Source: Patescibacteria group bacterium
GTDB lineage: Bacteria > Patescibacteriota > UBA1384 > XYA2-FULL-43-10 > 1-14-0-10-43-13
Reading direction: 5' to 3'
Length of the DNA stretch: 64,000 bases
Assembly: GCA_041666325.1 (NCBI GenBank)
Contig: JBAYHC010000001.1
Coordinates: 265,708-329,707, forward strand
The notes below the pieces were generated by a model. The model saw only the letters and a program-made list of their open reading frames with translations, did no database searches and was not told where the DNA came from. Made by a program: the position numbers and the translations under genes. Positions 1 through 64,000 of this stretch are shown piece after piece (the first letter of the stretch is position 1; the number at the start of each line of letters is the position of its first letter).

Positions 1-569
1 GAGGCGAGGCGTTGCATGGCCGTGGCCATGATTCGCTTTACCTTATCATCGACGTTATCTTTAACATATTTATCAACTTCCCTAAGTTTTTTGACTATCT
101 CCTCCTTACCTTCGCGCTCAATTAAGTCCATCAGAACCTTTTTGGCCTCATCCTTCGTCATTTTGGCGATACGCTCAAGACTCTCCTCCTGCTTCTTGCG
201 AAGATCACGGAGAACGGTCTTAATCTCCTCGATCTGCTTCTCTTTGACTTGTAGATCCTTTTGGTTCTTGCCTAGCTCTTCGAAACGAACATCGATCGAA
301 AGCTCGCGCTTACGCAAGTCCATCTCTGTTTTTTCGAGGTACTTTTCCTTTTCATTGAGCTCCTTGCCAGCTCTCTCCCTCTCCTTCATGGCCTCTGACT
401 GTGCTGCTAACAATACCTCTTTTTCCTTGGTTTTGGCTCGCTCCAAGATCTTCTCGGCCTGAAGCTTTGCATCTGATATCTTCTTAATAGAGAGAACTTG
501 GAAAATAAAATAGCCGAAAACCCCACCAAGCAAAAAGCCGGCGATGATCAATAGACCCGTTAGTAGCAT
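1..569 (-). CDS. rny: Ribonuclease Y, N-terminal part (gene runs off the window start); N-terminal TM helix MLLTGLLIIAGFLLGGVFGYFIF followed by Lys/Glu-rich coiled coil
   Basis: Manual translation of minus strand from ATG at 569..567 gives MLLTGLLIIAG...LAAQSEAMKERERAGKELNEKEKYLEK..., the typical RNase Y N-terminal TM + coiled coil; no stop before window edge; GGAA-type RBS upstream. Confidence 0.7.
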   Translation of the reverse strand, partial: MLLTGLLIIAGFLLGGVFGYFIFQVLSIKKISDAKLQAEKILERAKTKEKEVLLAAQSEAMKERERAGKELNEKEKYLEKTEMDLRKRELSIDVRFEELGKNQKDLQVKEKQIEEIKTVLRDLRKKQEESLERIAKMTKDEAKKVLMDLIEREGKEEIVKKLREVDKYVKDNVDDKVKRIMATAMQRLA

Positions 570-835
570 ACATTCCTTTCATAGACCCAAGTATCATGAT
601 TTCTCAGCAAAAAGTTCCCATCCAAAGTAGTTCACGTAAGCGCAATTTGGGTAACCAAAAATTAATCCGGAAAGATTAACCTGCGTTCTTCTGAGATAGG
701 GAGCTGATTTTTATTCATGATGCGATTTATTGGGAATTTCAATTAATTAAATACAAATTACATGAATTATACTATCTTGCGAAATAAATAGCAACAAGAC
801 ATTAATTATCCAGCGTGTTGGCTCCTAATAACCAA

Positions 836-866
836 AAAGAATTTCAGGCAAGCTGAAATTCTTTTT
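836..866 (-). terminator. Hairpin agaatttcag-gcaag-ctgaaattct flanked by A-run/T-run, downstream of minus-strand tRNA-Glu
   Basis: Perfect 10-bp inverted repeat followed (on minus strand) by TTTTT. Confidence 0.5.
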
Positions 867-940
867 GGTAGCGCCAAAGGGAGTCGAACCCTTCTTACCA
901 CATTGAAAGCGTGGTGTCCTAACCGATAGACGATGGCGCC
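866..940 (-). tRNA. tRNA-Glu (anticodon TTC), CCA encoded
   Basis: Hand-folded cloverleaf: acceptor GGCGCCA/TGGCGCT (G1-U72), D arm GTC..GGTTAGGAC, anticodon stem CCACG/TGTGG loop CTTTCAA, T arm AAGGG-TTCGACT-CCCTT. Confidence 0.8.
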
Positions 941-941
941 A

Positions 942-1016
942 TGGTGGATCGCCTGAGACTCGAACTCAGAACCAATGGCTTAAGAGGCCACTGCTCTACC
1001 ATTGAGCTAGCGATCC
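942..1016 (-). tRNA. tRNA-Lys (anticodon CTT), CCA encoded
   Basis: Acceptor GGATCGC/GCGATCC perfect, D arm GCTC-AATGGTA-GAGC, anticodon loop CTCTTAA, T arm CTGAG-TTCGAGT-CTCAG. Confidence 0.85.
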
Positions 1017-1062
1017 AAATATGTTACGACACTGCTCTACCTCCGCCAACTGGCGGAGAGCT
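1017..1062 (-). repeat. Partial duplicate of the tRNA-Lys 5-prime region (GGATCGCTAGCTC....GTAGAGCAGTG) with an 8-bp hairpin (CTCCGCCA-GT-TGGCGGAG) inserted in place of the D-loop; lies in the leader of the tRNA-Lys/Glu transcript
   Basis: Direct repeat of 13 nt + 11 nt of the adjacent tRNA-Lys; no anticodon/T arm present, so not a functional tRNA. Confidence 0.5.
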
Positions 1063-1211
1063 AGCGATCCACACTTTTTACTTTATGAATAATACCAAAT
1101 TTATGCGAAAACAGCAAGTCTTTCTCCTTGCCGGGCACCAGTCTTGGTAACTCGCATCTGAATTGAGGTAGTAAAACGATGGTGTTTACTATTAACATCA
1201 AAGGAATCAAA

Positions 1212-1430
1212 ATGCCGCGAGGAGTAGGGGGCAAAGGCCCAGCCAATATTATGCAGCACATCGATGGAATAAATTTTCCGGCAACAAAGCAAGACATAAT
1301 CGATCAAATTGAATTAAACCGTGACAAATATCCCCATACGGATGATGTTCTTGAGATAGCCCAACAGATTCCGGGCAAAGAATACCTCTCTTCCAGCGAG
1401 ATTTTGGAAGAGGTGGGCAAAATCGAATAA
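1212..1430 (+). CDS. DUF2795 family small protein
   Basis: MPRGVGGKGPANIMQHIDGINFPATKQDIIDQ... matches DUF2795 pattern (GG..PA.i..yL.Gi.FPA.K.dli); AAAGGAA RBS 5 nt upstream of ATG 1212; terminator follows. Confidence 0.65.
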   Translation: MPRGVGGKGPANIMQHIDGINFPATKQDIIDQIELNRDKYPHTDDVLEIAQQIPGKEYLSSSEILEEVGKIE

Positions 1431-1446
1431 GAAATTATTAATACAA

Positions 1447-1485
1447 AGATAGAGAGCAATCAAAGAATGCTCTCTATCTTTTATG
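1447..1485 (+). terminator. Rho-independent terminator (AGATAGAGAGC / GCTCTCTATCT + TTTT)
   Basis: 11-bp perfect stem, 11-nt loop, T-run. Confidence 0.6.
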
Positions 1486-1710
1486 AAGCCGATCCCGACT
1501 ATTCTAACAATTTATGTGTCAAAAATATGTTGTTCTGGAAATATTATTTTCCTATCAGAATCAATCAGGCGAGTGATGTATCTAATTATCTTGGCCCGAA
1601 CTGGTATTTTCTCAAAAATCAGTCACCCATTAAGAGCTAGGCACGAACTGATTTGTGCGCAATAGTAGAGAGGGGAACAACTCTAAGCACATAGCAGGGA
1701 GGTGATAACA

Positions 1711-1896
1711 ATGGCAGAAAGAAGAATGGCCAACGGCGGCGAAATCTCAGTCAGAGAGGCAGGTCGCCGCGGCGGAAGAAGGACAAGCGAAACCCATGGC
1801 CACGAGTTTTATGAAGAGATAGGTCAAAAAGGTGGGCAACGCGTCCGAGAGTTAATTCAAAGAGGCAAAGACGCTGAAAAAGGCGGACGTCGATAA
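1711..1896 (+). CDS. GsiB-like general stress protein / LEA-type hydrophilin (KGG repeat), paralog 1
   Basis: RMANGGEISVREAGRRGGRRTSETHGHEFYEEIGQKGGQ closely mirrors the B. subtilis GsiB repeat (HDKEFYQEIGQKGGEATS); GGGAGGTGA RBS 7 nt before ATG 1711. Confidence 0.75.
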   Translation: MAERRMANGGEISVREAGRRGGRRTSETHGHEFYEEIGQKGGQRVRELIQRGKDAEKGGRR

Positions 1897-2243
1897 TCAA
1901 TAAACAAACGCTGATTCGATCATAAAATTATTGCAACAACGGTCACGTCTCCGCGAGAAATCGACCAAAAGACGGTAAGGCCAAACGAACTATATAAAGT
2001 AGGGAAACCTCATCCCTGCTTTATATTTTTTAGAAAAGGAGTCCTTTGTCTTTTTCCAGAAAAGATAAATCGACTGTCAATATTACTTACTTTAATTCGA
2101 AACCACTTTCAAATATTCTCATCCCCTGACCCGACATATACGAATGCACTTTTATGCCTCTTTCCTGGTTACAGCCAACGATGAGCGTAAAATATAAGTG
2201 GAGGACAAAAATTATATAACCAATCAGTGGGAGGTGAATTACA

Positions 2244-2480
2244 ATGGAAAAGAGAAGCATGGAAGAAGAGAATGAAATGACCGTCCGCGAAGCCGGCGAG
2301 AAGGGCGGCAAGCGCACACGGGAGACTCACGGCCATGATTTTTACGAGGAGATCGGCAAAAAAGGTGGCGAACGTACCAGCGAGACACACGGTCACGACT
2401 TCTACGAGGAGATCGGTGAAAAAGGTGGAAAACGCGTACGCGAACTAATCGAAGAGGGCAAAGAAGCAGAAGAAAAGTAA
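2244..2480 (+). CDS. GsiB-like general stress protein, paralog 2 (two ETHGHDFYEEIGxKGG repeats)
   Basis: Repeat ETHGHDFYEEIGKKGGERTS x2; GGGAGGTGA RBS. Confidence 0.8.
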   Translation: MEKRSMEEENEMTVREAGEKGGKRTRETHGHDFYEEIGKKGGERTSETHGHDFYEEIGEKGGKRVRELIEEGKEAEEK

Positions 2481-2507
2481 CACCGGACACACTCAGAAAG
2501 GACTACA

Positions 2508-2693
2508 ATGAATAACGATGGCGAGATGACCGTCCGCGAAGCCGGCAAGAAGGGTGGTGAAAAAGGCGGAAAAAAGGGTGGCGAAACAACAAAACAGAGA
2601 TACGGTCACGATTTCTACGAGGAGATCGGTGAAAAAGGTGGAAAACGCGTACGCGAGCTAATCGAAGAGGGCAAAGAAGCAGAAGAAAAGTAA
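2508..2693 (+). CDS. GsiB-like general stress protein, paralog 3
   Basis: MTVREAGKKGGE...YGHDFYEEIGEKGGKRVRELIEEGKEAEEK; C-terminal 25 aa identical to paralog 2; AAAGGA RBS. Confidence 0.8.
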   Translation: MNNDGEMTVREAGKKGGEKGGKKGGETTKQRYGHDFYEEIGEKGGKRVRELIEEGKEAEEK

Positions 2694-2704
2694 TAAATAA
2701 AACA

Positions 2705-2734
2705 CTAAATGGGAGCGCAATGCTCCCATTTAGT
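2705..2734. terminator. Hairpin CTAAATGGGAGC-gcaat-GCTCCCATTTAG between convergent genes (weak T-run)
   Basis: 12-bp perfect inverted repeat directly after paralog 3 stop. Confidence 0.5.
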
Positions 2735-2755
2735 TAATACATTATTTGTGATTAA

Positions 2756-3211
2756 TTAACGAAGGCCAATATTTGTCGTGGTCTTCCAGTTGTTTTGTAG
2801 CCACTTCCACTCATCGTCTGCCCAGTGCGATATACCCCTTCTCTCAAGCTCCTTTTCAACGACTCCACCTTTGTGAGGATGGAGACATCGCCTTGGCAGC
2901 GGAGAGGAAAAACCATGCGTATAGTGGCAAAGTTCATGAGCAATAGTCGCATCAATGACATACTCCGGGATCTTCTTGCTCTGAAAATGCCCATTAATCA
3001 GAATTTGTGTATCAAAGTTATTTCTTAGATCATTGCCCCCGCGACTGCAAATGCTTCCCAGTCTTTTTTTTGCTTTTCGACCAAACCTAATTTGAACATC
3101 GTTCGGCCGTGGCACATCAGGAAAGTGCCTTTCCCAAATAATCTGAAGTCTCTCCTGCAAATAGGAATCATCTCGCACAAACTTCTCCTTATTAATTAAA
3201 TAATATTGCAA
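2756..3211 (-). CDS. DUF45 / YgjP-like (M48-related) zinc metallopeptidase
   Basis: KKRLGSICSRGG (WGSC-like motif) and IPEYVIDATIAHELCHY (HExxH) as in DUF45 family proteins. Confidence 0.6.
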   Translation of the reverse strand: MQYYLINKEKFVRDDSYLQERLQIIWERHFPDVPRPNDVQIRFGRKAKKRLGSICSRGGNDLRNNFDTQILINGHFQSKKIPEYVIDATIAHELCHYTHGFSSPLPRRCLHPHKGGVVEKELERRGISHWADDEWKWLQNNWKTTTNIGLR

Positions 3212-3600
3212 ACCCCTCGAACACTAATTTGCTGGTTTGCAAACCTGACCAGCCATCCAGAGAAAAATACTGCTTCAAATATATCACGACACCTTTTTGC
3301 CGGGCCTATTCCTGCCGCAGAAAAGCTTTGCTTGCCACAATATTCGGTCTCTATTTTTTTACTCTCCACAAGCAGGGTATTTTAAACATTTTTTTCAGCT
3401 CCTGCAAACCAATTTTTATATAGCTAAAGAGGGAACAAAGCACCTGCCAATGCAAGAAACCCTTAAAAGAAATGTTTGATTTATTACCATGACAAATGCA
3501 TTACTCGAGCCTGGCTTGCGCACAATAGCAGTATTACAGCTGCACGATCCAATTTGTTGCTATAATCTAAGAGGAAAGCAACTTAATATTTATTGAACAA

Positions 3601-3903
3601 ATGATAACAGCAGAAGACATTGAAAGATTGCGAATTGAGATTATCAAGCCATCTTCGGGCGAAATTACACTTGCTGACCTTGCAGCTAGAGTAATTAACA
3701 TACTCCTGATACTCGTTGGAGTTCTCGCCTTTATCTATCTCATCTATGCCGGAATACTATATATAACCTCAGCAACCAATCCTGACCAAGCACAGAAGGC
3801 ACAAAAAGCAGTTATCAACGTAATTGTTGGTATAATCGTAGTCGCCCTCGCATACACAATAGTTCGTTTAGCAGCATCGTTCGCTGCGCGGCTTGGCTTC
3901 TAG
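3601..3903 (+). CDS. Small two-TM membrane protein, TrbC/VirB2-like (pilin-like) fold typical of CPR genomes
   Basis: Two hydrophobic helices separated by SATNPDQAQKAQKA loop; no SD sequence upstream. Confidence 0.4.
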   Translation: MITAEDIERLRIEIIKPSSGEITLADLAARVINILLILVGVLAFIYLIYAGILYITSATNPDQAQKAQKAVINVIVGIIVVALAYTIVRLAASFAARLGF

Positions 3904-3966
3904 CTAAACACGCCGCATCACTAAAAAACCGCCCACCTTTTGGAGCGATTTTTTAGGAATGTATTC

Positions 3967-4239
3967 CTATTTTTCTTCCTTTTCCTGCTCGGCCTCTTTG
4001 CCTTCTTCGATTAGTTCACGTACGCGCTGTCCGCCTTTCTCTCCACCCTTTTTGCCAATTTCCTCGTAGAAGTCGTGACCGTGTGTCTCGCTGGTACGTT
4101 CGCCACCTTTTTCACCGATCTCCTCGTAGAATTCATGGCCATATTTTTCGCTTGTTGTTTCACCACCCTTTTTACCAGCTTCACGGACGGTCATCTCGCC
4201 ATCTTCCATCTCCTCGCGCTCTTTTTCGTCTCGGTCCAT
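3967..4239 (-). CDS. GsiB-like general stress protein, paralog 4 (two repeats)
   Basis: MTVREAGKKGGETTSEKYGHEFYEEIGEKGGERTSETHGHDFYEEIGKKGG; GAGGAGG RBS. Confidence 0.8.
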   Translation of the reverse strand: MDRDEKEREEMEDGEMTVREAGKKGGETTSEKYGHEFYEEIGEKGGERTSETHGHDFYEEIGKKGGEKGGQRVRELIEEGKEAEQEKEEK

Positions 4240-4451
4240 GTGGGCCTCCTCGAGTCGATTACAAGGTTAAATTTTGGAAGATACGCCCAAAAGCGTCTCT
4301 CTTCCCTTCCCCTTCTCGTTCTCATAGTAACATCAAGCGGATGACTACACCCGATTAAATTTGAAAAAATTATCTTGCCCACACAACCAAAATTTAAAGC
4401 CAGAATACAAGTTGTTTTTTGCGTTTATCGGAATCAATAACTTTGAAAAAA

Positions 4452-5684
4452 CTAGTATGGTCTCGCCAAGCGCATCGAACGAACCTGTCCCGTGGCATAG
4501 CCTCGACCATCACCCAATGGGTCATGCATTATATATTTACCACCGACCTTGTCCTTGATAACAATGAAGTGCGAAGAACCATCATTATTGATTGCGCCAA
4601 CATCTGGTAAATAAATACTAACTATAACTGGCTGGCCGGTAGCAATCTCCCTATCCACCACACTCCAGTCAATTGACTGGTTTGAGGTCACATTGATTCC
4701 AATTCCAGGAGGAGAAGAAACCATCAGCGCCCCACTACCACTAAAGATTGCTCCATTCGAGGCGATAGTATTTGGTGTAGTCCCATTGCCATAATATTTT
4801 GCAACCATCGCTATTGATGTGATCAGGCACCCGTATTGGTTGATGGTATAGGGAGAGTTGCCTAATCGAGCAAAGTTGCCGGCCTGGGAATAATACCAAC
4901 TTGGGTCATTCGAGGACACAATCTGGTCACCCCACGACCGAGTCACTACAAGAGAGCTGATCCTATTGTCGATCTCAGACATCTTGTCCCTGGCCTCTTG
5001 CTCTTGATGCCTTAGATCAGCGATAGTATTGTGCGTATCGCTAAGAAGTCTATCCTTCAGAGCTCGATCATTCTCTAGGTTTTTCCTGGCACTCTCTTGA
5101 TCATTTCGCAAGCTCTCAAAAATCTCCCTCTGACTCTCCTGTTCGTTACGTTGTCTGATTAAACTTTCTTTCACTTGGCTAATCTTGGCTTGAATCTCCT
5201 CAATCTGCCGTTTGACTGAACCATACTGCTCTTGTGTATCGACAGCGTCGGAAATATTTTCCGAGCCCATCAGGGTCCGAAGCAAACCATCGTCGCCCTC
5301 CATATACCAAGAAGAGACAACTCGCGCCATCTTAACTTTCTCCTGAGCCAGATTGTCCTCTTCGACCCTAACTTTAGCTCCGATATCGTCAATGTTGTTG
5401 CGTACGCGATTGATTTTCTGGTCAGTTGTCGCGATAGCCTTCTCGGTTTGAAAAATCCTGCTGTTGATGATCGCCATGTCGTACTCAATTGCACGTGCTT
5501 GCGACTCTTTTTCGGCCGCCTGTCTCCTCGCCTCCTCGGCTGCTTGCAGATACTGACTACGTTGCTGACGCAGAACGCTTTGACTCTCCGCCATAGCAAC
5601 GTATGGTATGACAATTTGTGATAAAACAGTCATAATGATCAACAGTCGAACAAAAAAACCTATTCCCTTAGAATACTTCTTCAT
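4452..5684 (-). CDS. Secreted coiled-coil protein with C-terminal C39-like (papain-fold) cysteine peptidase domain; PcsB-like architecture
   Basis: Signal peptide, ~230 aa heptad-rich Q/E/R region, then YSQAGNFARLGNSPYTINQYGCLITSIAMVAKYYG (C39_2-type catalytic Cys motif); AAGGAGA RBS. Confidence 0.7.
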   Translation of the reverse strand: MKKYSKGIGFFVRLLIIMTVLSQIVIPYVAMAESQSVLRQQRSQYLQAAEEARRQAAEKESQARAIEYDMAIINSRIFQTEKAIATTDQKINRVRNNIDDIGAKVRVEEDNLAQEKVKMARVVSSWYMEGDDGLLRTLMGSENISDAVDTQEQYGSVKRQIEEIQAKISQVKESLIRQRNEQESQREIFESLRNDQESARKNLENDRALKDRLLSDTHNTIADLRHQEQEARDKMSEIDNRISSLVVTRSWGDQIVSSNDPSWYYSQAGNFARLGNSPYTINQYGCLITSIAMVAKYYGNGTTPNTIASNGAIFSGSGALMVSSPPGIGINVTSNQSIDWSVVDREIATGQPVIVSIYLPDVGAINNDGSSHFIVIKDKVGGKYIMHDPLGDGRGYATGQVRSMRLARPY

Positions 5685-5903
5685 AGTGCCTAAGCAATTT
5701 CTCCTTCTTGACCCTACTGACTAAGCAGGACCACTAATAGAGCATTACAAATGAGGATTATACTACACTTTAGGCACGATCGAGGACACACCAAGACAGC
5801 CCACCCGAATCATGAGCCTGTGCGAGATCAATTGATTGTTTTCGCGATTTTATTCAATCGGGAGCAATCTATCTGCGTAACGTAAATAACAATTAATTTT
5901 TTT

Positions 5904-6554
5904 TCACTGGTCAGAGACATAATTTTTCATAATTGCCACTACCTCTTCATCAGAAACCTGATTGAATTCTTCATAATAGGCACCGACTGCCTCTAGAAAT
6001 GAATCTGGAGCCAAAAGAGTGATGAGTTCCTCAGTTTGACTCCGAATAAGTTCAACAATATCAGGCGACAAAACCGGCACGGCCACAACAATCTTCTTTG
6101 GCCTTTGATCTTTGATCTCCTCGATAGCAGCAAGCATTGTCAGACCGGTAGCAATTCCGTCATCAACAATAATAGCAATCTTGTCCTTAGCTGACACAGG
6201 TGGGCGGCCCCCGAGATACAGTTCTCTGCGCCTCCCTATCTCAAACTTATGTCGTTCAATCTCCCTCTCTAGCCAACCGTCATTAACATCATAGAACTTT
6301 AGCGTGTCGCCAACCTTATGGCCGCTTTCCGATATCGCACCGATAGCGAACTCCGGATTAAACGGATGACCAATTTTTCGAACGAAAATAAGGTCGAGAG
6401 GTAATCCTAGATGCTTGGCAACTTCATCTGCCACAATCACGCCCCCGCGAGGAAGCCCGTATACAACCGCATCCATACCCCTATACTTCTCAAGCTTGTC
6501 CGCCAGCTTTTGTCCTACCTCTTGTCTATTTTTAAATCGGGTATTCGTGTCCAT
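5904..6554 (-). CDS. Phosphoribosyltransferase-domain protein (COG1926-type)
   Basis: VVYGLPRGGVIVADEVA ... IAIIVDDGIATGLTM PRTase motifs; start moved to MDTNT (GGGAGGAG RBS). Confidence 0.7.
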   Translation of the reverse strand: MDTNTRFKNRQEVGQKLADKLEKYRGMDAVVYGLPRGGVIVADEVAKHLGLPLDLIFVRKIGHPFNPEFAIGAISESGHKVGDTLKFYDVNDGWLEREIERHKFEIGRRRELYLGGRPPVSAKDKIAIIVDDGIATGLTMLAAIEEIKDQRPKKIVVAVPVLSPDIVELIRSQTEELITLLAPDSFLEAVGAYYEEFNQVSDEEVVAIMKNYVSDQ

Positions 6555-6661
6555 CTCCTCCCTGCCGGTGTATTCTAGCACTCAACTGTAACACGATACC
6601 CACTCTTTTCAATTGGCTATTCTCAACAAAAAAACGCCATCACGAAGATGGAGTTAATTTG

Positions 6662-6737
<76 letters not shown>

Positions 6738-6738
6738 C

Positions 6739-6815
6739 TGGTACCTCCAGAGGGATTCGAACCCCCGACTTCCACGTCCGAAGCGTGGCGCTCTAATCCA
6801 CTGAGCTATGGAGGC
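6739..6815 (-). tRNA. tRNA-Arg (anticodon TCG)
   Basis: Anticodon stem CCACG/CGTGG loop CTTCGGA, T arm GGGGG-TTCGAAT-CCCTC; G1-U72 wobble in acceptor. Confidence 0.7.
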
Positions 6816-6914
6816 ATGTCGACCAAGCTTGCTCAAAAACCAGGTTTAACTATAACAAAATTTCCCCTCGAGAACAACCCCGGCCAGTATTTTATGTTTT
6901 AAATACAGGCAGCC

Positions 6915-7844
6915 TTACTCCTTGCCACCCTTTCCGTCTGCTCGAAAATCTTCATCAGACAACTTCGGGGTTCCCTTGTATACAGAGTCAAGCAAAGCAG
7001 GAAGTGCTCCAGCCCGTTCTGCCCTTTCGATTGCTTCGTGCGTGATAATCTCTCCGGTGTTCAAGATAATTTCGTCGCTTTCGCTATAGATCACTCTTGT
7101 TGTTGGTCTGCCGAGAGCGTCATTGATGCGCCGCCTACGAGCCTCATCGCTTGTCCTACTCCAGATACTGCCAGCGCTCTGCTTTATTTGATCCCAAGCA
7201 CTGGAAGCACTCTCCTTCATACTGCTCCCGGTTCCTCCCTCTCTGTACTCATGCGCATACTGCTTGGTTTTTTCCTTGGTTTTTTGAATCATCTCCCCCG
7301 TCTTCGATTTGGCCTGCTCAAACACACCCATTGCCCCACCAACTTGCTCCTCGATAATGCTGGCCGTGTCAGCCGGAACAAAAACTACATCTTGGCCAAC
7401 TTTGGTTAACTTTGGCGCAGGAACGAATGACCTACCTTTATAGATATCAGAGAATAGTCCTCCCATCACATCAAAGCCTTCCGATTTTCCACTCTTCTCA
7501 TCGAAAGCTATATCTGTAATAACCCCTAGCTCCTTGCCATCTTCGGTAACAACGCGCTTACCCCGCACATCATACTCTTTGCTGAGTAATGCCTCGATCT
7601 TTGGATGCTTGCCGGCAGCAACAACATCATTTTTGCTGGCAATTGTAACAGCGCTTGGTCCTATCGCCTCTATCTTCTCGAAGGGCACGATCTTAGCCTG
7701 AGCAAAAAGGCTGCCGCCTTCAGCAAGCAGGGCGATTATTCGGCAAGACTCAGGATCAAAAACAACATCGTCTATACGATAAATAATCTTTCCATCATCA
7801 CGAGTGATGATGGGTTTGTTAATTAATTCTTTGGATCGCATCAT
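6915..7844 (-). CDS. PRC-barrel domain protein (two PRC-barrel modules)
   Basis: Repeated pattern I..DG..lG.v.Dv.fD from PRC-barrel fold; AAGGAGGA RBS. Confidence 0.65.
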   Translation of the reverse strand: MMRSKELINKPIITRDDGKIIYRIDDVVFDPESCRIIALLAEGGSLFAQAKIVPFEKIEAIGPSAVTIASKNDVVAAGKHPKIEALLSKEYDVRGKRVVTEDGKELGVITDIAFDEKSGKSEGFDVMGGLFSDIYKGRSFVPAPKLTKVGQDVVFVPADTASIIEEQVGGAMGVFEQAKSKTGEMIQKTKEKTKQYAHEYREGGTGSSMKESASSAWDQIKQSAGSIWSRTSDEARRRRINDALGRPTTRVIYSESDEIILNTGEIITHEAIERAERAGALPALLDSVYKGTPKLSDEDFRADGKGGKE

Positions 7845-8139
7845 CTTTCCTCCTTTCTCTTGTATCTTACGTCTGCGAGATCAACTGTAAAGTCGTTCAA
7901 ATGGCCGGACTTTTCATTCGACTGATTTCCGGGCTATAATTGACATTGTGATGGTTTTTAGGTAATATGAAATCGGTAATGGGCGTGAATTTATGAAGGA
8001 TAAATTCCGATGGATGATAGCGAGTTGTTTTTTAAACTCCTTATTTTGGTGGAAAATCCTATGCTCTATATCTAGATCCGGTTATACGAAATATATTTAC
8101 GCTTAGACATCGGATATTGAGAAGGATTTTTTTAATTTC

Positions 8140-8215
8140 GGGGTGTGGCTCAGTTGGCTAGAGCACCGCGTTTGGGACGCGGGGGTCGTCGGTTCGAGTC
8201 CGACCACCCCGACCA
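8140..8215 (+). tRNA. tRNA-Pro (anticodon TGG)
   Basis: GGGGTGT acceptor, anticodon loop TTTGGGA, T arm GTCGG-TTCGAGT-CCGAC. Confidence 0.85.
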
Positions 8216-8245
8216 GATTGTTTTCCCAAAATTGATATAAAATGT

Positions 8246-8320
8246 GCGGGTATCGTATAGCGGCTATTATGCGACCCTTCCAAGGTTGAGATGCGGGTCC
8301 GACTCCCGCTACCCGCTCCA
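8246..8320 (+). tRNA. tRNA-Gly (anticodon TCC)
   Basis: GCGGGTA/TACCCGC acceptor, anticodon stem CGACC/GGTTG loop CTTCCAA, T arm GCGGG-TCCGACT-CCCGC. Confidence 0.75.
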
Positions 8321-8354
8321 TCCAACTACGCTTAAAGCTACATTGGACAAGTAT

Positions 8355-8430
8355 GGCGGCCATGGTGAAGTGGTTATCACGGCAGTTTGTGGCACTGCAG
8401 TCATGGGTTCAATTCCCGTTGGCCGCCCCA
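8355..8430 (+). tRNA. tRNA-His (anticodon GTG) with extra G-1
   Basis: G(-1)GCGGCC...GGCCGC-C73-CCA; anticodon loop TTGTGGC. Confidence 0.85.
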
Positions 8431-8434
8431 TAAG

Positions 8435-8463
8435 AAAGAGACGGATTTACGCCGTCTTTTTCT
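8435..8463 (+). terminator. Rho-independent terminator after tRNA Pro-Gly-His cluster
   Basis: AAAGAGACGG-atttac-GCCGTCTTT + TTCTT. Confidence 0.6.
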
Positions 8464-8615
8464 TATGGATTAAGTATCAACGAGGAAGCCAAACTATCAT
8501 ATTCCCGCTGTACCCTTCCGAAGCGAAGATTCACCTCTCGAAACTGGAAGATTCGAGGCAAAAGAGAGCAAAGGAGGGTTGGCTGCCTCATAAGAAAAGG
8601 CGCAAAATATTGCGC

Positions 8616-9098
8616 CTACGGCTTCTCAACTACAATACTGAGCTTTGTTTCCTCGCCAAACCAAGTTACACCCTCTTTAACCATTTGTAAGTTCAGGTCG
8701 TATTGCCCCGGTTTAGATGGGGACAGAAGATCAAATGTTATTTCCCAGCTTTTCCCGCTGCAAATTGGGCACTCCGGCACAACAAGTCGATTCTTGCCAC
8801 CAATGAAGCAAAAGTCTGATAACTCGCGACTAAGAAGGAACCGATCAAATACACCCAGAGCCACATAGTGTTCTTCCTTGCGCCAATCATCACTACCCAT
8901 GTTCTTGACGATAATCTTGCATCTAAATGGCTTCCCAGCTTCAACTATTGTCGGCACCGTCAGGCTGATTACGCTGGCCCTAAGGTTTCCCTCCGCTTCA
9001 ACCTTACGATAATGAAGCAAGTGAAACAGATCGGGGCCAGCATACGCTACAATCGGAGCAACAACAGCCAGAAGCAACACAAGAACAACTCTTCTCAT
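8616..9098 (-). CDS. Secreted hypothetical protein (signal peptide MRRVVLVLLLAVVAPIVAYA; possible Ig-like beta-sandwich)
   Basis: Start trimmed to ATG 9098 preceded by GGGAGGAGGA; N-terminal extension in ORF track lacks RBS. Confidence 0.55.
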   Translation of the reverse strand: MRRVVLVLLLAVVAPIVAYAGPDLFHLLHYRKVEAEGNLRASVISLTVPTIVEAGKPFRCKIIVKNMGSDDWRKEEHYVALGVFDRFLLSRELSDFCFIGGKNRLVVPECPICSGKSWEITFDLLSPSKPGQYDLNLQMVKEGVTWFGEETKLSIVVEKP

Positions 9099-9132
9099 CG
9101 GGCATTCCTCCTCCCATCTATGAGATTGATTG

Positions 9133-9160
9133 ATTATATCATCATTAGCTAATTTGACAA
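9133..9160. promoter_or_regulatory. Face-to-face divergent promoters sharing the -35 region: minus TTGTCA-16-TATAAT (for 8616..9098) and plus TTGACA-17-TAACAT (for 9334..)
   Basis: Hexamers read directly from sequence; spacing 16/17. Confidence 0.35.
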
Positions 9161-9333
9161 TCACAGGGCCAATGTCTAACATGGTAAGGTACCGGTAGTA
9201 CGTCCTTTGTTGCGGCAAGGGGTTTCCGGAACAACAAAGAAGCAGCTTCTTGGAGACGAGATAGCAGACCAGAGGGAAAACAAGACAAACGTGTTTTTCC
9301 AATTCAAGCAGTATAAGCAGGGCTTGTTGCACC

Positions 9334-11085
9334 ATGTATCAACGCCACATTGCCTTATATTTTGCGACAAAGGGGGAAGCGGAAAAGAGCGCGCAAAAGC
9401 GACTGGCATTATTCTCAATATGTTGTTTTTGTGCGCTTTATTTCATTTTGGCACAGAGTGCTCATGCCGCAAATAACTCCGTGGTTATAAACGAAGCCTA
9501 TTATAATGTGGATCCAATGTACGGACTAGACCCGAATGACGAATGGATCGAACTATATAATCCATCCGATAACCCCATCGACCTGATCAATTGGAAAATT
9601 TCCGACAATACAACAACTAGAGCAATAATCACACAAACAGCATTATTGCTGCCCAAATCTTTTGCACTAGTTTCCAGAAGCAAAACAACTTGGTCGAAGT
9701 GGGGTATTAAAGCAGACGAAGTCAACTCTGCCCTAGTTCCAATAGAGCTGGGATCAAACATCGGCAATGGACTCGGCAACAATGGCGACAAGCTAGTGCT
9801 TTCTGACAGTAATGGGATGATTATTGATCAAGTGAGCTGGGGCAACAACAAGACGGTTTTTGATATTAAATCTGTGGCCAAAGGTCACTCGATAGAGCGC
9901 AAACATCTTGGAAGTGATTCTGATAACGGCGAAGATTTTATTGATCGGATACTACCTACGCCGGGGACACAGTATGTCCCCCCAACCTTCCCTGATGGCA
10001 TAAGCATCACCGAGATCCTGCCGGAACCAGCTAACGGAAGCGACAACGAGTTCATTGAAATATTTAACGAAAGCACGTCTAGTGTCGACTTGTCGAATTG
10101 GATTATTCAAGACAGAAGCAACACATCATTCTCTTTTCCGGTAGGAACAGCTCTTAATTCAGGCGCATATCATGCCCTCTACAAAACCCAGACCAAGCTG
10201 TCCCTAAACGACAACGGTGACGGAATCCGCTTGCTTGATCCGAATGGCCAACAAAAAAGTTCTGTCTCCTACGAAAAATCGACGAAAGGAAAAAGCTATT
10301 CATTGGTCGATGACTCATGGCAATGGAGCGATACTCCCACACCCGGAAACAAAAATATACTCGCCCAAGTTCAGACAACATACCAAGCTAGTAATAATGA
10401 ATCGGATCTTCCTCTCAGCATAGCTAATGCCAAGCTGCTCGATGACGACCAGAACATAAAGGTTAGCGGCAGTATAACAGCTCCGCCAGGAACACTTTCT
10501 GATCAAAGCAGCTATATCCAAGACTGGTCGGGAGGAATTCAACTCTATTCCTACTATCGAGATTTCCCCGAGCTTAAATATGGAGATTTTATTACAGTCG
10601 ATGGCATACTCTCTACTGCCTTCAATGAACGGCGCCTGAAGATTCAATCAATTCAAAAGTTCGAAAATAGGCCAACCCTCAAACCACACGAAGTGGCACC
10701 AGACAGAATAGGCGAAGAAACGGAGGGAGAGTATATCACGCTCTCGGGCAAGATCACGGCCCGCGCCGGAGACAGCTATCTCATTAACGGCATCCCGGTT
10801 CTCTTTCGTGAAGGAACACGAGCTAGTGGTTTCCGCCCCAAATCAGATGATATAATTCTTGTGAGCGGGATTGTATCTCAATACAAGGACAAATTCAGAC
10901 TCTTGCCATTTAGAGAGGATGATGTTAAAATTTTAGATTCCGAGACACCGTCACCCGGCAACGAAACGCTTCCTTCAACAGGCACCAGTGCGCTGATTCC
11001 CCTTCAGCTATCATTTATAATATTTGCCGCATGGAATACATTAGCCACAACGAAAAAGAAACTTACGCACTGGCGGATAAAATAG
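9334..11085 (+). CDS. Cell-wall-anchored surface protein: signal peptide, two lamin-tail domains (LTD), OB/beta-rich region, C-terminal LPSTG sortase sorting signal
   Basis: VVINEAYYNV...DEWIELYNPSDNPIDLINWKISD and ISITEILPEPANGSDNEFIEIFNESTSSVDLSNWIIQD are LTD signatures; tail LPSTG + hydrophobic stretch + KKKLTHWRIK. Confidence 0.75.
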   Translation: MYQRHIALYFATKGEAEKSAQKRLALFSICCFCALYFILAQSAHAANNSVVINEAYYNVDPMYGLDPNDEWIELYNPSDNPIDLINWKISDNTTTRAIITQTALLLPKSFALVSRSKTTWSKWGIKADEVNSALVPIELGSNIGNGLGNNGDKLVLSDSNGMIIDQVSWGNNKTVFDIKSVAKGHSIERKHLGSDSDNGEDFIDRILPTPGTQYVPPTFPDGISITEILPEPANGSDNEFIEIFNESTSSVDLSNWIIQDRSNTSFSFPVGTALNSGAYHALYKTQTKLSLNDNGDGIRLLDPNGQQKSSVSYEKSTKGKSYSLVDDSWQWSDTPTPGNKNILAQVQTTYQASNNESDLPLSIANAKLLDDDQNIKVSGSITAPPGTLSDQSSYIQDWSGGIQLYSYYRDFPELKYGDFITVDGILSTAFNERRLKIQSIQKFENRPTLKPHEVAPDRIGEETEGEYITLSGKITARAGDSYLINGIPVLFREGTRASGFRPKSDDIILVSGIVSQYKDKFRLLPFREDDVKILDSETPSPGNETLPSTGTSALIPLQLSFIIFAAWNTLATTKKKLTHWRIK

Positions 11086-11474
11086 CCAAAGCATCTCACG
11101 CCGGAGATATTTTTGCCTTATCCGGTGATCTCGGCAGTGGCAAAACTACATTTGTCAAAGCCTTCGCCAAATCAATGAATGTTGGCCAACCAATCACCAG
11201 TCCAACCTTCGTCCTGATCAAGACATACAAGATAGCTGAAGAGCGAATTGAAGCAAACGTTCTGGTGCATGTCGATGCGTATCGACTCCAAGGAGAATCT
11301 GATGTCGAAGCCATCGGTCTCCATGAATTTATGCAAAGAAAAGATACAATCGTACTCATCGAGTGGCCTGAGAGAGTCGAAGGCTCTCTGCCAGACAAAA
11401 CTAAGCATATTTCCTTTGAATATATCGACGAAAACACGAGAAAAATTACCACCGACCCGGAGAACAACCTATGA
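11031..11474 (+). CDS. tsaE: tRNA threonylcarbamoyladenosine biosynthesis ATPase TsaE
   Basis: GDLGSGKTTFVKAFAKSM Walker A at residues 32-44 and YRL/IEWPE motifs; overlaps upstream gene end by ~55 nt. Confidence 0.8.
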   Translation: MEYISHNEKETYALADKIAKASHAGDIFALSGDLGSGKTTFVKAFAKSMNVGQPITSPTFVLIKTYKIAEERIEANVLVHVDAYRLQGESDVEAIGLHEFMQRKDTIVLIEWPERVEGSLPDKTKHISFEYIDENTRKITTDPENNL

Positions 11475-11860
11475 TTTTATTTATCGACACTTCAAACTCA
11501 GAGCTAACCACCCTAAAACTATTCGGCACAGCCTCGAATCTCATTTCGGAAACAACCTGGCAAAGTCGTTATAATCAGTCAGAGGAACTAGTGCAAGAGA
11601 TCGATCAATTTTTAGAAAAAAACAAGTTATCCGCAAAAGATCTCACATCTATTCGTGTTCATCCTGGACCAGGCTCATTCACCGGCGTCCGGATCGGTGT
11701 TACCACAGCGAACTTCTTAGCACTCGGACTAAACATACCGGTCGAAGGGCAGGCTAACGGCAACAGTACTGACAGTAACAAACAGGCAACAGACAACTTT
11801 GACGAGCCGGTTATTCCGATCTATGATCGACCGCCACACATCACTCAACCAAAAAAGTAG
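11471..11860 (+). CDS. tsaB: TsaB (YeaZ) N-terminal-domain protein, short form
   Basis: MILFIDTSN...IRVHPGPGSFTGVRIGVTTANFLALGLNIPV; ATGA overlap with tsaE. Confidence 0.75.
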   Translation: MILFIDTSNSELTTLKLFGTASNLISETTWQSRYNQSEELVQEIDQFLEKNKLSAKDLTSIRVHPGPGSFTGVRIGVTTANFLALGLNIPVEGQANGNSTDSNKQATDNFDEPVIPIYDRPPHITQPKK

Positions 11861-11868
11861 TATTCTTG

Positions 11869-11898
11869 TGGACGATTGTTTGTTGGTTCTGTTATAAT
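11869..11898 (+). promoter_or_regulatory. Putative sigma70 promoter TGGACG-18-TATAAT upstream of LCP gene
   Basis: Perfect TATAAT at 11893..11898. Confidence 0.4.
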
Positions 11899-11979
11899 AC
11901 TTTTGTTGTAATTATTAGTGACAATTCTTAACCAGCGTAATCTACGATAGAAAACGATCAAACAAAACAAAATCAAGAG

Positions 11980-13365
11980 ATGGTCTCCAGTAAGAAAAAA
12001 GCACAAAACACAAAGGCGGCAACACACTCTAAGCGCGGTCGAAAGATTGTTTTTTTTGTGCTCGCTCTTTTTTTTATGCTTGTCATTTCCTTTTTTGCTT
12101 ATATTTACGCCCAAGGCACAAAAATATTTGAAGATGGCTTTGGTGCAAAGACTTCAATTTTCAGAAATATACGGGATAGCATCAAAAACGATGTTCCGCT
12201 CAAGGGTGAAAAAGACGAAAGAATCAACATCCTTTTCATGGGAATAGGTGGTGCCGACCATCCAGGCGGACAGCTTACCGATTCGATCATGATTGCCAGC
12301 TTCAAGCCTGAAGACAATTCGATGGCGCTGCTCTCTGTTCCCCGCGACCTCTACGTTCCTGTAGCAGACCACAAAATAAAGACCAAAATCAACGAAGTTG
12401 TTGCTCTGGGCGAGAGAGAAAAGCGTGGCAGTGGGCTAGCGCTGATGAACGACACCATTGAAGATATTTTTGATATCCCTGTCCACTACTACGTTACCGT
12501 TGATTTTGAGGCTTTTGAGAAAATCGTGGATGAAGTTGGCGGTATCGACGTAGCTGTCGACAAGACAATATATGACCCTTACTACCCTGACAAAGCCATG
12601 AAGGGATACGAACCGTTCTACGTCAAAGCCGGACAGCACCATATGAATGGGGAGATCGCGCTAAAATATGCCCGCTCCAGGCAAACCTCGTCTGACTTTG
12701 ATCGTGCCGAACGTCAACAAAAAATTATTATGGCGATAAAGGACAAAATATTAAGTCTGGGATTTATTGCCAACCCTAAGAAATCTCTGGACATGGCTAC
12801 AATCTTGGGCGACCACGTACGCACAAACATTCAGCCAAATGAACTCAGACGATTTGCTGAGATAATGCAAAAAGTCGATAGCAGCAAAGTGGCCAACCAG
12901 GTACTAACCAATGGCAGCGATGGCCCGCTCGTCTCAGACTCCAGCTCAGGAACATACTACCTAATGCCCAGAAACGATGATTACAGTAGTCTGGCCGAGA
13001 TAGCAAAAAACATATTCGACGATAATAGTTCTTCCAGCGAAAAGGCCACACTTGAAGTATTAAATGGTTCCAGTGTCTCCGGGCAAGCCATCAAACTTGC
13101 AGATACCTTCAAGGATCTCGGATATAAGGTTGTTAATATTGCTAACGCCGAAGAGATATACAAGCAAACAGTCATTCATGACTATACAAAAGGGGCTAAA
13201 TCAAGCACACTAGAGTTCCTCAAAAAGAGGCTAGACGCACCAATCATCGATAAAACAGGCACAAGTGCAAGCGGTGCCGAAATAGTGATCATCATCGGAC
13301 AAGACTACCTAGACGCATCATCAACCGGAACAAGTGCAACAGGCAATTCAGCACAACGAAAATAG
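11980..13365 (+). CDS. LCP family (LytR-CpsA-Psr) cell envelope polymer transferase with C-terminal LytR_C domain
   Basis: N-terminal TM, ILFMGIGGADHPGGQLTDSIMIASF...LLSVPRDLYV, KYARSRQTSSDFDRAERQQKII motifs. Confidence 0.8.
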   Translation: MVSSKKKAQNTKAATHSKRGRKIVFFVLALFFMLVISFFAYIYAQGTKIFEDGFGAKTSIFRNIRDSIKNDVPLKGEKDERINILFMGIGGADHPGGQLTDSIMIASFKPEDNSMALLSVPRDLYVPVADHKIKTKINEVVALGEREKRGSGLALMNDTIEDIFDIPVHYYVTVDFEAFEKIVDEVGGIDVAVDKTIYDPYYPDKAMKGYEPFYVKAGQHHMNGEIALKYARSRQTSSDFDRAERQQKIIMAIKDKILSLGFIANPKKSLDMATILGDHVRTNIQPNELRRFAEIMQKVDSSKVANQVLTNGSDGPLVSDSSSGTYYLMPRNDDYSSLAEIAKNIFDDNSSSSEKATLEVLNGSSVSGQAIKLADTFKDLGYKVVNIANAEEIYKQTVIHDYTKGAKSSTLEFLKKRLDAPIIDKTGTSASGAEIVIIIGQDYLDASSTGTSATGNSAQRK

Positions 13366-13405
13366 ACCAACAAAGAACATCCAATCATAATATTCTGTTA
13401 CCAAA

Positions 13406-13969
13406 ATGGCCTTCTTGTATCATAAATTAACGCGCAGATTGCTACTCAGCTTGATTTTGGTATGGAGTGTGGCATCATTTCTGGTACTTAATCCATTGTG
13501 GGTTGCACGTATTAGCATTCTGGCACTCGGTGCGCTCGGACTTGCCTTGACGTGGGCAGAGATTGCGCCTCTTTTTCTGCTTATTTTTCTTGCGTTCTCC
13601 ACTTCGTACGCTTTCTATGGATTCTTCTTCCAATACAACCTTCCAACATGGCTGATCATGATCTCAATACTTGTCATCTTTGGCTATATTTTTACCTACA
13701 CAGAACAAAAAACCGGAATACTTGGCAACAAGAGACTGATTTATCTGATCTTGTTTTCCTTGGTCGTGCTCGAAGTGTTCCTCGTTTTGAGTTACTTTAT
13801 GATAAACCCCTTGAGTCAGAGCCTGATAATAGCTGCAACTGCCTATCTTTTTGCTGGATTCTGTTTCTCAATATTGGCAAAAAGAGATGACACCAGTCTA
13901 AAAACATATCTGTGGGTTGCAATCTCTGCCATCTCTGCGATACTCTTAACGTCATCGTGGAGCTATTAG
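13406..13969 (+). CDS. Integral membrane protein, ~6 TM, unknown function
   Basis: Hydrophobicity pattern only. Confidence 0.5.
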   Translation: MAFLYHKLTRRLLLSLILVWSVASFLVLNPLWVARISILALGALGLALTWAEIAPLFLLIFLAFSTSYAFYGFFFQYNLPTWLIMISILVIFGYIFTYTEQKTGILGNKRLIYLILFSLVVLEVFLVLSYFMINPLSQSLIIAATAYLFAGFCFSILAKRDDTSLKTYLWVAISAISAILLTSSWSY

Positions 13970-14113
13970 GCCAACTAGATGGATGTTATATGACCAGCAC
14001 CTAGCACGGAACAGACACCTCGAGCGATAAAGCCCGGCTTATAACCATATATTAACCAAGAAGATTTGACCTGAGTACAAGGAACAACTATTGGCTCGCA
14101 GTGAAGCCATGAC

Positions 14114-14143
14114 TTGCCCCAATCACATCAAATCCTCTATAAT
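14114..14143 (+). promoter_or_regulatory. Putative promoter TTGCCC-18-TATAAT for PpiC gene
   Basis: TATAAT 14138..14143, ATG at 14159 with AAAGGAAA RBS. Confidence 0.35.
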
Positions 14144-14158
14144 GGCAAAAAGGAAATT

Positions 14159-15148
14159 ATGAAGAAAATTAAACATCTCGGGAAAAAAGCCAGAAATATC
14201 GCGACTAAACTTGCTCAACGCTTTAGCGCCGTTGCGCCGAAACTGAAGGGGCTTCGTGACAAAAAAGTGTTCCGCGCTCTCATCGCCTCACTACCAGTCT
14301 TGGCCATTATAATTGCCCTGACACAAGTAGTTTTTGCTGTCATGATCTACGGCTTCAAGAAAGAAGACAAGGTTACCAGAGCAGTGGCAGCAGTCATCCC
14401 CTACCCTATAGCCATAGTCAATACACAAACCGTCTCGTACAAAGAGTATCTGAACGAGAAGGATTACATTCGCCATTTCTACAGCACCACCAAACAGGAA
14501 GACGTCAATTTATCAGAGATCGATAAACAAATTCTAGATCAGCTGGTCGAAAATAAGATTATTAATTCTCAAGCGGGACGATATGATGTAAAGGTCACCG
14601 AAGAGGACATCGACAACGCATTGAATTCAATAATTGATCAAAACGGCGGAAAACAAAATGTCGAGAAAGTTCTAAACGATCTCTATGGCATCGACCTGAA
14701 CACCTTCAAGCGACTGATTCGCCACCAGCTCCTACGCGACAAGATCAACAGCGAACTAATAACCCATGTCACCGCTCGCCATATCCTTGTTCGCGTTGAC
14801 AAGGATGCCCCGGAGGACAAGGTCAACGAAGCCAAGACCAAAATTGATGGTTATCTCAACGAAATTAAAAATGGCGCCGATTTTGCCGAAACAGCAAAGA
14901 AGAATTCTGAGGATATTGGAAGCAATGAGCAGGGAGGCGAGTTAGAACCATTCGCTCGAGGCGAGATGGTTGAAGAGTTCTCCAACGCTGCGTTCTCTAT
15001 GGCGGTGGGTGAAATTTCATCTCCCATTAGGACTGAGTTCGGTTGGCACATCATTAAAGTTGAGGCAAAAGAAGGCAAAATTGATAAAAAGTTCACTGAT
15101 TGGATCGACGAAGCCAAAAACAAATCAGTAATCAAAAAGCTTATTTAG
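14159..15148 (+). CDS. Membrane-anchored PpiC-type (parvulin) peptidyl-prolyl isomerase, PrsA/SurA-like
   Basis: HILVRV...GADFAETAKKNSEDIGS..GGELEPFARGEMVEEFSNAAFSMAVGEIS.PIRTEFGWHIIKVE rotamase domain; start moved to MKKIKHL. Confidence 0.8.
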   Translation: MKKIKHLGKKARNIATKLAQRFSAVAPKLKGLRDKKVFRALIASLPVLAIIIALTQVVFAVMIYGFKKEDKVTRAVAAVIPYPIAIVNTQTVSYKEYLNEKDYIRHFYSTTKQEDVNLSEIDKQILDQLVENKIINSQAGRYDVKVTEEDIDNALNSIIDQNGGKQNVEKVLNDLYGIDLNTFKRLIRHQLLRDKINSELITHVTARHILVRVDKDAPEDKVNEAKTKIDGYLNEIKNGADFAETAKKNSEDIGSNEQGGELEPFARGEMVEEFSNAAFSMAVGEISSPIRTEFGWHIIKVEAKEGKIDKKFTDWIDEAKNKSVIKKLI

Positions 15149-15278
15149 ATGCCAACCAAACGAATTATTATCTTAGTGATAGCTATATTGGCTATAACCG
15201 TAGCACTGTTTGGTGTATCTGACATTTTTTCATCTTTGCACCCACAACCAATACGCCAAAGTAAGGAGATTAGATAAA

Positions 15279-16256
15279 ATGGACTATCAAGCGATACTGA
15301 CAAGGGCCTTCAATATCATTAAGAGACATCGCTTCCTGTGGCTACTTGGCCTGTTTACCGGCGGTGCAGTGCCTAATTGGCAATTTGGCAACACTAACTA
15401 TACCCCCACCGAATCTGATCTTGAGAAGCTAAGGAACTGGCAAGAGAACATTCCCATCAAACTACCCTCAACCGACTTGGTTCGAGCTGATGGCGCTGAA
15501 AGTCTGGGAAAAGTACTTGGTGATTCAGCTCAGTCCATAGTCGGTACGGACTTTTTTTGGCCGATCTTAGTTACTCTGCTCATAATATCAGGGATCGCAA
15601 TCTACCTCTCGACTACCGCCCGAAGCGCAATAATTAGGTCTGTATACCTTATCGACAAGGGCAAGGCGATTACGCTCGGTGAGTCTTGGCGCATAGGGCA
15701 CAAATACTTTTGGCGTCAACTTAGCCTTTCTGTCATTGTTTCCGCGCTGATCGTATTGCCGCTGCTCCTCATGGTAACACCGATCGTGCTGCTCGCTATC
15801 TTTGTTCCCAGTAACTACGCTCTGATACCGTCAGTTATCCTGTTTGCCATCATCATGATTGGCTTCATGATTTATGTGAGCCTAGTAACACCCTACGCCC
15901 AAAGAATGCTTATAATAGAAAACAAACGACCGCTTGAATCCATAATTGCTAGTATTAAGTTCTTTAATCAGTCATGGTTGCAATTTGTCGGACTCTATTT
16001 CATCTTGATGGCACTCAACATTGCCGCCGGCATTGTCTTTGTCCTGGCTCTCCTCGTTGCCATTGCGATACTTTTCGCTATTGGTGCAGCCATCAACACA
16101 ATGAGCTCAATTGCATTAGCAGTTTACGCATCAATTGCAGTTGTCGCGGTTATCGTCACCCTGTTGGTTTATGGCGGAATTATAAGTGCATTCTCCTCCA
16201 CCAGCACAACCCTCGCCTTTCTCGATCGTAAAAAAAGCACCAAAACCGCCTCTTAA
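15279..16256 (+). CDS. Polytopic membrane protein, unknown function
   Basis: Start moved to MDYQAILT (AAGGAGA RBS); multiple TM helices. Confidence 0.55.
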   Translation: MDYQAILTRAFNIIKRHRFLWLLGLFTGGAVPNWQFGNTNYTPTESDLEKLRNWQENIPIKLPSTDLVRADGAESLGKVLGDSAQSIVGTDFFWPILVTLLIISGIAIYLSTTARSAIIRSVYLIDKGKAITLGESWRIGHKYFWRQLSLSVIVSALIVLPLLLMVTPIVLLAIFVPSNYALIPSVILFAIIMIGFMIYVSLVTPYAQRMLIIENKRPLESIIASIKFFNQSWLQFVGLYFILMALNIAAGIVFVLALLVAIAILFAIGAAINTMSSIALAVYASIAVVAVIVTLLVYGGIISAFSSTSTTLAFLDRKKSTKTAS

Positions 16257-16277
16257 CACCGAAACATTGACCTTATA

Positions 16278-16306
16278 TGCCACCATTGACAATACGATGG
16301 TTTTGT
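16278..16306 (+). promoter_or_regulatory. Consensus-like promoter TTGACA-17-TATAGT
   Basis: Read directly; precedes GC-rich small ORF. Confidence 0.55.
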
Positions 16307-16358
16307 TTTATAGTAGCGACAATATCCCAGTCGTTTGCCCAAGAACGGAGGTGCGGTG

Positions 16359-16586
16359 ATGGGATGGATAGGAGCGCTCTGGACCATGATCTTCGGCCAG
16401 AACACGCCCGAACAGGCATTGCCTGCGGCAACGCGGCAGCCCACAACACAAAATCCTCGCGATGTCGGCTACACGGCCGACGGCGACACATTCAGTGTCC
16501 CTGAGATAAGCGCAGTCGAGCTGACAGAGCGACGAGCTGCGATTATCCTACTATCCGACGCAGAGATGTGCGAGGGTGTCGGATAG
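16359..16586 (+). CDS. Hypothetical 75-aa protein in GC-rich islet
   Basis: GGAGGTG RBS 5 nt before ATG 16359; local GC ~58% versus ~42% background. Confidence 0.4.
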   Translation: MGWIGALWTMIFGQNTPEQALPAATRQPTTQNPRDVGYTADGDTFSVPEISAVELTERRAAIILLSDAEMCEGVG

Positions 16587-16661
16587 GCCCCACACGGCCA
16601 GGACTGGACCTAGTCTACCAAGACGAAATCCACCTGGCCTGATTTTTATCCCGGATCAAGG

Positions 16662-16690
16662 TTGAATTTTATACTCAATAATGCTAGAAT
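16662..16690 (+). promoter_or_regulatory. Promoter TTGAAT-17-TAGAAT for tRNA-Asp
   Basis: Read directly. Confidence 0.5.
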
Positions 16691-16732
16691 TATTTGTGTT
16701 AATATTCCAGAAGTGAAAGACCAGTCAATTGC

Positions 16733-16809
16733 GGGGGCGTAGCTCAGTTGGTTAGAGCGCCTCCCTGTCACGGAGGAGGTCGCCGGTTCGAGCCCGGTCG
16801 CTCCCGCCA
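16733..16809 (+). tRNA. tRNA-Asp (anticodon GTC)
   Basis: GGGGGCG acceptor, anticodon stem CCTCC/GGAGG loop CTGTCAC, T arm GCCGG-TTCGAGC-CCGGT. Confidence 0.85.
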
Positions 16810-16832
16810 GTTGACTGATTTTCAGCAGAGAG

Positions 16833-16859
16833 AATGAAGCTTCCAAGCTTCATTTTTTG
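16833..16859 (+). terminator. Rho-independent terminator AATGAAG-cttccaag-CTTCATT + TTTTTG
   Basis: Read directly after tRNA-Asp. Confidence 0.6.
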
Positions 16860-16912
16860 TTTGCAAAGAAAATAAATCGCTGGTTGAACTAATTACAATT
16901 TTAGGCGCTATC

Positions 16913-16941
16913 TTGACTTTTCATCTGTTGTGTGCTATAAT
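16913..16941 (+). promoter_or_regulatory. Consensus promoter TTGACT-17-TATAAT
   Basis: Perfect -10; shows the annotated ORF start at 16913 is upstream of the TSS. Confidence 0.55.
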
Positions 16942-16996
16942 CATGGATGTCTTGTTTGGTGGGAGCGTTCAATCTGCCGACAGAGGGGATATCGCA

Positions 16997-17470
16997 ATGA
17001 GAAACATCGCCAGAACCACTGCCGTCGTACTGATCTTCGCCGCCGGCTTCATCGCCGGCACCTATCACGGTTTCTGCTACGACGACTACACCACGCTCAG
17101 CATACTTGCCGGATCACCGGACAAGATCGAGCATGAGTGGTGGACAAAGGTCCCGCAGGCCTGGTACACGATCGCCACCCTTGCTCTGCTTGCCTTTGCT
17201 GGGCTGATCTACGCTCTGACGCGCAAGCCGAAGGATCAGGAACATACCTGCACGTGCACCGGCGGTGGATGCGGCAAGTCGGCACAGGTTACTTTCTCGA
17301 TGAAAGAAGCCGTCCAGCCAGAGTTCAGGGACGAGCATATCACGAGCATCACGTACGAAATGCTCAACGAATCGACCCGGGCAGCTATCAGGGCGGCCGG
17401 GCACGGAAGCATCGTCGCTCATGGGCACGGGCTGGAAACGCGGAAAACGATCTGCCCGCCGAGCACATAG
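16997..17470 (+). CDS. Hypothetical two-TM membrane protein with Cys/His-rich motifs (HTCTCTGGGCGKS, HGSIVAHGHG), GC-rich
   Basis: Start set at MRNIARTT downstream of promoter; GAGGGG RBS; several overlapping antisense ORFs are GC-driven artefacts. Confidence 0.45.
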   Translation: MRNIARTTAVVLIFAAGFIAGTYHGFCYDDYTTLSILAGSPDKIEHEWWTKVPQAWYTIATLALLAFAGLIYALTRKPKDQEHTCTCTGGGCGKSAQVTFSMKEAVQPEFRDEHITSITYEMLNESTRAAIRAAGHGSIVAHGHGLETRKTICPPST

Positions 17471-17499
17471 GACAGAAACAACCCTTGAGCACCAGCTCA

Positions 17500-17531
17500 C
17501 CGGCGTCCCCCGTGGATGCCGGCTTTTTTTA
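17500..17531 (+). terminator. Terminator CCGGC-loop-GCCGG + 9 T
   Basis: Read directly. Confidence 0.55.
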
Positions 17532-17566
17532 TTTTTTATCAATACTTTACTCTACTAACCCAAGTA

Positions 17567-17740
17567 GTTCTTCGCGAACTTTGCCGTTTGAGATTAATGC
17601 ACTATTTATCTCCGTGTCATAGCGCTGATCCTTGCCAAAGAAATCCATCGCTCTTCCTCCTGCCTCTTCGATAATTACCTTTAGGGCAGCGACGTCATAG
17701 AAAAAGCTTACCCAAACAGAACTTTTGTTGACAGCTCTTT
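17567..17740 (-). pseudogene. C-terminal remnant of an inositol-monophosphatase (IMPase/SuhB) family gene, 5-prime truncated
   Basis: Minus-strand frame reads ...YDVAALKVIIEEAGGRAMDFFGKDQRYDTEINSALISNGKVREELLGLVE*, matching the IMPase C-terminal WDxAAG..ivEEAGG motif; upstream in-frame stop, no N-terminal part. Confidence 0.5.
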
Positions 17741-17798
17741 TTTTATTTGCTACGCTCGAGAGTCACCGATTTGGTTTATTATTGTCGAAGGAGCAACA

Positions 17799-18086
17799 AT
17801 GAATCCAGCATACGGCGGCAGTATGACTGTCACCGAGAGTGCTGGAAACTTTGTTTCCGGAGTTCAATTTAACAATAAGATCGTATCTCTTGGTGATATC
17901 ATCATTTCGGCAGGGAACTCAACGGCGGTTCCCCCGAAAGGCTCCCGGGCAGTAGTCTTTGGGATCGAGCGCGAAAAAAGCGCGCCAGCCAGCTACATCA
18001 TCGTAGCTCGCTGCCGCGACGGAGCGGTTTACCGCTTCGCACTCGACCAAATTGACTTCTCGTCCAGGGCCTGCCACCTTCTTTAG
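17799..18086 (+). CDS. Hypothetical 95-aa protein
   Basis: GAAGGAGCAACA RBS; followed by strong terminator. Confidence 0.5.
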   Translation: MNPAYGGSMTVTESAGNFVSGVQFNNKIVSLGDIIISAGNSTAVPPKGSRAVVFGIEREKSAPASYIIVARCRDGAVYRFALDQIDFSSRACHLL

Positions 18087-18104
18087 CCGTTTTCCCGTAC
18101 CACA

Positions 18105-18131
18105 GGGGCCTGCACAGGCCCCCTTTTTTTG
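18105..18131 (+). terminator. Terminator GGGGCCTG-ca-CAGGCCCC + TTTTTTT
   Basis: Read directly. Confidence 0.6.
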
Positions 18132-18205
18132 TCACATGCATGACAGTATAAACTCGGTGTCTAGAAAGAGTTTTCAACTCGTAACAAAGGGCACAATGCC
18201 CTTTG

Positions 18206-18544
18206 TTATGCAGCCAGTTCGACGATACTCGTCTGGTCCCTGGCAGAAATAACAGCGCCCATCAGGCGGCCATCGTCATCTTCAATAGACTGAATTTCTT
18301 GCGGCGACTCAATATAGTGGAAAAGATTGTCCGGATTATCCCCTTCCTCCCCGGTAACGATCTTGACACCCTGAACTATATCCCCGGAACAGTCACCTTC
18401 AAAAGCTACCAATGGCTGTTTGCTTAGCAGCTTCTCGCCTTCCTGGGGAGTTTGCACAGTAAGCTTAACTCGCTTCCCCTCATTTTCTTTGGCAAAGCGC
18501 ATCAGAAAATCGACCCATCCACTTTGCGGGATATCCTTACGCAT
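18206..18544 (-). CDS. Hypothetical 112-aa acidic protein
   Basis: ORF only; GAGGAGGA upstream but spacing short. Confidence 0.4.
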   Translation of the reverse strand: MRKDIPQSGWVDFLMRFAKENEGKRVKLTVQTPQEGEKLLSKQPLVAFEGDCSGDIVQGVKIVTGEEGDNPDNLFHYIESPQEIQSIEDDDGRLMGAVISARDQTSIVELAA

Positions 18545-18573
18545 CACTCCTCCTCATTGGACTGTTTATGGTA

Positions 18574-18744
18574 CTATTTTTTCTTTGCACTGTATTCCTT
18601 GACCTCAACGCCACCCGTATAGTCGTTCTCCTCAACCTCGACAACATGATGATCCGGATTATTGTCCATGTGATTCATTGCTTCCGCTGGTGATGTGCTC
18701 ATGAAGGAACAAGTTTCCTCAGCGCATGCATACTTTTTTGGCAT
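18574..18744 (-). CDS. Hypothetical 57-aa protein (Cys-containing N-terminus, acidic C-terminus)
   Basis: Start set to MPKKYACAEETCS with AGGGAGAG RBS. Confidence 0.4.
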   Translation of the reverse strand: MPKKYACAEETCSFMSTSPAEAMNHMDNNPDHHVVEVEENDYTGGVEVKEYSAKKK

Positions 18745-18861
18745 ATAACCCACTCTCCCTGCTACACAGATTGATTTATGCAACAGAATTGAATATTAAT
18801 ACTTGCGCCACAAAACATCTTAATTATATCAAGCAAAGGGAAAAAATAGTTTTGAAAGCTA

Positions 18862-20212
<1,351 letters not shown>

Positions 20213-20228
20213 CCGACTTGCAAAAACC

Positions 20229-21743
20229 ATGAAAAACAAACAGGTTGTCCTGATTGTTCTCGATGGCTGGGGTCACCGAGAAGAACAAGATCACAATGCC
20301 ATAGCCAAAGCAAAAACTCCCTTTTTTGATTATCTATGGGAAAATTTTCCCCATTCCTTGCTTGAGGCAAGCGGCGAACATGTCGGTCTGCCAGTAGGAC
20401 AAATGGGCAACTCGGAAATCGGCCATCTGACAATCGGCGCCGGTAAGATTATTGCGACCGATCTTGTCAGAATTTCCCAAGCCGTAAAAAACAGAGAGCT
20501 TTCTAATAACCCAGCCTTTTTGGAGTTGTTTGACCATGTCAGGAAACACAACTCGACACTTCACATTAAGGGCTTAGTCGGCCCGGGCGGCATTCACAGT
20601 CATTCTGAACACCTCTACGGCTTTCTCCACGCAGCCAAAGAGGCTGGCATTACCAAGATTGCCATCCATGCCTTTACTGACGGCCGTGACACTCCGCCCC
20701 AAAGCGCCACTCACTACCTAAAAGAATTAGAAGACTTAATTGAACACTTAGGAATTGGATTTATCGCCACCGTCTCAGGCCGATTTTATGCCATGGACCG
20801 TGATCATAACTGGGACCGACTGGCCAAGGCAGAAGAAGCTATTTTTGATGGTAAGGGAAAGACTGTTCGAGGCAAAAAACCTTCCCAAGTTCTAAAGGAT
20901 CTTTATCAGGAAGGTATACTTGATGAACACCTAGAACCGGTAATTTTTTTAGATGAGAACGGCCAAGATTACCAAGTACAAAAGAATGATGGCATCTTCT
21001 TCTTTAATTTTCGAGCAGATCGTGCTCGAATGCTAAGTCAGAGAATCTTTGAACGCAAGGCCGATTTAAATCTCTGCTATGTTTCTTTAACTGAGTATGA
21101 CCCAACGCACAATAGTCTTGTTGCTTTTCCACCAACCAGTATTGAAACTACCCTGGCAAAGGAAATTGATAGAGCAGGTTTAAACCAAGTACATATTGCT
21201 GAAACCGAAAAATTTGCTCACGCCACTTACTTTCTTAACGGCGGGCAAGAAAAACCTCACAGAAATGAGGAGCACATTCTCATTGAGAGTCGAAAGGACA
21301 TCAAAACTCACGATCAAGCGCCAGATATGAGAGCTGAGGAAATTGCAGACAGCATCATCGAATTTATTAGCAAGGACACAGATTTTATTTTTGCCAACTT
21401 TGCTAATCCTGATATGATTGGCCATACTGCCAATAGAGAAGCAATTATTCAAGCGATTGAATGTGTTGACCGGCAACTTGAGCGCATTGTTGAGAAAGCT
21501 TTGCAGCACAGGACAACAATGATAATCACCGCTGACCACGGAAATGCTGAAGTTAATTTTGACTCAGAAACGAGCGAAAAGCACACTGCACACACCACAA
21601 ACCCAGTGCCATTCATGGTCACTGATCCTAACTATGCATTAAGAAATGGCAACCTTGCAGACATTGCTCCGACAATATTAGAGATATTTAATTTGGCGAA
21701 GCCAAAACAAATGTCTGGAAAAAGCCTTCTAACTAGTCCCTAG
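20229..21743 (+). CDS. gpmI: 2,3-bisphosphoglycerate-independent phosphoglycerate mutase
   Basis: VVLIVLDGWGHRE...GNSEIGHLTIGAG...ITADHGNAE motifs. Confidence 0.9.
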   Translation: MKNKQVVLIVLDGWGHREEQDHNAIAKAKTPFFDYLWENFPHSLLEASGEHVGLPVGQMGNSEIGHLTIGAGKIIATDLVRISQAVKNRELSNNPAFLELFDHVRKHNSTLHIKGLVGPGGIHSHSEHLYGFLHAAKEAGITKIAIHAFTDGRDTPPQSATHYLKELEDLIEHLGIGFIATVSGRFYAMDRDHNWDRLAKAEEAIFDGKGKTVRGKKPSQVLKDLYQEGILDEHLEPVIFLDENGQDYQVQKNDGIFFFNFRADRARMLSQRIFERKADLNLCYVSLTEYDPTHNSLVAFPPTSIETTLAKEIDRAGLNQVHIAETEKFAHATYFLNGGQEKPHRNEEHILIESRKDIKTHDQAPDMRAEEIADSIIEFISKDTDFIFANFANPDMIGHTANREAIIQAIECVDRQLERIVEKALQHRTTMIITADHGNAEVNFDSETSEKHTAHTTNPVPFMVTDPNYALRNGNLADIAPTILEIFNLAKPKQMSGKSLLTSP

Positions 21744-21761
21744 GGAACGTACAACCAAAAC

Positions 21762-21797
21762 AAAAGAGTCCCAGTGCGTCGGGACTCTTTTGTTTTG
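21762..21797. terminator. Bidirectional terminator AAAGAGTCCC-agtgcgtc-GGGACTCTTT flanked by A/T runs
   Basis: Between convergent gpmI and ABC permease. Confidence 0.6.
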
Positions 21798-21805
21798 TGG
21801 CTCAA

Positions 21806-23005
21806 TTACTCGTAGCGCAAAGCGTCCAGCGGATTAAGCTTAACCGCTCGTTTGGCTGGATACCAGCCAGTTACAAAACCAATCAGAAGAGAAAAAATTG
21901 CAACCGCTACAGCAAACTGCCATGGAGTAGCAAAAACTGACACGGCTTCGCTGCCTGCCCGTTCGGCCAGCATGGTCAAAACACCATTGGTGGTATAGCC
22001 CAAGGCCTCGCCTATGGCCAGACCAAGCAAACCGCCTGCGACACCGATTATAAAAGATTCGGTGATGAATAACTTGTAAACATCTCTGTTGCGCATGCCA
22101 AGAGCTTTAAACAAGCCAACCTCGCGCATCCGCTCAAGCAGGCTTATAGTTAGAGTATTGAAAGCACCAAGAGCAGCAACCACTAGAGCGATTAAACCAA
22201 AGGCACCCAGAATCATTCTGAACAAGGAAAACACTTGAGCGATCTGGTTAACTGTATCCCCCACGTACTCACTCGACAAACCAATATTTTCCAGCTGCTG
22301 TCTAATACCGGCCACGCTATCGCGGTTGTCCGCTTTAAGCTTTAATGATGAATATTTGGTTGCATCATTTTTTGCTAAAAGCTCCAGAGGAACCAAAATT
22401 ATCGGCGTTTTGTCATCTTTGATTACACCGACCACCGTCGCCTGAATTCCTTCAGCCACCTTAATGCCGTCGATCTCATTGCTCCGAAGTTCTTTTGGAA
22501 TTATGATATCCAGGCTCAATTTTTGACCAATGATTGTGTCGGCACTTTCCCCCACCAGGCTAATAATTGATTGATTTACCGACACTTCGCTATCGCCGGC
22601 AGGAAGTTTTCCTTTGTCGGCATAGATGTCAGAGAGTTTCCAGTAATCAGCATCCGCACCTACAATTACCGTCTCAGTCGATGATGAACTATCGACTTTC
22701 TTGAGACGGCCAGCCAGATTAACAACTGGCGCAATCTTCTCAATGTGACCGAAATTTTGAACTTTTTCAACGATGGTTTGATTAATGCTCAAGGTTTTTA
22801 AGTTGGCCGAAGGGACATCAATGACGGTAAAGGCGTTAAAATTCGCCACCTGATTGGTCACCAACTGCTCAAGGCCATAACCAAGCGAGACCAAAAAGAC
22901 AATTGCGCCAATACCAATCGTTACACCCAGAACCGTCAAGGTTGTCCGCAACCTGTGCGACCAAAGATTCTTGAAAGCAATTGTAAAGATTATTCTTAGC
23001 CTCAT
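21806..23005 (-). CDS. ABC transporter permease, FtsX/MacB family (large extracytoplasmic domain + 4 TM)
   Basis: N-terminal TM, ~230-aa extracellular domain, C-terminal FtsX-type TM bundle (LLERMREVGLFKALGMRNRDVYKLF). Confidence 0.85.
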   Translation of the reverse strand: MRLRIIFTIAFKNLWSHRLRTTLTVLGVTIGIGAIVFLVSLGYGLEQLVTNQVANFNAFTVIDVPSANLKTLSINQTIVEKVQNFGHIEKIAPVVNLAGRLKKVDSSSSTETVIVGADADYWKLSDIYADKGKLPAGDSEVSVNQSIISLVGESADTIIGQKLSLDIIIPKELRSNEIDGIKVAEGIQATVVGVIKDDKTPIILVPLELLAKNDATKYSSLKLKADNRDSVAGIRQQLENIGLSSEYVGDTVNQIAQVFSLFRMILGAFGLIALVVAALGAFNTLTISLLERMREVGLFKALGMRNRDVYKLFITESFIIGVAGGLLGLAIGEALGYTTNGVLTMLAERAGSEAVSVFATPWQFAVAVAIFSLLIGFVTGWYPAKRAVKLNPLDALRYE

Positions 23006-23745
23006 AGCACCCCTTTTAGTTCTTCTTTGATTGCTTTTTTAATTTCTGATTCCCCGCCGGCCGCAATTACGCCATCACGCATTGCAATTTTTTTGGTTGC
23101 CATTGGCAAATAGATTAAATTGTGAGAAACCATAATAACTGTGCGTTTACTTTTTACTTGAAGAGATTGAAATAGATTCATTATTTCATCGGAGCTATGC
23201 GAGTCAAGATTGCCAGTTGGCTCATCCGCGACTATAATCCAAGGATTATTAACCAAGGCCCGAGCCAAACCAACCCTTTGTTGCTCGCCACCCGAAAGCT
23301 GCATCGGGCGCTTGCTCCAATATTTTGCCATCCCGACTTCTTCGAGAGATTTTATCGCCCGATTTTTCGCCGCGCTGGTTTTCTCGCCAGCAATCAATAG
23401 TGGCATCGCCACATTTTCCCAGACTGTTAGAGCTTTGATCCAAAAAGGTGACTGGTAGACCATGCCAAACTTCTCGGCGCGAAAAGCCGCTCGCTCCTCT
23501 TCTTTGAGTTTATAAATATCCGTTCCCCGGATTTTAACACTGCCATCGGTCGGCTTTTCTAAACCAACAATGGTGTGCAGCAGGGTTGATTTGCCGCAAC
23601 CAGACGGTCCATAAATTATAGCGAAATCTGTCGCCCTGATCTCCAAATCAAGACCAAGCAAAACCGGTGCCTTACGGCCGCCATCCAAAATATAGTCTTT
23701 CTTCAGACCAGAGATCTTGATAATTGTATCGTGAGACCCTTCCAA
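23002..23745 (-). CDS. ABC transporter ATP-binding protein (FtsE/MacB-type)
   Basis: GPSGCGKST Walker A, LSGGEQQRV signature, IIVADEPTGNLD Walker B; ATGA overlap with permease; TTG start. Confidence 0.85.
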   Translation of the reverse strand: MEGSHDTIIKISGLKKDYILDGGRKAPVLLGLDLEIRATDFAIIYGPSGCGKSTLLHTIVGLEKPTDGSVKIRGTDIYKLKEEERAAFRAEKFGMVYQSPFWIKALTVWENVAMPLLIAGEKTSAAKNRAIKSLEEVGMAKYWSKRPMQLSGGEQQRVGLARALVNNPWIIVADEPTGNLDSHSSDEIMNLFQSLQVKSKRTVIMVSHNLIYLPMATKKIAMRDGVIAAGGESEIKKAIKEELKGVL

Positions 23746-23771
23746 AATCCCTCCCAGCGGAAAACTTATAC

Positions 23772-26700
23772 TTATTGTAATTTTGTTCCAAAGGCACCAA
23801 AGATCCAGCCCAGCGAGCGCTGTAGCGAATTGAGAATAATATCGATAACTGATTTCTGGACTTTCCCTGTGATGGTGGTCGTATCCTCTGAAGCACCAAG
23901 GTTGCCGGCATTGTCATGGGAAACTGCCCGCAGATGATAAATCTTGCTGGGATCAAGTTCGGAGACAATTACCACGTGGCTGGTTGAGTAAGCCATATCC
24001 TCTTTGGTCTTGTTGGGGTAATCCTTGCCGGAAATGCCGGGACCATATTCAATCTGGCTGGTCGCCGGTTCATCAGTTTCCCAGGTAACAATAATCTGGG
24101 CTTTTTGAGCATCACTAATACCCGAAGCCTTGACCTCGGTTGTCATATTGTTAATCTTGGGCGGTCGGGAATCAAGGGGTGTTTTAAAGGTGTTTACATC
24201 AGAGGTAGCCTGATTACCAAACTGATCGCGGCTGATCGCCTGCAACTGGTATGTTTGTTGATCTACGAGACCCCTAATCACGATTTCGTGATCAGTCACA
24301 AATTGTGAAGTTGCTGACTCCTTTTTTTCTGCTTTGTCAGAAACGTAAGTCACCGCAGATGAGGCCGGAACGTTTGTTTTCCAGCCGACTTTGATTGAGG
24401 TTAGGGCTTCCTCGTTGGCCGTTTCAAAGCGCAAGTCAGAGATGCGAGGTTGAGCAATGGTCGTGAAGGCATGGCCTGGCGAGACTACTTCGTTATTATC
24501 AGCGTCTCTGATCGTAACCTTGACCTGGTAGGTTGTGCCATCTTGCAGATCAGACATCCGAACAACATGCTTGGTCGTCCCACCACCTGAGTCATCTTTG
24601 ATCGTCTGCCCATAATCCGTGGTCGCGCCATATTCAATGGTCGATGAAGATGCTTTGTTTGTATCAAAACTAAGAATCGTGGAATTTGTTGAAGTATCAC
24701 TGAATATAACATTGGCCAAAGCGGGAGCAGCAGTAGTTGTAAAAGTGTAATCAGCCGAGTAGCCAAGAGACTGGCTGTAGTCACGCAAGTCACCGGGATC
24801 CAAACTCTGGGTCTTGAAGTGGTAGAGTGTGCCGGGGGCCAAGCCGGTAATTTTGACCGAATGATCAGTTTTTTCTTCACGGGCGCCCAAACTTAGACCA
24901 TAACTTGTCGTCGTGCCATACTCGACAAAGGCATCTGATTTGCGATCAGTGGTCCAAGTAATCTCGGCACTGGTTGCCCCAGCGACTGCTTCGACGCTAT
25001 CAGCATCAATCGTCGGCGGTGCGGTGTATTTGCCGGTTGGCTGTTTACTAACAATGCCGCCGGCTCCCGGATCTGCCGATACGGCTCCGGCTGAATCCTT
25101 GGCATATATTTTATAATAATAGGTTGTCTCTGAGGATAAATCGGAATCAATATAGCCGGTTGAAGCAACGCTGCCAACCGAAGAAAAGCTCGTTCCATCG
25201 GTTGAACGATGGACAATATACTGAGAAACATCTCCGCCCGATGATGGTGCGGACCAGGTCAATGTTAAGCGGTATTCGCTCGTTGCCCGGCTTGAGCTGT
25301 CAGTCAAGAGAATACTTGTGGGAATCCCCGGGGCAGTTGTGCTGACATAAAAATCCACACTACCATACAAATTGTAGTTAATCTGCTCCGTTTCATCCTC
25401 GGCCACCACGTAGAACGTGTTCTTCCCCTGCTGGGTAGCATAAGCATCGGTCGCGAGCGAGGTAGCTGTCGTCACAGTTGTATTGGTAGCCGTTGGCAGA
25501 GCGTTAATTGAATAACGATAACGCTTGATCGAACCACTATAGGTCTGAGGAATGGCCCACTGAAAGGAAACATCGTTGGCTAGAAGCGGAGCGCCCTCAC
25601 TGCTTGCCGGCAGGGCACTTACTGCCGTTGGCGCCGAGGCGCCCTCACCAGCGTAGTAGTACGAAACTGATGCCTCAGATGATGTATTGCCGGCATTATC
25701 AACCACTCGCAAGTAAAATGTGTTGACGCCGCTTTGGTATGCGGCTCCAGAAAGTGCGACCTGGGTTTCGGTTGTTGTGCTTGACCAATTTGAATAGCTG
25801 CCAGATGAGGCACCAGTCTTGTATTGATAGCCGGCAATACTCGAGCCAGTCGTTGGCGCTCCTGGGTCGGTGGCTGCCGAACTGCCGCCATTGGGCCAGA
25901 GAAAAGTAAAAGTCGTGCTGGTAGTAAAGCCGGAGGGCGAGGCTGACACGATTGATGGAGGCGTCGGTGCCGCTGCATCATATTTGTAAGTGAAAGCAGC
26001 ATAAGCACTCTCGGGATAATTTTCTGCCCTGTCTTTAGCCAGAACCCGCAGATAGTAAGTCGTGCCGTTAGCAATAGCCGCGGTGTCAGTGCCAATAATT
26101 ATTGCGGTACCGCTTTGGAAATGAATGCCGGTTCCGCCCACTTCGGTGGCGATGCCTCGGGTTGTCCTTGGGTCAGCACTGTCGGAAGTACCGAAGTAAA
26201 CCCAATACCCTTCGATTCCACTACCAGCATCTGAGCCGTCGCCCCAAGTAAACTTAGGTGCTGCGTAATTGTACCAATTTCCGCTTGTAAGCTCTGTTGA
26301 GCCGCCATCGGCGTTAATTGCAGTTAAAGATGCCGGATTCGTCGGATTGGTAGTATCTGCCGTATATTGAACCTCAACACTACTCAAAACAACTTGCTGA
26401 CTACCACTACCAGTCAAAATCGCCTGCCACAGCAGTCCAACGTTAGATACGGAAAAAGTGGCAATATTAGCGTGAATATCCGCCTCACTATTAGCATTAG
26501 CCAGCGAGTTTGATGCTACCCAAGCTGAACTATTCCAATATTTCCAGCTTGTTCCGTTGTCATCAGATAATCGATAAGTAATCGTGCCACCATTGAGTGT
26601 TTCTTCGGCCACAAAACCGCTCCAGGCACCGACGTCTGAATCATCAACCGCACTCGTTGGCTGAATGGTTTGAGCCGAGTTAGTATAAGGGCTGGTTGTA

Positions 26701-29700
26701 AATGAAGTCCTTGCAGTATTGCTTATCCGGACTTCATCGATCATTCCAGCGAGTTTGCCAAGAGTTAATCCTGCCCCGGTGGTGCCCTGAGCGCCACCAA
26801 TATAGAGTGAATATGCGCTGTCTGCTAAAGTAACCGAACCAAAAGCAGTTGCAGAATCCTCTAATCCATCCACATAGATTTTGGCCGTCGCGCCATCGTA
26901 GGTGGCAGCGATGTGGTACCAACCAGCATCCCAGCTAGACCTAGATGATGCAGCAATCTTGTTGTCACCATACGACCAGATCTCGCCATCACCGGCCCCA
27001 GTGCCAAGACCGGCAATAAGTTTGCCATTGTAAACGGTCATTGATTGAACATCTTCATAATTACCGGTCACCCAACTGACGCCAACAGTATCTCCCCCAA
27101 CTTTTGTCCAGCTTGAACCATCGTATTTCCAGATTTCAGCGTCGCCAGCAGAGCTGCCCAAACCAGCATAGAGCTCGCCATTATAGCTAACTAGAGAACT
27201 CACTTTTTCATAGTCGGTATTCCAGCTATTGTTTAAACCATCGCCCCCTATCTTGGCCCAGGCAGAACCATTCCAAGACCAAACCTCTGCTTCACCGGCA
27301 CTACCCCAGCCCAATCCGGCATACAATACCCCTTGATTGATCGCCAAAGAAGCCACTCCTTCATGAGGGCCATCGGACCAGGTATCATTAAGTCCGTCTC
27401 CACCAAGCTTAGTCCAAGTAGAACCATTCCACTTCCAGACTTCCGGATCAGTAGTATATGCACTGCCTAACCCCACTAAAACATTAGAGCCAGAGACTAA
27501 AATAGTATCGATGATTTCATAGGTAGCATCCGCCCAGCTAGAATTGACGGTGTCGCCGCCAATTTTGCTCCAAGTCGAGCCGTCCCATTTCCAAAGCTCA
27601 GCCTCCCCAGTCGAATAACCAAGACCGGCATACAAATTCGTTCCGTCAGAGGCAAGGGATCGGGCTCGTTCATAGGTAGTATCCGCCCAGCTAGAATTGA
27701 CGGTGTCGCCGCCAATTTTGCTCCAAGTCGAGCCGTTGTAGCGCCAGACCTCGGCATCACCAGCACCATCGCCCAACCCAGCATAGAGATAAGTTGCGTC
27801 CGAGGTCATCGAGAAAACAGTCTCATAGGTGGAATCCGCCCAGCTAGAATTGACGGTGTCGCCGCCAATTTTGCTCCAAGTCGAGCCGCTCCACTTCCAA
27901 ACCTCCGCTTCACCGCTACTGGTACCCAAACCAGCGTATAGATTACCCCCAAAATAATTCATCGAACTGACAGAATCATAACCGGAATTCCAACCAGAAT
28001 TGGTGTTATCACCACCAATCTTGGTCCAAGCAGATCCACTCCAAGACCAAACTTCTCCGTCGCCACTACCAGTACCCAAACCGGCATATAGATTAGTACC
28101 GTCACCCACCATCGAAATAACATATTCATATCCAGTACTCCAACCCGAGTTCAAGCCATCGCCACCAATCTTGGCCCAAGAAGTGCCATTGTAGCGCCAA
28201 ACCTCGGCATCTCCCGATGTCTGGCCCAAGCCTGCATAGAGATAAGTAGCATCCGCGTAGAGTGAGTAGACCGATTCATAGGTAGCTCCCGCCCACGATG
28301 AATTGGTGCCATTTCCCCCAATCGGAGTCCAGGCACCGGTCGAACCGTCATATTCATAAACAACCGCATCGCCAGGCGATGTTCCATGAAGACCAAAATA
28401 CTGTTTATTATTATAATTAGCCGAAGACATAACATCGCTCTCATAACCAGGCCCCCAGCTTTTATAGGCGCTTCGTCCACCAATCATCTCCCATGCTGAG
28501 CCATTGTAGCGCCAAACCTCCGCATCCGTGTACGACGTTCCTCCTGAACCATACAGAGCGACGTATAAAAATTGATTATCAGTAACAGCATTAACAACAT
28601 AAAGCGTAGTGTTCCACGATGAATTTGCTCCATCGCCGCCAACTTTGGTCCAAGCCGAGCCGTTCCAGGACCAGACTTCTCCATCGCCGCTGCTTATGCC
28701 ACCAACTCCGGCATATAGGCTTCCCTGGAAATTAGCCAGGGTTTTAACGTTCCCGTATGTGCCTGCATTCCACGATGAATTTGCTCCATCGCCGCCAACT
28801 TTGGTCCAAGCCGAGCCGTTCCAGGACCAGACTTCGGCGTCTTGACCCGCAGTCCCAGATGTTCCTACATATAGAGCACCGCCCATTTCCTGGAGAGAGC
28901 TAATAGCATCAATAGTCTCGTCCCACCCTCCATTAATACCGCCGCCGCCAATCATTGACCAAGACGTACCGTCGTATTGCCAGACACTTGCTTGCTTGCT
29001 AGCAGATCCATTGCCCCAAATACCAGAGCCGGCATAGAGTTTACCATTCCCCACCGTAATAGCATCTATCTCTACCAGCTGCGGCGCGAACCAGGAATTT
29101 GTATCACGACCTCCAATGGCTGCCCAGCTAGACCCGTTCCACTTCCACACCGTACCCTCATTGACATCGCCACCCAACCCAGCATAGAGATCAGTCCCGA
29201 TCACGCTCATGCTATAAACTCTATTTTCTATCCCTGTCCATCCGGAATTAGTATTATCGCCGCCAATCTTAGTCCAGGCGGAACCGCTCCAAGACCAAAC
29301 CTCAGCATCACCGCTCGAGTCACCAAGGCCAACAACCACAGAGCTACCTAGGGCAGTAATTGCATAAACACTTTCGTAATTGGTAGTCCATCCGGAATTG
29401 ATACTGTCGCCACCGATCTTAGTCCATGTTGTGCCATCATAAATCCAGACTTCAGCATCATTACCACTAGTTGAAAGACCGGCATAAAGAGTAGTACCTA
29501 TATATGCCAGCGAGGTTATTTGTTCATAAGTAGCATCGGCCCAGGAGCTATTAGCAGCGTCACCGCCGATTTTTGTCCAGGTGGTACCGTCATAGCCCCA
29601 GACTTCAGCATCGCCAGCTGAAGCGCCAAGACCCGCGTAAAGCGTGGTGGACCCATTGGTAGCAAGCGACCAAACACTTTCATAACTCGTGGCCCAGGAA

Positions 29701-30893
29701 GAGCCTACCCCATCACCGCCGATTTTTGTCCAGGAACTACCATCATAACTCCAAACTTCGGCATCTCCAGCATAGGCAGAATATATTGAAGCACAAAGAG
29801 TATTGGCATAAACAACGAGATCCCTTACTAAATAATAGCTGTTAGAGGCCGAGCTCCAACTACTGTTTTGACCATCACCACCGATTTTGGTCCAGGATGT
29901 GCCATCATACTTCCACACCTCACCGTCATAAGAGCTGCTCCCCAAACCTGAATAAAGCTCATTATTATATACTGCGAGGCCATAAACCCCTTCATAATCA
30001 GCCCCATTCCAGGAGCTGCGGACACCATCTCCGCCAATTTTTGTCCAGGATGACCCACTCCCGCTATATTTCCAGACTTCACCTGCACCAGCAGCACCGA
30101 CCAATCCAGCATAGAGCTCGTTGTTCCAGACGACTGTTGAGCTTACATAGTTTGTGCCGTGATCAGACCAATCACCATTCCCCACCCCCTCAGCAAGCTT
30201 ACTCCAGCTTTTGGCCGTATTGGGGGTTAAATCAAATTTTAACTTACCATCTGTATCGTCAAAATATAGCTTATAGTTGCCCTTATCAAAGACGCTAGCA
30301 GGAACACTTTGGGTACTGTCAAAGGCACTATTAAACTTAACATAGGCTTCGAGTGTCATAGCACCAGAGAGAGACGTGGTGCTTGAGTCAGCTACCGTAG
30401 CAACACTGCCCAAGCCACTGCCAGTAAATGATGTTCCGTTACCAGCCTTTCCTGAAGCAAAGCTGGCGCCGCTGCCGAGAGTAGCAGTGTTACTATTACC
30501 AGATGAATCAGTTGCGCTTGTCCCCTCCGTCTCGTCAAAGTGCCAAAGCGCGTTAGTGTTGTCATCGTCGCTTAGCTGCTGCAATTTATGGCGGGCTGAA
30601 TTGGACACAATCTCAAGATTGGAGCTGTTATAGGTGTAGTCAGACGAATTGCCAAATGTCCAAGTATTGGCAGCTGCATAAGCGTTTGTACTGCCACCAA
30701 AAAACGACTGGAACAAAATAGAAGTTATCAAGAGGACATAAATTGCCAGTGCCCCAAAATGAACCCTTTGGTGGTGTGGATTATGATGCCAATTATGATA
30801 GAGGGTTGATTTAGATAGCAAAAAATCATGCGCTTTGCTTAAGTGTCTGATCCTAGTCTTAGAACAGTTTGTATGCAAACACTTCCCCAACAT
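23772..30893 (-). CDS. Giant (2373 aa) cell-surface protein. Order: N-terminal signal anchor; LamG/concanavalin-like domain; ~30 tandem ~50-aa Kelch/tectonin-like beta-propeller repeats (consensus AEVW.YDGS.W.KIGGDG.NSSW...YE.V.S....LYAGLG.S.GD); second LamG_3-like domain; several Fn3/PKD-like domains
   Basis: Single uninterrupted ORF; repeats visible at protein and DNA level; start site uncertain (GGAGGG immediately abuts ATG 30893). Confidence 0.8.
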   Translation of the reverse strand: MLGKCLHTNCSKTRIRHLSKAHDFLLSKSTLYHNWHHNPHHQRVHFGALAIYVLLITSILFQSFFGGSTNAYAAANTWTFGNSSDYTYNSSNLEIVSNSARHKLQQLSDDDNTNALWHFDETEGTSATDSSGNSNTATLGSGASFASGKAGNGTSFTGSGLGSVATVADSSTTSLSGAMTLEAYVKFNSAFDSTQSVPASVFDKGNYKLYFDDTDGKLKFDLTPNTAKSWSKLAEGVGNGDWSDHGTNYVSSTVVWNNELYAGLVGAAGAGEVWKYSGSGSSWTKIGGDGVRSSWNGADYEGVYGLAVYNNELYSGLGSSSYDGEVWKYDGTSWTKIGGDGQNSSWSSASNSYYLVRDLVVYANTLCASIYSAYAGDAEVWSYDGSSWTKIGGDGVGSSWATSYESVWSLATNGSTTLYAGLGASAGDAEVWGYDGTTWTKIGGDAANSSWADATYEQITSLAYIGTTLYAGLSTSGNDAEVWIYDGTTWTKIGGDSINSGWTTNYESVYAITALGSSVVVGLGDSSGDAEVWSWSGSAWTKIGGDNTNSGWTGIENRVYSMSVIGTDLYAGLGGDVNEGTVWKWNGSSWAAIGGRDTNSWFAPQLVEIDAITVGNGKLYAGSGIWGNGSASKQASVWQYDGTSWSMIGGGGINGGWDETIDAISSLQEMGGALYVGTSGTAGQDAEVWSWNGSAWTKVGGDGANSSWNAGTYGNVKTLANFQGSLYAGVGGISSGDGEVWSWNGSAWTKVGGDGANSSWNTTLYVVNAVTDNQFLYVALYGSGGTSYTDAEVWRYNGSAWEMIGGRSAYKSWGPGYESDVMSSANYNNKQYFGLHGTSPGDAVVYEYDGSTGAWTPIGGNGTNSSWAGATYESVYSLYADATYLYAGLGQTSGDAEVWRYNGTSWAKIGGDGLNSGWSTGYEYVISMVGDGTNLYAGLGTGSGDGEVWSWSGSAWTKIGGDNTNSGWNSGYDSVSSMNYFGGNLYAGLGTSSGEAEVWKWSGSTWSKIGGDTVNSSWADSTYETVFSMTSDATYLYAGLGDGAGDAEVWRYNGSTWSKIGGDTVNSSWADTTYERARSLASDGTNLYAGLGYSTGEAELWKWDGSTWSKIGGDTVNSSWADATYEIIDTILVSGSNVLVGLGSAYTTDPEVWKWNGSTWTKLGGDGLNDTWSDGPHEGVASLAINQGVLYAGLGWGSAGEAEVWSWNGSAWAKIGGDGLNNSWNTDYEKVSSLVSYNGELYAGLGSSAGDAEIWKYDGSSWTKVGGDTVGVSWVTGNYEDVQSMTVYNGKLIAGLGTGAGDGEIWSYGDNKIAASSRSSWDAGWYHIAATYDGATAKIYVDGLEDSATAFGSVTLADSAYSLYIGGAQGTTGAGLTLGKLAGMIDEVRISNTARTSFTTSPYTNSAQTIQPTSAVDDSDVGAWSGFVAEETLNGGTITYRLSDDNGTSWKYWNSSAWVASNSLANANSEADIHANIATFSVSNVGLLWQAILTGSGSQQVVLSSVEVQYTADTTNPTNPASLTAINADGGSTELTSGNWYNYAAPKFTWGDGSDAGSGIEGYWVYFGTSDSADPRTTRGIATEVGGTGIHFQSGTAIIIGTDTAAIANGTTYYLRVLAKDRAENYPESAYAAFTYKYDAAAPTPPSIVSASPSGFTTSTTFTFLWPNGGSSAATDPGAPTTGSSIAGYQYKTGASSGSYSNWSSTTTETQVALSGAAYQSGVNTFYLRVVDNAGNTSSEASVSYYYAGEGASAPTAVSALPASSEGAPLLANDVSFQWAIPQTYSGSIKRYRYSINALPTATNTTVTTATSLATDAYATQQGKNTFYVVAEDETEQINYNLYGSVDFYVSTTAPGIPTSILLTDSSSRATSEYRLTLTWSAPSSGGDVSQYIVHRSTDGTSFSSVGSVASTGYIDSDLSSETTYYYKIYAKDSAGAVSADPGAGGIVSKQPTGKYTAPPTIDADSVEAVAGATSAEITWTTDRKSDAFVEYGTTTSYGLSLGAREEKTDHSVKITGLAPGTLYHFKTQSLDPGDLRDYSQSLGYSADYTFTTTAAPALANVIFSDTSTNSTILSFDTNKASSSTIEYGATTDYGQTIKDDSGGGTTKHVVRMSDLQDGTTYQVKVTIRDADNNEVVSPGHAFTTIAQPRISDLRFETANEEALTSIKVGWKTNVPASSAVTYVSDKAEKKESATSQFVTDHEIVIRGLVDQQTYQLQAISRDQFGNQATSDVNTFKTPLDSRPPKINNMTTEVKASGISDAQKAQIIVTWETDEPATSQIEYGPGISGKDYPNKTKEDMAYSTSHVVIVSELDPSKIYHLRAVSHDNAGNLGASEDTTTITGKVQKSVIDIILNSLQRSLGWIFGAFGTKLQ
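27531..27910. repeat. Three intragenic copies of a 56-nt identical DNA segment (atccgcccagctagaattgacggtgtcgccgccaattttgctccaagtcgagccg) at ~145-160 bp spacing; a second pair (ccacgatgaatttgctccatcgccgccaactttggtccaagccgagccgttccaggaccagacttc) at 28615 and 28775
   Basis: Exact string identity seen in sequence; reflects recent homogenisation between propeller blades. Confidence 0.7.
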
Positions 30894-30938
30894 CCCTCCA
30901 TAGAATCAAAAAACGATCCGCACAAATTGCTATCTACT

Positions 30939-30947
30939 ATTCTACCA
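30939..30947 (-). promoter_or_regulatory. Extended -10 (TGgTAGAAT) upstream of the giant gene
   Basis: Minus-strand reading tTGgTAGAAT ~45 nt upstream of ATG. Confidence 0.3.
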
Positions 30948-31056
30948 AAACTTTCAGAAAACACAAAGGTTGGATCTCGATGAATAAGCGCCGGAAAAAA
31001 ATTCCATCCCCACCGTCTCTTGCTTCCCCTCTACTCTATCTTCTAGCGGCAAATAG

Positions 31057-31875
31057 TTAATCAAAAACCAGAAATGCCTTTTGGCCATTGTTGATATTCT
31101 GTGGATCCCAATCATGAATGGCGTCAAAGAGATCTTCATACTTATAGAGATAGCCCTCACCGTTTTTCGTGCCGGGATCGTTTGTAATAAATTCATCTTC
31201 ATCGTAACCAACTATCACCAACATGTGATATTTGGGGCCGCCGTTACGAAAATTAGGGTTAGGAAGCGCTTTGCCTGATGCAGGGATAATTACAGGTCGG
31301 CCGGCGGCAATTTCTTTCTTCAAATCATCGACCGTAAAGTCATATACGATACGGCTACCGCTGATTGAGAAGTAATCATCAGCGGCTATTGATAGTTCTC
31401 GCAACGTGATTGATCCACCGTAACCGGCTCGCTCTTCGTAAGCGACCATTTTCTTGATCTCTTCGTCACCATCAGCACGAGATATTGTCGATTTGTTATC
31501 TAAAAAATGCCTCACCATAATCAAACTCGCCTCCTCGCATGCATCTTCGTGTAGAGCATCCCAATTGGCAGATGGAGCCTGAGACAAAAACGGCACTTTA
31601 ATGAGCCAGGTCATGGGCAATGCAGCATTCGAGAAGCTCTCTGCGACCTTCTTCTCGTCTGGATCAAGCGCATCTCCTTTATCCGAGATACTGGGTACCA
31701 TCTCAGCGCTCTCCTGTAGCTCAGATGTCTCAGCTGATTGATTTTGTTCCTCTTCCAGAGTCGAGATCTTCTCGGTCTCCCTTCCTTCCAAGAAGATAAT
31801 TACGCCTGTTGCCAAAATAATAGCGGTTACGATTGCAAACATAATCCTGCGCCATTTTGGGAGTTGTTTTGCCAT
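31057..31875 (-). CDS. Membrane-anchored C39-like (C39_2 family) cysteine peptidase domain protein
   Basis: N-terminal TM, VPFLSQAPSANWDALHEDACEEASLIMV catalytic-Cys motif, later HMLVIVGYDEDEFITNDPG His region. Confidence 0.7.
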   Translation of the reverse strand: MAKQLPKWRRIMFAIVTAIILATGVIIFLEGRETEKISTLEEEQNQSAETSELQESAEMVPSISDKGDALDPDEKKVAESFSNAALPMTWLIKVPFLSQAPSANWDALHEDACEEASLIMVRHFLDNKSTISRADGDEEIKKMVAYEERAGYGGSITLRELSIAADDYFSISGSRIVYDFTVDDLKKEIAAGRPVIIPASGKALPNPNFRNGGPKYHMLVIVGYDEDEFITNDPGTKNGEGYLYKYEDLFDAIHDWDPQNINNGQKAFLVFD

Positions 31876-31886
31876 ATCCTTGTTGA

Positions 31887-32744
31887 TTATTTAGATTGAT
31901 TTAATAGCAAGCCTACCCTCTCCTCCCGGACTCCTCGACCCAACTTAAATAGAAGTACACCGGCGAGCAAAGTCAACACTGTCTCAGCAATTAAGAGAAT
32001 CTTTAGCTCTTCAAATATTATATGGATTATCTTATCAAGACCGATCAGCAGCTTCTGATCAGTAATACCCCAAACTCCAATTTTGCTTGAGAGAAAATTT
32101 GGCAATACAAGATAGACAAACAGCGTGAGGCCCAGGAGAATCAAACCGACAAAAAATATATCGATCCCCACCCACGAGAAGCGCTTGGAAGCAGTCTTTC
32201 CGGAGAGCAAGAACAGTGATAATGTCGACAAAACTACAATCAAGAATTCAATGATAATTAGCAAATTAATATTTGATAATAACCTAATAACCAGACCGTT
32301 TCCCAATACTGTTTTCTTCTCCCCACCAAAAACACCGTCGTAGCCAACCTCCGCCAATGACAACCCTGTCTTGCTGTTAAATTTTTCTTGAACAGTACTA
32401 TTAATAGAAGTGAAAGAGATCATAATAGACGAGTCAGCACTAGGGTTGTCAATAACCTGGAAAAACTGATCTATCGCCCCCTCTGACAACTGCCGGATCA
32501 CGTCAGGGGTAATTGACTCTGATAAAACTTCAACAAACACACCATCTCCAGCTTTCATGTCAACTTCCTTGGAGAAGGTCTCTCTCATGCTGGCAGCTGT
32601 GAATTCGTAGGCATTACTCTTAAGTGCTATTCCCTTCAGTTTTTGGGGAGAAAGAAATGAAGCCTTCAGGTCTAGGGCTAGAATTAGTATCAGAGAATTA
32701 AAAAGGAGAAGAAAGAAAAATAGGGCGGCAAAAATTTTTCGCAT
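31887..32744 (-). CDS. Integral membrane protein, unknown function
   Basis: N- and C-terminal TM segments flanking a soluble domain; 11-nt gap to downstream gene. Confidence 0.55.
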   Translation of the reverse strand: MRKIFAALFFFLLLFNSLILILALDLKASFLSPQKLKGIALKSNAYEFTAASMRETFSKEVDMKAGDGVFVEVLSESITPDVIRQLSEGAIDQFFQVIDNPSADSSIMISFTSINSTVQEKFNSKTGLSLAEVGYDGVFGGEKKTVLGNGLVIRLLSNINLLIIIEFLIVVLSTLSLFLLSGKTASKRFSWVGIDIFFVGLILLGLTLFVYLVLPNFLSSKIGVWGITDQKLLIGLDKIIHIIFEELKILLIAETVLTLLAGVLLFKLGRGVREERVGLLLNQSK

Positions 32745-32745
32745 A

Positions 32746-32898
32746 CTAGCCTTTCTTAGCCCGTCGGAAAATTATGGAGGCTCCCAAGACGATAAACAGA
32801 ACTGGCCAGATAACATCCCACGAGTCAGCCGGCAATAGTCCGAGATTTTGAAGCAGAAGAACAACTCCCACGAGCAATAAAGTAATACCAAACCACAT
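32746..32898 (-). CDS. Small (50 aa) two-TM membrane protein not in the ORF track: MWFGITLLLVGVVLLLQNLGLLPADSWDVIWPVLFIVLGASIIFRRAKKG
   Basis: AGGAGCGGAT RBS 6 nt before ATG 32898; stop 1 nt before next gene start (translational coupling). Confidence 0.45.
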   Translation of the reverse strand: MWFGITLLLVGVVLLLQNLGLLPADSWDVIWPVLFIVLGASIIFRRAKKG

Positions 32899-32925
32899 AT
32901 CCGCTCCTATTTTAATTACATGCAC

Positions 32926-32954
32926 ATTCTAACAAAAATTACTCACATGCACAA
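32926..32954 (-). promoter_or_regulatory. Operon promoter TTGTGC-17-TAGAAT with TG extension
   Basis: Minus-strand reading tttTTGTGCatgtgagtaatttttgtTAGAATg. Confidence 0.5.
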
Positions 32955-33023
32955 AAAAACACACAAACAAAAATAGGGACTCCTGAACTCCGGCCGGATG
33001 CCGTTATTCAAGAATCCCAATGA

Positions 33024-33557
33024 CTAAGCCGCTGACCCTGCCACAAGAGGACAGGAAATTGCGGCCGGAATCGCCTCTGCTTGGTGCACGTCCCGTGCAT
33101 CCCTAGGAATGACGAATGCCAGACTACCTTCTGCCAGACGCCAGTGCCTCCAACAGAGAAGAACCTTTGCGAGAAACACTCCGCGATGGTTTTCCTCGTT
33201 TGTCGACGCCAGCTCGAGTGCTTTATCAGCAGCCTGATAGACCTGCAAGACAGCTGAGTGGAACCTATCCTCGCTATATCCATCCGATCGGACCGAGACA
33301 AATAGGTTGCCCCTCCACACTGTCATGGCCACGGTAACGATATAGTCGCCGTTGTGCCTGAAACAGTTGGCGACAATCTCGCTAAGACCGAGAACGATGT
33401 CCCCGATCCTCTCCTCTTCCCAGTGGCGGGACAGGAGGAGTGCCCTGATTGCTTGACGCATGCGACCCAAGTCGCCCGCGCCTGATAGCACTACCTTCTT
33501 CACCTCATACCCCCCTCTGTGAACCGAGCACAGCCACAACGAATAGCAGTAGATCAT
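33024..33557 (-). CDS. GHKL/HATPase_c-like ATP-binding protein resembling RsbW/SpoIIAB anti-sigma factor kinases; GC-rich (about 57%) orphan
   Basis: GDIVLGLSEIVANCFRHNGDYIVTVAMTVWRGNLFVSVRSDG resembles HATPase_c_2 N/G1 boxes; no STAS/sigma partner nearby; start codon uncertain. Confidence 0.45.
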   Translation of the reverse strand: MIYCYSLWLCSVHRGGYEVKKVVLSGAGDLGRMRQAIRALLLSRHWEEERIGDIVLGLSEIVANCFRHNGDYIVTVAMTVWRGNLFVSVRSDGYSEDRFHSAVLQVYQAADKALELASTNEENHRGVFLAKVLLCWRHWRLAEGSLAFVIPRDARDVHQAEAIPAAISCPLVAGSAA

Positions 33558-33634
33558 TTCTCTTGATTGTTAATCTATCAAGAAAGTTATTGTAAGTAAA
33601 TGCACCCTGGCGCGGTCCAGAATAACATATGAGA

Positions 33635-33663
33635 TTGAAAAATAGCCTCAAGTATAGTAGAAT
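33635..33663 (+). promoter_or_regulatory. Promoter TTGAAA-17-TAGAAT for tRNA Gln-Gly-Thr cluster
   Basis: Read directly. Confidence 0.5.
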
Positions 33664-33684
33664 CACAAAAGATGCCTAACCCTC

Positions 33685-33758
33685 TCCGAGATCGTCTAAT
33701 GGCAGGACAGCGGCCTTTGAAGCCGTGAATCTTGGTTCGAATCCAAGTCTCGGAACCA
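33685..33758 (+). tRNA. tRNA-Gln (anticodon TTG)
   Basis: U1-A72 acceptor TCCGAGA/TCTCGGA, anticodon loop CTTTGAA, T arm CTTGG-TTCGAAT-CCAAG. Confidence 0.8.
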
Positions 33759-33909
33759 ATTGGATAGGTTCATCCCCAGGCCAGGCCGTCAGATCAGTAA
33801 AATTTCTTAACTCCTTGCGGTTTTGAATTCAGACAACTTCGCAAGATGGTACCAACAGTTAGCGCATCTCCTTAACGCAGACAAGAATAACCGGGTAGCG
33901 CCCTCTCTG

Positions 33910-33983
33910 GCAAGATTAGTTTAGTGGTAAAATGCGTCCTTCCCAAGGATGAGTCGCCGGTCCGATTCCGGTATCTTGCTCCA
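33910..33983 (+). tRNA. tRNA-Gly (anticodon CCC)
   Basis: GCAAGAT/ATCTTGC acceptor, anticodon loop TTCCCAA, T arm GCCGG-TCCGATT-CCGGT. Confidence 0.8.
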
Positions 33984-33984
33984 A

Positions 33985-34060
33985 GCCGATATAGCTCAGT
34001 TGGTAGAGCAGCACTTTCGTAAAGTGAAGGTCGCCAGTTCAAATCTGGCTATCGGCTCCA
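33985..34060 (+). tRNA. tRNA-Thr (anticodon CGT)
   Basis: GCCGATA/TATCGGC acceptor, anticodon loop TTCGTAA, T arm GCCAG-TTCAAAT-CTGGC. Confidence 0.85.
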
Positions 34061-34179
34061 TAGATTTCGGCAACACAACCCCTCGCTCTGGTTAACGAAT
34101 ACCGCTAAAAGGTGTATCGTATTATTAATACAAGTGCTGCTCGGGCCATAAAACTAATTTATCAAAATATTTTAGAACT

Positions 34180-34512
34180 ATGAGAAGAAATTACGATACT
34201 GCCCTCTTGATTATCAACAAGTTTCTTTCTGACAAAGAAGATGTCTATCTTTTTTTGGCATCCATACTCCTAACAGCATTCGACCTTGTTCTCTGGAAAA
34301 TGTATCAGTTTAGCGAGACCACAGCATTCTTGTGGCGTTTGTCGCTATCTCCGATTTACTTCTTGCTGATCACAATAGGAATCAACATTGTTCTCTCACT
34401 CTTTGCTAGCGACAAAGATGAAAATATCAGCCACTTGCTTCTTGCGGCAAATATTTTTATCGCTACCCTAATACTAATTTTAGAAATCTTCTATTCTGCC
34501 ACATTACAATAA
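34180..34512 (+). CDS. Small integral membrane protein (3-4 TM), unknown
   Basis: Hydrophobicity only. Confidence 0.45.
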   Translation: MRRNYDTALLIINKFLSDKEDVYLFLASILLTAFDLVLWKMYQFSETTAFLWRLSLSPIYFLLITIGINIVLSLFASDKDENISHLLLAANIFIATLILILEIFYSATLQ

Positions 34513-34519
34513 GGCAACT

Positions 34520-36028
34520 ATGAGCACATGGAAATACAAACGACTGTTTGAAATATTACCCGGAGCTTGCTCTTGGACAATAATCCTCTTGCCAATTATT
34601 CTTTCTTTTGTGGCACCAAAGGTTCTAGCAACCTACATGATTTTTTTCCTGAGCTACTGGCTCGTAAAGACCTTCTTCATGTCGTACCGCCTGATAGTCG
34701 GATATAAAAATTATCGCCATGACCAAATAGTTGATTGGCGCAAGAAACTGGATAATCTTGCCCCGCAGAAGTCATGGCAAGACATCTATCACCTTGTCGT
34801 TGTCCCGACATATAAAGAAGACATCTCTATTCTTGAGTCCTCTCTTGAATCAGTTGTTAATTCAGACTTCCCTAGCGAAAAGGTAATTTACGTTCTTGCA
34901 ACAGAGGAAAGAGACAAAGAACGAGCAGAGGCAAACAGTTCTATCCTGAAGAAAAAATATCAGGACAAGCTGGCTGATTTTATTTCAATAATGCATCCCA
35001 AAGATTTACCGGAAGAGGTTATCGGCAAGGGACCCAATATTACATATGCTGGCCAACATATGATCTCATACTTCCAGGAGAAGGGCATACCCTTTGAAAA
35101 TGTTATTGTCACCAATATGGATGCGGACAATCTCATGGACAAAAAATATTTATCATGTTTGACCTACTGCTATCTCACAGATCCAGATCCAGTTTACAAG
35201 AGCTTCCAGCCGTTACCGATGTACTTCAATAATATCTGGGACGTGCCTATGCCCATGAGGCTTATCGCCATGGGTTCATCATTCTGGCAAATGATTGTTG
35301 CCACTAGACCTTCACGGTTGCGCAACTTCTCTGCTCACGCCCAAAGCTTGGAGGCACTCATAAAAGTTGACTTCTGGTCCAAGACAACAATAGTTGAAGA
35401 TGGACACCAATTTTGGCGCACATATTTCAGCTTCGACGGCAGACATGAAGTCGTTCCCATGTATGTTCCGATTTATCAAGATGCAGTTTTGGCCGGCAGC
35501 CTTTGGGACACAATGAAAGAACAATACCTACAGAAGAAACGTTGGGCTTGGGGCGCCTCGGACATCCCATTCGTCATGGAACACACCATTGGCAACAAAA
35601 ATATTCCATTCATTGATCGCTGGGCAAATGCACTCATTTTACTTGAGGCTCACATTACCTGGGCAACAACATCGATCGTTCTGGCAACCTCCTCGTGGTT
35701 ACCTCTCGTGCTTAACCCCGAATTTCGCAACACCGTACTAGCCTTCAACTTTCCAATCATATACGCCAGACTTCTAACCATAGCATGGGTCGGAATGATC
35801 ACAACGCTCATAATTTCCTCTCTGCTAGTTCCTCCGCACCAAGGCAAAAAACCATCCAGGCGAATTTTCTTTGACTGGATATTGACGCCGCTAGTTCTGC
35901 CAATCAGCAACATTATCTTTTCCTCTCTTCCTGCTCTCGAATCACAAACAAGGTTGATGCTCGGAAAATACCTTGGCTATCGAGTTACGGTCAAATCAAC
36001 AAAGCGCTCATTCGCATCAGACCAATAA
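34520..36028 (+). CDS. Membrane-embedded processive family-2 glycosyltransferase (cellulose/chitin/hyaluronan-synthase-like)
   Basis: TNMDADN (DxD), QKKRWAWG (QxxRW) motifs, N- and C-terminal TM bundles. Confidence 0.8.
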   Translation: MSTWKYKRLFEILPGACSWTIILLPIILSFVAPKVLATYMIFFLSYWLVKTFFMSYRLIVGYKNYRHDQIVDWRKKLDNLAPQKSWQDIYHLVVVPTYKEDISILESSLESVVNSDFPSEKVIYVLATEERDKERAEANSSILKKKYQDKLADFISIMHPKDLPEEVIGKGPNITYAGQHMISYFQEKGIPFENVIVTNMDADNLMDKKYLSCLTYCYLTDPDPVYKSFQPLPMYFNNIWDVPMPMRLIAMGSSFWQMIVATRPSRLRNFSAHAQSLEALIKVDFWSKTTIVEDGHQFWRTYFSFDGRHEVVPMYVPIYQDAVLAGSLWDTMKEQYLQKKRWAWGASDIPFVMEHTIGNKNIPFIDRWANALILLEAHITWATTSIVLATSSWLPLVLNPEFRNTVLAFNFPIIYARLLTIAWVGMITTLIISSLLVPPHQGKKPSRRIFFDWILTPLVLPISNIIFSSLPALESQTRLMLGKYLGYRVTVKSTKRSFASDQ

Positions 36029-36077
36029 GAGTAACTGCGTGCGCACTACGACGTCTCCTAATATTTAGAATATATCT

Positions 36078-37913
36078 ATGAATTTCTTCGGAGGGTTTAT
36101 GCTTGAAAAATTAAAAACAAACTCATATTTTTCCTCAAACCTTTTGGCTGCAGGAATTTTACTGACCATGTTTCTCGTTGCCCTCCTCTCTTCAAAGGGT
36201 GCGTTTGGAATTCCCGGAGACTCAGGAACAGTAGATGAGATTGCTCATATTCCATCAGGCTACTCTTATATGGAATATTTTGACTACCGCCTCAACCCGG
36301 AGCACCCACCTCTTGCAAAAGCCTTAGCAGGTTTGCCACTAGCGATCGGCAACTTTGATGGTCCAGAAAAAGACTGGAGCTGGAATTCCATCAACCAATG
36401 GGAGGCAGGATGGTATATGCTCTACGAAACAAGCAATGATCCGGCAATAGTATTGCTATGGTCAAGATTGCCGATGATGCTCTTAATGATCGCACTGGGG
36501 GCATTTCTCTTCAAATGGTCACGAGAACTCTTTGGACCTCGAATCGGATTGGTGGTTTTAACTCTTTTTGCATTTTATCCTGACGTAATCGCACACGGAC
36601 GCCTCGTTACGACAGACGTCGCTGCCGCGCTAGGATACGTAATCACTCTCTACTATTTTGACAAAGCGATTACAACCAAAACAACAAGGTCACTACTAAT
36701 TGCTGCGCTTGCTTTTGGCATAGCACAACTGCTCAAGTTTTCTGCCCTCCTCCTCTTCGGCGTATTATTTATCCTTGTCATCGCGAAATCAGTGCAGGGC
36801 AAGGAGATGGGATTTTGGAAGGTATTCAAATCAAATTTCAGAGTCTATTTTCTGGTCGCGCTCTTATCACTTGCAGTTGTCTGGATTGTTTATCTTCCCT
36901 TCGTCTGGCAGACCCCAGCCGAAATCGAACATACTGTGATTGAAAAGAACATGACGACCGACCCTGGAACGCTTCCTTTGCGCAACTTCCTGCACCTATT
37001 CGAGAACAATCCGTTTAGTAGAGCGATCGGTCATTATCTCCTTGGTCTGATGCTGGTCATCGCCAGGGTAGCAGGCGGAAACGCCACTTTCCTGATGGGC
37101 GAGGTGGCAGAGAAGACCATTCGTTCATATTTCCCAATTGCCTGGCTGATAAAAACTCCCCTACCAATAATTTTGCTCTCCATCCTCTCCTTCATCTTTC
37201 TGTTGACCAAAAAGAAAGGGAGTGGCGAAAAATGGCTACTCTGGATAATACTTACCCCAATAGCAGTCTACTGGGCGTTTACCCTCAAGGGCTCTCTCAA
37301 TATAGGCATACGCCATCTTCTTCCAACGATTCCATTCGTACTATTGCTTATTGGCTGGACCCTCTCAAGAATTCAGTATAATGCCTGGAAATATTCCTTG
37401 GTTGTTTTTCTGGTGGTTTTTGAGGCTGTTCATACACTTGCGTACTATCCGCAGTTCATCGGCTACTTCAATGTCCTCGTACCAAAAGAACAACGCTTCA
37501 AATACATGACAGACTCTTCGCTAGACTGGGGGCAAGATTTACTCAGATTGAAAAAGTACATAGATGAGAATAATATCAATGAGATTAAAGTTGACTACTT
37601 TGGCGGATCGGTCCCCAGCTACTACATCCCGCAGGCTCAATCTTGGCATAGCTCATACGGGCCAACAACCGGATGGCTGGCTGTTTCTGCCACATTTTAT
37701 CAATCTTCCAAGCTCTACGGACCCAAAGAGGGTAAGTGGTCTTATCACTGGCTAGACAAGCGGAAGCCAAACGCAATTATTGGGGGATCGATACTTGTCT
37801 TCAATATCACCGATGACGACTTAATCGAAAACCCACCTGAATCACCATACCCAATAACGAAGGTTGAATACCAAGATTATTTGCAAAGCAGCACGCCTCA
37901 AATTCAACTTTGA
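36078..37913 (+). CDS. PMT/ArnT-family (GT39/GT83-like) polyprenol-phosphate-sugar-dependent glycosyltransferase
   Basis: EHPPLAKALAGLPLAIGNFDGPE loop motif typical of PMT_2; ~12 TM. Confidence 0.75.
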   Translation: MNFFGGFMLEKLKTNSYFSSNLLAAGILLTMFLVALLSSKGAFGIPGDSGTVDEIAHIPSGYSYMEYFDYRLNPEHPPLAKALAGLPLAIGNFDGPEKDWSWNSINQWEAGWYMLYETSNDPAIVLLWSRLPMMLLMIALGAFLFKWSRELFGPRIGLVVLTLFAFYPDVIAHGRLVTTDVAAALGYVITLYYFDKAITTKTTRSLLIAALAFGIAQLLKFSALLLFGVLFILVIAKSVQGKEMGFWKVFKSNFRVYFLVALLSLAVVWIVYLPFVWQTPAEIEHTVIEKNMTTDPGTLPLRNFLHLFENNPFSRAIGHYLLGLMLVIARVAGGNATFLMGEVAEKTIRSYFPIAWLIKTPLPIILLSILSFIFLLTKKKGSGEKWLLWIILTPIAVYWAFTLKGSLNIGIRHLLPTIPFVLLLIGWTLSRIQYNAWKYSLVVFLVVFEAVHTLAYYPQFIGYFNVLVPKEQRFKYMTDSSLDWGQDLLRLKKYIDENNINEIKVDYFGGSVPSYYIPQAQSWHSSYGPTTGWLAVSATFYQSSKLYGPKEGKWSYHWLDKRKPNAIIGGSILVFNITDDDLIENPPESPYPITKVEYQDYLQSSTPQIQL

Positions 37914-37945
37914 TTAAATAAGTCATCTGTCAAAGAAAGGACTAA

Positions 37946-38674
37946 ATGGATAAAGAATATTATCTGTCGATTGTTGTGCCGGCATACTGCGAGGAAGAGA
38001 GAATTCATCTTATTCTTGATGCCATTACCCAATACCAAAAGAAAAAAGAGTTTAATATCGAAACAATCATAGTGATTGACGGCTCTCCAGACAGAACAGC
38101 TGAGGTGGTCAAATCCTACAAAGATAAAATGGAGGGACTCAGACTAATCGACCGAAAAGAAAACCGCGGCAAGGGGTATAGCGTAAAAGAGGGCGTGCTA
38201 GGAGCAAGGGGAAAATATATTCTTTTTGCCGACGCTGATAATTCCACTCCGGTCGAACAAGCTGATAAATTGCTTAAATTCACCGAGTCTCACAAGGTGA
38301 TCATTGCATCTCGCTACTGTCAAGGAGGAAGATTGGCAAGGCCTCAACCTATTCACCGCGTTATCGGGGGAAGAGTTCTAAATATTATTATTCAGCTGCT
38401 GGCCGCTCGCGGCATCAAGGATACGCAGTGCGGATTTAAGCTCTTCGAGCGCGATGCTGCGCAGGAAATATTCAAGCGACAAACGTTTGACAGATGGTCG
38501 TTTGATATCGAACTGCTGGCAATCGCCCGAAAACTTGGCTACAAAGTGAAAGAGATCGGTATTACATGGTATGACAATCCGCACTCAAAAGTCAATCCAA
38601 TCAAAGACGGCCTACGCATGATTAAAGATTCTTGGGTGGTTAGAAAGAATATTATTGCCGGTAAATACCGCTAG
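37946..38674 (+). CDS. GT2 polyprenol-phosphate glycosyltransferase (DPM1/ArnC-like)
   Basis: LSIVVPAYCEEERI, IVIDGSPDRT, ILFADADNSTP (DAD) motifs. Confidence 0.8.
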   Translation: MDKEYYLSIVVPAYCEEERIHLILDAITQYQKKKEFNIETIIVIDGSPDRTAEVVKSYKDKMEGLRLIDRKENRGKGYSVKEGVLGARGKYILFADADNSTPVEQADKLLKFTESHKVIIASRYCQGGRLARPQPIHRVIGGRVLNIIIQLLAARGIKDTQCGFKLFERDAAQEIFKRQTFDRWSFDIELLAIARKLGYKVKEIGITWYDNPHSKVNPIKDGLRMIKDSWVVRKNIIAGKYR

Positions 38675-38706
38675 TGTCTAATTACTTTAACGATATTATA
38701 CAACAT

Positions 38707-39474
38707 TTATTGTACCGGTATGGTCATTATCTCTCGGCCCTCGACCACCCTGCTCAGTGCCGCATCATAGTCACCCAGGAAGTCATGGGTCAGAAAAAAG
38801 TCTCGGGCATTATCCCTTTGTTGCAGAAAATTAATCATATCATCAGTGGCTGAGTTAATTGAATAAGATTTTACTTTTGGATTTGTGAAAAAATCATCCA
38901 TTGCTTCTAGAAAATGATCAATGTCAATAATATCTCTAAAAAAATGAATGTAGCGCCAGACAGAAATTATCGGCTCCGTTTTATCGATAAAATGAAATTG
39001 TTTAACCTCTGACCTTGAACGATCAGCCAGAGCAGAGATGGCAAACAAGAATCTCTGTTTCATATCCTGATCCAAGCTATCCGCAATAATTGAATTTGCA
39101 AGGTCTTCCTCGACTTTTAAGTCACCATCAACGCGCCCAAACAACGCTTTTCCTTCGGTATAATCCGGAATATCCCCAATGACTGATTCTGCCAAGTCGT
39201 GAAAAGCAATAAAATCAGAGAGCAAATGATCGCCTGTCATGCAACCGATGACCTCGTTAAAAATATCAGCATCATAGGCCAATTGAAGCAGGTGGTCATA
39301 GATAGACTGCTTGGGTAGATTCAGGCAAAAATTATCGATTCTTGCAGCCTTGCCGGAACGTGGCGACCTCTTGAGGTCATCGATTATATTAAGTCGAACG
39401 CCGCTCCCCAAATTGACACTAGCTTTCCTTAACCCAGAAAGAGTTTTTTGGGTTATGTTATAAATATTTGGCAT
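38707..39474 (-). CDS. HD-domain hydrolase (YfbR-like)
   Basis: FHDLAESVIGDIPDYTEG HD motif. Confidence 0.55.
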   Translation of the reverse strand: MPNIYNITQKTLSGLRKASVNLGSGVRLNIIDDLKRSPRSGKAARIDNFCLNLPKQSIYDHLLQLAYDADIFNEVIGCMTGDHLLSDFIAFHDLAESVIGDIPDYTEGKALFGRVDGDLKVEEDLANSIIADSLDQDMKQRFLFAISALADRSRSEVKQFHFIDKTEPIISVWRYIHFFRDIIDIDHFLEAMDDFFTNPKVKSYSINSATDDMINFLQQRDNARDFFLTHDFLGDYDAALSRVVEGREIMTIPVQ

Positions 39475-39480
39475 GTTCAG

Positions 39481-40551
39481 TTAGACAATTAGCATGGCGT
39501 CGCCATACGAATAAAAGCGGTATTTCTCCCGTATAGCCTCTTCGTACGCTCTAACAGTTAGATCTCGACCAGCAAAGGCGGCAACCAAGACCAAGAGGGA
39601 CGACTTTGGCAAATGAAAGTTTGTGATGAGGCCATCAATGCACTTAAATTTGTATCCGGGGTAAATATAAATATTAGTATGACCGCTTGTAGCTCGTAGC
39701 TCGTAGCTCGCGTCCAGGAGCAAGTGGTTGGAAAATACATGTTCGAGAACCCTGGTGGTGGTTGTGCCAACAGCGACAATGCGTCTGTTTTCTCTTTTGG
39801 CCCGAGCAATCTGTTCTAGCGTTTCTTTGTCAACCGAAAAATACTCTGAATGAATTTTGTGTTGTTCAATCTCCTCCTCTTTGATCGGAGTAAAAGTTCC
39901 TAGACCAACATGTAGCGTAACCTCGGCCACCTCAACACCCATTTCTTTAATTTTCTTTATTAATTCGGGCGTGAAGTGCAAACCTGCCGTAGGCGCTGCC
40001 ACACTGCCCCTGTCTTTAGCGTAAACCGTCTGATACCGCTGCTTGTCTGGTTCAGTTTGTGTCGCCCTCGTATCTAACTCCTGTCGCTTCTTCACGATAT
40101 ATGGGGGCAATGGAACCTCGCCTATATTTTCTATCTCACAGAAGAAACGATCACCAGACATGTTGAAGCGCACAGAAAAAATATTATCATTTTGCTTTTC
40201 TACCCCAGCCTGTAATGCAGAGCCTTCAAACACCACCCTCATGCCCACCTTAAGCCCCCGACCGACGACTTCCCATAAGCCAGGCCCCACCTCTTTGTTA
40301 AGAAAAATCTCTACTCTGCCGCCCGTAATCTCTTTCTTGCCTATCAATCTGGCCGGGAATACTTTGGAGTTGTTGACAATAATAACATCGCCAGGCACAA
40401 GATGGTCGATTAAATTAAAAAAACAATCGTGAGAGACAGTGCCATCATGACGATTGAGAACCAATAGCTTTGAGTGGTCACGAGGCTCAATCGCCCTGTC
40501 AGCTATCAGTTCGCTTGGTAAATTGTAATCAAAGTCGGTAAGCTTCATCAC
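39481..40551 (-). CDS. queA: S-adenosylmethionine:tRNA ribosyltransferase-isomerase
   Basis: MMKLTDFDYNLPSELIA...SKLLVLNR...VAAPTAGLHFT hallmark motifs. Confidence 0.85.
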   Translation of the reverse strand: MMKLTDFDYNLPSELIADRAIEPRDHSKLLVLNRHDGTVSHDCFFNLIDHLVPGDVIIVNNSKVFPARLIGKKEITGGRVEIFLNKEVGPGLWEVVGRGLKVGMRVVFEGSALQAGVEKQNDNIFSVRFNMSGDRFFCEIENIGEVPLPPYIVKKRQELDTRATQTEPDKQRYQTVYAKDRGSVAAPTAGLHFTPELIKKIKEMGVEVAEVTLHVGLGTFTPIKEEEIEQHKIHSEYFSVDKETLEQIARAKRENRRIVAVGTTTTRVLEHVFSNHLLLDASYELRATSGHTNIYIYPGYKFKCIDGLITNFHLPKSSLLVLVAAFAGRDLTVRAYEEAIREKYRFYSYGDAMLIV

Positions 40552-40557
40552 TGGCCA

Positions 40558-41373
40558 TCAAAAATCTATTATCTCGCCTTCCTTCATTTCCCCGCTCAAT
40601 TTATCACTACCGCTGTCAGATCCTTTTAGTCCAGAACCACCGAAATACTCTGCTACATGATCTCCTGCGTCTCCTGCTTTGGTATCGGGGTGTTTTTTGC
40701 CTGTGTGGTGAAGGAGTGGTTGAACATTCGCTGAATGATCTACATAATCATGAACTCGTGGCGGCGGTTCCTCCATATGCTCATAGAATTTAGAAAGGCC
40801 GGACGAGTTCCTCACAGTCTGCCTGCAACGCTCAAGGATTTTTTCCGACTTAGTCTTCTGTGCTTCCTGTAAATCGAGTATCAGCTGAGCTAATTTATAG
40901 GGCTGGGCTACTGATTTAAAAAGAAAGTTTTCCTTATTACCGGCCGTCTGAATGTGGAGATCGCCAAAATGAATGGTCGTAGGGAAAAATCCATCGACAT
41001 GTGCGCTGACATCCTCAATCTGGCCGAGTGTAAGCTCTGATACTCTCCTTCTAAAAAAACCATTCTGTTCGATGTCGATGATACGATGATTGGTGACTAT
41101 GTCCACATCAAGATAAAAATCTATAAAACCATACAGCAACACAGCAAACATAAGCAGAATATAGCATGTAATAAAAACAATCAGGAAACTCTGTGTCATG
41201 GACGATATATCGCTTGCATAACCCTGAACCAGAAAGAGAGCAATTAAAATGGAGGCTGCAACACCGGCTGCAAAGAAAAAAAACGGCAGATAGACAAACC
41301 AGTGCTTGCGTATATAAAGGAAGACCTCTTCGTCATCCCTTTGATTTGGAAACAGTTTTCTTTTTTTGTTCAT
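40558..41373 (-). CDS. Membrane protein with bacterial PH (bPH_2/YdbT-like) domain
   Basis: Two TM then IVTNHRIIDIEQNGFFRRRVSELTLGQIEDV. Confidence 0.55.
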   Translation of the reverse strand: MNKKRKLFPNQRDDEEVFLYIRKHWFVYLPFFFFAAGVAASILIALFLVQGYASDISSMTQSFLIVFITCYILLMFAVLLYGFIDFYLDVDIVTNHRIIDIEQNGFFRRRVSELTLGQIEDVSAHVDGFFPTTIHFGDLHIQTAGNKENFLFKSVAQPYKLAQLILDLQEAQKTKSEKILERCRQTVRNSSGLSKFYEHMEEPPPRVHDYVDHSANVQPLLHHTGKKHPDTKAGDAGDHVAEYFGGSGLKGSDSGSDKLSGEMKEGEIIDF

Positions 41374-41382
41374 TTTGATCCT

Positions 41383-41580
41383 TTAGGCAGAAAAGCTTTG
41401 AGATAAAAGCAAAACGATTGATACAACAATAACCACAATAGAGGCCAATGAGTATACTACTGCGGCAGCCTTGGTCAGATCGCCGACATAACCAAACCGA
41501 AGTAGATGGTATACTCCCATCGCACTATAGACAGCAAACGCAAAGAGGAAGACCAGGTAAAAAATCATTAGATAAGTCAT
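41383..41580 (-). CDS. Small (65 aa) two-TM membrane protein
   Basis: Start trimmed to MTYLMIFYL to avoid overlap with queH; 4-nt gap to queH stop. Confidence 0.4.
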   Translation of the reverse strand: MTYLMIFYLVFLFAFAVYSAMGVYHLLRFGYVGDLTKAAAVVYSLASIVVIVVSIVLLLSQSFSA

Positions 41581-41584
41581 ATTA

Positions 41585-42148
41585 TTACTCCAAATAATCG
41601 CTGCAAAAGGCCGGGATCGAAAAACCGTACTTCTTGGCAACATTTCGTCCCATCCAGTAGCCCTTCCTAAAGTCCTTATAGTGGAATTCAACTCCACCGT
41701 CTTTTGACAGATGAGAACCAACGTCCCAGATTGTATTGTGATCGCGGTAAGGTGAACAAAGCATCGAGGAAGTGAAGACCTTGATGCCCAGATCCTGTGC
41801 TTGCTTCTTGGCCCTTTCCAGAATTAGATTGATTAGTATCTCTCTGCATCTGCGCTCAAATCGAACAGGGTCGCCAATAAACTTAATCGATTGTTTGTCC
41901 CGATAAGGAGCAATGAGCACTTCGTATTCAATCCTCTCGTATGCAGGAGCAATTAATTCTACTTCTTTGAGCTGAGACAAACCCCTGGCACCCTCAAGAC
42001 GTAACGTATGCTCTTGCATCGAGAAGTTAGGATTGAAGAAAAATAAAACCACCTCGCGCCCCTCCTTGTCTAGCTCCATAAGGAGATAGGCCGTACATGC
42101 AGCACAGCACGAATGGAGCAGTATTTTTTTGTCTTCTTTATCCTTCAT
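41585..42148 (-). CDS. queH: Epoxyqueuosine reductase QueH (DUF208)
   Basis: KILLHSCCAACTAYLL N-terminal Cys cluster and conserved C-terminal region. Confidence 0.7.
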   Translation of the reverse strand: MKDKEDKKILLHSCCAACTAYLLMELDKEGREVVLFFFNPNFSMQEHTLRLEGARGLSQLKEVELIAPAYERIEYEVLIAPYRDKQSIKFIGDPVRFERRCREILINLILERAKKQAQDLGIKVFTSSMLCSPYRDHNTIWDVGSHLSKDGGVEFHYKDFRKGYWMGRNVAKKYGFSIPAFCSDYLE

Positions 42149-42178
42149 AACCCTACATACTAGCACTCACTGACTAAT

Positions 42179-43198
42179 TCATAGTAATTTATTCTCCTTG
42201 TCAGGAGTATTGATACATAAATGATGATATGCAGCGGGCATTGATACTCTGCCCTGTTTTGTTCGAGAGATAAATCCCAATTGCAAAAGATAGGGCTCGA
42301 TCACATCTTCTATCGTGTCTTTGTCCTCAGCCATTGCCGCAGCAATTGTGTCTAGCCCAACCGGCCCACCTCGAAACTTATTTATTACCGTGCGAAGGTA
42401 TTCCCTGTCGCTCTGGTCCAATCCAAGATCATCGATATCAAGCTGATTTAACGCTTCCTTAGCGATATCTTCAGCAACAATACCAGAATGTTTGACTTCG
42501 GCATAGTCACGAACTCGGCGCAACAATCTATTTGCGATTCTCGGGGTACGTCTCGATCTTTTGGCAATCTCATCCACGCCACCCTTATCAACCGAAACCT
42601 TGATAATTCTAGATGATCGTCTCACGATTTTGCTTAATTCTGCATCGCCATAAAACTCCAAGCGATAAACAGCACCGAAACGATCGCGCAGAGGAGAGGA
42701 TAATAGCCCGATACGTGTCGTAGCACCAATCAGAGTAAAGCGCGGCAGCTCTAAGCGCATCGTTCTTGCCGACGGCCCCTTTCCCACAACTAAGTCAATC
42801 GCAAAATCCTCCATGGCAGGATACAAAACCTCTTCAACATGACGATTGATGCGATGAATCTCATCAACAAATAAGATGTCGCCTTCTTCCAGGTTAGTAA
42901 GAATCGATGCCAAATCTCCAGCACGCTCTATTGCGGGACCAGAGGTAATTCGAATATTTCGGCCCATCTCATTGGCGATGACATGCGCCAGAGTCGTCTT
43001 GCCCAAACCTGGGGGACCATAAAGCATAATATGCTCTATGGGATCGTTGCGTTGCTTAGCTGCCTGAATTAAGATACCCAGGTTTTCCTTGGCCTTTTCT
43101 TGACCAATGTATTCTGCTAACAACCGAGGACGAAGAGTTTCCTCGAATTCATCTTCGACATAAGATGGACTCGTTATTTTTTTGTCTATTTCAGGCAT
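42179..43198 (-). CDS. ruvB: Holliday junction branch-migration helicase RuvB
   Basis: [11 protein letters not shown] Walker [11 protein letters not shown], full-length RuvB similarity. Confidence 0.9.
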
Positions 43199-43396
43199 AA
43201 AGTTTTATCGTATTATTAGATTTAGATATTCACAAAATCAATGCCCACAGGGACCCTTCTGGTCGTAACAAGCTGGTGCTTTCAGCTTATTACAAGATAT
43301 AAATAGTCGTAGCATCAGTGCGCAAAAGGAGTGAAACGACTATTACAAGATACAGATAGTCACAAAATCAATGCGTAACAAGCTGGTGCTTTCAGC
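43199..43396. repeat. Intergenic cluster of the dispersed repeat family (two copies each of TCACAAAATCAATGC, GTAACAAGCTGGTGCTTTCAGCTTA hairpin unit and ATTACAAGATA-core)
   Basis: Exact and near-exact direct repeats read from sequence; same motifs recur at 43964-44256, 47285-47355, 53640-53670 and (reverse orientation) 58512-58677. Confidence 0.6.
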
Positions 43397-43963
43397 TTAC
43401 TTTGCCAGATGCTTCAGGCACCATCTAATTTTCTCTTCAGCAGTGTCAACCTCAACCGGAACCCTGGCCAAGGCCTTTGATATCTCAAACTTCTTGTACC
43501 CTAGACCAACAAGCGCTCCAACAACATCAGAGGCCTCACCGGCACTGCTAATTATTCCCGCTACATCAATATCAGACATTTTTGATTTAAGTTCCAGGAT
43601 AATTTTTGCAGCGACCTTCTGACCAATGCCTGGGATCCCGGTAAAGAAGGAAACATCCTCGGATGATATCGCCTGTAAAATTCTCTCCGGATCGCCAATT
43701 CCGATTATCGCCATTGCCGCCTTTGGTCCAACACCATTAACAGTAATGAGTTGCTCAAATATCTCCATTTCAGTAAATGTAGGGAAGCCGTAAAGATCGT
43801 CCGTGTCCTCACGTATGTGCTCGTATACAAAAAAAAATTGCTCTGATCCGACTAAATAGTCAGAGTCCTTGACTAAGCTTAGACGATAACCAACACCGCT
43901 GGTTTCAATAATAGCATAGCCAGGGCGAGAAACGATTATTTTTCCTTTGATGTAACCAATCAT
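43397..43963 (-). CDS. ruvA: Holliday junction DNA helicase RuvA
   Basis: MIGYIKGKI...HhH motifs GIPGIGQKVAAKIILEL. Confidence 0.85.
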   Translation of the reverse strand: MIGYIKGKIIVSRPGYAIIETSGVGYRLSLVKDSDYLVGSEQFFFVYEHIREDTDDLYGFPTFTEMEIFEQLITVNGVGPKAAMAIIGIGDPERILQAISSEDVSFFTGIPGIGQKVAAKIILELKSKMSDIDVAGIISSAGEASDVVGALVGLGYKKFEISKALARVPVEVDTAEEKIRWCLKHLAK

Positions 43964-44256
43964 ATTGTGATGAACAAATCCAAAGTTAAACGGGCCTTTG
44001 ACCGATTAATCGTATTATAACAAGGTATTATAGTAATTTTCCAGTGCGTAAAAGGAGTGAAGCGACTATTGCAAGATATAAAGCAATGAAGCTTAGATAC
44101 AAAGCGCAACAAAGCCAAAGGCTTTATAACAAGATACGAGGCAATGTGACAACGATACACTGCCCACAGGGACCATTTGGGTCGTTAAAAAAACGAAGTG
44201 ACTATACATTAAATAGGCTCGTTTGCTAGAGCCAAAGATTTTCCAGGCAAGTTATC
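43964..44256. repeat. Second locus of the dispersed repeat family (CAGTGCGTAAAAGGAGTGAAGCGACTATTGCAAGATATAAAGCAATGAAG ... CTTTATAACAAGATACGAGGCAATGTGACAACGATACAC ... GCCCACAGGGACC)
   Basis: Sequence identity to copies in 43199-43396 and 47285-47355. Confidence 0.55.
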
Positions 44257-44904
44257 TTACCGACCCAGGCTGAGCCCGTCTATCTTAAAAAAATCTGATT
44301 GCAAAGCGTTGATTATCCCGCGAACGGCCAGGTCCTCCTTGTCGTCACCAACGAATATTGGATTTCCGTTGGGCAGTGCTCTGATTTTTTCATCAATCTT
44401 CTCCAGTGCGAACACCTTATCTCTCAAGAAAGGCTCGGCGCCACCAACGATTATTGCAGGCATGCCGCTTTCGAAGATCATACTATAATCTACGGCGCCA
44501 TCACCCGCTACCACTCCAGAAAAATCCAACTGCTTCTGTAAATAGAGTGCGGCGAGATTTTTATCGGAAAGTTGCGCGTGATCTGTGTCTTGCAGATATC
44601 TGCCATTCAACTGCCTTACATAAATTTCACTCCCCAAAGAAACAGCCATGACATCGAATTGCGGTAACGACTCGATGCCCTCCACCATTTCCCTCCTTCT
44701 GCCAGTGATGTACACAAGACCCCAACACAAATACTGAAGATAATTATATAACCGCCACATGTCATCGACTGTCTCTGGGCTATAGAATGTGTTGTCAATA
44801 TCCGTCAGAAGCACGGGAAAAGCTCTTTTTTGTTTCTTGTGCCCCTGACTCTTGTGCCAAATCACACTCTCCCTGTAAGCCTTAGGAATCATGAACTTTG
44901 TCAT
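44257..44904 (-). CDS. HAD-IIB family phosphatase, sucrose-phosphate-phosphatase-like
   Basis: LLTDIDNTF (DxDxT), GDGAVDYSM...IIVGGAEP motifs. Confidence 0.7.
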   Translation of the reverse strand: MTKFMIPKAYRESVIWHKSQGHKKQKRAFPVLLTDIDNTFYSPETVDDMWRLYNYLQYLCWGLVYITGRRREMVEGIESLPQFDVMAVSLGSEIYVRQLNGRYLQDTDHAQLSDKNLAALYLQKQLDFSGVVAGDGAVDYSMIFESGMPAIIVGGAEPFLRDKVFALEKIDEKIRALPNGNPIFVGDDKEDLAVRGIINALQSDFFKIDGLSLGR

Positions 44905-45947
44905 CCCTGCTCTCCCAGCGCCATCTGGTAGGCCCCAAGATAGCCTGAGGCCATCGATTCAGTAGAAAACCTCATGGATACATCATCGCGACATGTCCTG
45001 CGCTCAAGTCCTTCCACATCATACATTTTTCGTAGCATCTCTTCTGGTGTCGTACAAACATATCCCGTCTCTCCATTCCGTATCACCTCGGGAGTGGATC
45101 CTCTTTTGTATGCAATAACGGGAGTACCACAAGCAAGTGCTTCGATGAAGTAGAGGCCAAAAGGCTCCTCCCACTGAATAGGAGCCAACAATGCCTTAGC
45201 GCCTCCTAACAATTTGTTCTTCACGCCATGATCAACCTCACCTATAAATTCAATCTGATTGCCGTCTATAAGCGGTGCGACTTCCCGCTCAAAGAATTTC
45301 GTATCCGCTTGGTCTACCTTTGCTGCCATAATAAGTTTCACTCCAGCTTGTTTTGCCAAATTAATAGCCTGTACTGGACCTTTCTCGGGTGACATTCGAC
45401 CCAGAAATACATAATAATCTCCAGATCTCCCCTGATAATCGAACTCCTCAACCCTTGTGCCATTATAAACGTTGGCGACGTAATTGAGTTGGGGCAAGGG
45501 CTTGCGCTGACTCTGACTAATACTTATGTACGATGCGTCGGCATACGCCCTATACAAAGACTGCTGGTGCGCCACTCCGAGAGGGCCGTGCAATGTATTA
45601 ACTACTGGCGCATCGATGAGCTTTAAGAATGGCAACAACCGCCACCCCAAGTGGTTATGAACAATGTCGAATTTCTCATCTGTCAGATATTCCAGCGCTC
45701 TTCCCAAACCGATGAATTTATTAGTATCACGCACCTTCGGGTCAACATTTAAAGGATCGGAGCGCAAAGATCTCGAAAAAACCGGTTTAATCTTTGCGCT
45801 GGTGATTGAATCACCGGTCGCTACAAGAGTGACGTCATGTCCTCTTCTTACTAACTCTTCTGTCAAAAAATGAACAACTCTCTCAGTTCCTCCATACTTT
45901 TTTGGCGGGACAGGCTCCTCAAAAGGGGCCAGCATCGCAATTTTCAT
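44901..45947 (-). CDS. GT4 family glycosyltransferase
   Basis: EPFGLYFIEALACGTPVIA C-terminal GT-B motif. Confidence 0.8.
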   Translation of the reverse strand: MKIAMLAPFEEPVPPKKYGGTERVVHFLTEELVRRGHDVTLVATGDSITSAKIKPVFSRSLRSDPLNVDPKVRDTNKFIGLGRALEYLTDEKFDIVHNHLGWRLLPFLKLIDAPVVNTLHGPLGVAHQQSLYRAYADASYISISQSQRKPLPQLNYVANVYNGTRVEEFDYQGRSGDYYVFLGRMSPEKGPVQAINLAKQAGVKLIMAAKVDQADTKFFEREVAPLIDGNQIEFIGEVDHGVKNKLLGGAKALLAPIQWEEPFGLYFIEALACGTPVIAYKRGSTPEVIRNGETGYVCTTPEEMLRKMYDVEGLERRTCRDDVSMRFSTESMASGYLGAYQMALGEQG

Positions 45948-47191
45948 AGCATCTCCTTCCTGTTGGTAAATTCCTCAAAGAACTCGGCATACTCACGAGA
46001 GATCTTTTCCCAGTTAAAGTGACGATTAATTCGAGACAGACATGCAAGCGAATAGTGTCCTCTGGCCTTGGCAAGAACTAGTTTTAGCTTCTCTGCAAGA
46101 TCGATGTGATTTCGAGGCTCCGCCAGATGCCCAGTAACACCGTCCCTAATAGTGAACTGAAGACCGCCGGTACGAGAAGCAACCACCGGCGTACCGCAAG
46201 CCATAGATTCTAGCGGAACAATACCAAAAGGCTCGTAATACGAGGGGACCACAACCACATCTGCAGCATTGTAGTAGCGAAAGAGTTGCTTTTGACTAAC
46301 CGGACCGACATAGACTACTTGCCCCTGTATGTTCAGCTCGGAAATTAGTTTTGATTGCCTTTCAAGCTCTTCCGCTTCGAGCATTTTTGCTGACTGGTTT
46401 GTGCTTCCGCCAACGACATATAGTTTACTGCTGGGATATTCTTTTTGCGCCAGAGCGAATGAACGCAATAGCGTTCCAATTCCCTTGCGCCATTCGAGCC
46501 GACCGACATAGAGAATATTTTTCTCGTCAGGCGACATCAATAACTTCGATTTAGGAGAAAAGGTAGTTGGTCGAAAAATCCTCGTATCAACTCCGATTGG
46601 TATGACCTTAATCTTCTCCTCGGCGACCTTAAAAATATCCATTATTGTAGCTTTTTCGACCGGGCTCGTTCCAATAATCCTGTCAACACTGCCAGTGATT
46701 GCAGCTTCTGATTTTAACCTCTCGGCAAACAAATCTGGGTTTGGGATTTGGTCAAACCGCTGAAATGTTTGAAGTCTAACCTGCCCGATCGAATGGAAAA
46801 CAAAAAAGTGGGGAAGATTAAGCCTTTTGCTTATCTCCATTCCCACTAAACCCGAGAGCCAGTAGTTAGAGTGAACTAAATCGTATTGTGTTTCTTCCTG
46901 CTCAATTCTTCTGAGTATATTCGCCGTGAATTCGGGAAGAAGAGATATAAACTCTTCCTTTGGCACATACCGCCTTGGTCCTGCTTTAACCCTTATCACG
47001 CGTATGTGATGATTAACCTTGGCTACTTCGATTTTATTAAGTCGATCCCACCTGGTAAAGATATCTACGAATATCCCAAGCCGCCCCAAGTACCGCGCCA
47101 GATAGTAGACGTAGATATTTTGCCCTCCAGCCTCTTTTGAGCCGATCTCCGCCAGCGGGTCGGAGTGATCGGAGATTAGTAATATTCTCAT
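45944..47191 (-). CDS. GT4 glycosyltransferase of the MshA / sucrose-phosphate-synthase-like subgroup
   Basis: MRILLISDHSDPLAEIGSKEAGGQNIYVYYLARYL (GGQNVYV hallmark), EPFGIVPLESMACGTPVVA; start set to MRILL (no SD; upstream TTG alternative). Confidence 0.75.
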   Translation of the reverse strand: MRILLISDHSDPLAEIGSKEAGGQNIYVYYLARYLGRLGIFVDIFTRWDRLNKIEVAKVNHHIRVIRVKAGPRRYVPKEEFISLLPEFTANILRRIEQEETQYDLVHSNYWLSGLVGMEISKRLNLPHFFVFHSIGQVRLQTFQRFDQIPNPDLFAERLKSEAAITGSVDRIIGTSPVEKATIMDIFKVAEEKIKVIPIGVDTRIFRPTTFSPKSKLLMSPDEKNILYVGRLEWRKGIGTLLRSFALAQKEYPSSKLYVVGGSTNQSAKMLEAEELERQSKLISELNIQGQVVYVGPVSQKQLFRYYNAADVVVVPSYYEPFGIVPLESMACGTPVVASRTGGLQFTIRDGVTGHLAEPRNHIDLAEKLKLVLAKARGHYSLACLSRINRHFNWEKISREYAEFFEEFTNRKEML

Positions 47192-47284
47192 GGTGTGCCG
47201 ACTGCGGCACACCACCTTAACACAGCGGCAAGAACGTGGCAATCAGATTTTTGTCACACACAAAAATTACCCAAATTAGAACTA

Positions 47285-47355
47285 TTTATTACAAGACACA
47301 AAGCAATGAAGTACGATACGGGTCGTAAAAGGAGTGAAACGACTATTACAAAACT
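47285..47355. repeat. Third locus of dispersed repeat family (TTATTACAAGACACAAAGCAATGAAG...GTCGTAAAAGGAGTGAAACGACTATTACAAAAC)
   Basis: Near-identity of the AAAAGGAGTGAA(A/G)CGACTATT(A/G)CAAGATA core to the other loci. Confidence 0.5.
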
Positions 47356-47360
47356 AGTAT

Positions 47361-48314
47361 TTAGCCGACAAGCGATGAATATGATTGACCGGCTCGCCTT
47401 AGATATTCTATCCATTGGTGCTTCTCAGCAGATAGAACCTTGTGCCAACCATTGCCGACAACGAGTCGTATCAGGCTTGCCCGAAAACACTCCTCGTCAT
47501 CCTTGGTTTTTATCCCCAGGCCAACCAGTTCCTTCTGCCAAACTGGATAGCGATAAAGATAGAGCCAAAGCTGGGCGATATCCATCATAAAATTGTCGAA
47601 TGTAAACCACTCGAAATCAGTCAGAACAAGAGATGAATCTTCTTTGATAATAATATTTGTTGGAACCAAATCACCGGTAATCACGCTCAATCTCTCACGA
47701 CTAAAGTATGTCTCAGAATAGGAATTATAGAAATCTAATTGTGGCTGGAGAGAAAAACCGATTTCTGATTCAATCATTTTGATATCATAAGTAGACAGAT
47801 CTCTGGGAAATTGAGGTCGCAAAAACTCATTAGAAAAATCAACACCCTTTGCCTCCGGATCATGCTCTCGAATCGAATCCAAGAAGCTTATTGTATCACC
47901 CAAAATCTGAACGTAGTCCCCAAGAAACTTATCCTTAATCAGACTATATTCGTAAACAAGGGGGCGTCCGGGCGTTTGGGAATATTGCGCGAGAGTCTCT
48001 CCAGGACAGTAGCTTCGAAGGACCCAGAAAAAATCACCAGACTCCCCCGAGCCAATTACTGCTGGAATTTTGGAAAACAACTCATTTCCAGAGGGGAAAA
48101 GCTTTTTCATTGCGTCAAAAGAGGCTATTTCCCTACGAAATTTGTAAAGAGTCCATGTGTCGGATTTGGCGGTAATCTTTAGGAATACTTTCTCTGATCC
48201 AATCAAGCCCTGGGCGAGAAACCGGCCGCCAGTCTGGTCATCATCAAGAAATACCTTTTCAATAATCAGGCTAAGCTTGTCGCATATATCTTGATAACCG
48301 GTTTTTATTGGCAT
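47361..48314 (-). CDS. APH-like (aminoglycoside/choline/sugar kinase fold) phosphotransferase
   Basis: ITGDLVPTNIII (HGD-type catalytic loop), LTDFEW (DFG-equivalent). Confidence 0.6.
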   Translation of the reverse strand: MPIKTGYQDICDKLSLIIEKVFLDDDQTGGRFLAQGLIGSEKVFLKITAKSDTWTLYKFRREIASFDAMKKLFPSGNELFSKIPAVIGSGESGDFFWVLRSYCPGETLAQYSQTPGRPLVYEYSLIKDKFLGDYVQILGDTISFLDSIREHDPEAKGVDFSNEFLRPQFPRDLSTYDIKMIESEIGFSLQPQLDFYNSYSETYFSRERLSVITGDLVPTNIIIKEDSSLVLTDFEWFTFDNFMMDIAQLWLYLYRYPVWQKELVGLGIKTKDDEECFRASLIRLVVGNGWHKVLSAEKHQWIEYLRRAGQSYSSLVG

Positions 48315-48328
48315 AATAAATTAAGTGA

Positions 48329-50521
48329 TTAGCTTTTAAACGATAGATAAGCAAGGAGATAAGTCACGATTGATTCAGCACCCTGATTCTGATTTACTCC
48401 ACGCCGCGTTACAGCGTCGAATACTCCGCGAGAAACATTGTCGTACACAATTGCGCCATTGATGTTGTTGCCAAAATACCACCCCATCCACTCGTGCGCT
48501 CTCTCCTTGTATTTCTTTTCGCTGGTCAAACGATAAAACTCATTATACATCAAGGCCATATCTCCAGCCTCGATTGATTGCTGGTCAAATATCGCTTTGC
48601 GCTGATTTTGGACATACCAACCATCCTGACCAATCGGAAGGGGGATCCCTTTGTAATGGCAGTTTTCACGCAAGAAATTGGCCGAGTCAATCGCAATCTT
48701 TAAATATTCTTTGTTGCCAATAATACCATAAGCCTTAGCAAGAGCATAAGGCACAATTCCGTTGGCGTATGTTAACGCCCCCTCAAACCATCGCCATTTC
48801 CCACTATCAGAGTTTTCTTTATACCTCTCAACTAATATGCCGGACAAGCGTTCGACTTCCTTTTTATTGCCAAGATAGCAATAACCGAGCAAATTATAAG
48901 CAATTGATTTTACAAAACCACATGTAATGTTTTTCTCATAAATTGGCAGAAGTTTTTTTGCCTCGCTTGTTATGACGGGATCTATTCCAGCAACAGAGGC
49001 GACATAAGACAGCGCCCAGAATGCTCTGGCTACTGAATCATCAGACGCAACAGAATCAACAAAATTTCTGTCCTTATCAAGAAAGTTGTGTATCAGACCA
49101 TTTGAATCGACAGCCTTGTGGAGGTAATTAAGATAGATCTTAGCTAGGACTTCCGCCTCTTCATTTCTAGTGCTTGATAGAAAATTGGCCGTCACGATCA
49201 GTGCTCGGGCCTGATCATCGAGACTATAACCAAAATCATAATTTGGCGCAGTGAGAACACAGTGCTGAACGATGCCGAACTCATCAGTTAGGTTTCTCAG
49301 ATATTTCAATGATGGCTTGTCTGCAAAATTTGGCATACGCTGCTTCCAGCGGTCCTTTTTTATAAAAAGATTAGACTCTAAAACTTTTAAATACTCAAGA
49401 CCAACCTTCGGCCAAATCATATCGCGGGCAAACTGGTAGCCCTTCAGGCACATCTTCTCGAAATTCGGTGACGATAGCAGTTTGTTTATCTCAGACGATA
49501 TTAGCTCCGGCTCCGGCAGAGTGATAATTCCCCTCCCCTTGGACAGAACCTCATTAGCATAGTTTGTTGGGGACGAAATTGCAGCACAGCCACAACCCAA
49601 AGCGTAGGAAAGAGTGCCGGAAAAAGCCTGCTTAAAATCAACCTGCGGAGCAAGATATATATCTGTTGCCTTTAGATAGTCGACAAGCTCACTATAGTCC
49701 AGATACTTGTTCACAAATTTTACATTGTCGCTAACGCCCTTCGTCTTGGCAAGATCAAGTAAACTGTTCCTGTAACTCTCACCCTCTCTCTTGAGGATAT
49801 TTGGATGCGTCGCACCGATTATCAGATAAGTGGTCTTGGGATATTGAGCTACAACCTTAGGCAGAGCTTCGATCGCATTTTCAATTCCTTTACCGCGATT
49901 AATTAAACCAAAAGTTGAGAGAACGGTTTGACCCTTCAGCCCAAGTCCTGCTTTTGCCTTTTCGCGCTCATCGAAGCGAACATTAGGTACGCCATGAGGA
50001 ACGATTTGAATTTTCTTGGAATCAACCCTGAACGTCTCGGTTAAAATCTTCTTGGCACTGTGGGTCATGACCACAACTGAGTCAGATAAATCCAGTATTC
50101 TCTGGGTTAACTTATAGCGATGCTCGCTATGCTCGCGCAGGACAGAGTGCAAGCTGGTAACAACCGGCTTGTTGAGGTTCTCCAATAAGCCTAAAACAAA
50201 CTTGCCGTCTTCACCACCATATATGCCGTACTCATGCTGAATGCTCACAACCTCAATTGAGCTATTGTTGAGAAATTCTGCTGCTTTGACGTATGATTGC
50301 TCGTTGTATTGATCGATCTCAAAAATTATCCTGCTAGAATATTTATATTTGCCCTTCTCGTCGCTTACGGCCACAATCTTCGTTTGGTTTCTAACATACA
50401 TTTCATCAAAAATCCTAACGAATGACTTGGTAAATGTGGCAATCCCACACTCGCGTGGAGGATAAGTTGAGATAAAGGCAATTTTAATCTTTGATTTGTC
50501 CATCGAGCTCCGTCCTTTCAA
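48329..50521 (-). CDS. Fusion protein: N-terminal GT4 glycosyltransferase + C-terminal ~330-aa alpha-helical (alpha/alpha)6-barrel glycoside-hydrolase-like domain
   Basis: N-terminal GT-B pattern (KIAFISTYPPRECGIATF...); C-terminal domain assignment is inference from helix-rich W/Y/G pattern. Confidence 0.6.
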   Translation of the reverse strand: MKGRSSMDKSKIKIAFISTYPPRECGIATFTKSFVRIFDEMYVRNQTKIVAVSDEKGKYKYSSRIIFEIDQYNEQSYVKAAEFLNNSSIEVVSIQHEYGIYGGEDGKFVLGLLENLNKPVVTSLHSVLREHSEHRYKLTQRILDLSDSVVVMTHSAKKILTETFRVDSKKIQIVPHGVPNVRFDEREKAKAGLGLKGQTVLSTFGLINRGKGIENAIEALPKVVAQYPKTTYLIIGATHPNILKREGESYRNSLLDLAKTKGVSDNVKFVNKYLDYSELVDYLKATDIYLAPQVDFKQAFSGTLSYALGCGCAAISSPTNYANEVLSKGRGIITLPEPELISSEINKLLSSPNFEKMCLKGYQFARDMIWPKVGLEYLKVLESNLFIKKDRWKQRMPNFADKPSLKYLRNLTDEFGIVQHCVLTAPNYDFGYSLDDQARALIVTANFLSSTRNEEAEVLAKIYLNYLHKAVDSNGLIHNFLDKDRNFVDSVASDDSVARAFWALSYVASVAGIDPVITSEAKKLLPIYEKNITCGFVKSIAYNLLGYCYLGNKKEVERLSGILVERYKENSDSGKWRWFEGALTYANGIVPYALAKAYGIIGNKEYLKIAIDSANFLRENCHYKGIPLPIGQDGWYVQNQRKAIFDQQSIEAGDMALMYNEFYRLTSEKKYKERAHEWMGWYFGNNINGAIVYDNVSRGVFDAVTRRGVNQNQGAESIVTYLLAYLSFKS

Positions 50522-50626
50522 AAAAACAGCTTATGCCGGTTACCACACAATTTATTCCCAAGCATAAGCAAAATTATATGAACATACCATAACCGCAAAA
50601 GCGCCATTTGTCAATGCTAAAAGACG

Positions 50627-51574
50627 CTAAATATTGCCCTTAGCAGCCACCATTCCGATCGAATGATAAACCTCATCTCTGTCCGAAACGGCCAATCCAA
50701 TACCCTGATCACCTGCACCATAATATGTTAAAAATTTATCGTCCACTTCGATTAAGCCTGTTGGAAAAACCACGCTATCTACCAACCCTCTCTGCTCATA
50801 TATCCGCTCTGGCTGAAAGATAGGCTCATCGCTACGAGCAATTACGTGGCTCGGGTTAACTAAGTCTAGCAACATCCAACCTGTGCGATATGTTGGTCTA
50901 GTATCTACGCCATGATATACAAGAAACCAACCAAACGGAGTCCTTATAGGTGGTGCACCTGCCCCAATCTTAACACTATCCCAGAGGTCCTTGCGAGGCT
51001 TAGCGATAGAAACATGACCAGACCAATCGCGAAGATTATCAGAAAAGGAGATCCAAATATCAGGATAGACTCGATGCAACAGAACATACTGTCCTGCCAC
51101 TTTTTCTGGAAACAATACCGCGTCCTTTGAGTCAAATTCCGGCAAAACAACACCGAAATCAACGAAACTCTGAAAATCAGTTGTCTCTGCTAAAGCCACT
51201 CTCGTTCTCCAAGGGGGCTCAGATAATTCACCGATCAATTCTTTGACCGGGTACACAGAGGCAAGGGTGTATGTTATAAGAAACCTGTCCTCAATTCTGA
51301 CAACGCGAGGATCCTCGCATCCCAGGCGACCATCGATGTTACCGGGGGTCGTCTCAAAAACAGGCAGTTCTGAACGTTCTCTGAAGTCAATTCCATCCGG
51401 TGAGCAAGCATAGCCAAAACGAGAGATACGATCAATGCCCATTGCCCTGTATAGCATATGTATCTTGCCTGCATCACAAACTACTCCCGGGTTGAAGACT
51501 GACTGTGCCTCCCACCACTTCTCTGCCCGCGGCGCCAGAATGAGGCTATCGGTAGATCGGTTAAGTTTAAACAT
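50627..51574 (-). CDS. GH130 family glycoside phosphorylase/hydrolase (beta-mannoside phosphorylase-like, DUF377)
   Basis: WEAQSVFNPGVV...GKIHMLYRA...GCEDPRVV...FLVYHGV motifs. Confidence 0.75.
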   Translation of the reverse strand: MFKLNRSTDSLILAPRAEKWWEAQSVFNPGVVCDAGKIHMLYRAMGIDRISRFGYACSPDGIDFRERSELPVFETTPGNIDGRLGCEDPRVVRIEDRFLITYTLASVYPVKELIGELSEPPWRTRVALAETTDFQSFVDFGVVLPEFDSKDAVLFPEKVAGQYVLLHRVYPDIWISFSDNLRDWSGHVSIAKPRKDLWDSVKIGAGAPPIRTPFGWFLVYHGVDTRPTYRTGWMLLDLVNPSHVIARSDEPIFQPERIYEQRGLVDSVVFPTGLIEVDDKFLTYYGAGDQGIGLAVSDRDEVYHSIGMVAAKGNI

Positions 51575-51583
51575 CTTGGTAAT

Positions 51584-52588
51584 TTAACGCGGTTCGCCCG
51601 CCAGAGCAACACCTATCTCGTCAAGATTGAGAGTCTGATTTTTGAGATCAAGTAATCTCGTTAGCATTTGATAAAAATAGTTAAAGCCTTCTTTGACAAC
51701 GCTCATTTCATAAGGGTTCTTCTCTGGGTTCTCCATAGAGTAAGTCCAGTGCTGAAGCTCTCTTGATATTTGGTAAACCAACATTGGCAATAGTGTTTGG
51801 ACAAGCTGGTCCGAGGCAGAAGTACTTAAACCTGCCTTGAATCTCTCGGCTAATAATGTTTGCGCCTCCGGATAACGCCAGGACGTAGCCCAAATATGAA
51901 CAAAATCCTCAACACAACTCCCCAAATGGGCAGATTCCCAATCAGTCACCAAAACAGCCTTATCAGCGAATACTATGTTTCCAAAGTGAAAATCACCATG
52001 AACAAGTCCTTCGCCCGCCATCAAGTATTTGGTAGGCCCAGAGATTATTTCACTTACCCTGGAAAGAAAGTTCGGAATATATTTGTGAAGTCGAGCAGCG
52101 CACTCTTCCATCGGCTTTAAATAATAAAATGGTGAAATTTCTTTTAATGACAACGGTGCACGGAATGAGTCCAGCTCGAAGATAACATTGATGGCATTGA
52201 TACACCGATCTCGCAGATTGGCTTGATTGTCCAAGATGAGATGAACATCACCAACAACATCTCCCTCGACATATTCCCTGAGGTACCAGGAAAAATCACC
52301 AGTTTCACAGTCAACAATTTTCGGAACGACGAATGATCTGAAAGAGATTTCTCCAAGCTGTTGATTTAGCCCAATCTCCTTCTTGAACGGCTGAGACCGA
52401 TTGTCCCCCTCAAAAACCAAGGCCTTAAAAAAGTATCGTTTGCCGTCTTTTCCGTCACAGATTGTTTTAAAAAACTTTTTGCCCGAGATCTCAGCATCGC
52501 TAAGATATTGGTCGGGAGCCAGACCAGGAACCAACTGCTTCTCTGCCAGAAGACCACTAATTTTTTTATCAATTTCTGGTATCAACAT
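51584..52588 (-). CDS. APH-like phosphotransferase (second paralog)
   Basis: LVHGDFHFGNIVF, LVTDWES motifs. Confidence 0.6.
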   Translation of the reverse strand: MLIPEIDKKISGLLAEKQLVPGLAPDQYLSDAEISGKKFFKTICDGKDGKRYFFKALVFEGDNRSQPFKKEIGLNQQLGEISFRSFVVPKIVDCETGDFSWYLREYVEGDVVGDVHLILDNQANLRDRCINAINVIFELDSFRAPLSLKEISPFYYLKPMEECAARLHKYIPNFLSRVSEIISGPTKYLMAGEGLVHGDFHFGNIVFADKAVLVTDWESAHLGSCVEDFVHIWATSWRYPEAQTLLAERFKAGLSTSASDQLVQTLLPMLVYQISRELQHWTYSMENPEKNPYEMSVVKEGFNYFYQMLTRLLDLKNQTLNLDEIGVALAGEPR

Positions 52589-52597
52589 TTATTCACC

Positions 52598-53620
52598 CTA
52601 TTTCTTTAAAACAAATTTGTCTGCACTTTCGGCCTTCTTCTCCTGTAAATATCCCGCAGCAGCCTCTGGTGCCATGACATTGATTATTACATCACTGCCA
52701 AGCTCGAAGCCACCATAATTAGCAATCCTTGGCACAATTTCAATATGCCAATGATAGGAGGCGGAATCATCTAGAATCGGTGGCAAGGTATGAACATAAA
52801 AATTTAGAGGCGGATTTCCAAGAGTCTCATCCAACATGTGAAAAACGTTTTGCGATATCTCAGCCAGAGCAGACATGCTTACCCTCGACGTTAACTCGAA
52901 CTGACTTTCGTGGCGCTTGGGTATTATCCAAGTTTCAAATGGAAAACGCGATGCAAAAAAGTTTATGGCAATATAATGATCATTCTGCCATATTATTCGA
53001 ATTTTTTCCCTCATTTCATGCTTAACAATATCACAATAAACACAAGCACCGTTTATTCCGTAGTACCTATCTGACCCATCCATCTCTCGCCCAACCGTAT
53101 TGGCCACTATTCCGGACGCAAATATCTGAGCATGAGGATGCTCAATTGATGCGCCTGCTTCAGCGCCATGATTGTAGATTGGCATAATAGACACGACGTT
53201 CTCGTGCTTTTTCATCCACAGATACCTTTCCCTGATTGTCTCGAACAATTCAGCGAGAACGACTCTTGGAAACTTCATCAGTGAAAGATCGTGATCCTTC
53301 ACAATCACAACCTCATGATCTCCAGTCGAAGGACGTGCACGATAGAAGCCCTCCTCTGGGTAAAAACTCCTCGTGCTATTCGGAGTTTTGCCCTCCTGAA
53401 AAGCAGGAAAACGGTTCTCAATTACATAAACATTTTCAGTGGACGATCCCCGCACCCTGTCGTTGTCCTTATATTTGTCCGAACCCTCACAAAATGGACA
53501 TTCACATTTGGGCACTACCTTTTGACTTTTGGGAATCAAAAAATCTTGGGGCCTCTTTGCTCTTTCGGGAGCAACAACAACCCAGTCTCCGGTAATAATA
53601 TTTTGGCGAAGTTGCGGCAT
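52598..53620 (-). CDS. Galactose-1-phosphate uridylyltransferase-type HIT enzyme (GalT family; could be ADP/UDP-sugar phosphorylase)
   Basis: CPFCEG zinc site, HPHAQIFA (HxHxQ) active site; start set to MPQLRQNI. Confidence 0.7.
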   Translation of the reverse strand: MPQLRQNIITGDWVVVAPERAKRPQDFLIPKSQKVVPKCECPFCEGSDKYKDNDRVRGSSTENVYVIENRFPAFQEGKTPNSTRSFYPEEGFYRARPSTGDHEVVIVKDHDLSLMKFPRVVLAELFETIRERYLWMKKHENVVSIMPIYNHGAEAGASIEHPHAQIFASGIVANTVGREMDGSDRYYGINGACVYCDIVKHEMREKIRIIWQNDHYIAINFFASRFPFETWIIPKRHESQFELTSRVSMSALAEISQNVFHMLDETLGNPPLNFYVHTLPPILDDSASYHWHIEIVPRIANYGGFELGSDVIINVMAPEAAAGYLQEKKAESADKFVLKK

Positions 53621-53689
53621 CAAACCCTCCAAAAGGTATCGTTTTTTATTACAAGATATTATAGACAAGAACTCGGTGCGCAACAAAGG

Positions 53690-53787
53690 GTTAATACCCC
53701 ACAGCTTGCTGCGGAACCCTGGGCCTGGGGCTTCCTTTAACCACGAGCAGCCCAGGATCGAGCGGTGCCACGGGGTATTGTACCCAT
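53690..53787 (-). ncRNA. Candidate structured GC-rich RNA element (~100 nt; outer helix GGGUACAAUACCCC / GGGGUAUUAACCC closing internal CCUGGGC/GCCCAGG and GCUGC/GCAGC helices); possibly a small SRP (4.5S)-like RNA or a ruvC 3-prime structure
   Basis: Local GC >60% in AT-rich intergenic DNA; nested inverted repeats read by eye; contains AGGAAGC reminiscent of SRP helix 8 but no clean GGAA tetraloop. Confidence 0.25.
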
Positions 53788-53797
53788 TATAAGAGTA

Positions 53798-54310
53798 CTA
53801 GATTCTACTTTGTGCATTGATCATCTGGCGACTTGATTGAGCGTGGCAAATTGCAATAGCAAGCGCATCAGCTGCATCGTCAGGCTTCGGAATAGTATCA
53901 AGGCAACAGACCATCTTGACCATCTCTTGTATCTGTCTCTTTTCGGCACGACCATATCCGGTCAATGCTTGTTTGACTTGGAGAGGGGTGTATTCAAAAA
54001 CAGGACGACCGCTTTTTACTGCTGAGAGTACCGCAACACCACGAGCTTCCGCCACCTCCATCACCGTTTTCTGATTTTTAAAAAAGAAAAGTTTCTCAAT
54101 CGCCACCTCATCAGGAGTATTCTTTTTTATTATAACACGTAGCTCTTCATATATAGCAATAAGTCGGTCGGGCAAGTACGAATTTTTTTCCGTCACAATA
54201 CAACCATAATCTAGGGCACGGATAGTTCCCCTATCCCTCTCGACTAGGCCCCATCCCAAAAGATTGATTCCAGGATCAATGCCAAGTACTTTTATTGGTT
54301 TCGAGCTCAT
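53798..54310 (-). CDS. ruvC: Crossover junction endodeoxyribonuclease RuvC
   Basis: KVLGIDPGINLLGWGLV...DAADALAIAICHA motifs. Confidence 0.85.
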   Translation of the reverse strand: MSSKPIKVLGIDPGINLLGWGLVERDRGTIRALDYGCIVTEKNSYLPDRLIAIYEELRVIIKKNTPDEVAIEKLFFFKNQKTVMEVAEARGVAVLSAVKSGRPVFEYTPLQVKQALTGYGRAEKRQIQEMVKMVCCLDTIPKPDDAADALAIAICHAQSSRQMINAQSRI

Positions 54311-54392
54311 AATCCCTCTGCAGCATAAGCAAATAACTGATCAGACTTGTTAGTCATTGGGTGCGAAAATTTTTGTCGCCCACCTCAGACTA

Positions 54393-55121
54393 CTATGCCA
54401 TATTAGTGTATACATTAGTCACATCCTCGAGCTCTTCGATTTTTTCAATTAAGTTTGAAACTGAGTCTGCTTTCTCGCTGGGAAGCAGAACAGGAGTTGT
54501 TGCAACTTGAATAATCTCTGCGGAATCAACAATAACACCCTTTTCTTCAAGGGCGCTTTTTACTGAGTGAAGGCTACCCGGTGCTGTCCGAACGACATAG
54601 AATCCATCCTCAGAATCAAAATCATCGGCACCCGAATCAATAATCACCATCTCAAGTTCTTCCCCTTTAGCATTGCTCTTGCTCTCGCTGAGTGCTATCT
54701 CTCCAACTGTCCGAAACTGATACAAAACACTGCCACTCCCAGCCATGGATCCACTATACTTGTTTAGTATTGCCTTTATATCAGAAACAGTGCGATTGCG
54801 ATTATCTGTCAACGTTTCTATGAGCATCGCAACCCCCGATGGGCCGTATGCCTCATAAGTTACCTCTTCAATCTTTACGCTGTCGCCGCCCTCGCCTAAT
54901 CCGCGCTTAATAGCGCGTTCTATGTTTTCCTTGGGCATGCTAACTGCGCGCGCGTTATCCATTGCCATGCGAAGAGAGGGATTAAAGTTAGGATCGCCAC
55001 TTTTACCGTCTCTGGTAGCAATCGTTATGAGTCCGGCCAGCTTGGTGAAGATTTTCGCCCTCTTCGAGTCAATTGCAGCTTTTTTCCTTTTGGTTGTTGC
55101 CCATTTGCTATGTCCTGACAT
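54393..55121 (-). CDS. yebC: YebC/PmpR family DNA-binding transcriptional regulator
   Basis: MSGHSKWATTKRKKAAIDSKRAKIFTKL canonical N-terminus. Confidence 0.85.
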   Translation of the reverse strand: MSGHSKWATTKRKKAAIDSKRAKIFTKLAGLITIATRDGKSGDPNFNPSLRMAMDNARAVSMPKENIERAIKRGLGEGGDSVKIEEVTYEAYGPSGVAMLIETLTDNRNRTVSDIKAILNKYSGSMAGSGSVLYQFRTVGEIALSESKSNAKGEELEMVIIDSGADDFDSEDGFYVVRTAPGSLHSVKSALEEKGVIVDSAEIIQVATTPVLLPSEKADSVSNLIEKIEELEDVTNVYTNMA

Positions 55122-55279
55122 TCTGCTCCTTTCTGGTACGATTCAACATACTTCTCGTCTCTCTAGTTCATTTTAAGCTGAAACAGGCTCGCTTGGCAAG
55201 AGAAGAGACTTGCTCTTGAACTTTATGGCCAGATTAGAGATAATCCTTCCAGTATTAACAAACCTTAGATGGGGAAAAG

Positions 55280-56032
55280 ATGAATAATATATTTGAGGAA
55301 AGTCTAAAAACACTCGAGGGCAAAACTGCTGTAATAACTGGTGGCACCAGTGGGATAGGGCTCTCAACCGCCCTCAATCTCGCCTCTCTGGGTTGTAAAA
55401 CACTTGTCTTCAGTCGAGACAAGGACAAAGTATCTGCAGCACTAAAAAGAGTGGGCAACCCGAAAAACATTATTGGAGCCAGTGCAGATGTGACAAAGTA
55501 TGATGAAGTCAAAGATGTTTTTGATCAGGCAGAGCGAGAATTAGGCAGAATTGACATACTTATAAACAATGCGGCTATCCCGGCAGGAAATGTTGTCGAC
55601 AGTGAATATCCGGACTGGCAAAACGCAATCAACACGATGCTAATCGGATATATGTCATGTGCCAGAGAAGCAGCTCTTCGAATGAGAACACAAGGAAAGG
55701 GACATATTGTCAACGTGGGATCACTCAGTGCTGAAGTATTTGACCATAATAGTGATATTTATGTTGCAGCCAAATCAGGAGTTAGAGGATTCACCTTCTC
55801 GCTGCGTAAAAAATTAACGAAAGACAACATCAAGGTAAGTCTAGTTGAACCAGGCCTGGTTGCTACAAACCTCCACACATTAACCCAAGAAGAAAAAGAA
55901 AAGTTAGAAACATCCGGAAACATTCTTCAGCCCAATGATATTGCGAGAAGTATCATCTTTATCCTAACTCAATCTTGGTATAGTGACATTACTATGCTTC
56001 AGATCAGGCCACACGGCCAGAGCACCCTTTAG
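55280..56032 (+). CDS. Short-chain dehydrogenase/reductase (SDR) family oxidoreductase
   Basis: TAVITGGTSGIGLSTA (TGxxxGxG), NNAA, YVAAKSG (YxxxK) motifs. Confidence 0.8.
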   Translation: MNNIFEESLKTLEGKTAVITGGTSGIGLSTALNLASLGCKTLVFSRDKDKVSAALKRVGNPKNIIGASADVTKYDEVKDVFDQAERELGRIDILINNAAIPAGNVVDSEYPDWQNAINTMLIGYMSCAREAALRMRTQGKGHIVNVGSLSAEVFDHNSDIYVAAKSGVRGFTFSLRKKLTKDNIKVSLVEPGLVATNLHTLTQEEKEKLETSGNILQPNDIARSIIFILTQSWYSDITMLQIRPHGQSTL

Positions 56033-56033
56033 T

Positions 56034-56909
56034 TCATTTGTAGAGCACAGTGCCGTTCTTGTCCAGCCTAAACATAACAGTTCCTTCTCTGTCAGTCCGA
56101 AGTACAGTGCTTCCCTTTCTTTGTGCTAAATCCAAGGATTCTTGATGCGGGTGTCCATACTTATTGTCATCCCCAACTGATATTATGGAATATTTCGGTA
56201 ATACTTTTTCATACATTGCCTCATCTGCTCCATTGCTAGAGCCGTGATGTGAGACCTTCAGTATATCGGAAGCCAAACTTGATGATTCTCCTCCGGGATA
56301 ATCATCATAATGCGCCAACATCTCATCTTGCTCCTCTCTCTCTGCGTCCCCTAGAAATATTGCACACCGTTCAAAATAACAGAAACGCGTAATTTCTGAC
56401 GCATTATTCAGGTTCTCTGCGCTCTGCTCCTTAAATTTATCGCCGGGCCAAAGAAATTGAAGTTGACCATTCTCAAATGGGACAATCTCATCGAACACAG
56501 CAGGAACGAAGAGTTCTATTTTTTTGTCCCTGACCTTCCGCAGAAACTCAAGATACGCATCGCTCGTGTGTAAAACTCCAGGAGAATAAACGGCACCAAC
56601 ATCAAAGCGATCAAAAACCTTGTTTAATCCAATCAGGTGATCGGCATGGGGGTGGGTCAGAACAATAACCTCTATCTTTCTGTCAGAGAGCGGCATAGCA
56701 GCACCAAGATCAGCCATAATGCTGTCGTCAGGACCACCATCTATCAATATTTGAAAGTCTTTTTTTGATATCAAGGCAGCGTCTCCCTGACCCACATCAA
56801 AAAAATGCAAACTGACAGCGTCGCTAGCAGGGCCCTTAGCAATTTCTGTCCAAAGAAAGAAAAGAGTAGAAATCAGAACGGTGAAAATAATTTTGGTCGA
56901 GCTTTTCAT
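56034..56909 (-). CDS. ComEC C-terminal metallo-beta-lactamase domain protein (separate ORF)
   Basis: FFDVGQGDAALI...VLTHPHADH motifs; ATGA overlap with upstream ComEC membrane part. Confidence 0.75.
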   Translation of the reverse strand: MKSSTKIIFTVLISTLFFLWTEIAKGPASDAVSLHFFDVGQGDAALISKKDFQILIDGGPDDSIMADLGAAMPLSDRKIEVIVLTHPHADHLIGLNKVFDRFDVGAVYSPGVLHTSDAYLEFLRKVRDKKIELFVPAVFDEIVPFENGQLQFLWPGDKFKEQSAENLNNASEITRFCYFERCAIFLGDAEREEQDEMLAHYDDYPGGESSSLASDILKVSHHGSSNGADEAMYEKVLPKYSIISVGDDNKYGHPHQESLDLAQRKGSTVLRTDREGTVMFRLDKNGTVLYK

Positions 56910-58432
56910 CTTTTTTGCAAATGAGTCCGAAAATTACTTCTCTTCAACATGTATAGCACTATGACAAACAGCGCCAAAACAATCATGCCAAAAATGACTA
57001 TACTACCCCCTCCGATCTCGACTGCTGCGAATGGAACCTTGGAAAAAAGTTGTACCGTCTTAAGTATGTACGTTATTGGTGCGTATGCCAGCAGAGCGAA
57101 AGTAATTCCGAGAGGTTTCCATATTAATCCAAAAAAGATAATAAGTGCGATGAAGAGCATTGAAATTGGTACCACCCACAATACAGCAATATTAGCCACA
57201 GGCGCGATGAGCGAAATTTGACCGAAATTGTAAGCAATGATCGGCAAAACCGCCACCTGAGCACCGAGTGTGTCAGCTAACGGAGCAGAAATAAATTGGG
57301 GAATTCGCTTTAATCTCCCCCTCTCAAAGAAGGTTTTGATTACTGGCGAGACATAGACTAGTCCAGTAAATGCCAAGAAAGAGAGCTGAAAACCGATGTC
57401 ATAGAAGAGCAAGAAAGGGTTCACTAATAGCATAGATACTGCCGCCAATAAAGTCAGATTTGCCTGATGAGGCTGGCGGCCAATATTTCGCCCAAAAACA
57501 ATCAATAGAGAAAATATTGCTGCTCTCACAATACTTGGCGCCGCCCCCGTCATAACTACAAACAACAACACAACGGCACCGCTAGCAAGAAACACGATCT
57601 TTCGGCCAAACCACAACAATAACAACTCCGACAGGGCGACAACTATGATTGTGACATTGAACCCACTCAGGGCCACAATATGAGTTAGTCCGGTCTTGGC
57701 AAGATCGTCCCTGAAGACTTGGGGGATCGACCTCTTCTGCCCCAACAGTATGCCTGAAGCTAGCGACGAGTGTGGTTCCGGTAAGGAAAAATTAAGAACA
57801 TAGTCCATGCGGTCAATAATTCGATACAACCCTCGCCAGACCCGCTGCTTCAATCCGCGTGCTCGGTGAGCGCCAAGAACTGCTGGCCTCTCCATTGTGC
57901 CATAGACCGGATATTTCTTTAGATATCTTCCGTAATCAAAATCGCTATACTTCTCTGGCTTGCTGATCTGACCCCGAAGCGATAAATCGTCACCATACTG
58001 AATATCATGCTTCCCAGGCAGACTGACTAGCAACATCCTGCCACGGTATCCCTCTGATAGTCCATTTTCTATGTTATCAACAGAGACAATTATCTTCTGC
58101 AAGCCCTCATCTCTTTGGGGCTTTGAGACTACCCTTGCCAGTATTGTCGTTTCGGTACCGTACGCCCAAGTAGCACTCGTTTTTCGCTCAAAATCAGCCA
58201 GATAAAAGACGCCCAGTAAAAAGAACAAGACGGAGACTGTGACAAGTATAAGTACCCCATTCCTGAGCAAAACATTGGCAAAGAGAACAACCAAAATCCA
58301 GCAGAATATATTCAAAAACAAGATTCGAGAAAACTGAAAGTTGTCTCCTAATGCCGAAGCAACGACAATTCCACTCAAAAAGAAAAGGGCATACAACATA
58401 AATTGAAGTGCTTTTGGCATAGATTTTGTCAT
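56906..58432 (-). CDS. comEC: ComEC/Rec2 DNA-uptake channel, membrane (DUF4131 + competence) part
   Basis: LTHIVALSGFNVTII core motif, ~10 TM. Confidence 0.8.
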   Translation of the reverse strand: MTKSMPKALQFMLYALFFLSGIVVASALGDNFQFSRILFLNIFCWILVVLFANVLLRNGVLILVTVSVLFFLLGVFYLADFERKTSATWAYGTETTILARVVSKPQRDEGLQKIIVSVDNIENGLSEGYRGRMLLVSLPGKHDIQYGDDLSLRGQISKPEKYSDFDYGRYLKKYPVYGTMERPAVLGAHRARGLKQRVWRGLYRIIDRMDYVLNFSLPEPHSSLASGILLGQKRSIPQVFRDDLAKTGLTHIVALSGFNVTIIVVALSELLLLWFGRKIVFLASGAVVLLFVVMTGAAPSIVRAAIFSLLIVFGRNIGRQPHQANLTLLAAVSMLLVNPFLLFYDIGFQLSFLAFTGLVYVSPVIKTFFERGRLKRIPQFISAPLADTLGAQVAVLPIIAYNFGQISLIAPVANIAVLWVVPISMLFIALIIFFGLIWKPLGITFALLAYAPITYILKTVQLFSKVPFAAVEIGGGSIVIFGMIVLALFVIVLYMLKRSNFRTHLQKR

Positions 58433-58511
58433 GTACCACCGGCCATTGCCTTTAATTTGAAGTTAGGGTAATATTTTTCTGAAATCAGATAAATGCTAAC
58501 TATAAGCAAAG

Positions 58512-58677
58512 CCTTTAACGCCGTGTATCAAGTCACATTACTTTATATCTTGTTATAGTCGACCAGGGGCCTTCTTTAACGCACTGTATCAAGCTGCATT
58601 ACTTTATATCTTGTTATAGTCACTTCGTTCCTTTAACGCCGTGTATCAAGTCACATTACTTTATATCTTGTTATAGG
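58512..58677. repeat. Three tandem ~59-nt copies of CCTTTAACGCCGTGTATCAAGTCACATTACTTTATATCTTGTTATAG(TC); reverse-complement relatives of the ATAACAAGATATAAAG dispersed repeat; last copy ends 10 nt before grpE ATG
   Basis: Read directly. Confidence 0.65.
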
Positions 58678-58687
58678 ATAGTAAAAA

Positions 58688-59188
58688 ATGAACAAAAAAG
58701 ACACATCCTCCATGAATGAACAAAGTGAACCCAAAACCAGCCCCGAGATAGAAGAACTCAAGAACAAGATCGACGACCTAACCACCGGCTGGCAAAGAAC
58801 TCAGGCCGACTTTATTAATTTCAGAAACCAGACAACCCGAGAACGCTCGCAACTGGCCAAGATCGCCAAAGCAAGTCTGATCGAAGAAATTTTGCCGGTT
58901 CTCGATAACTTTGCCCTAGCCGCAAAACATCTCCCCGAAGAACTTAAGAACAATAGCTGGGCTCAAGGGGTACAGCAAGTCGAAAAACAGCTGGAGGCAA
59001 TTCTGACAAATGAGGGCTTGGATAAAATTAAAACTATTGGCGAACAATTTAATCCTGAGCTTCATGAGGCCATCGAAGAAGTTGAATCAGACAAGGCCGT
59101 AGATGAAATTATTGAAGAAATTGCAGCTGGATATAAATTTGACGACCTTATTGTTAGGCCAGCAAAGGTGAAAATCTCAAAAGGCTAG
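58688..59188 (+). CDS. grpE: Nucleotide exchange factor GrpE
   Basis: Coiled-coil N-terminus + LPVLDNF...GYKFDDLIVRPAKV. Confidence 0.85.
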   Translation: MNKKDTSSMNEQSEPKTSPEIEELKNKIDDLTTGWQRTQADFINFRNQTTRERSQLAKIAKASLIEEILPVLDNFALAAKHLPEELKNNSWAQGVQQVEKQLEAILTNEGLDKIKTIGEQFNPELHEAIEEVESDKAVDEIIEEIAAGYKFDDLIVRPAKVKISKG

Positions 59189-59517
59189 TAAAATTCCCCT
59201 ATTGCATAGTAGGCCTGACGCCATGTCGTTGCTGTCATTCCTGCTAACAAAAAGAAGTGGACGGGTAAAACTAAGTACCGGCTGCTTTGTTTTGATGTTT
59301 CTACCAACACATGTGCAACCACGTCACCGCTTGCCACGCTTGATCAAGAAAAGACAGCGATTGTGGTCGCAGCCGAGATTTTTAGCTACAATCCAACCCG
59401 GACGATCACATAGAGGCAAAAATTTCATTGAAAAACCAGAAGACCAGAATTGTTTTAGCTAATATTCAGCGCATCAATGTTCACGCACCGAATAATAACC
59501 TGAAGCGAAGACGGGGG

Positions 59518-59552
59518 TTGACAAGATGTAAAGTTTACTTTACATTTGTAAT
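59518..59552 (+). promoter_or_regulatory. dnaK promoter TTGACA-17-TACATT with a perfect 8+8 inverted repeat ATGTAAAG-ttta-CTTTACAT embedded in the spacer/-10 (candidate heat-shock repressor operator, not CIRCE/HAIR/CtsR consensus)
   Basis: Read directly; 58-nt leader to dnaK ATG with GAAGGAGAG RBS. Confidence 0.45.
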
Positions 59553-59610
59553 GAAACTATCGGACTTGTACGTCCTGTAGGCATAATTAGTCCTAGAAAG
59601 AAGGAGAGCA

Positions 59611-61476
59611 ATGGGTAAGATTATTGGCATAGACTTAGGCACAACATTCTCTGCCGTGGCCGTAATGGAAGGTGGCGAAGCAAAGATAATTCCCTCTACC
59701 GAGGGGACAAGAACCACACCATCGATGGTAGCAGAAACAAAAAAGGGAGATAGATTGGTTGGCGTTCTGGCTCGCCGGCAGGCGGTCACAAATGCCGAAA
59801 ACACGGTTTACTCAATCAAGCGCTTTATCGGACGAAATTTTAGCGACAAAGAAGTTCAGGATGAGATAAAAAGAGTTCCTTATCAGGTCAAGAAGGCATC
59901 AGACAGCTCTGTTCGGGTCGTAATGAACAACAAGGACTATAGCCCGCAGGAAGTTTCTGCCTTTATTCTGCAAAAACTTAAAAACGACGCCGAAACATAC
60001 CTTGGCGAAAAAGTTACCGAGGCTGTGATTACTGTTCCTGCGTACTTTAACGACTCACAACGTCAGGCGACCAAGGATGCAGGAAAGATTGCTGGCCTTG
60101 AGGTTAAGAGAATAATCAACGAACCCACAGCCGCAGCACTCGCGTATGGCCTAGACAGGAAAAAAGAAGAAAAAATTGCCGTCTATGACCTTGGCGGGGG
60201 CACATTTGATATTACTATCCTTGAACTGGGTGACGGAGTATTCGAGGTAAGATCAACCAGTGGTGATACGCACCTTGGTGGAGATGACTTTGATCAAAGA
60301 ATAATGTCTTATGTCATCGACGAATTCAAGAAAGATCAGGGTATAGATCTTCATAACGACAAAACAGCGATCCAGAGAGTCAAAGAAGCAGCCGAAAAAG
60401 CGAAAATTGAACTTTCCACAACCAACGAAACAGAGATCAATCTACCCTTCATCACAGCTGACGCCTCTGGTCCAAAGCACTTGCAAATGACAATTACTAA
60501 GGCAAAGTTTGAAAGCCTTGTTGCTGATTTGGTTGAACGAACTCTGAAGCCATGCGAGACAGCCCTCAAGGATGCTGGACTATCAACGTCTGAAATCAAT
60601 GAGGTAATTCTGGTGGGGGGACAAACGCGAACACCGGCGGTCCGAGATGCAGTTAAGAAATTCTTTGGCAAAGAACCAAATCAATCAGTCAACCCTGACG
60701 AAGCTGTGGCATTGGGAGCAGCCATCCAGGGCGGTGTCTTGGGCGGAGAAGTCAAGGACTTGCTTCTGCTCGATGTCACACCACTCTCTCTTGGCATAGA
60801 AACCCTCGGCGGAATTGCGACTAAGATCATTGAGAAAAACACCACTATCCCTACCTCAAAATCACAAGTTTTCTCTACTGCGGCCGACAATCAAACTCAG
60901 GTGGACATCCATGTCTTACAGGGTGAGCGAGAGATGGCTGCCGACAGTAAAACTTTAGGGCGCTTTATCCTCGACGGCATTCCTCCTGCACCGCGAGGCG
61001 TTCCTCAAGTTGAGGTCAGCTTTGACATTGACGCCAATGGCATCGTGCATGTTTCAGCACGAGACAAAGCCACGGGGAAAGAACAAAAAATTACCATTAC
61101 GAGTACCTCGGGTCTTTCAGACGATGAGATAAAGAAGATGACCGAAGAAGCAGAGATTCACGCCGACGAAGACAAGAAGAAAAGGGAATTAATTGAGGCT
61201 CGCAACCAAGCCGACTCTCTGATCTATACCTCAGAAAAAACAATTAAGGACATTGGAGACAAGGCTGATTCCAACTTGAAATCCGACGTTGAAGAGAAAA
61301 TCAAGACACTCAGGGAAGTCAAAGATCGCGATGAAGTAGAAGAAATTAAAACCCAAACAGAAAACCTGAGCAAGTCCCTTTCTGAGCTCGGAGCACAGAT
61401 GTATCAACAATCTGGCAATGCGCAAGCAGAGAACACTCCAGAGAACCAGGGAGAGGAAAATAAAGATCAAGAGTAG
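59611..61476 (+). CDS. dnaK: Molecular chaperone DnaK (Hsp70)
   Basis: [24 protein letters not shown], full-length Hsp70. Confidence 0.9.
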
Positions 61477-61582
61477 CAGCGCCAGACCACAACGCCAGTA
61501 GACAATCTGCCCCCTTTAGTTTAGTATACAAGTAATTAAATGGAGGGGACCGATCCTGTCTGCTGGCAGGTGGTTCTGAGCT

Positions 61583-62245
61583 ATGGATAACTCTAAGCGC
61601 CCAGTTTTCTTAGGAATTCTCGGCATTGCAATAGTTATTACTATCGTCTGGCAAGTAGTTAATCGACGGTCAGACGAAGCAAAACAGACCGACACCACTG
61701 GAGAGACAGCAACCCAGCAAATTCTGAATATTACAAACGTAGATCCGGCAGACTTTGACTCCATCATCGAACAAGAATTATCCCTAGCGAATATTAAGGC
61801 AACAAACGACAACCCCAAAAACAAATTGGCCGCGGTGATTATCGAGCTACCGGCAGATTTGGCACCGAACAATGGCACAGTACGCTATATATATTCATCA
61901 GATGATGACCAAGAAAACAACTGGATGATTACGATCAGTCAGGCTAATAGCAGATACATCCGTGCCAGTATCCCCAAGGAAGATTACCTGGGCGACCTTC
62001 GCTCAATAAATCTCCAATTATGGAAATTTAACTATGTTACCGCCCTAAAAATTGCCGAGAATAACGGCGGATTGAAATGGCGTGAAAGCAACGACCTGTC
62101 CGGTATCAAATTATCACTACAACACCTTGCGCCCCAAAACTGGCTACAATGGATAGTCGAATATAGCGGCCCCACTGGCACGTTTGTCAAGAACATTGAT
62201 GCCAACTCAGGACAGGTCATCGAAGCAACAACCGAGAATCAGTAA
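61583..62245 (+). CDS. Membrane-anchored hypothetical protein (N-terminal TM, 190-aa extracytoplasmic domain) located between dnaK and the J-protein gene
   Basis: ORF with AGGTGG RBS; no recognisable domain. Confidence 0.5.
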   Translation: MDNSKRPVFLGILGIAIVITIVWQVVNRRSDEAKQTDTTGETATQQILNITNVDPADFDSIIEQELSLANIKATNDNPKNKLAAVIIELPADLAPNNGTVRYIYSSDDDQENNWMITISQANSRYIRASIPKEDYLGDLRSINLQLWKFNYVTALKIAENNGGLKWRESNDLSGIKLSLQHLAPQNWLQWIVEYSGPTGTFVKNIDANSGQVIEATTENQ

Positions 62246-62260
62246 GAAATATTTCTATCG

Positions 62261-62887
62261 ATGACAAACAACAAAGACCCCTACGCAATATTGGGCGTTT
62301 CAAAAAACGCTACTGCAGAAGAGATTAAAAAAGCTTATCGCAAACTAGCACTACAACATCATCCTGATCGCGGCGGCGGCAAAGAGGCTGAAGAAAAGTT
62401 CAAGGCAATTAATAATGCCTATGAGGTTCTCTCTGACCCGCAGAAACGAGCACAGTATGACCGTTTTGGTGATGCTGCGTTCAATGGTGCTGGCCAGGGT
62501 GCAGGCGGTTTTGATTTCTCTGGCTTTCAAAGAGGATCCTCTGATTTCTCCTTCTTTGGAGGATTTGGGGATATTTTTGAAGATTTTTTCGGACAAACTC
62601 TTTCGCAGGTTCAAGCCGAGATTCACATTACACCTGCACAGGCAGTACTGGGTGAGAAAATAGATATGTCTATAGGCGGCGAGAATATTTCTATCACAAT
62701 TCCACCAGGGACTCAATCAGGCACCTCTTTTCGCATTCCCGGAAAAGGGCGGGTTTTCCGTGGAACACAACGCGGGGATTTAATTCTGACGATTAAGATC
62801 GATCTGCCAAAGAACTTATCCAAAGAGCAAAAAGAGCTCTGGGAAAAGTTGCGCCAAGCCGAGAAGAAAAAGCGCGGCTGGTTCTAG
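62261..62887 (+). CDS. J-domain co-chaperone, DnaJ/CbpA-like but lacking the CxxCxGxG zinc-finger region (J domain + G/F region + single C-terminal substrate domain)
   Basis: [35 protein letters not shown] (HPD), GF-rich linker, [22 protein letters not shown] tail. Confidence 0.75.
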
Positions 62888-62896
62888 AGCAGAAAA

Positions 62897-62930
62897 AAAA
62901 GAGAGCAGCAGAGAGCAGGCTCTCTTTTTT
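62897..62930 (+). terminator. Rho-independent terminator AAAAGAGAGC-loop-GCTCTCTTTT + TT
   Basis: Read directly. Confidence 0.65.
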
Positions 62931-62978
62931 CATTTACAGTCAACATCTTTTACTCCATAATTACCCGCCGCCATCTGG

Positions 62979-63007
62979 TTGACAGGTCTCAACTAATCAC
63001 CGATAAT
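62979..63007 (+). promoter_or_regulatory. Putative promoter TTGACA-17-GATAAT
   Basis: Read directly. Confidence 0.4.
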
Positions 63008-63065
63008 AGAAAGTGAAAATAAAAAGTAGAGCCATGGCAATTATACCTTGGCTTAGGAGGGTTGG

Positions 63066-63566
63066 ATGCCACTTCCCACATGGGATGTCTTTATAGGCTT
63101 GATATTTCTAGTTGGCATTGCCTATGGTTTTATTTTACGTCGTGACAAAACCATAGCGACTCTCTGCTCTGTTTATATCGGCCTGGTCATCGCAACGAAT
63201 TTTTCGCAAACACTCTTTGACTTTTTCAATGGCAACAAGGTAATAGCCAACCAGCTCTGGATCCGATCCAGCACACCACTACCAATTATTGCTATTATTC
63301 TATTTTTGATCTCAATCATTTTCGTCTCCGGGGCAATCAACTCCTCCAACAATAGAGGTGGCGACATTTCTCCGATCGAAGTTTTTGTTTACAGTACGCT
63401 AACAGTGGCACTGATCATATCATCAGTCCTTAACTTCATGCCAGAAGAGATGCGCCTCAGTTTTTTGAAGTCATCTCACGTCGCAAATCTACTTTTCCGA
63501 TACCACTCGCTCATGGTGATGATTCCACCAATTTCCCTCGTAGTGCTTAATTTCAAAAGAAAGTAA
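63066..63566 (+). CDS. Integral membrane protein (4 TM), unknown
   Basis: AGGAGGG RBS; hydrophobicity. Confidence 0.5.
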   Translation: MPLPTWDVFIGLIFLVGIAYGFILRRDKTIATLCSVYIGLVIATNFSQTLFDFFNGNKVIANQLWIRSSTPLPIIAIILFLISIIFVSGAINSSNNRGGDISPIEVFVYSTLTVALIISSVLNFMPEEMRLSFLKSSHVANLLFRYHSLMVMIPPISLVVLNFKRK

Positions 63567-63690
63567 CCTATTAGCGAATTATGCAGATAAGCAAGTAAGT
63601 TATAATTAGTTAAACGAACCGTAAAAGTATAAACTACTACTTAGTTACTTGTCTGCCTAATAATTTTAAATAAAATATAGAGGAGATATT

Positions 63691-64000
63691 ATGGGATTCT
63701 ATGTTCGCTGGCTTATAAATGCCACTTTTTTAGCGATTATTTTTTATCTTACTCCAAGGGTCGCCTTTGAGGGCTCCGCCTCGCTCGTTGCCCTGGTTTT
63801 GGTTCTTGGGTTCATTAACGCCTCCACAAAGAGATTGCTCAAGAGCGCCTCAGTACCAACTGGCCTCCATTTCATTGCTCTTGCAGCGCTATTGGGCAAT
63901 GGCCTGTTGCTTTGGCTGGCTAGCACTGCTGGTTGGATAAGCATAGAAAATTATTCAGGAGCTCGTTTTGGACTAATCGTCTACTGGGTAATAGTGCTTA
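63691..64000 (+). CDS. DUF360 / phage-holin-family-4-like membrane protein, N-terminal part (runs off window end)
   Basis: MGFYVRWLINATFLAIIFYLTP...VLVLGFINASTKRLLK..P.GLHFIALAALLGNGLLLWLAS fits DUF360 pattern; AGGAGATATT RBS. Confidence 0.55.
   Translation, partial: MGFYVRWLINATFLAIIFYLTPRVAFEGSASLVALVLVLGFINASTKRLLKSASVPTGLHFIALAALLGNGLLLWLASTAGWISIENYSGARFGLIVYWVIVL

Follow-up and report, generated by a model that had tools for sequence, protein, structure and literature searches.

The gene at 4452..5684 (minus strand) of the 64-kb window (the whole stretch of DNA analysed, 64,000 nucleotides) is complete and encodes a protein of 410 aa followed by a stop codon. Its NCBI entries, MFA5926978.1 and MFA6531508.1, are labelled 'C39 family peptidase'. 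The open reading frame is not a product of chance, because 92 homologs with the same architecture (about 400–430 aa) were found. Three parts were recognized in the protein. One is a putative signal peptide, aa 1–32 (5589..5684, minus strand): the N-terminus reads MKKYSKGIGFFVRLLIIMTVLSQIVIPYVAMA|ES, with a basic n-region (KK..K), a hydrophobic helix (aa 8–24 in the AF2 model), and an A-M-A motif before E33, where the presumed cleavage site lies. Another is an antiparallel two-helix coiled coil, aa 35–249 (4938..5582, minus strand), a homolog of the one with which EnvC and PcsB bind FtsX. The last is a C-terminal Peptidase_C39_2 domain of papain fold, aa 251–410 (4455..4934, minus strand). In the full-length AF2 model (pLDDT 87), helices 35–140 and 144–249 form a coiled-coil hairpin of about 215 aa, and an alpha/beta domain follows at 255–410. 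The hydrophobic N-terminus is kept across the family (46-sequence alignment), and the protein is predicted, from its sequence and its model, to be exported via the signal peptide. Translation, AF2, and Pfam thus confirmed the order of signal peptide, coiled coil, and C39_2-type peptidase proposed in the earlier note.

Candidate expression signals are located at 5701..5762 (minus strand): a perfect TATAAT at 5757–5762 and an AAGGAG at 5701–5706, the latter 16 nt before the ATG. A sigma-70 scan of the 219-nt gap upstream of the gene called no promoter, since the − 35 element is poor; the TATAAT was recognized by manual reading only. On this slight evidence, the gene probably has its own promoter.

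The coiled coil was compared with known structures in two ways. When the family profile was searched against all PDB sequences, the top four matches were EnvC chains of FtsEX–EnvC structures (8tzk_E, E = 8.4e-17; 8hd0_E, 5.7e-16; 6tpi_A, 1.3e-12; 8i6o_E, 1.1e-6), each of which aligns end to end with the family coiled coil. Generic coiled coils occurred in the same search from E = 2.7e-5 on, and PcsB, RipC, and RipA were found at E = 0.0025–0.007. The Pfam model CC_PcsB matches 11 of the 46 family members. In the fold search with the full-length model, PcsB, EnvC, RipA-N, and RipC appeared only at ranks 14–32, and the results were filled by generic coiled coils (Tc toxins, chemoreceptors, and SMC). 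As these swamped the search, the C-terminal domain was modelled alone.

The hairpin tip, aa 121–160 (5205..5324, minus strand), carries the only named sequence motifs of the coiled coil (SWYMEG…L..S.N/LS……Y.S[IV]..QI). It is only modestly more conserved than the remaining coiled coil: the tip blocks have 2.1–2.2 bits per column (one has 1.75), as compared with 1.5–2.1 elsewhere. The tip motif is common to the proteins of other CPR lineages in which the coiled coil (CC) is joined to a CHAP or an M23 domain (CC-CHAP and CC-M23), and the protein of the window deviates from the consensus at a few positions (Q153 for Y, and NIS for SLS). Its aa 121–160 correspond to EnvC residues 114–160, which bind two FtsX extracellular domains (ECDs) (PMC11627006), and are presumed to be the FtsX-ECD docking site.

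In the C-terminal domain, aa 264–377 match Peptidase_C39_2 (PF13529) with 40.6 bits (E = 5e-10), well over the cut-off of 24, and this model matches all 46 family members. CHAP (PF05257) gave no match to the protein at E ≤ 0.1, and the canonical Peptidase C39 (PF03412) scored 20.7 bits, below its cut-off of 22. The heads of the known FtsEX partners (CHAP, NlpC/P60, and LytM/M23) were not found: only C39_2 and the sub-cut-off C39 match. Four residues are invariant in the 46 homologs, with identity down to 23%: Q267 (4884..4886), a candidate oxyanion-hole Gln; C286 (4827..4829), a candidate nucleophile at the N-terminus of helix 286–297; H372 (4569..4571), a candidate general base that opens strand 372–380; and D388 (4521..4523), a candidate for the third member of the triad, 16 positions past the His (all on the minus strand). 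In alignments, the Cys, His, and Asp coincide with their counterparts in the C39-like peptidases 3erv_A and 6mpz_A. As for the QYGC sequence at aa 283–286, which the earlier note took as the catalytic motif, C286 is indeed invariant, but Q283 is variable, and the invariant Gln is Q267.

Modelled alone, the domain gave a confident structure (pLDDT 93.9, pTM 0.91), and the anticipated papain-like fold was borne out by its matches (PeiR, cathepsins, and the C39 domain of PCAT1). PeiR, a pseudomurein endoisopeptidase, ranks first among the solved folds, and these nearest solved structures are weak matches (E about 2e-3, TM about 0.5). Among viral folds, the best were a tape-measure lytic domain, phage 'lysozyme'/endolysin proteins, and phi29-type morphogenesis hydrolases (E = 3e-5 to 4e-4, TM 0.54–0.63).

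Since the closest coiled coil is that of EnvC, whose LytM domain is degenerate, the head might likewise be an inert domain that switches on another hydrolase. We regard this as the least probable of the alternatives weighed here, and an EnvC-like role as an inert activator was rejected on the invariance of the catalytic residues: a site with the same Gln, Cys, His, and Asp across the family is the opposite of a degenerate one. The CC-M23 protein found in the same operon slot in another CPR lineage (see below) also retains its HxxxD and HxH. Moreover, CPR bacteria are thought to be single-membraned, and in single-membrane organisms the FtsEX partners are themselves enzymes (PMC11627006).

The genomic context of the family provides a further clue. 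In 56 of the 62 GTDB species loci with enough flank, the gene directly before the family gene, on the same strand, is an ftsX that encodes about 300 aa with an FtsX_ECD, and the same holds for loci L003 and L004. The ftsX stop and the start of the family gene are in most cases − 3 to + 60 nt apart, and a 4-bp overlap is frequent. The ftsE gene precedes ftsX, and the family gene is the third gene of the operon in about 90% of the related genomes. The FtsX proteins of these loci are genuine, scoring 104–542 bits on a CPR FtsX profile. Thus, the tie to FtsEX that the earlier note had suspected holds for the family of the protein.

Within this operon, the slot behind ftsX is occupied by different heads on the same scaffold. 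The order is serS-hpf-secA-ftsE-ftsX-[CC-C39_2]-ctpB-…-LemA-MamF at L003 and serS-secA-ftsE-ftsX-[CC-M23]-ctpB-…-LemA-MamF at L080, and at L076, which belongs to a separate CPR lineage, it is secA…ftsE-ftsX-[CC-CHAP]-ctpB. The coiled coil of the window protein is 34% identical to that of a CPR CC-M23 protein over 256 aa without gaps (E = 1e-44), and it matches that of a CPR CC-CHAP protein at E = 6e-31. A profile of the coiled coil only, searched among 1.84 billion representatives, matched roughly 5,000 of them at E ≤ 1e-10. When its best 120 matches were classified by their heads, 57 carried M23, 28 carried C39_2, and 27 carried CHAP; an NlpC/P60 head was found in none of these 120. The reading of the protein as a PcsB-like coiled-coil hydrolase, put forward in the earlier note, is accordingly supported by the EnvC chains at the top of the PDB matches, the CC_PcsB matches, the ftsEX linkage, and the CC-CHAP and CC-M23 relatives.

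The EnvC profile matches, the ftsEX linkage, and the presence of CHAP and M23 in the same slot therefore lead to the view that the protein is built on the scaffold of the FtsEX partners and bears a fourth head. We lean toward the broader proposal that Peptidase_C39_2 constitutes a fourth class of FtsEX-coupled division hydrolase, in which the M23 or CHAP head has been replaced in place, and that a gene of this class is as a rule the third in the ftsEX operon of several Patescibacteria lineages (Microgenomates groups, Berkelbacteria, Andersenbacteria, and relatives). In the literature searched on FtsEX together with Patescibacteria/CPR, C39, or C39-like proteins, an architecture of coiled coil and C39_2 was not found.

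The copy in the window differs from most of its relatives in position: the association with genuine ftsE-ftsX, present for the family, is absent around this copy: the 10 kb around the gene hold no ftsEX, and tblastn and hmmsearch revealed no genuine one in the 64-kb window. The species is not among the GTDB representatives, and the closest locus in that collection encodes a protein 44% identical to the window protein. When FtsX identity was regressed on that of the partner (slope 0.94, residual sd 4.5), the fit predicted an identity of about 50% for the FtsX of this genome. The absence of this FtsX from the top 120 FtsX homologs is therefore uninformative, because the floor of that set is 55%.

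The unlinked position would fit a secreted lysin or protease that works independently of FtsEX, either as an autolysin or, in an epibiotic lifestyle, as a weapon against the host wall or an attachment factor. The family gene is also unlinked from ftsEX in about 10% of the relatives (L015, L017–L019, L054, and L057), the gene in the window may have its own − 10 element, and its head resembles phage lytic domains in fold. However, the full coiled coil with the SWYMEG tip motif has been kept, which is hard to explain without a partner, and the neighbouring genes give no pointer to host interaction. An unlinked position is also common among known FtsEX partners, as cwlO, pcsB, and ripC are often unlinked from ftsEX in their genomes. 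We thus consider an FtsEX-independent lysin unlikely, though it is the strongest of the competing explanations.

The window contains two other genes or gene pairs that bear on the question, and both were found at the positions given in the earlier note: an ABC transporter pair at 21806–23745 and a gene for a second C39_2 protein, membrane-anchored and YvpB-like, at 31057–31875 (both on the minus strand). In tblastn and hmmsearch, no FtsE/FtsX-like gene other than this pair was found in the window. The pair and the second C39_2 gene form one same-strand cluster, with a 7.1-kb gene (2373-aa protein) between them. The permease has 399 aa, as compared with about 300 aa for FtsX, and matches PF12704 (MacB_PCD; 2e-19) and PF02687 (6e-23) without an FtsX_ECD. 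It scores 31–43 bits on the NCBIfam FtsX models (cut-offs 225–255) and 17 bits on the CPR FtsX profile; the ATPase scores 186 on the FtsE model (cut-off 265). The top NCBIfam models of the pair are LolCE, MacB, and LolD, all below their equivalog cut-offs. Judged from these scores, the pair is a generic transporter of the MacB/LolCDE type (type VII) and not FtsEX. The identification of the pair as FtsEX in the earlier note consequently fails, and on the very ground, a MacB-type permease, that the earlier note had itself named as decisive. Clearly, a match to an 'FtsX-like permease' should not by itself be taken as FtsEX in annotation.

Could this pair nevertheless act as an FtsEX-like mechanotransmitter on either C39_2 protein? 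Transporters of the MacB family work by mechanotransmission, the pair is the only one of type VII (FtsX fold) in the window, and it shares its cluster with the membrane-anchored C39_2 protein. These points notwithstanding, the idea is close to refuted. Besides the domain content of the permease and the scores below every FtsX and FtsE cut-off, the family members pair with genuine FtsX in the great majority of genomes, and 16 kb with unrelated genes separate the ABC pair from the 4452–5684 gene. The second C39_2 protein lacks a coiled coil, and no ABC genes lie next to two of its homologs. It resembles the C39_2 domain of the 4452–5684 protein at E = 1e-4 over 64 aa, and a recent duplication of the two genes was rejected for this reason. 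Accordingly, the suggestion that the window holds a duplicated or specialised FtsEX system finds no support: the permease is of the MacB type, the second C39_2 protein is distant, and two of its homologs occur without such a transporter.

Returning to the 4452–5684 protein, it is most likely the wall hydrolase that separates the daughter cells of an ultra-small (CPR) bacterium, because it combines a coiled coil that matches the FtsEX-binding stalk of EnvC and PcsB with a papain-like C39_2 head. More specifically, it is probably the CPR counterpart of PcsB, CwlO, RipC, and EnvC, namely, an extracytoplasmic cell-wall hydrolase governed by FtsEX. The mechanism can be modelled on that of the known FtsEX partners (PMC11627006). 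The hairpin tip (aa about 121–160) would dock in the FtsX dimer between its two extracellular domains, while the catalytic domain would be held against the coiled coil in an inactive state. When FtsE binds and hydrolyses ATP at the divisome, the coiled coil would be compressed or shifted and the C39_2 domain set free, and the freed domain would cut peptide bonds of the septal peptidoglycan, so that the daughter cells separate. As the gene appears to have moved away from ftsEX, the protein is expected to act in trans with a chromosomal ftsEX located elsewhere.

We know of no enzymatic activity for the family members or close C39_2 relatives, and the bond cut by the head is for this reason a guess; it may be a peptidoglycan bond unlike that cut by the known partners. 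It is also conceivable, though improbable and somewhat more so than the lysin discussed above, that the head is controlled by FtsEX and acts on a protein (a division or surface protein) or on a non-peptide bond. Canonical C39 enzymes cleave double-glycine leader peptides, and we found in the literature no C39_2 member with a demonstrated peptidoglycan bond specificity. In addition, a glycosidase-type activity on galactoside analogues, and none on wall peptides, was reported for a C39-like archaeal enzyme (PMC13642728). Nevertheless, CHAP and M23, which are peptidoglycan hydrolase domains, take the place of the head in situ on the same scaffold and in the same operon slot, the structural neighbours of the head are wall-lytic proteins, and Peptidase_C39_2 is counted among the catalytic domains of endolysins (PMC8223927). 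A peptidoglycan hydrolase is hence the preferred reading.

The control of wall hydrolases by FtsEX is a central and conserved step of bacterial division, and to our knowledge the partners for which its workings have been established all carry M23/LytM, CHAP, or NlpC/P60. Should the C39_2 proteins prove to be true partners, the list of heads would grow, part of a large and poorly characterised Pfam family that genome pipelines tag just 'C39 family peptidase' would acquire a concrete function, and a likely cell-separation enzyme could be named for many uncultivated ultra-small bacteria. Three heads on a single scaffold in a single operon slot also make a clean comparative system for the activation mechanism; they would therefore amount to a natural swap experiment on how FtsEX releases chemically unrelated enzymes.

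Finally, the window protein can be placed among the known systems. With C39_2/YvpB-like proteins (PF13529; 3erv) and canonical C39 domains (PF03412; PCAT1, 7n87 and 6mpz), it shares the papain fold and the order Gln…Cys…His…Asp. The canonical C39 domains, however, form the cytoplasmic N-terminus of ABC exporters and cleave double-glycine leaders, whereas the present domain is predicted to be extracytoplasmic and is C-terminal, following a coiled coil, with no transporter fusion; the YvpB-like proteins, including that of 31057–31875, have no coiled coil. CwlO of B. subtilis and RipC of M. tuberculosis (8idc) similarly consist of a coiled coil and a C-terminal cysteine peptidase, are directly activated by FtsEX, and, in the case of RipC, weakly match the family in both profile and fold, but their head is NlpC/P60. 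PcsB of Streptococcus pneumoniae (4cgk) is likewise a secreted coiled coil followed by a Cys/His hydrolase head of the papain superfamily, and it is found among both the sequence and the fold matches of the family. It differs in that its head is CHAP (PF05257) instead of C39_2 (PF13529), its coiled coil is five-helix and V-shaped whereas that of the window protein is a simple hairpin as in EnvC, and the direct sequence similarity is weak (E = 0.0025). The stalk is closest to that of EnvC (E. coli, V. cholerae, and P. aeruginosa; 6tpi, 8hd0, 8tzk, and 8i6o), which also has a signal peptide and a two-helix antiparallel coiled coil of equal length; relatives of the window gene lie beside ftsEX. 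The C-terminal domain of EnvC is a degenerate LytM (M23) domain and serves to activate amidases. In the window protein this place is taken by a C39_2 domain whose catalytic set is intact, and the protein is probably itself an enzyme.

The gene at 4452–5684 (minus strand; 410 codons, ATG start) has the layout described in the earlier note, namely a signal peptide, a coiled coil, and a C39_2 domain. Judged from its sequence, the N-terminal stretch MKKYSKGIGFFVRLLIIMTVLSQIVIPYVAMA/ES looks like a Sec signal peptide. In the full-length AlphaFold2 model, for which 46 homologs were aligned (mean pLDDT 87), a short hydrophobic helix (aa 8–24) precedes two very long helices (aa 35–140 and 144–249), which are joined by a turn of low confidence, and an alpha/beta domain extends from aa 255 to the C-terminus. 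Peptidase_C39_2 was assigned by Pfam to aa 264–377 (E 5e-10; 40.6 bits vs a cut-off of 24), and the canonical Peptidase_C39 fell just under its Pfam cut-off. Because 92 homologs of like size (390–450 aa) and the same layout were found, all in Patescibacteria-type metagenome bins, the target is not a chance ORF. An identical protein is on record (NCBI MFA5926978.1/MFA6531508.1, 'C39 family peptidase', on a 687-kb contig), and database labels for proteins of this type are limited to 'C39 family peptidase' or 'CwlO-like'.

Five residues of the head, Q267, G285, C286, H372, and D388, do not vary among the 46 aligned sequences, whose identity goes as low as 23%. The QYGC catalytic motif noticed earlier is present at aa 283–286 and its C286 is invariant, but its Q283 varies within the same alignment; thus, the oxyanion-hole glutamine is probably Q267. 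C286 lies at a helix N-terminus, H372 opens a strand, and D388 follows 16 residues later, which is the Cys-His-Asp order of papain and C39 peptidases; in profile alignments, these residues match the corresponding Cys, His, and Asp of the C39-like 3erv_A and 6mpz_A. The model of the head domain alone is confident (pLDDT 93.9, pTM 0.91). All of its closest solved structures have a papain fold, and all match weakly (TM about 0.5; E values from about 2e-3 upwards). They are PeiR, which is a pseudomurein endoisopeptidase; cathepsins K and S; a papain-like toxin; and the C39 domain of PCAT1. The top predicted viral matches (E 3e-5 to 4e-4, TM 0.54–0.63) lie within wall-degrading phage proteins, comprising a tape-measure protein, cyanophage 'lysozyme'/endolysin proteins, and phi29-type morphogenesis hydrolases. 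Peptidase_C39_2 is counted among the endolysin catalytic domains in a survey of phage lysins (PMC8223927). A cautionary case is a C39-like archaeal protein whose reported activity was on galactoside analogues, not peptides (PMC13642728).

With the single target sequence as the query, EnvC was the sole PDB match of note to the coiled coil (E 0.0013). When the family profile was compared with all PDB sequences, the first four ranks were occupied by EnvC chains from structures of FtsEX-EnvC or FtsX-ECD-EnvC (8tzk_E, 8.4e-17; 8hd0_E, 5.7e-16; 6tpi_A, 1.3e-12; 8i6o_E, 1.1e-6), each in register along the entire coiled coil. Unrelated coiled coils start at E 2.7e-5, and PcsB, RipC, and RipA appear at 0.0025–0.007. 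Of the 46 family members, 11 match the Pfam model CC_PcsB. The only recognizable motifs in the coiled coil, SWYM.G, S.SLS, and YY.SI..QI, are located in the hairpin tip (aa 121–160), where conservation is modestly above that of the flanks; the corresponding EnvC residues, 114–160, are the binding site for the pair of FtsX extracellular domains (PMC11627006). The solved protein 7o97_A, whose 93 residues derive from a hypothetical protein of Candidatus Giovannonibacteria, also matches the profile over helix 1 (aa 52–113; E 3.6e-5) and is possibly a piece of a related CPR coiled-coil protein.

The strongest evidence is the genomic context in relatives. In two homolog loci, ftsE is followed by an ftsX of 301–304 aa (FtsX_ECD and FtsX domains) and then by the target homolog, with 13-bp gaps. 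The ORFs of 67 loci of GTDB species representatives were then scanned with a profile of 120 CPR FtsX sequences. Among the 62 family loci with sufficient upstream DNA, 56 carry a genuine ftsX directly upstream on the same strand, with ftsE ahead of it and mostly −3 to +60 nt between the ftsX stop and the partner start; the exceptions are L015, L017–L019, L054, and L057. Several contigs of only 2.8–5.6 kb hold both ftsX and the partner, as judged from equal sizes in two homolog lists. Across loci L004–L070, the identities of FtsX and of its partner to the L003 pair change nearly equally (slope 0.94, residual sd 4.5 points), as would fit the co-evolution of an interacting pair. FtsE itself varies in length: that of L003 (6109–7065; 318 aa) carries about 95 extra N-terminal residues, rich in Lys and Glu, that are absent from that of L004 (225 aa), and those of L076 and L080 are also long (289–310 aa). 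The CPR-type operon of ftsX and the coiled-coil C39_2 gene also occurs in several GTDB records (L025, L028, L032, L034, L037, L040, L049, L052, L067, and L069) of TPA bins that bear the title 'uncultured Gammaproteobacteria/Pseudomonadales' or 'Saccharibacteria'; these titles look like mislabelled taxonomy.

In other Patescibacteria, the same operon position is taken by a coiled-coil protein whose head differs. The order is secA…ftsE-ftsX-[392 aa, coiled coil + CHAP]-ctpB in L076/L077 and serS-…-secA-…-ftsE-ftsX-[398 aa, coiled coil + Peptidase_M23]-ctpB-729 aa-LemA-MamF in L080; the latter matches, gene for gene, the serS-hpf-secA-ftsE-ftsX-[coiled coil + C39_2]-ctpB-687 aa-LemA-MamF of L003. 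The L003/L080 order resembles the hpf-secA-prfB…ftsE-ftsX-ctpB region of Bacillus subtilis, which would make it an old conserved arrangement. The signal peptide and coiled coil of the target align with the M23-headed protein at 34% identity over 256 residues with zero gaps (E 1e-44), and the likeness stops at the start of the heads. With the CHAP-headed protein, the match (E 6e-31) includes the SWYMEGD…LSDAV tip. A coiled-coil-only profile found 5,145 proteins at E ≤ 1e-10 among 1.84 billion representatives, and 120 of the best matches include 57 M23, 28 C39_2, and 27 CHAP heads. Since the slot is shared and the coiled coil homologous while the heads are unlike, the scaffold is one family whose head has been exchanged in place. 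C39_2 and M23 are not always mutually exclusive, because two genomes carry both in tandem, ftsE-ftsX-[CC-C39_2]-[CC-M23]-ctpB (L027 7142–8335; L044 7249–8337). The M23-headed protein of L080 (7033–8229) retains the zinc-site motifs HxxxD (HTGID) and HxH (HTH), which E. coli EnvC lacks, and is probably an active enzyme. The PcsB-like architecture proposed earlier is right, and the EnvC profile matches, the ftsEX linkage, and the head swaps now support it much better.

The ABC pair in the window (21806–23745, minus strand), to which the earlier note had tied the target as FtsEX, proved to be of another kind. The permease (21806–23005, minus strand; 399 aa) carries MacB_PCD (2e-19) and a C-terminal FtsX-like module, and FtsX_ECD is absent from it. 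Among NCBIfam models, LolCE and MacB rank first, and matches to the FtsX models are confined to the C-terminal transmembrane part (31–43 bits vs cut-offs of 225–255). The CPR FtsX profile gives it 17 bits vs 104–542 for genuine FtsX; the ATPase, which most resembles LolD, likewise stays under the FtsE cut-off. FtsEX is ruled out for this pair by the MacB_PCD domain, the lack of FtsX_ECD, and the missed cut-offs. The pair closes a same-strand cluster of six genes (21806–32900, minus strand), ordered as a LiaF-TM-like protein of 50 aa, a polytopic membrane protein of 285 aa, a membrane-anchored C39_2 protein of 272 aa (31057–31875, minus strand), a surface protein of 2373 aa, the ATPase, and the permease. 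About 30 'GDAEVW…W.KIGGDG' repeats occur in the 2373-aa protein, together with a LamG domain and several Fn3/Ig-like domains, and its C-terminus is a hydrophobic tail; the cluster could be a MacB-type system for the export or processing of this protein. The second C39_2 protein does share this cluster with the ABC pair, but it has no coiled coil, and its homologs had no ABC neighbour in the two neighbourhoods inspected. It belongs to a very large YvpB-like family (2,205 matches at E ≤ 1e-10) and is remote from the target head (E 1e-4 over 64 aa). The earlier note had named a MacB-type efflux component as grounds for refutation, and the permease is MacB-type; the ABC half of the earlier reading is therefore wrong.

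The target does not adjoin ftsEX in the window genome, and an FtsX_ECD-type gene was found neither in the 64,000-nt window nor within 10 kb on either side of the target. The absence of this genome's FtsX from the FtsX match list is uninformative, because its expected identity of about 50% is under the floor of the list. In L004, an LTD-TsaE-TsaD-LytR-SurA block is found downstream of the operon; in the window genome, this block is inverted and lies upstream of the target. Therefore, a rearrangement split the target from ftsEX. The upstream neighbours of the target on its own strand are genes for a phosphoribosyltransferase and a PRC-barrel protein and two tRNA-Arg genes (1 kb away); just downstream are genes for a T4SS_pilin-like membrane protein (3601–3903, plus strand; 100 aa) and a stress-induced, LEA_5-like KGG-repeat protein (3967–4239, minus strand; 90 aa). 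AAGGAG (5701–5706) and a perfect TATAAT (5757–5762), both on the minus strand, precede the target start, and the consensus scan called no promoter in this stretch. The window is dense in tRNA genes, with 11 in small clusters (866–1016, 6662–6815, 8139–8430, 16733–16809, and 33685–34060). Many GT4 glycosyltransferases, APH-type kinases, GH130, a galactose-1-P uridylyltransferase-like gene, and an S6PP-like phosphatase occupy 43397–53686 (minus strand), adjoining ruvAB and the queuosine genes queA and queH; this stretch is a possible island for surface glycans or for sugar salvage.

The target combines an export signal, an EnvC-type coiled coil, and an intact papain-type catalytic set, and its family is linked to ftsEX by operon and has a C39_2 head interchangeable with CHAP and M23. 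We consider it fairly likely that the family, including the copy in the window, consists of FtsEX-governed wall hydrolases. By analogy with FtsEX-EnvC, FtsEX-RipC, and PcsB (PMC11627006), the hairpin tip would dock between two FtsX extracellular domains, and the C39_2 head would be kept against the coiled coil in an inactive state; at the divisome, the ATPase cycle of FtsE would then shift the coiled coil and free the head, which would cut septal peptidoglycan peptides. No description of a C39_2-headed FtsEX partner or of a Patescibacteria ftsE-ftsX-C39_2 operon was found in the open-access literature searched, and an earlier one may exist elsewhere. The known FtsEX partners carry LytM/M23 (EnvC), CHAP (PcsB), or NlpC/P60 (CwlO, RipC) heads (PMC11627006), whereas the head of the target is C39_2.

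Follow-up and report, generated by a model that had tools for sequence, protein, structure and literature searches.

A probable tRNA-Asp-linked transfer hot spot with three moron-like, self-contained units in a patescibacterial (CPR) chromosome

Morons are defined as single genes with their own promoter and factor-independent terminator and with a GC content unlike that of their neighbors, which are absent from the same position in relatives (PMC3594210). A different picture is offered by hot spots without mobility genes, for which turnover by recombination in the flanks, especially in transformable bacteria, has been proposed (Oliveira et al. 2017, PMC5635113). Two further systems invite comparison: islands linked to tRNA genes, marked by atypical composition beside such a gene, and the cassette arrays of integrons. 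Integron cassettes are normally promoterless, end in attC, and lie beside an intI gene. Here, we analyze a locus in a 64-kb window (the whole stretch of DNA under study) of a Patescibacteria (CPR) chromosome that shares features with each of these systems. The reading that we favor, with a probability of roughly 0.6, is a tRNA-Asp-linked transfer hot spot at which three moron-like, self-contained units have accreted. The neighborhood comprises genes for a SurA-like protein, DUF7544, tRNA-Asp, DUF5335, enolase, and iPGM, and the locus itself contains the following features:

16286..16314, + strand: promoter-like site of unit 1, TTGACA-17-TATAGT, 11/12 consensus match
16359..16586, + strand: ORF1, a GC-rich orphan of 75 aa; GGAGGT precedes its ATG by 6 nt
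16596..16649, + strand: terminator-like composite hairpin of ORF1 (GGCCAGG...CCTGGCC; hairpin 16596-16639), then a T-run; from the minimum-free-energy fold and inverted repeat I2
16662-16690: promoter-like site of the tRNA-Asp gene, from the signal scan
16733..16809, + strand: native tRNA-Asp (GTC), on which ARAGORN and Rfam (68 bits) agree
16833-16861: hairpin terminator of the tRNA-Asp gene
16913..16941, + strand: promoter-like site of unit 2, TTGACT-17-TATAAT with an extended -10 TG, 11/12 match
16997..17470, + strand: ORF2, a GC-rich orphan of 157 aa whose Cys/His-rich tail comes after two long helices at the N terminus
17500..17532, + strand: intrinsic terminator of unit 2, 9-bp stem (7 GC pairs; hairpin 17500-17522), then T7
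17547..17714, - strand: C-terminal relic (54 codons and stop) of an IMPase-family gene, GC 0.43, native-like
17728..17756, + strand: weak promoter-like site of unit 3, TTGACA-17-TACGCT, 9/12 match with a poor -10, read directly from the sequence
17799..18086, + strand: ORF3, an orphan of 95 aa predicted to be all-beta; AAGGAG lies 5 nt ahead of it
18105..18131, + strand: intrinsic terminator of unit 3, 7-bp stem (6 GC pairs; hairpin 18105-18122), then T7

The three ORFs, which bracket the native tRNA-Asp and the IMPase-family relic, are strong outliers in both composition and codon usage. A GC scan of the 64 kb in 250-nt windows (mean 0.451, sd 0.043) places its top three peaks, at 0.608, 0.604, and 0.58, on the patches containing ORF1-3. 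Against a GC3 of 0.462 +/- 0.055 across the window's 46 ORFs of at least 150 aa, ORF1 has a GC3 of 0.63 (GC 0.588), ORF2 of 0.747 (GC 0.591), and ORF3 of 0.58 (GC 0.535). A preliminary description of this DNA, which had named uniform GC and codon usage as grounds for abandoning the idea of foreign DNA, spoke of an islet of 55-60% GC in a background of 42%. The contrast holds for the three patches (0.54-0.59), but the background is 45% and the islet from 16.3 to 18.1 kb averages only 0.52, because the patches are separated by native-like AT-rich DNA, namely the tRNA-Asp gene with its promoter and terminator and the IMPase relic. What had been taken for one inserted island thus resolves into three separate GC-rich units interleaved with DNA of native composition. 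DNA acquired horizontally is usually more AT-rich than its host; the GC-rich cargo of this locus exceeds the host GC, and this reversal of the usual trend counts against transfer.

Each of the units carries signals of an independent transcription unit. The window has four sigma-70 sites with at most one mismatch, against 0.38 expected by chance, and two of these belong to units 1 and 2. The near-perfect promoter that had been ascribed to every ORF is accordingly borne out for these two units, but not for ORF3, whose promoter-like site fails the -10 criterion of the promoter scan. The strong terminators are all present, that of ORF1 having been missed by a simple terminator scan because of its long loop. 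All three ORFs are preceded by a properly spaced Shine-Dalgarno site, their annotated frames exceed the other five in purine and G at the first codon position (purine 0.67 and G 0.40 in ORF1; purine 0.65 in ORF3), and the second codon position has the lowest GC, as predicted for coding sequence. For ORF2, a pair of modeled helices and a single homologue add to the case for coding. For ORF1, the chance of a 75-codon opening in 59%-GC DNA is approximately 0.08 per frame by a hand estimate, and its open frame could be a chance product of such DNA. Like the phage morons of the HK97/HK022 type, these units are single genes enclosed by their own promoter (weak in unit 3) and intrinsic terminator, with deviant GC (0.54-0.59 versus 0.45; GC3 0.58-0.75 versus 0.46) and no counterpart in relatives, and, as is often true of morons, their products are small proteins of unknown function or small membrane proteins. 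In contrast to morons, which sit between conserved genes of a phage or prophage, they lie amid housekeeping DNA, and the expression of morons from a repressed prophage has no relevance to them.

Among about 15 billion known proteins, ORF1-3 are practically without relatives. No family in Pfam, PHROGs, PADLOC, or NCBIfam accounts for any of them, and a word-seeded search of 5.8 billion proteins matched the queries only to themselves. An exhaustive phmmer search of 1.84 billion representative proteins with the three ORFs fused into a single query returned the queries and three further proteins (P0013, P0011, and P0012), of which P0011 and P0012 are tandem-repeat proteins and were rejected as artefacts of score accumulation. 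The sole match of ORF1 (P0010, WCT32_01475 at NCBI) in that set is itself, and ORF3 (WCT32_01490) likewise found only itself in the protein searches. The single relative of ORF2 (WCT32_01485) is P0013, a 90-aa protein that is 35-37% identical (E 1.9e-6) across the helical hairpin only and is encoded in a GC-rich cassette adjoining 32%-GC DNA. Apart from this match to the two-helix half of ORF2, the orphan status first attributed to the three proteins is upheld. No match to ORF1-3 was obtained by tblastn in phage and plasmid records, in IMG/VR scanned with the individual ORFs and the ORF2/P0013 alignment, in a metagenome scan with the same alignment, or in PDB sequence searches. Rfam, both at its gathering threshold and at E <= 10, reports only the tRNA across the locus.

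Single-sequence AlphaFold2 models, both of low confidence, suggest what the proteins might be. That of ORF2 (pLDDT 62) has helices at residues 2-37 and 41-75, and ORF2 is most likely a two-helix membrane protein with a Cys/His-rich tail that possibly binds metal. The model of ORF3 (pLDDT 49) has seven strands, and its product is most likely a small beta-rich protein; its Foldseek matches in the PDB were limited to small beta-barrels of a generic kind (E >= 0.1) and were disregarded. By analogy with morons, small accessory proteins are the most probable products. A role as exclusion or envelope factors, comparable to that of moron-encoded small membrane proteins, is conceivable but has low odds.

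The left side of the locus belongs to a conserved gene neighborhood. The order LTD-TsaE-TsaD-LytR-SurA-DUF7544-tRNA-Asp is kept in five relatives (here L082, L084, L085, L088, and L089), which are related at the family level, with 33-43% identity in DUF7544. No relative above 43% DUF7544 identity is present in the databases, and none with a DUF7544 protein was found among the GTDB species representatives. The tRNA-Asp of the window is 80-94% identical to the one behind DUF7544 in the relatives, yet the gene content around and after it is different in each of the five. All five lack ORF1-3, and hence none has the same small genes without an IMPase fragment, an arrangement that would have told against the initial proposal. 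The spacer from DUF7544 to tRNA-Asp, which holds ORF1, measures 477 nt in the window versus 54-134 nt in L084 and L085. This family-level comparison extends to the left flank, which is conserved with different cargo; the DUF5335/enolase side on the right did not turn up in any of the five, and an enolase search yielded Patescibacteria at 75% identity or more distant that share just the enolase-iPGM pair.

Comparable cargo recurs at this position in the family. L085, L088, and L089 carry GC-rich single-gene units of their own, unrelated to those of the window and furnished with promoters and terminators: a 139-aa unit of GC 0.59 in the 0.35-GC genome of L085, a 228-aa unit in L089 in the slot equivalent to that of ORF1, and, in L088, five GC-richer units arrayed behind the tRNA. 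In the last of these, a 32-nt repeat directly behind the tRNA brackets the first cassette, and the cassettes are separated by repeated modules with type III hammerhead-ribozyme motifs, the two of which lie at 13281-13339 and 14635-14693. The window contains none of these boundary motifs, and viral contigs gave no match to the hammerhead module. In L082 (9080-9100 and 9140-9149) and L088 (13513-13528), part of the 3' half of tRNA-Asp is copied in an att-like manner. Together with the 32-nt repeat, these copies indicate that site-specific integration at tRNA-Asp seems to occur in the lineage. The suspicion of foreign DNA near a tRNA is supported by the outliers in composition and codon usage, the enlarged spacer, and the flanks of the tRNA, which form a synteny breakpoint with different cargo in each relative. 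The locus is like the hot spots of Oliveira et al. (2017) in being a variable segment by core genes and a tRNA, in having cargo that differs per relative, and in lacking an integrase or transposase. It differs in that our comparison is between family-level relatives, not strains, and covers the left flank, and in that single orphan units of high GC make up its cargo.

Between units 2 and 3 lies the remnant of a metabolic gene. Homology to the IMPase family is confined to 17550-17714 on the minus strand, where the translation matches Pfam PF00459 (E 2.3e-5, model positions 218-262 of 271) and the NCBIfam HisN model (E 2.9e-5). The PF00459 score of 24.5 bits is below the curated cut-off of 27, as expected for a fragment of 54 codons, and an alignment to residues 195-246 of the 256 in the Thermotoga maritima IMPase (PDB 2p3n) supports the family assignment. 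NCBI leaves the relic unannotated, with no locus tag between 01485 and 01490. The 3' remnant of an IMPase/SuhB gene that had been reported on the minus strand is thus real, though it is shorter than described and about three-quarters of the gene, not two-thirds, is missing. A scan of the window and the fetched loci for the N-terminal catalytic part with its DPIDGT-type metal motif found no ORF with both IMPase motifs; with homology beginning only at about residue 195, this marks the relic as a pseudogene and not a functional member. A 255-aa ORF at 38707-39474 gave a weak match only and is an HD-domain protein. Neither tblastn nor the motif scan detected an intact IMPase at this site in any relative or fetched locus, which leaves the proposed insertion into a native IMPase gene unconfirmed; the relic itself suggests that an intact gene formerly stood here. 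Its geometry, moreover, is not that of a simple insertion, as had been supposed, but of a replacement: approximately 490 bp are present where approximately 585 bp of coding sequence are missing.

The edges of the islet are free of the usual traces of site-specific integration. Among the genes called within +/-10 kb, Pfam identifies no integrase or recombinase, no second copy of the tRNA-Asp 3' end (last 14 or 20 nt, at most three mismatches) lies near the islet, and no target duplications or boundary repeats occur at its ends in the window, so that the direct repeats anticipated at the island ends did not materialize. A 12-nt repeat flanking the relic, CTTTTTTTATTT, was set aside as a boundary, being T-rich and having about even odds of arising by chance. 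The locus resembles tRNA-linked islands in its tRNA adjacency, atypical composition, disruption of a neighboring gene, and the att-like fragments in relatives; it differs from them in having no integrase and no tRNA 3' repeat, in being GC-rich on both sides of the tRNA, and in measuring less than 2 kb. With integron arrays it shares unrelated small genes, often orphans, at one site, and the array of L088 has repeated boundary modules; unlike integrons, the window has a promoter and terminator for each unit, no intI, and no shared repeat or imperfect palindrome as a boundary element.

How the GC-rich units came to be here admits several explanations. If the islet were the decayed remnant of a single integrase-mediated island or prophage at tRNA-Asp, with its integrase and att sites since deleted, then the tRNA adjacency and the att-like copies and 32-nt repeat of the relatives would follow. 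Such an origin is improbable, in view of the missing integrase and tRNA 3'-end copy, the lack of PHROGs, IMG/VR, or phage-record matches, and the GC-rich DNA on both sides of the tRNA, broken by native DNA, which a single downstream insertion would not give. An equally improbable origin dispenses with transfer and regards ORF1-3 as native, lineage-specific or de novo genes whose GC reflects selection on mRNA structure or amino-acid content. The want of a donor despite the breadth of the searches and the host-type promoters and Shine-Dalgarno sites would suit such genes, and local GC can be raised by amino-acid content, as it is in a giant surface protein at 23772-30893. Nevertheless, the GC excess of ORF2 falls mostly at third codon positions (0.75 versus 0.46 in native genes) and is not an amino-acid effect, and the relatives that share the left flank hold different GC-rich genes in place of the missing ORFs. 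In addition, the window has a fourth GC-rich gene, a member of the widespread HATPase_c_2 family, and at least some of the GC-rich cargo is thus not de novo. A chimera of assembly or binning with reads from a higher-GC organism might come to mind for short patches in a metagenome-assembled genome, but it can be dismissed almost entirely: an identical 20.5 kb is present in a JGI contig, contigs of 110, 460, and 687 kb encode the proteins, as do two NCBI MAG records, and no chimera would make each of three patches coincide exactly with a promoter, a Shine-Dalgarno site, an ORF, and a terminator.

A more serious challenge concerns the nature of the units. GC-rich patches in AT-poorer genomes often mark RNAs, and units 3 and/or 1 might be structured non-coding RNA genes or structured DNA elements with incidental ORFs, leaving ORF2 as the only real protein gene. 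The coding region of ORF3 has a folding z of -5.6 on either strand, the most extreme of 213 windows across the 64 kb and beyond even the windows containing tRNAs, and is rich in perfect hairpins, including a 16-nt inverted repeat. Such stability, shared to a lesser degree by the ORF1 region, is not predicted by a plain protein-gene reading. ORF1 is less extreme (z -3.4 for the coding region; range -3.4 to -4.2), and the L089 unit in the equivalent slot reaches -6.6 to -7.1. Moreover, conservation cannot show coding for ORF1 or ORF3 because neither has homologues, and the structural model of ORF3 is of low confidence. Set against this are the strong Shine-Dalgarno sites 5-6 nt ahead of the ATG, frames that lead the six in purine and G at codon position 1, and ORFs that extend from the Shine-Dalgarno site to just short of the terminator. 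Furthermore, no Rfam family matches the units even at the relaxed threshold, equal stability on both strands amounts to no strand-specific RNA signal, and the GC-rich cargo represented by ORF2 and the units of L085 and L088 is not unusually structured. On balance, RNA or structured DNA is an unlikely, though not negligible, identity for these units. Slightly more doubtful is a broader proposal, in which the family would have dedicated tRNA-linked capture sites, at tRNA-Asp and possibly at a tRNA-Gln/Gly/Thr cluster, that gather GC-rich cassettes of single genes or RNAs, drawn from a mobile pool that has yet to be sampled, through an undescribed mechanism. The hammerhead modules of L088 and the cassettes that fold far beyond native segments (ORF3 at z -5.6, the L089 unit at about -7) hint at such sites, and some cassettes could therefore be structured-RNA elements or DNA copies of them.

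Under the favored reading of a transfer hot spot, three independent accessory units, each with promoter, Shine-Dalgarno site, small ORF, and intrinsic terminator, would have gathered beside the native tRNA-Asp. Their GC-rich, non-native codon usage points to a donor in an unsampled pool of about 55-60% GC, and they may have come separately or have been shuffled after arrival. The route would probably have been integrase-free, through illegitimate or homology-facilitated recombination following DNA uptake. Unit 3, on arriving, would have taken the place of the first ~200 codons of an IMPase-family gene that resided there, leaving the 54-codon relic. As no donor or homologue identifies the source, the argument for transfer is drawn from composition and family-level synteny; horizontal transfer is common in Patescibacteria (PMC12455944).

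On present evidence, the locus fits the known picture of transfer hot spots, with the exception that its genes are essentially without relatives. The CPR/Patescibacteria have tiny, streamlined genomes in which the charting of gene gain has only just begun (PMC12455944). The site studied here displays, at the resolution of single genes, a conserved tRNA-Asp site that gathers unrelated GC-rich orphan units in several members of a family, and it preserves what appears to be a fresh case of a metabolic gene, of the IMPase family, overwritten as units accumulated. The cargo GC above that of the host, the fold stability of ORF3, and the hammerhead-bearing repeats in a relative offer leads to a possibly new mechanism of cassette mobilization. 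If the units are expressed, analogy would make them candidate strain-specific factors acting in the envelope or in the host interaction of an episymbiont.

The three small orphan ORFs around tRNA-Asp (ORF1, ORF2 and ORF3, which with their own signals make up units 1-3) form the three highest GC peaks in 250-nt windows across all 64 kb, bearing out, with small corrections, the preliminary description of a GC-rich orphan islet beside this tRNA. The GC of the window is 0.451 and the GC3 of native ORFs averages 0.462 +/- 0.055. The islet as a whole has a GC of only 0.52, and DNA of native composition splits its GC-rich DNA into three patches.

Features of the islet and its spacers
16286-16314, promoter-like site of unit 1, TTGACA-17-TATAGT (11/12)
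16359-16586, ORF1, 75 aa, GC 0.588, GC3 0.63
16733-16809, tRNA-Asp, in a spacer between patches, carrying a promoter-like site and a terminator of its own
16913-16941, promoter-like site of unit 2, TTGACT-17-TATAAT (11/12)
16997-17470, ORF2, 157 aa, GC 0.591, GC3 0.75
17550-17714, minus strand, IMPase-family relic (homology confined to this range), another spacer between patches
17728-17756, promoter-like site of unit 3, only TTGACA-17-TACGCT
17799-18086, ORF3, 95 aa, GC 0.535, GC3 0.58

Across the window only four sites differ from TTGACA-N17-TATAAT at no more than one position (0.38 expected), and the promoters of units 1 and 2 are two of them. GGAGG-type Shine-Dalgarno sites lie 5-7 nt 5' of all three ORFs, and a hairpin with a T-run lies 3' of each. 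Thus, the earlier claim of a near-perfect promoter and a terminator for every ORF holds for the ORF1 and ORF2 promoters and for all three terminators, but not for the ORF3 promoter. In each ORF the annotated frame exceeds the other five in purine (0.65-0.67) and G (0.33-0.40) at codon position 1, and GC2 is the lowest of the three positional values. ORF2 is a secure gene, as indicated by its GC3, the two long helices of its model and a probability of about 0.002 (hand calculation) that such an open frame arose by chance. Its one real relative in a search among 1.84 billion proteins is P0013, a 90-aa protein (E 1.9e-6) with 35-37% identity over the helical hairpin, non-membrane motifs included. 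Our guess for ORF2, by analogy with phage morons (see below), is a small accessory factor anchored in the membrane, with a Cys/His-rich tail that may bind metal. Protein searches, including the one among 1.84 billion proteins, recovered no relatives of ORF1 or ORF3, and the coding status of these two therefore depends solely on intrinsic signals.

An unexpected complication is the fold stability of the ORF3 coding region, which one would not expect of a protein gene. Its folding z is -5.6 on either strand (200 shuffles), and in a scan of 213 windows over the 64 kb (mean -0.57, sd 1.4) it is the most stable of all at -7.0, surpassing even the tRNA-containing windows. Within it lie several perfect hairpins, one of them a 16-nt inverted repeat at 17981-18018. 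The z of ORF1 is -3.4, and that of ORF2 an unremarkable -1.6. That units 3 and 1 are structured RNAs instead of protein genes is thus a live alternative, against which stands the lack of any Rfam family for the islet ORF regions even at E <= 10.

The islet lies on a chromosome segment of a member of the Patescibacteria (CPR), whose enolase shares no more than 75% identity with those of Berkelbacteria and Paceibacteria MAGs; local proteins carry the NCBI locus names WCT32_01470-01490, "Patescibacteria group bacterium". A JGI contig contains an identical 20.5-kb stretch, and islet proteins are encoded on contigs 110, 460 and 687 kb long; the arrangement is therefore no one-off assembly product. 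Five family-level relatives were recruited via DUF7544 homologues (33-43% identity). All five keep the upstream block LTD-TsaE-TsaD-LytR-187aa-SurA-DUF7544, as far as their contigs extend, with tRNA-Asp adjoining or close to it. Past the DUF7544/tRNA-Asp point, gene content differs in every genome, and the islet would accordingly be one case of a variable spot that recurs across the lineage. Between DUF7544 and the tRNA lie 54 nt in L084, 134 nt in L085 and 477 nt in the window, the last containing ORF1; in L088 this slot is occupied by a GIY-YIG gene, and in L089 by a different GC-rich 228-aa unit (GC 0.54 vs 0.41 for the genome). L088 has five GC-richer single genes 3' of the tRNA (0.49-0.55 vs 0.35-0.38 native), several with TTGACA-type promoters. 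L085 (14190-14880, ENA ERZ27297438) has, 3.2 kb after tRNA-Asp, a lone 139-aa orphan (GC 0.59, GC3 0.74, in a 0.35-GC genome) that shares the design of the window units: TTGACA promoter, Shine-Dalgarno site and hairpin terminator. The cargo genes of the window and these relatives show no kinship to one another. In L087, too, the P0013 gene is part of a cassette of 61-66% GC, with a 32%-GC gene next to it. The spot would therefore gather GC-rich single-gene units, whose GC of about 0.52-0.59 is untied to the host GC of 0.35-0.45.

Several observations accompany this comparison. The L089 unit (3470-4300, Ga0156406_128) has a multibranched fold (z = -6.6 to -7.1), carries a 247-aa ORF on the complementary strand as well, and could be a large structured RNA instead of a gene. 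The P0013 cassette (L087 1-1428, JGI 3300057050) has a TTGACT-17-TATACT promoter; its 32%-GC neighbor is a 23S_rRNA_IVP/Avd-like four-helix-bundle gene. It is flanked by direct repeats of about 45 nt (by eye; ~333-375 and ~878-921) containing the hairpin CCGACTGG-ACAA-CC(G/A)GTCGG, and another GC-rich ORF begins at 982. The islet's right neighbors (18206-18783, minus strand) encode a DUF5335-like 113-aa protein (E 3.5e-5, under the Pfam threshold) and a Cys/His-containing one of 69 aa; no counterpart of either was detected in any fetched relative, suggesting that the right flank may itself be variable. Elsewhere in the window, a fourth compositional outlier (33024-33557, minus strand; GC 0.558, GC3 0.63) encodes 177 aa matching Pfam HATPase_c_2 (E 8e-7) and an NCBIfam RsbA-like anti-sigma factor, 128 nt from a tRNA cluster (tRNA-Gln 33685-33758, tRNA-Gly 33910, tRNA-Thr 33985). 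In L089 a GC-rich orphan (7820-8143, GC 0.58) precedes the corresponding tRNA-Gly/Thr pair by about 1.1 kb, and a second tRNA-linked hot spot may thus exist. The broad plateau of about 50% GC at 24-30 kb stems from the amino-acid content, not the GC3 (0.46), of a 2373-aa ORF (23772-30893, minus strand) with many Gly/Ser/Trp-rich beta-propeller-like repeats ("AEVWxYxGxxWxKIGGDG") and fn3-like C-terminal domains.

The IMPase remnant noted previously is present (Pfam PF00459, E 2.3e-5, model positions 218-262 of 271; NCBIfam HisN, E 2.9e-5), aligning to residues 195-246 of the 256 of T. maritima IMPase, but it is shorter than described, with about three-quarters of the gene absent rather than two-thirds. 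Its GC is native (0.43), and its frame is open across 71 codons (chance about 0.014 at its composition, hand calculation), which suggests a fairly recent truncation. With unit 3, about 490 bp of new DNA would have displaced some 585 bp of the IMPase coding region. The relic is flanked by a perfect 12-nt direct repeat, CTTTTTTTATTT (17523-17534, the T-tract of the ORF2 terminator, and 17737-17748, within the ORF3 promoter spacer); it could represent recombination microhomology, though being T-rich it has about even odds of being fortuitous.

The interpretation in the preliminary description is supported in part: the data favor a foreign, tRNA-linked origin associated with the IMPase relic, but do not establish that the IMPase gene was a resident hit by one insertion. 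The presence of GC-rich DNA before as well as after the tRNA, with native DNA interleaved, is hard to square with a single integrase-mediated island. Decay of an integrative element was kept as a rival because of traces of site-specific events in two relatives: L082 (8960-9150, JGI 3300035099) has, past a GH39-like gene and 1.9 kb downstream of its complete tRNA-Asp, a partial copy of the 3' half of that tRNA, and L088 a 32-nt repeat directly 3' of the tRNA (11517-11548) that recurs 1.1 kb on (12635-12666). This origin is improbable for the islet, as the window has no integrase within +/-10 kb of it, and no copy of the tRNA-Asp 3' end, islet boundary repeat or phage/plasmid similarity was found there. 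The islet is best explained as a transfer hot spot of a known type that lacks mobility genes (PMC5635113), stocked with units resembling morons, the phage accessory single-gene transcription units. Like phage morons (PMC3594210), the window units have their own promoter, their own terminator and deviant GC.

The L082 copy has the look of att sites left behind by integration: a 21-nt stretch (9080-9100) matching the tRNA exactly precedes a 39-nt insert and GCTCCCGCCA, with an extra GCTCCCGCCA at ~9008; neither ARAGORN nor Rfam calls it. In L088 (11517-14781, SDBT01000195.1), repeated boundary modules punctuate the GC-richer cassette array after tRNA-Asp. They include an 82-nt repeat (14059-14140 and 14700-14781), the motif "AGTTCTAAC" at four cassette boundaries, and an 81-nt repeat (13276-13356 and 14630-14710, 91% identical) in which a type III hammerhead-ribozyme motif is present at full length (Rfam RF00008, scoring 33 and 31 bits with E 2e-4 and 9e-4, under the gathering score). 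Within the literature collection searched, no paper names hammerhead ribozymes together with the Candidate Phyla Radiation.

There is ample documentation of horizontal transfer into Patescibacteria (PMC12455944), and the locus is of a known kind. Its interest could rise with the fold stability of ORF3, the cargo that is GC-richer than its hosts, and the hammerhead-bearing cassette boundaries of L088.

Follow-up and report, generated by a model that had tools for sequence, protein, structure and literature searches.

A giant propeller surface protein and a MacB-type ABC transporter are encoded together across Patescibacteria

Introduction

ABC transporters of type VII, the MacB/FtsX/LolC superfamily, move an extracytoplasmic domain by ATP hydrolysis in the cytoplasm and carry no substrate across the membrane. 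FtsEX transports nothing; it passes the movement driven by ATP on to a protein attached to its outer face. LolCDE pulls a membrane-embedded anchor from the outer leaflet, and MacB, Spr0694-0695 and YknYZ act as efflux or resistance pumps. Patescibacteria are monoderm.

Here we describe a patescibacterial gene unit (module A) in which a MacB-type ABC pair follows the gene for a giant secreted protein, a trio for which no description was found in the literature searched. Like FtsEX with PcsB, CwlO, RipC or EnvC, module A combines an ABC ATPase with a four-TM permease of the FtsX fold, and the same mechanotransmission principle is proposed for it. Unlike FtsEX, its permease has a MacB-type periplasmic core, the FtsX and FtsE cut-offs are not reached, its partner is a ~250-kDa propeller/Fn3 protein rather than a coiled-coil peptidoglycan hydrolase, and the partner gene shares an operon with the ABC genes almost without exception. 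In sequence and structure, the permease is closest to those of MacAB-TolC, S. pneumoniae Spr0693-0695 and B. subtilis YknXYZ and YtrEF (5gko, 5xu1_M, 9o9x), systems with the same domain order and ATPase clade. However, no MacA/HlyD-type gene is annotated in three related module A loci, there is no outer membrane channel, and the giant secreted protein takes the operon position instead. LolCDE belongs to the same superfamily as the module A pair, and its anchor extraction offers a plausible analogy for the handling of an amphipathic helix at the C-terminus of the giant protein, but module A scores 81 bits against a cut-off of 362 for LolC/LolE equivalogs and the giant protein has no lipobox.

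Type I secretion (LapA/LapG/LapD; C39-ABC bacteriocin exporters) likewise places a giant repetitive surface protein beside an ABC system, and a papain-like cysteine peptidase is encoded nearby in this genome. The module A transporter nevertheless has the FtsX/MacB and not the ABC_membrane exporter fold, the giant protein carries a Sec-type signal peptide and the peptidase linkage is not conserved. The locus has no C39-ABC fusion, no MFP or TolC gene and no LPXTG motif, and none of the three related loci has an annotated MFP gene, bearing out an initial annotation that had likened it to neither type I secretion nor sortase systems. PorZ of the type IX secretion system, GH74 xyloglucanases, LRP and the Sevenless/ROS1 ectodomains resemble the giant protein in having several seven-blade-type propellers followed by strings of Fn3 domains (Foldseek, modelled halves). 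The match is at fold level only (9-14% identity), the blade repeat has no Pfam or PDB sequence relationship, and none of them has a MacB-type ABC partner. Lastly, a preprint on the Lipocone superfamily reported a patescibacterial operon of VanZ-2, ABC, membrane-anchored papain-like peptidase and Lamin-tail-domain (LTD) proteins (doi 10.1101/2025.01.14.632903). Its peptidase has an N-terminal membrane anchor and charged linker like the one described below, but the preprint's description mentions no giant propeller protein, the proteins of our window (the whole 64-kb stretch of DNA that was analysed) have no VanZ or LTD Pfam match, and among them the peptidase and the ABC pair fall into separate conserved units.

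Results

Two gene units

Reading of the open reading frames confirmed six co-oriented genes on the minus strand. The features are, in gene order:

32926..32954, minus strand: promoter P1, TTGTGC-17-TGtTAGAAT, read directly; serves the LiaF-TM, membrane protein and peptidase unit (module B)
32746..32898, minus strand: small two-TM protein, 50 aa, with LiaI/LiaF-like TM domain (LiaF-TM; PF18917, E 1.8e-11; PF22570, E 4e-10)
31887..32744, minus strand: membrane protein, 285 aa (Mem285), with 4-5 hydrophobic segments
31057..31875, minus strand: papain-fold peptidase, Peptidase_C39_2/YvpB-like, 272 aa (PF13529, E 3.7e-14)
30939..30966, minus strand: promoter P2, TTGTGT-16-TGgTAGAAT; serves the giant-ABC unit (module A)
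23772..30893, minus strand: giant surface protein, 2373 aa (Pfam, segment, repeat and model analyses)
26994..30155, minus strand: blade repeats, 20 units of 50-55 aa (usually 51) plus one degenerate unit
27516..27988, no strand assigned: DNA tandem repeat inside the blade region, 153-bp period (51 codons; TRF, 2.8 copies, 77% matches)
23790..23849, minus strand: C-terminal amphipathic helix of the giant protein, KSVIDIILNSLQRSLGWIFG..., which ends the protein
23002..23745, minus strand: ABC ATPase, LolD/FtsE/MacB clade (PF00005, E 5.8e-32); TTG start with GGGAGGG 4 nt upstream
21806..23005, minus strand: MacB-type (type VII) ABC permease, MacB_PCD + FtsX (PF12704, E 2e-19; PF02687, E 6e-23)
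21757..21793, minus strand: terminator-like hairpin, AAAAGAGTCCC-gacgcac-TGGGACTCTTTT then GTTTTGG, read in the sequence 3' of the permease stop; common to the convergent iPGM gene

The intergenic gaps are, in gene order, 1, 11, 163, 26 and -4 nt and not 1-26 nt as first annotated. The ATPase thus starts 26 nt past the giant stop, and the last 4 nt of the ATPase gene are also the first 4 of the permease gene. The annotated promoter stands as P1, but it is not the single promoter it was taken for: since P2 lies in the 163-nt gap between the peptidase and giant genes, the six genes make two transcription units. P1 and P2 share the rare form TTGTGY-N16/17-TGnTAGAAT, and a search of the window for TTGTGY-N15-18-TAGAAT finds these two and no others, where 0.08 matches would be expected. 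No clear terminator was seen 3' of the peptidase gene, so transcription from P1 may continue into the giant gene. In place of the one operon-sized system originally described there are two independent units, each with its own promoter and distribution, which are neighbours by chance in this genome.

The giant protein

The analyses support a multi-propeller/Fn3 surface protein. A long basic, His-rich N-region and signal peptide (residues 1-75) precede a conserved N-terminal domain (76-245), 20-21 propeller blades (~247-1300), LamG (1279-1392), about nine Ig/Fn3-like domains (~1405-2342) and the C-terminal amphipathic helix (2349-2368). Pfam matches (Laminin_G_2, fn3, Pur_ac_phosph_N) and the AlphaFold model agree with the several multi-blade propellers, LamG and Fn3 domains recognised earlier. 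The earlier figure of some 30 Kelch/tectonin-like blades falls to 20 clear units and the degenerate one, and no Kelch or tectonin Pfam model matches the protein. The blade consensus is GDAEVWxYxGSxWTKIGGDGxNSSWxxxxYExVxSLxxxxxxLYAGLG; its profile has no match among PDB sequences. The model shows 20 four-stranded blades, one sheet per repeat unit, whose best Foldseek matches are the tandem-propeller proteins LRP2/LRP4, PorZ (5m11), Elp2, DDB1 and GH74. Blade number differs between lineages (13-14 versus 20-21), and the 153-bp period of the tandem repeat indicates recent blade duplication.

After the N-terminal hydrophobic segment the protein reads AYA|AA, and homologues have similar small-residue sites. 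Since this fits the -3/-1 rule, a cleavable signal peptide is likelier than the signal anchor first assigned. A sequence scan found neither an LPXTG motif nor a second TM segment. The C-terminal helix is kept family-wide in an alignment of 80 C-termini; it has the highest helical hydrophobic moment of the entire protein and is the sole long helix modelled in the C-terminal half (low confidence, pLDDT 42-50). Its motif class tracks the size class of the permease in all 62 classifiable pairs, a pairing for which two clades alone may account.

The ABC pair

The permease has four TM segments, the first two of which flank a MacB periplasmic core domain. Its best PDB matches are MacB (5gko, 1.7e-23), a Spr0695-type permease (5xu1_M, 2.1e-23) and YtrF (9o9x, 5.7e-23), with FtsX (8i6o) at 7e-4; against FtsX equivalogs it scores 31-43 bits (cut-offs 225-255). 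The ATPase scores 211 bits with the LolD and 186 bits with the FtsE NCBIfam model, both under cut-off (265 for FtsE). The permease is MacB-like and not FtsX. FtsEX identity was rejected for the pair, which fails these family-membership tests; of the FtsEX/MacB-type transporter initially annotated, the MacB type is retained and cell-division FtsEX is not. Pfam agrees with the other assignments (LiaI/LiaF-like TM, Peptidase_C39_2, ABC_tran and MacB_PCD + FtsX for the small, C39 and ABC proteins).

Module A is conserved, module B is separate

The best 80 matches to the giant protein are 80 distinct loci, 69 of which have at least 2.3 kb of DNA downstream of the giant gene. The ATPase and permease lie directly 3' of it on the same strand in 65 of these 69 and no more than 4 kb from it in the remaining four. 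In most loci a few tens of nucleotides at most separate the giant stop from the first possible ATPase start, and often the two overlap. At least about 290 species of ultra-small bacteria (Patescibacteria) have the trio as a unit, and the giant-ABC-permease order was seen independently in loci L005-L007. The linkage spans records labelled Saccharibacteria, WWE3 and Moraniibacteriota; the giant family also has proteins labelled Woesebacteria and Pacebacteria, with 36-57% identity over ~2000 aa across classes. Giant-linked permeases match that of the window at E 1e-56 to 1e-182, versus 1e-15 to 1e-32 for other MacB-type paralogues of the same loci, two tandem duplicates excepted. They make up an orthologous set of their own. 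The conserved gene order shows that the coupling of giant protein and ABC pair is genuine. Histidine kinase and response-regulator genes recur near module A in 17-20 of the 80 loci. An MFP (HlyD/MacA) gene was absent from the Pfam-annotated neighbours in L005-L007 and the recurrent flank clusters, which carry no Pfam annotation, gave no conspicuous candidate.

The coupling to the peptidase, which the initial annotation had also made, is not conserved: genes for a C39 peptidase, Mem285 or LiaF-TM are missing from the surroundings of the giant gene, out to 10 kb, in all 80 loci, so LiaF-TM and Mem285 also leave the proposed system. In the closest relative with both modules, one contig (CAZGWE010000002.1) carries the LiaF-TM/Mem285/C39 trio and giant-ABC with >40 kb between them. 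Because this trio is absent near the giant gene and the ABC pair is linked to it, three of the six genes are independently distributed and the other three are not. Modules A and B are separate.

Module B is predicted to be a small envelope unit with an active, outward-facing cysteine peptidase. The peptidase has a single N-terminal TM segment preceded by K/R residues, and is thus predicted to be membrane-anchored with its catalytic domain outside the cell; Q99, C113, H217 and D233 are invariant in 120 of 120 sequences. Its 2205 homologues, where named, all carry Patescibacteria/CPR labels or generic JGI names, and those at ~50% identity stand in unrelated contexts. The 50 aa of the small protein are counted from an ATG with AGGAG 7 nt upstream. 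Mem285 consists of an N-terminal TM segment, a ~115-aa extracytoplasmic stretch and 3-4 further TM segments; it has no Pfam or NCBIfam match. A word-based search returned only Mem285 itself, and 60 distant relatives (22-33% identity) were found among 1.84 billion representatives. Its homologues adjoin a LiaF-TM gene in both contexts read (L089, L090), the small gene coming first.

Discussion

We propose, with slight preference over all other readings together, that Sec exports the giant protein to form a fibre on the cell surface and that a mechanotransmitting ABC motor holds or works the base of this fibre, modules A and B being independent neighbours. Module A comprises P2, the giant gene, the ATPase, the MacB-type permease and the terminator. 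After export by Sec, with probable cleavage of the signal peptide, the protein would form a long fibre with the N-terminal domain, about three seven-bladed propellers and LamG at its distal end, the string of about nine Ig/Fn3 domains as its stalk, and the extreme C-terminal amphipathic helix at the membrane. The ABC pair, as dedicated partner, may dock to the stalk base or to this helix, and may hold and release the giant protein or drive conformational work in it through ATP, by analogy with FtsEX acting on PcsB, CwlO or EnvC, or LolCDE on a lipoprotein anchor. The distal end, with propellers and LamG, would most likely bind a conserved glycan or envelope ligand, on a host cell or the cell's own wall.

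The giant protein could instead be no host adhesin but a structural envelope layer, S-layer-like or a wall-spanning scaffold, which the ABC pair would help to insert or renew. The identity across classes is high for a surface protein, as fast-evolving host-specific adhesins usually diverge more, and the 80 distinct loci are consistent with one copy per genome. However, variable blade number and recent blade duplication make an adaptable binding surface look likelier, and PF16656 has no match in the annotation tables for S. epibionticum, a cultivated oral Saccharibacterium (PMC10633639 supplement), so as far as those tables go the giant protein may be dispensable in some lineages. We regard an envelope layer as quite unlikely. 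The same supplement lists MacB-type pairs in S. epibionticum, likened by size and type, which suggests that such pairs may work without a giant partner, and pairs without a giant neighbour also occur in the genomes of L006, L019 and L056. These pairs, the solved MacB and pneumococcal MacB-like relatives, and two-component genes reminiscent of peptide-sensing modules would suit an efflux or resistance pump for antimicrobial peptides, toxins or lipids, with the giant protein merely co-expressed or a passive extracellular scaffold replacing the MFP. But co-expression alone is unlikely to keep a 6-7 kb gene end-to-end with the pair across several CPR classes, the neighbours examined above yielded no HlyD/MacA gene, and the giant-linked permeases are distinct from the other paralogues; we hold a pump to be fairly unlikely.

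The remaining readings join or divide the genes differently. The six could be one display system, the C39-like peptidase cutting the giant N-terminus as LapG cuts LapA and the ABC pair displaying the product. Their adjacency on one strand, the predicted activity and outward orientation of the peptidase and the unusual -35/-10 form shared by P1 and P2, because of which the modules could be co-regulated, fit this reading. It is very improbable, and as a conserved system largely refuted, by the absence of module B genes in all 80 loci, the unrelated contexts of peptidase homologues, the separate conservation of the trio, and the 163-nt gap with its own promoter. That the pair is the cell-division FtsEX with no functional tie to the giant protein is extremely improbable: an FtsX Pfam domain and the 186-bit FtsE score are set against sub-threshold scores with both families, the MacB core domain, the far better PDB match to MacB, the linkage to the giant gene and the lack of a recognised division gene among annotated neighbours or recurrent flank clusters.

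MacB-family pumps of other monoderms confer peptide or antibiotic resistance. These roles and the two-component genes that recur near module A would fit a function in stress or resistance, and they count against the proposed ABC motor.

Gene layout and transcription units

Six open reading frames occupy the minus strand within 21806-32925 of the window. They are bounded on one side by convergent enolase and iPGM genes and on the other by a HATPase_c_2 ORF and a tRNA cluster.

Features of the six-gene locus
32954-32926, minus strand: promoter P1, TTGTGC-17-TGtTAGAAT, already recognised in the initial annotation; same unusual form as P2
32746-32898, minus strand: small TM protein (LiaF-TM), 50 aa, LiaI/LiaF-like TM (PF18917); start at the ATG after AGGAG
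31887-32744, minus strand: membrane protein Mem285, 285 aa, no family in Pfam or NCBIfam
31057-31875, minus strand: peptidase, 272 aa, Peptidase_C39_2
30966-30939, minus strand: promoter P2, TTGTGT-16-TGgTAGAAT, within the peptidase-giant gap
23772-30893, minus strand: giant protein, 2373 aa, Laminin_G_2, fn3 and Pur_ac_phosph_N
23002-23745, minus strand: ABC ATPase, 247 aa, ABC_tran
21806-23005, minus strand: permease, 399 aa, MacB_PCD and FtsX

The intergenic gaps are, in order, 1, 11, 163, 26 and -4 nt, the last being a 4-nt overlap of the ATPase and permease genes. The initial annotation had described a single operon with gaps of 1-26 nt; this fails at one junction, the 163-nt peptidase-giant gap, which holds a second promoter. 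P1 and P2 are the sole matches to TTGTGY-N15-18-TAGAAT in the window (0.08 expected) and have nothing in common outside the hexamers. Since TGnTAGAAT also stands 5' of the tRNA-Asp and enolase genes in the window, it is apparently the usual class of strong promoter in this genome; the TTGTGY...TAGAAT promoter was not found 5' of giant genes in relatives. Downstream of the permease stop there is a clean hairpin with a T-run behind it. The 163-nt gap with its own promoter, together with this hairpin, suggests from sequence that the six genes form two transcription units, with read-through from the first into the second possible.

Two stretches outside the six genes also drew attention. Just 5' of P1 on the same strand (33024-33557, minus) lies a 177-aa ORF that weakly matches HATPase_c_2 (anti-sigma-factor-kinase-like, E 8e-7) and was not found beside the homologous genes in either of two other Mem285 contexts (L089, L090). 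The stretch 16001-18000 has a GC content of 0.51 (about 0.44 elsewhere) and overlapping ORFs on both strands; a 185-aa ORF there has no Pfam match, and Rfam gives tRNA-Asp and nothing more.

Linkage of the giant protein to the ABC pair

The family of the giant protein comprises at least 475 clusters at 90% identity, most of its members measuring 1900-2400 aa. Identity is 34-57% among the 120 homologues listed, and Saccharibacteria, Woesebacteria and Pacebacteria are among the source names. When one genome per species was scanned with an alignment of 28 family members, at least 582 pattern-matched stretches were confirmed; at no more than two stretches per gene, this places the family in at least about 290 species.

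Three giant contexts (L005-L007) each show the order giant, ABC ATPase, MacB_PCD/FtsX permease, and the genes upstream of the giant are smpB, folD and beta-lactamase, one apiece. The best 80 giant loci (L008-L087) were taken with flanks of up to 10 kb. Of the 69 loci whose downstream DNA extends for at least 2.3 kb, 65 have ATPase and permease directly 3' of the giant on its own strand. Four depart from this arrangement: in L012 the permease comes straight after the giant and the ATPase sits just upstream on the opposite strand; L046 and L048 each carry one inserted gene; and L084 has an assembly gap.

The giant-linked permeases are orthologous to one another and stand apart from the remaining MacB-type paralogues of the same loci. 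They come in two sizes, a short form of 400-435 aa and a long form of 690-870 aa with an N-terminal extension and a far larger extracytoplasmic domain, which is not a duplication. Permease size class matches the C-terminal motif class of the giant (GRA... or PKA...) in all 62 classifiable pairs from the 80 loci, a correspondence that fits co-evolution but may equally reflect two clades. Besides the pair, the recurrent flank genes are a histidine kinase (20/80 loci) and a response regulator (17/80), mostly downstream; L005 carries two receiver-domain genes right 3' of the permease, and no kinase or regulator gene lies beside the module in the window. At two loci (L063, L083) closely similar ABC-ATPase/MacB-permease pairs stand on either side of the giant, the one upstream matching the window permease at E 1e-59 to 1e-75, which suggests tandem duplication of the motor.

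Class of the ABC pair

Permease and ATPase constitute a type VII (MacB/FtsX/LolC superfamily) ABC system. The permease matches PF02687 (E 6e-23) and PF12704 (MacB_PCD, E 2e-19), both over the gathering score, and has four TM segments (hydrophobic stretches 19-49, 255-291, 312-337 and 355-384). The MacB periplasmic core domain sits between TM1 and TM2, giving the FtsX-type C-terminal TM bundle and large extracytoplasmic TM1-TM2 domain of this type. The best NCBIfam matches of the ATPase are LolD, FtsE, YbbA and MacB, which places it among the cognate ATPases of the LolD/FtsE/MacB clade. The nearest solved relatives of the permease are MacB (1.7e-23), the pneumococcal MacB-like 5xu1_M and B. subtilis YtrF.

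Narrower assignments within or near this superfamily did not hold. The pair is not the cell-division FtsEX, an identity that would have undone the initial proposal: FtsX_Gpos scores 43 bits against a cut-off of 225, FtsX_Gneg 37.5 against 255 and FtsE 186 against 265, and FtsX in the PDB is matched at E 7e-4 versus 1.7e-23 for MacB. LolCDE falls short as well (lolCE 81 bits against 362, LolD 211 against 308). BceAB-type modules have a ten-TM permease with a large extracellular domain and an adjacent BceRS-type two-component system, whereas the window permease has four TM segments and no more than 17-20 of 80 loci have a kinase or regulator gene close to the module.

The initial view that the locus resembles neither type I secretion nor a sortase system is borne out for module A, that is, P2 with the giant, ATPase and permease genes. 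Type I and C39-ABC exporters combine an ABC_membrane fold, often with N-terminal C39, an MFP, an outer-membrane factor and a Sec-signal-free substrate; here the permease has the FtsX/MacB fold, the C39_2 peptidase is a separate gene and unit, and the giant carries an N-terminal hydrophobic signal. Sortase-anchored proteins end in an LPXTG-like motif, a TM segment and a basic tail, yet the giant has no LPXTG-like motif and no C-terminal or second TM segment.

Architecture of the giant protein

The giant begins with a long, basic, His-rich N-region, one hydrophobic segment (residues 43-68) and then AYA|AA; small-residue sites of this kind are also present in its homologues. The N-terminus would thus be read as a cleavable Sec signal peptide. 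Ahead of the signal-peptide core, residues 1-48 (window 30750-30893) form a His-rich cytoplasmic N-tail, LSKAH..L..KS..YHNWHHNPHHQRVH, kept closely in P0122 and partly in P0123, the two closest homologues, and absent from three more distant family members inspected. Simple cleavage of the signal peptide would not account for such a tail.

A conserved N-terminal domain (residues 76-245) without a Pfam match precedes the blade region (residues about 247-1300), which contains 20 clear repeats of 50-55 aa and one degenerate unit. The initial count of roughly 30 Kelch/tectonin-like blades stands as to propeller-like blades, by model, and gives way to 20-21 as to number; it fails as to family, because no named propeller family (Kelch, tectonin, BNR/Asp-box, WD40) was matched in Pfam at E up to 0.01. 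PDB sequences searched with a profile built on the 20 repeats likewise gave nothing at E up to 10, so that Pfam, NCBIfam and PDB sequence searches were all empty for this repeat family. AlphaFold2 with a 16-row alignment modelled the region as 20 sheets of four strands each (pLDDT about 75-90), and the top Foldseek matches of the modelled blade half were the tandem-propeller proteins LRP2/LRP4, PorZ, Elp2, DDB1 and GH74. The region is thus propeller-like by model comparison only, and 21 blades would fit three seven-bladed propellers. Most relatives have 13-14 blades versus 20-21 in the window lineage, which points to recent expansion of the array; a tandem DNA repeat within the blade region (27516-27988; 153-bp period, 51 codons, 77% matches) likewise indicates recent blade duplication.

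A LamG domain and Fn3-type domains had been recognised at the outset, and both recur in Pfam, the former as a marginal Laminin_G_2 match (residues 1279-1392). Models of the N-terminal domain and the LamG region both have pLDDT <50, so the LamG assignment is taken from Pfam. The second half of the protein, after LamG, is a string of about nine Ig/Fn3-like domains, with Pfam matches to fn3, Pur_ac_phosph_N (four times) and Arylsulfotran_N and Foldseek matches to titin, mastigoneme, gp130 and ROS1/Sevenless. It ends in a single terminal helix (residues 2349-2368), which all family members keep, as ...GRASDSVLTIILNTLKKVFGF-COOH or ...PKATDNALNLVISNLQQVFGFLG. This helix is amphipathic and has the highest helical hydrophobic moment of the whole giant protein.

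The peptidase trio is a separate unit

The peptidase belongs to Peptidase_C39_2 (YvpB-like papain fold; PF13529, 53.9 bits against a cut-off of 24). Its Gln/Cys/His/Asp catalytic set (Q99, C113, H217, D233) is invariant in 120/120 homologues, and a single N-terminal TM segment has basic residues ahead of it and an acidic linker behind. Catalytic set and topology indicate that it is probably an active enzyme facing outward. All organism-named members among its 2205 homologues are labelled Patescibacteria or CPR lineage.

Coupling of this peptidase to the giant and ABC pair, as first proposed, is contradicted by the related loci. Three homologues that share about 50% identity and come from long contigs have unrelated neighbours: mraZ/PBP genes, glycosyltransferases, and a reverse transcriptase with bAvd; no giant gene or ABC pair is near them. 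Across the 80 giant loci, 59 of which have at least 2.5 kb of upstream DNA, phmmer with the window peptidase, Mem285, LiaF-TM and HATPase proteins gave no credible match, nor did family HMMs for Mem285 and the peptidase, the latter built from 120 homologues (best E of the phmmer and HMM searches, 0.026). Of the five-gene synteny originally envisaged, the giant-ATPase-permease segment is therefore conserved (65/69 loci) and the peptidase, Mem285 and LiaF-TM segment is not. The peptidase, seemingly the oddest element, is a chance neighbour; half of the six-gene claim is chance adjacency, and three genes are relevant rather than six.

LiaF-TM, Mem285 and the peptidase instead form a small envelope unit that is conserved on its own. 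On contig CAZGWE010000002.1, whose giant is 52% identical, LiaF-TM (49 aa), a Mem285 homologue (280 aa) and a C39_2 protein (277 aa) cluster at about 35-37 kb, and giant, ABC ATPase and permease lie at about 79-88 kb of the same contig. A second genome has the LiaF-TM/Mem285 pair without the peptidase, and equal lengths of the longest contig suggest further Mem285 and peptidase homologues on shared contigs. Mem285 is only in part an orphan: a word-based search returned itself alone, and a full HMMER scan of 1.84 billion representative proteins found about 60 distant relatives. A 265-aa gene 5' of the peptidase homologue in L003, a peptidase-homologue context, was considered as a relative and rejected (BLASTP E 0.15; no family HMM match).

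In one relative, SurA-like PPIase and DUF7544 genes lie close to the trio (L089:9166-11402). In the window the same two genes (14114-16256) are about 16 kb from it, with enolase, iPGM and giant-ABC between, a displacement consistent with a rearrangement having created the trio/giant adjacency. The VanZ-2/ABC/peptidase operon of the Lipocone preprint (doi 10.1101/2025.01.14.632903) resembles module B (P1 and the trio), yet is a different system. An RVT_1 reverse transcriptase (358 aa) and bAvd (115 aa) adjoin the C39_2 homologue P0060 (L003:8037-9521, L004:8023-9507), and this set looks like a diversity-generating retroelement cassette.

Proposed function of the giant-ABC module

Module A is best classed as a type VII ABC system joined to a putative partner of a new class. 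Members of the MacB/FtsX/LolC superfamily convert ATP hydrolysis into movement of an extracytoplasmic domain and are not known to carry substrates through the membrane. That the giant is the client or partner of the pair is argued by their end-to-end joining in an operon, which is nearly invariant, and by the amphipathic C-terminal helix, kept throughout the family, at the base of the Fn3 stalk of a protein with no other anchor. Beyond the observed gene linkage, domain content and ABC subtype, we infer the rest of the mechanism, in what is the likeliest reading. The giant would be exported by Sec and its signal peptide cleaved; the C-terminal helix or stalk base would be held at or in the permease dimer; and ATP would drive holding, release or conformational work on the giant. 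The propeller/LamG end would serve as a ligand-binding head, probably for glycan.

We tentatively propose that giant and MacB-type pair make up an ATP-powered surface organelle widespread in Patescibacteria, in which the ATPase would mechanically work a fibre of about 250 kDa through the permease, extending, retracting, latching or releasing it for host attachment and detachment; in this full form the proposal is unlikely to be right. Also unlikely is an efflux or resistance pump with the giant merely co-expressed. MacB is the nearest solved relative of the permease, but MacAB-TolC-type pumps are encoded with, or require, a membrane-fusion protein (MacA/HlyD) and an outer-membrane channel. Neither domain occurs in the six window proteins or the annotated neighbours of L005-L007, and no MacA/HlyD-type gene stood out in the recurrent flank clusters of the 80 loci, which carry no Pfam annotation. 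That the giant is an envelope scaffold is rather more doubtful. A display system of all six genes, for which the adjacency in the window speaks, is highly improbable given the 80 loci in which the trio is missing.

To our knowledge, little is understood of the means by which Patescibacteria recognise their hosts and hold on to them, type IV pili alone having been tested experimentally. A large conserved protein, in at least about 290 species-level genomes and operon-joined to an energy-coupled machine, offers a testable candidate for a host-contact or envelope organelle. If the proposed organelle is real, the mechanotransmission principle of FtsEX, MacB and LolCDE would extend to partners of a new kind and gain a new biological use. 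No account of a CPR giant protein paired with a MacB/FtsX-type ABC system came up in a full-text literature search. The annotation tables in the supplement of PMC10633639 on the cultivated S. epibionticum contain no PF16656 match and do contain similar-sized MacB-type pairs. SEML1_0890, an essential 'fibronectin III' protein of that organism, was rejected as a family member, its gene being only 588 bp (about 195 aa).

Seventeen module-carrying MAGs (L016, L020, L021, L023, L040, L042, L046, L048, L052, L054, L069-L072, L075, L077 and L085) are labelled Gammaproteobacteria, Bdellovibrionales or Pseudomonadales. The last 30 residues of the giant from L016 differ at one position from those of the Woesebacteria-labelled homologue P0213, and the taxonomic labels of these MAGs look unreliable.
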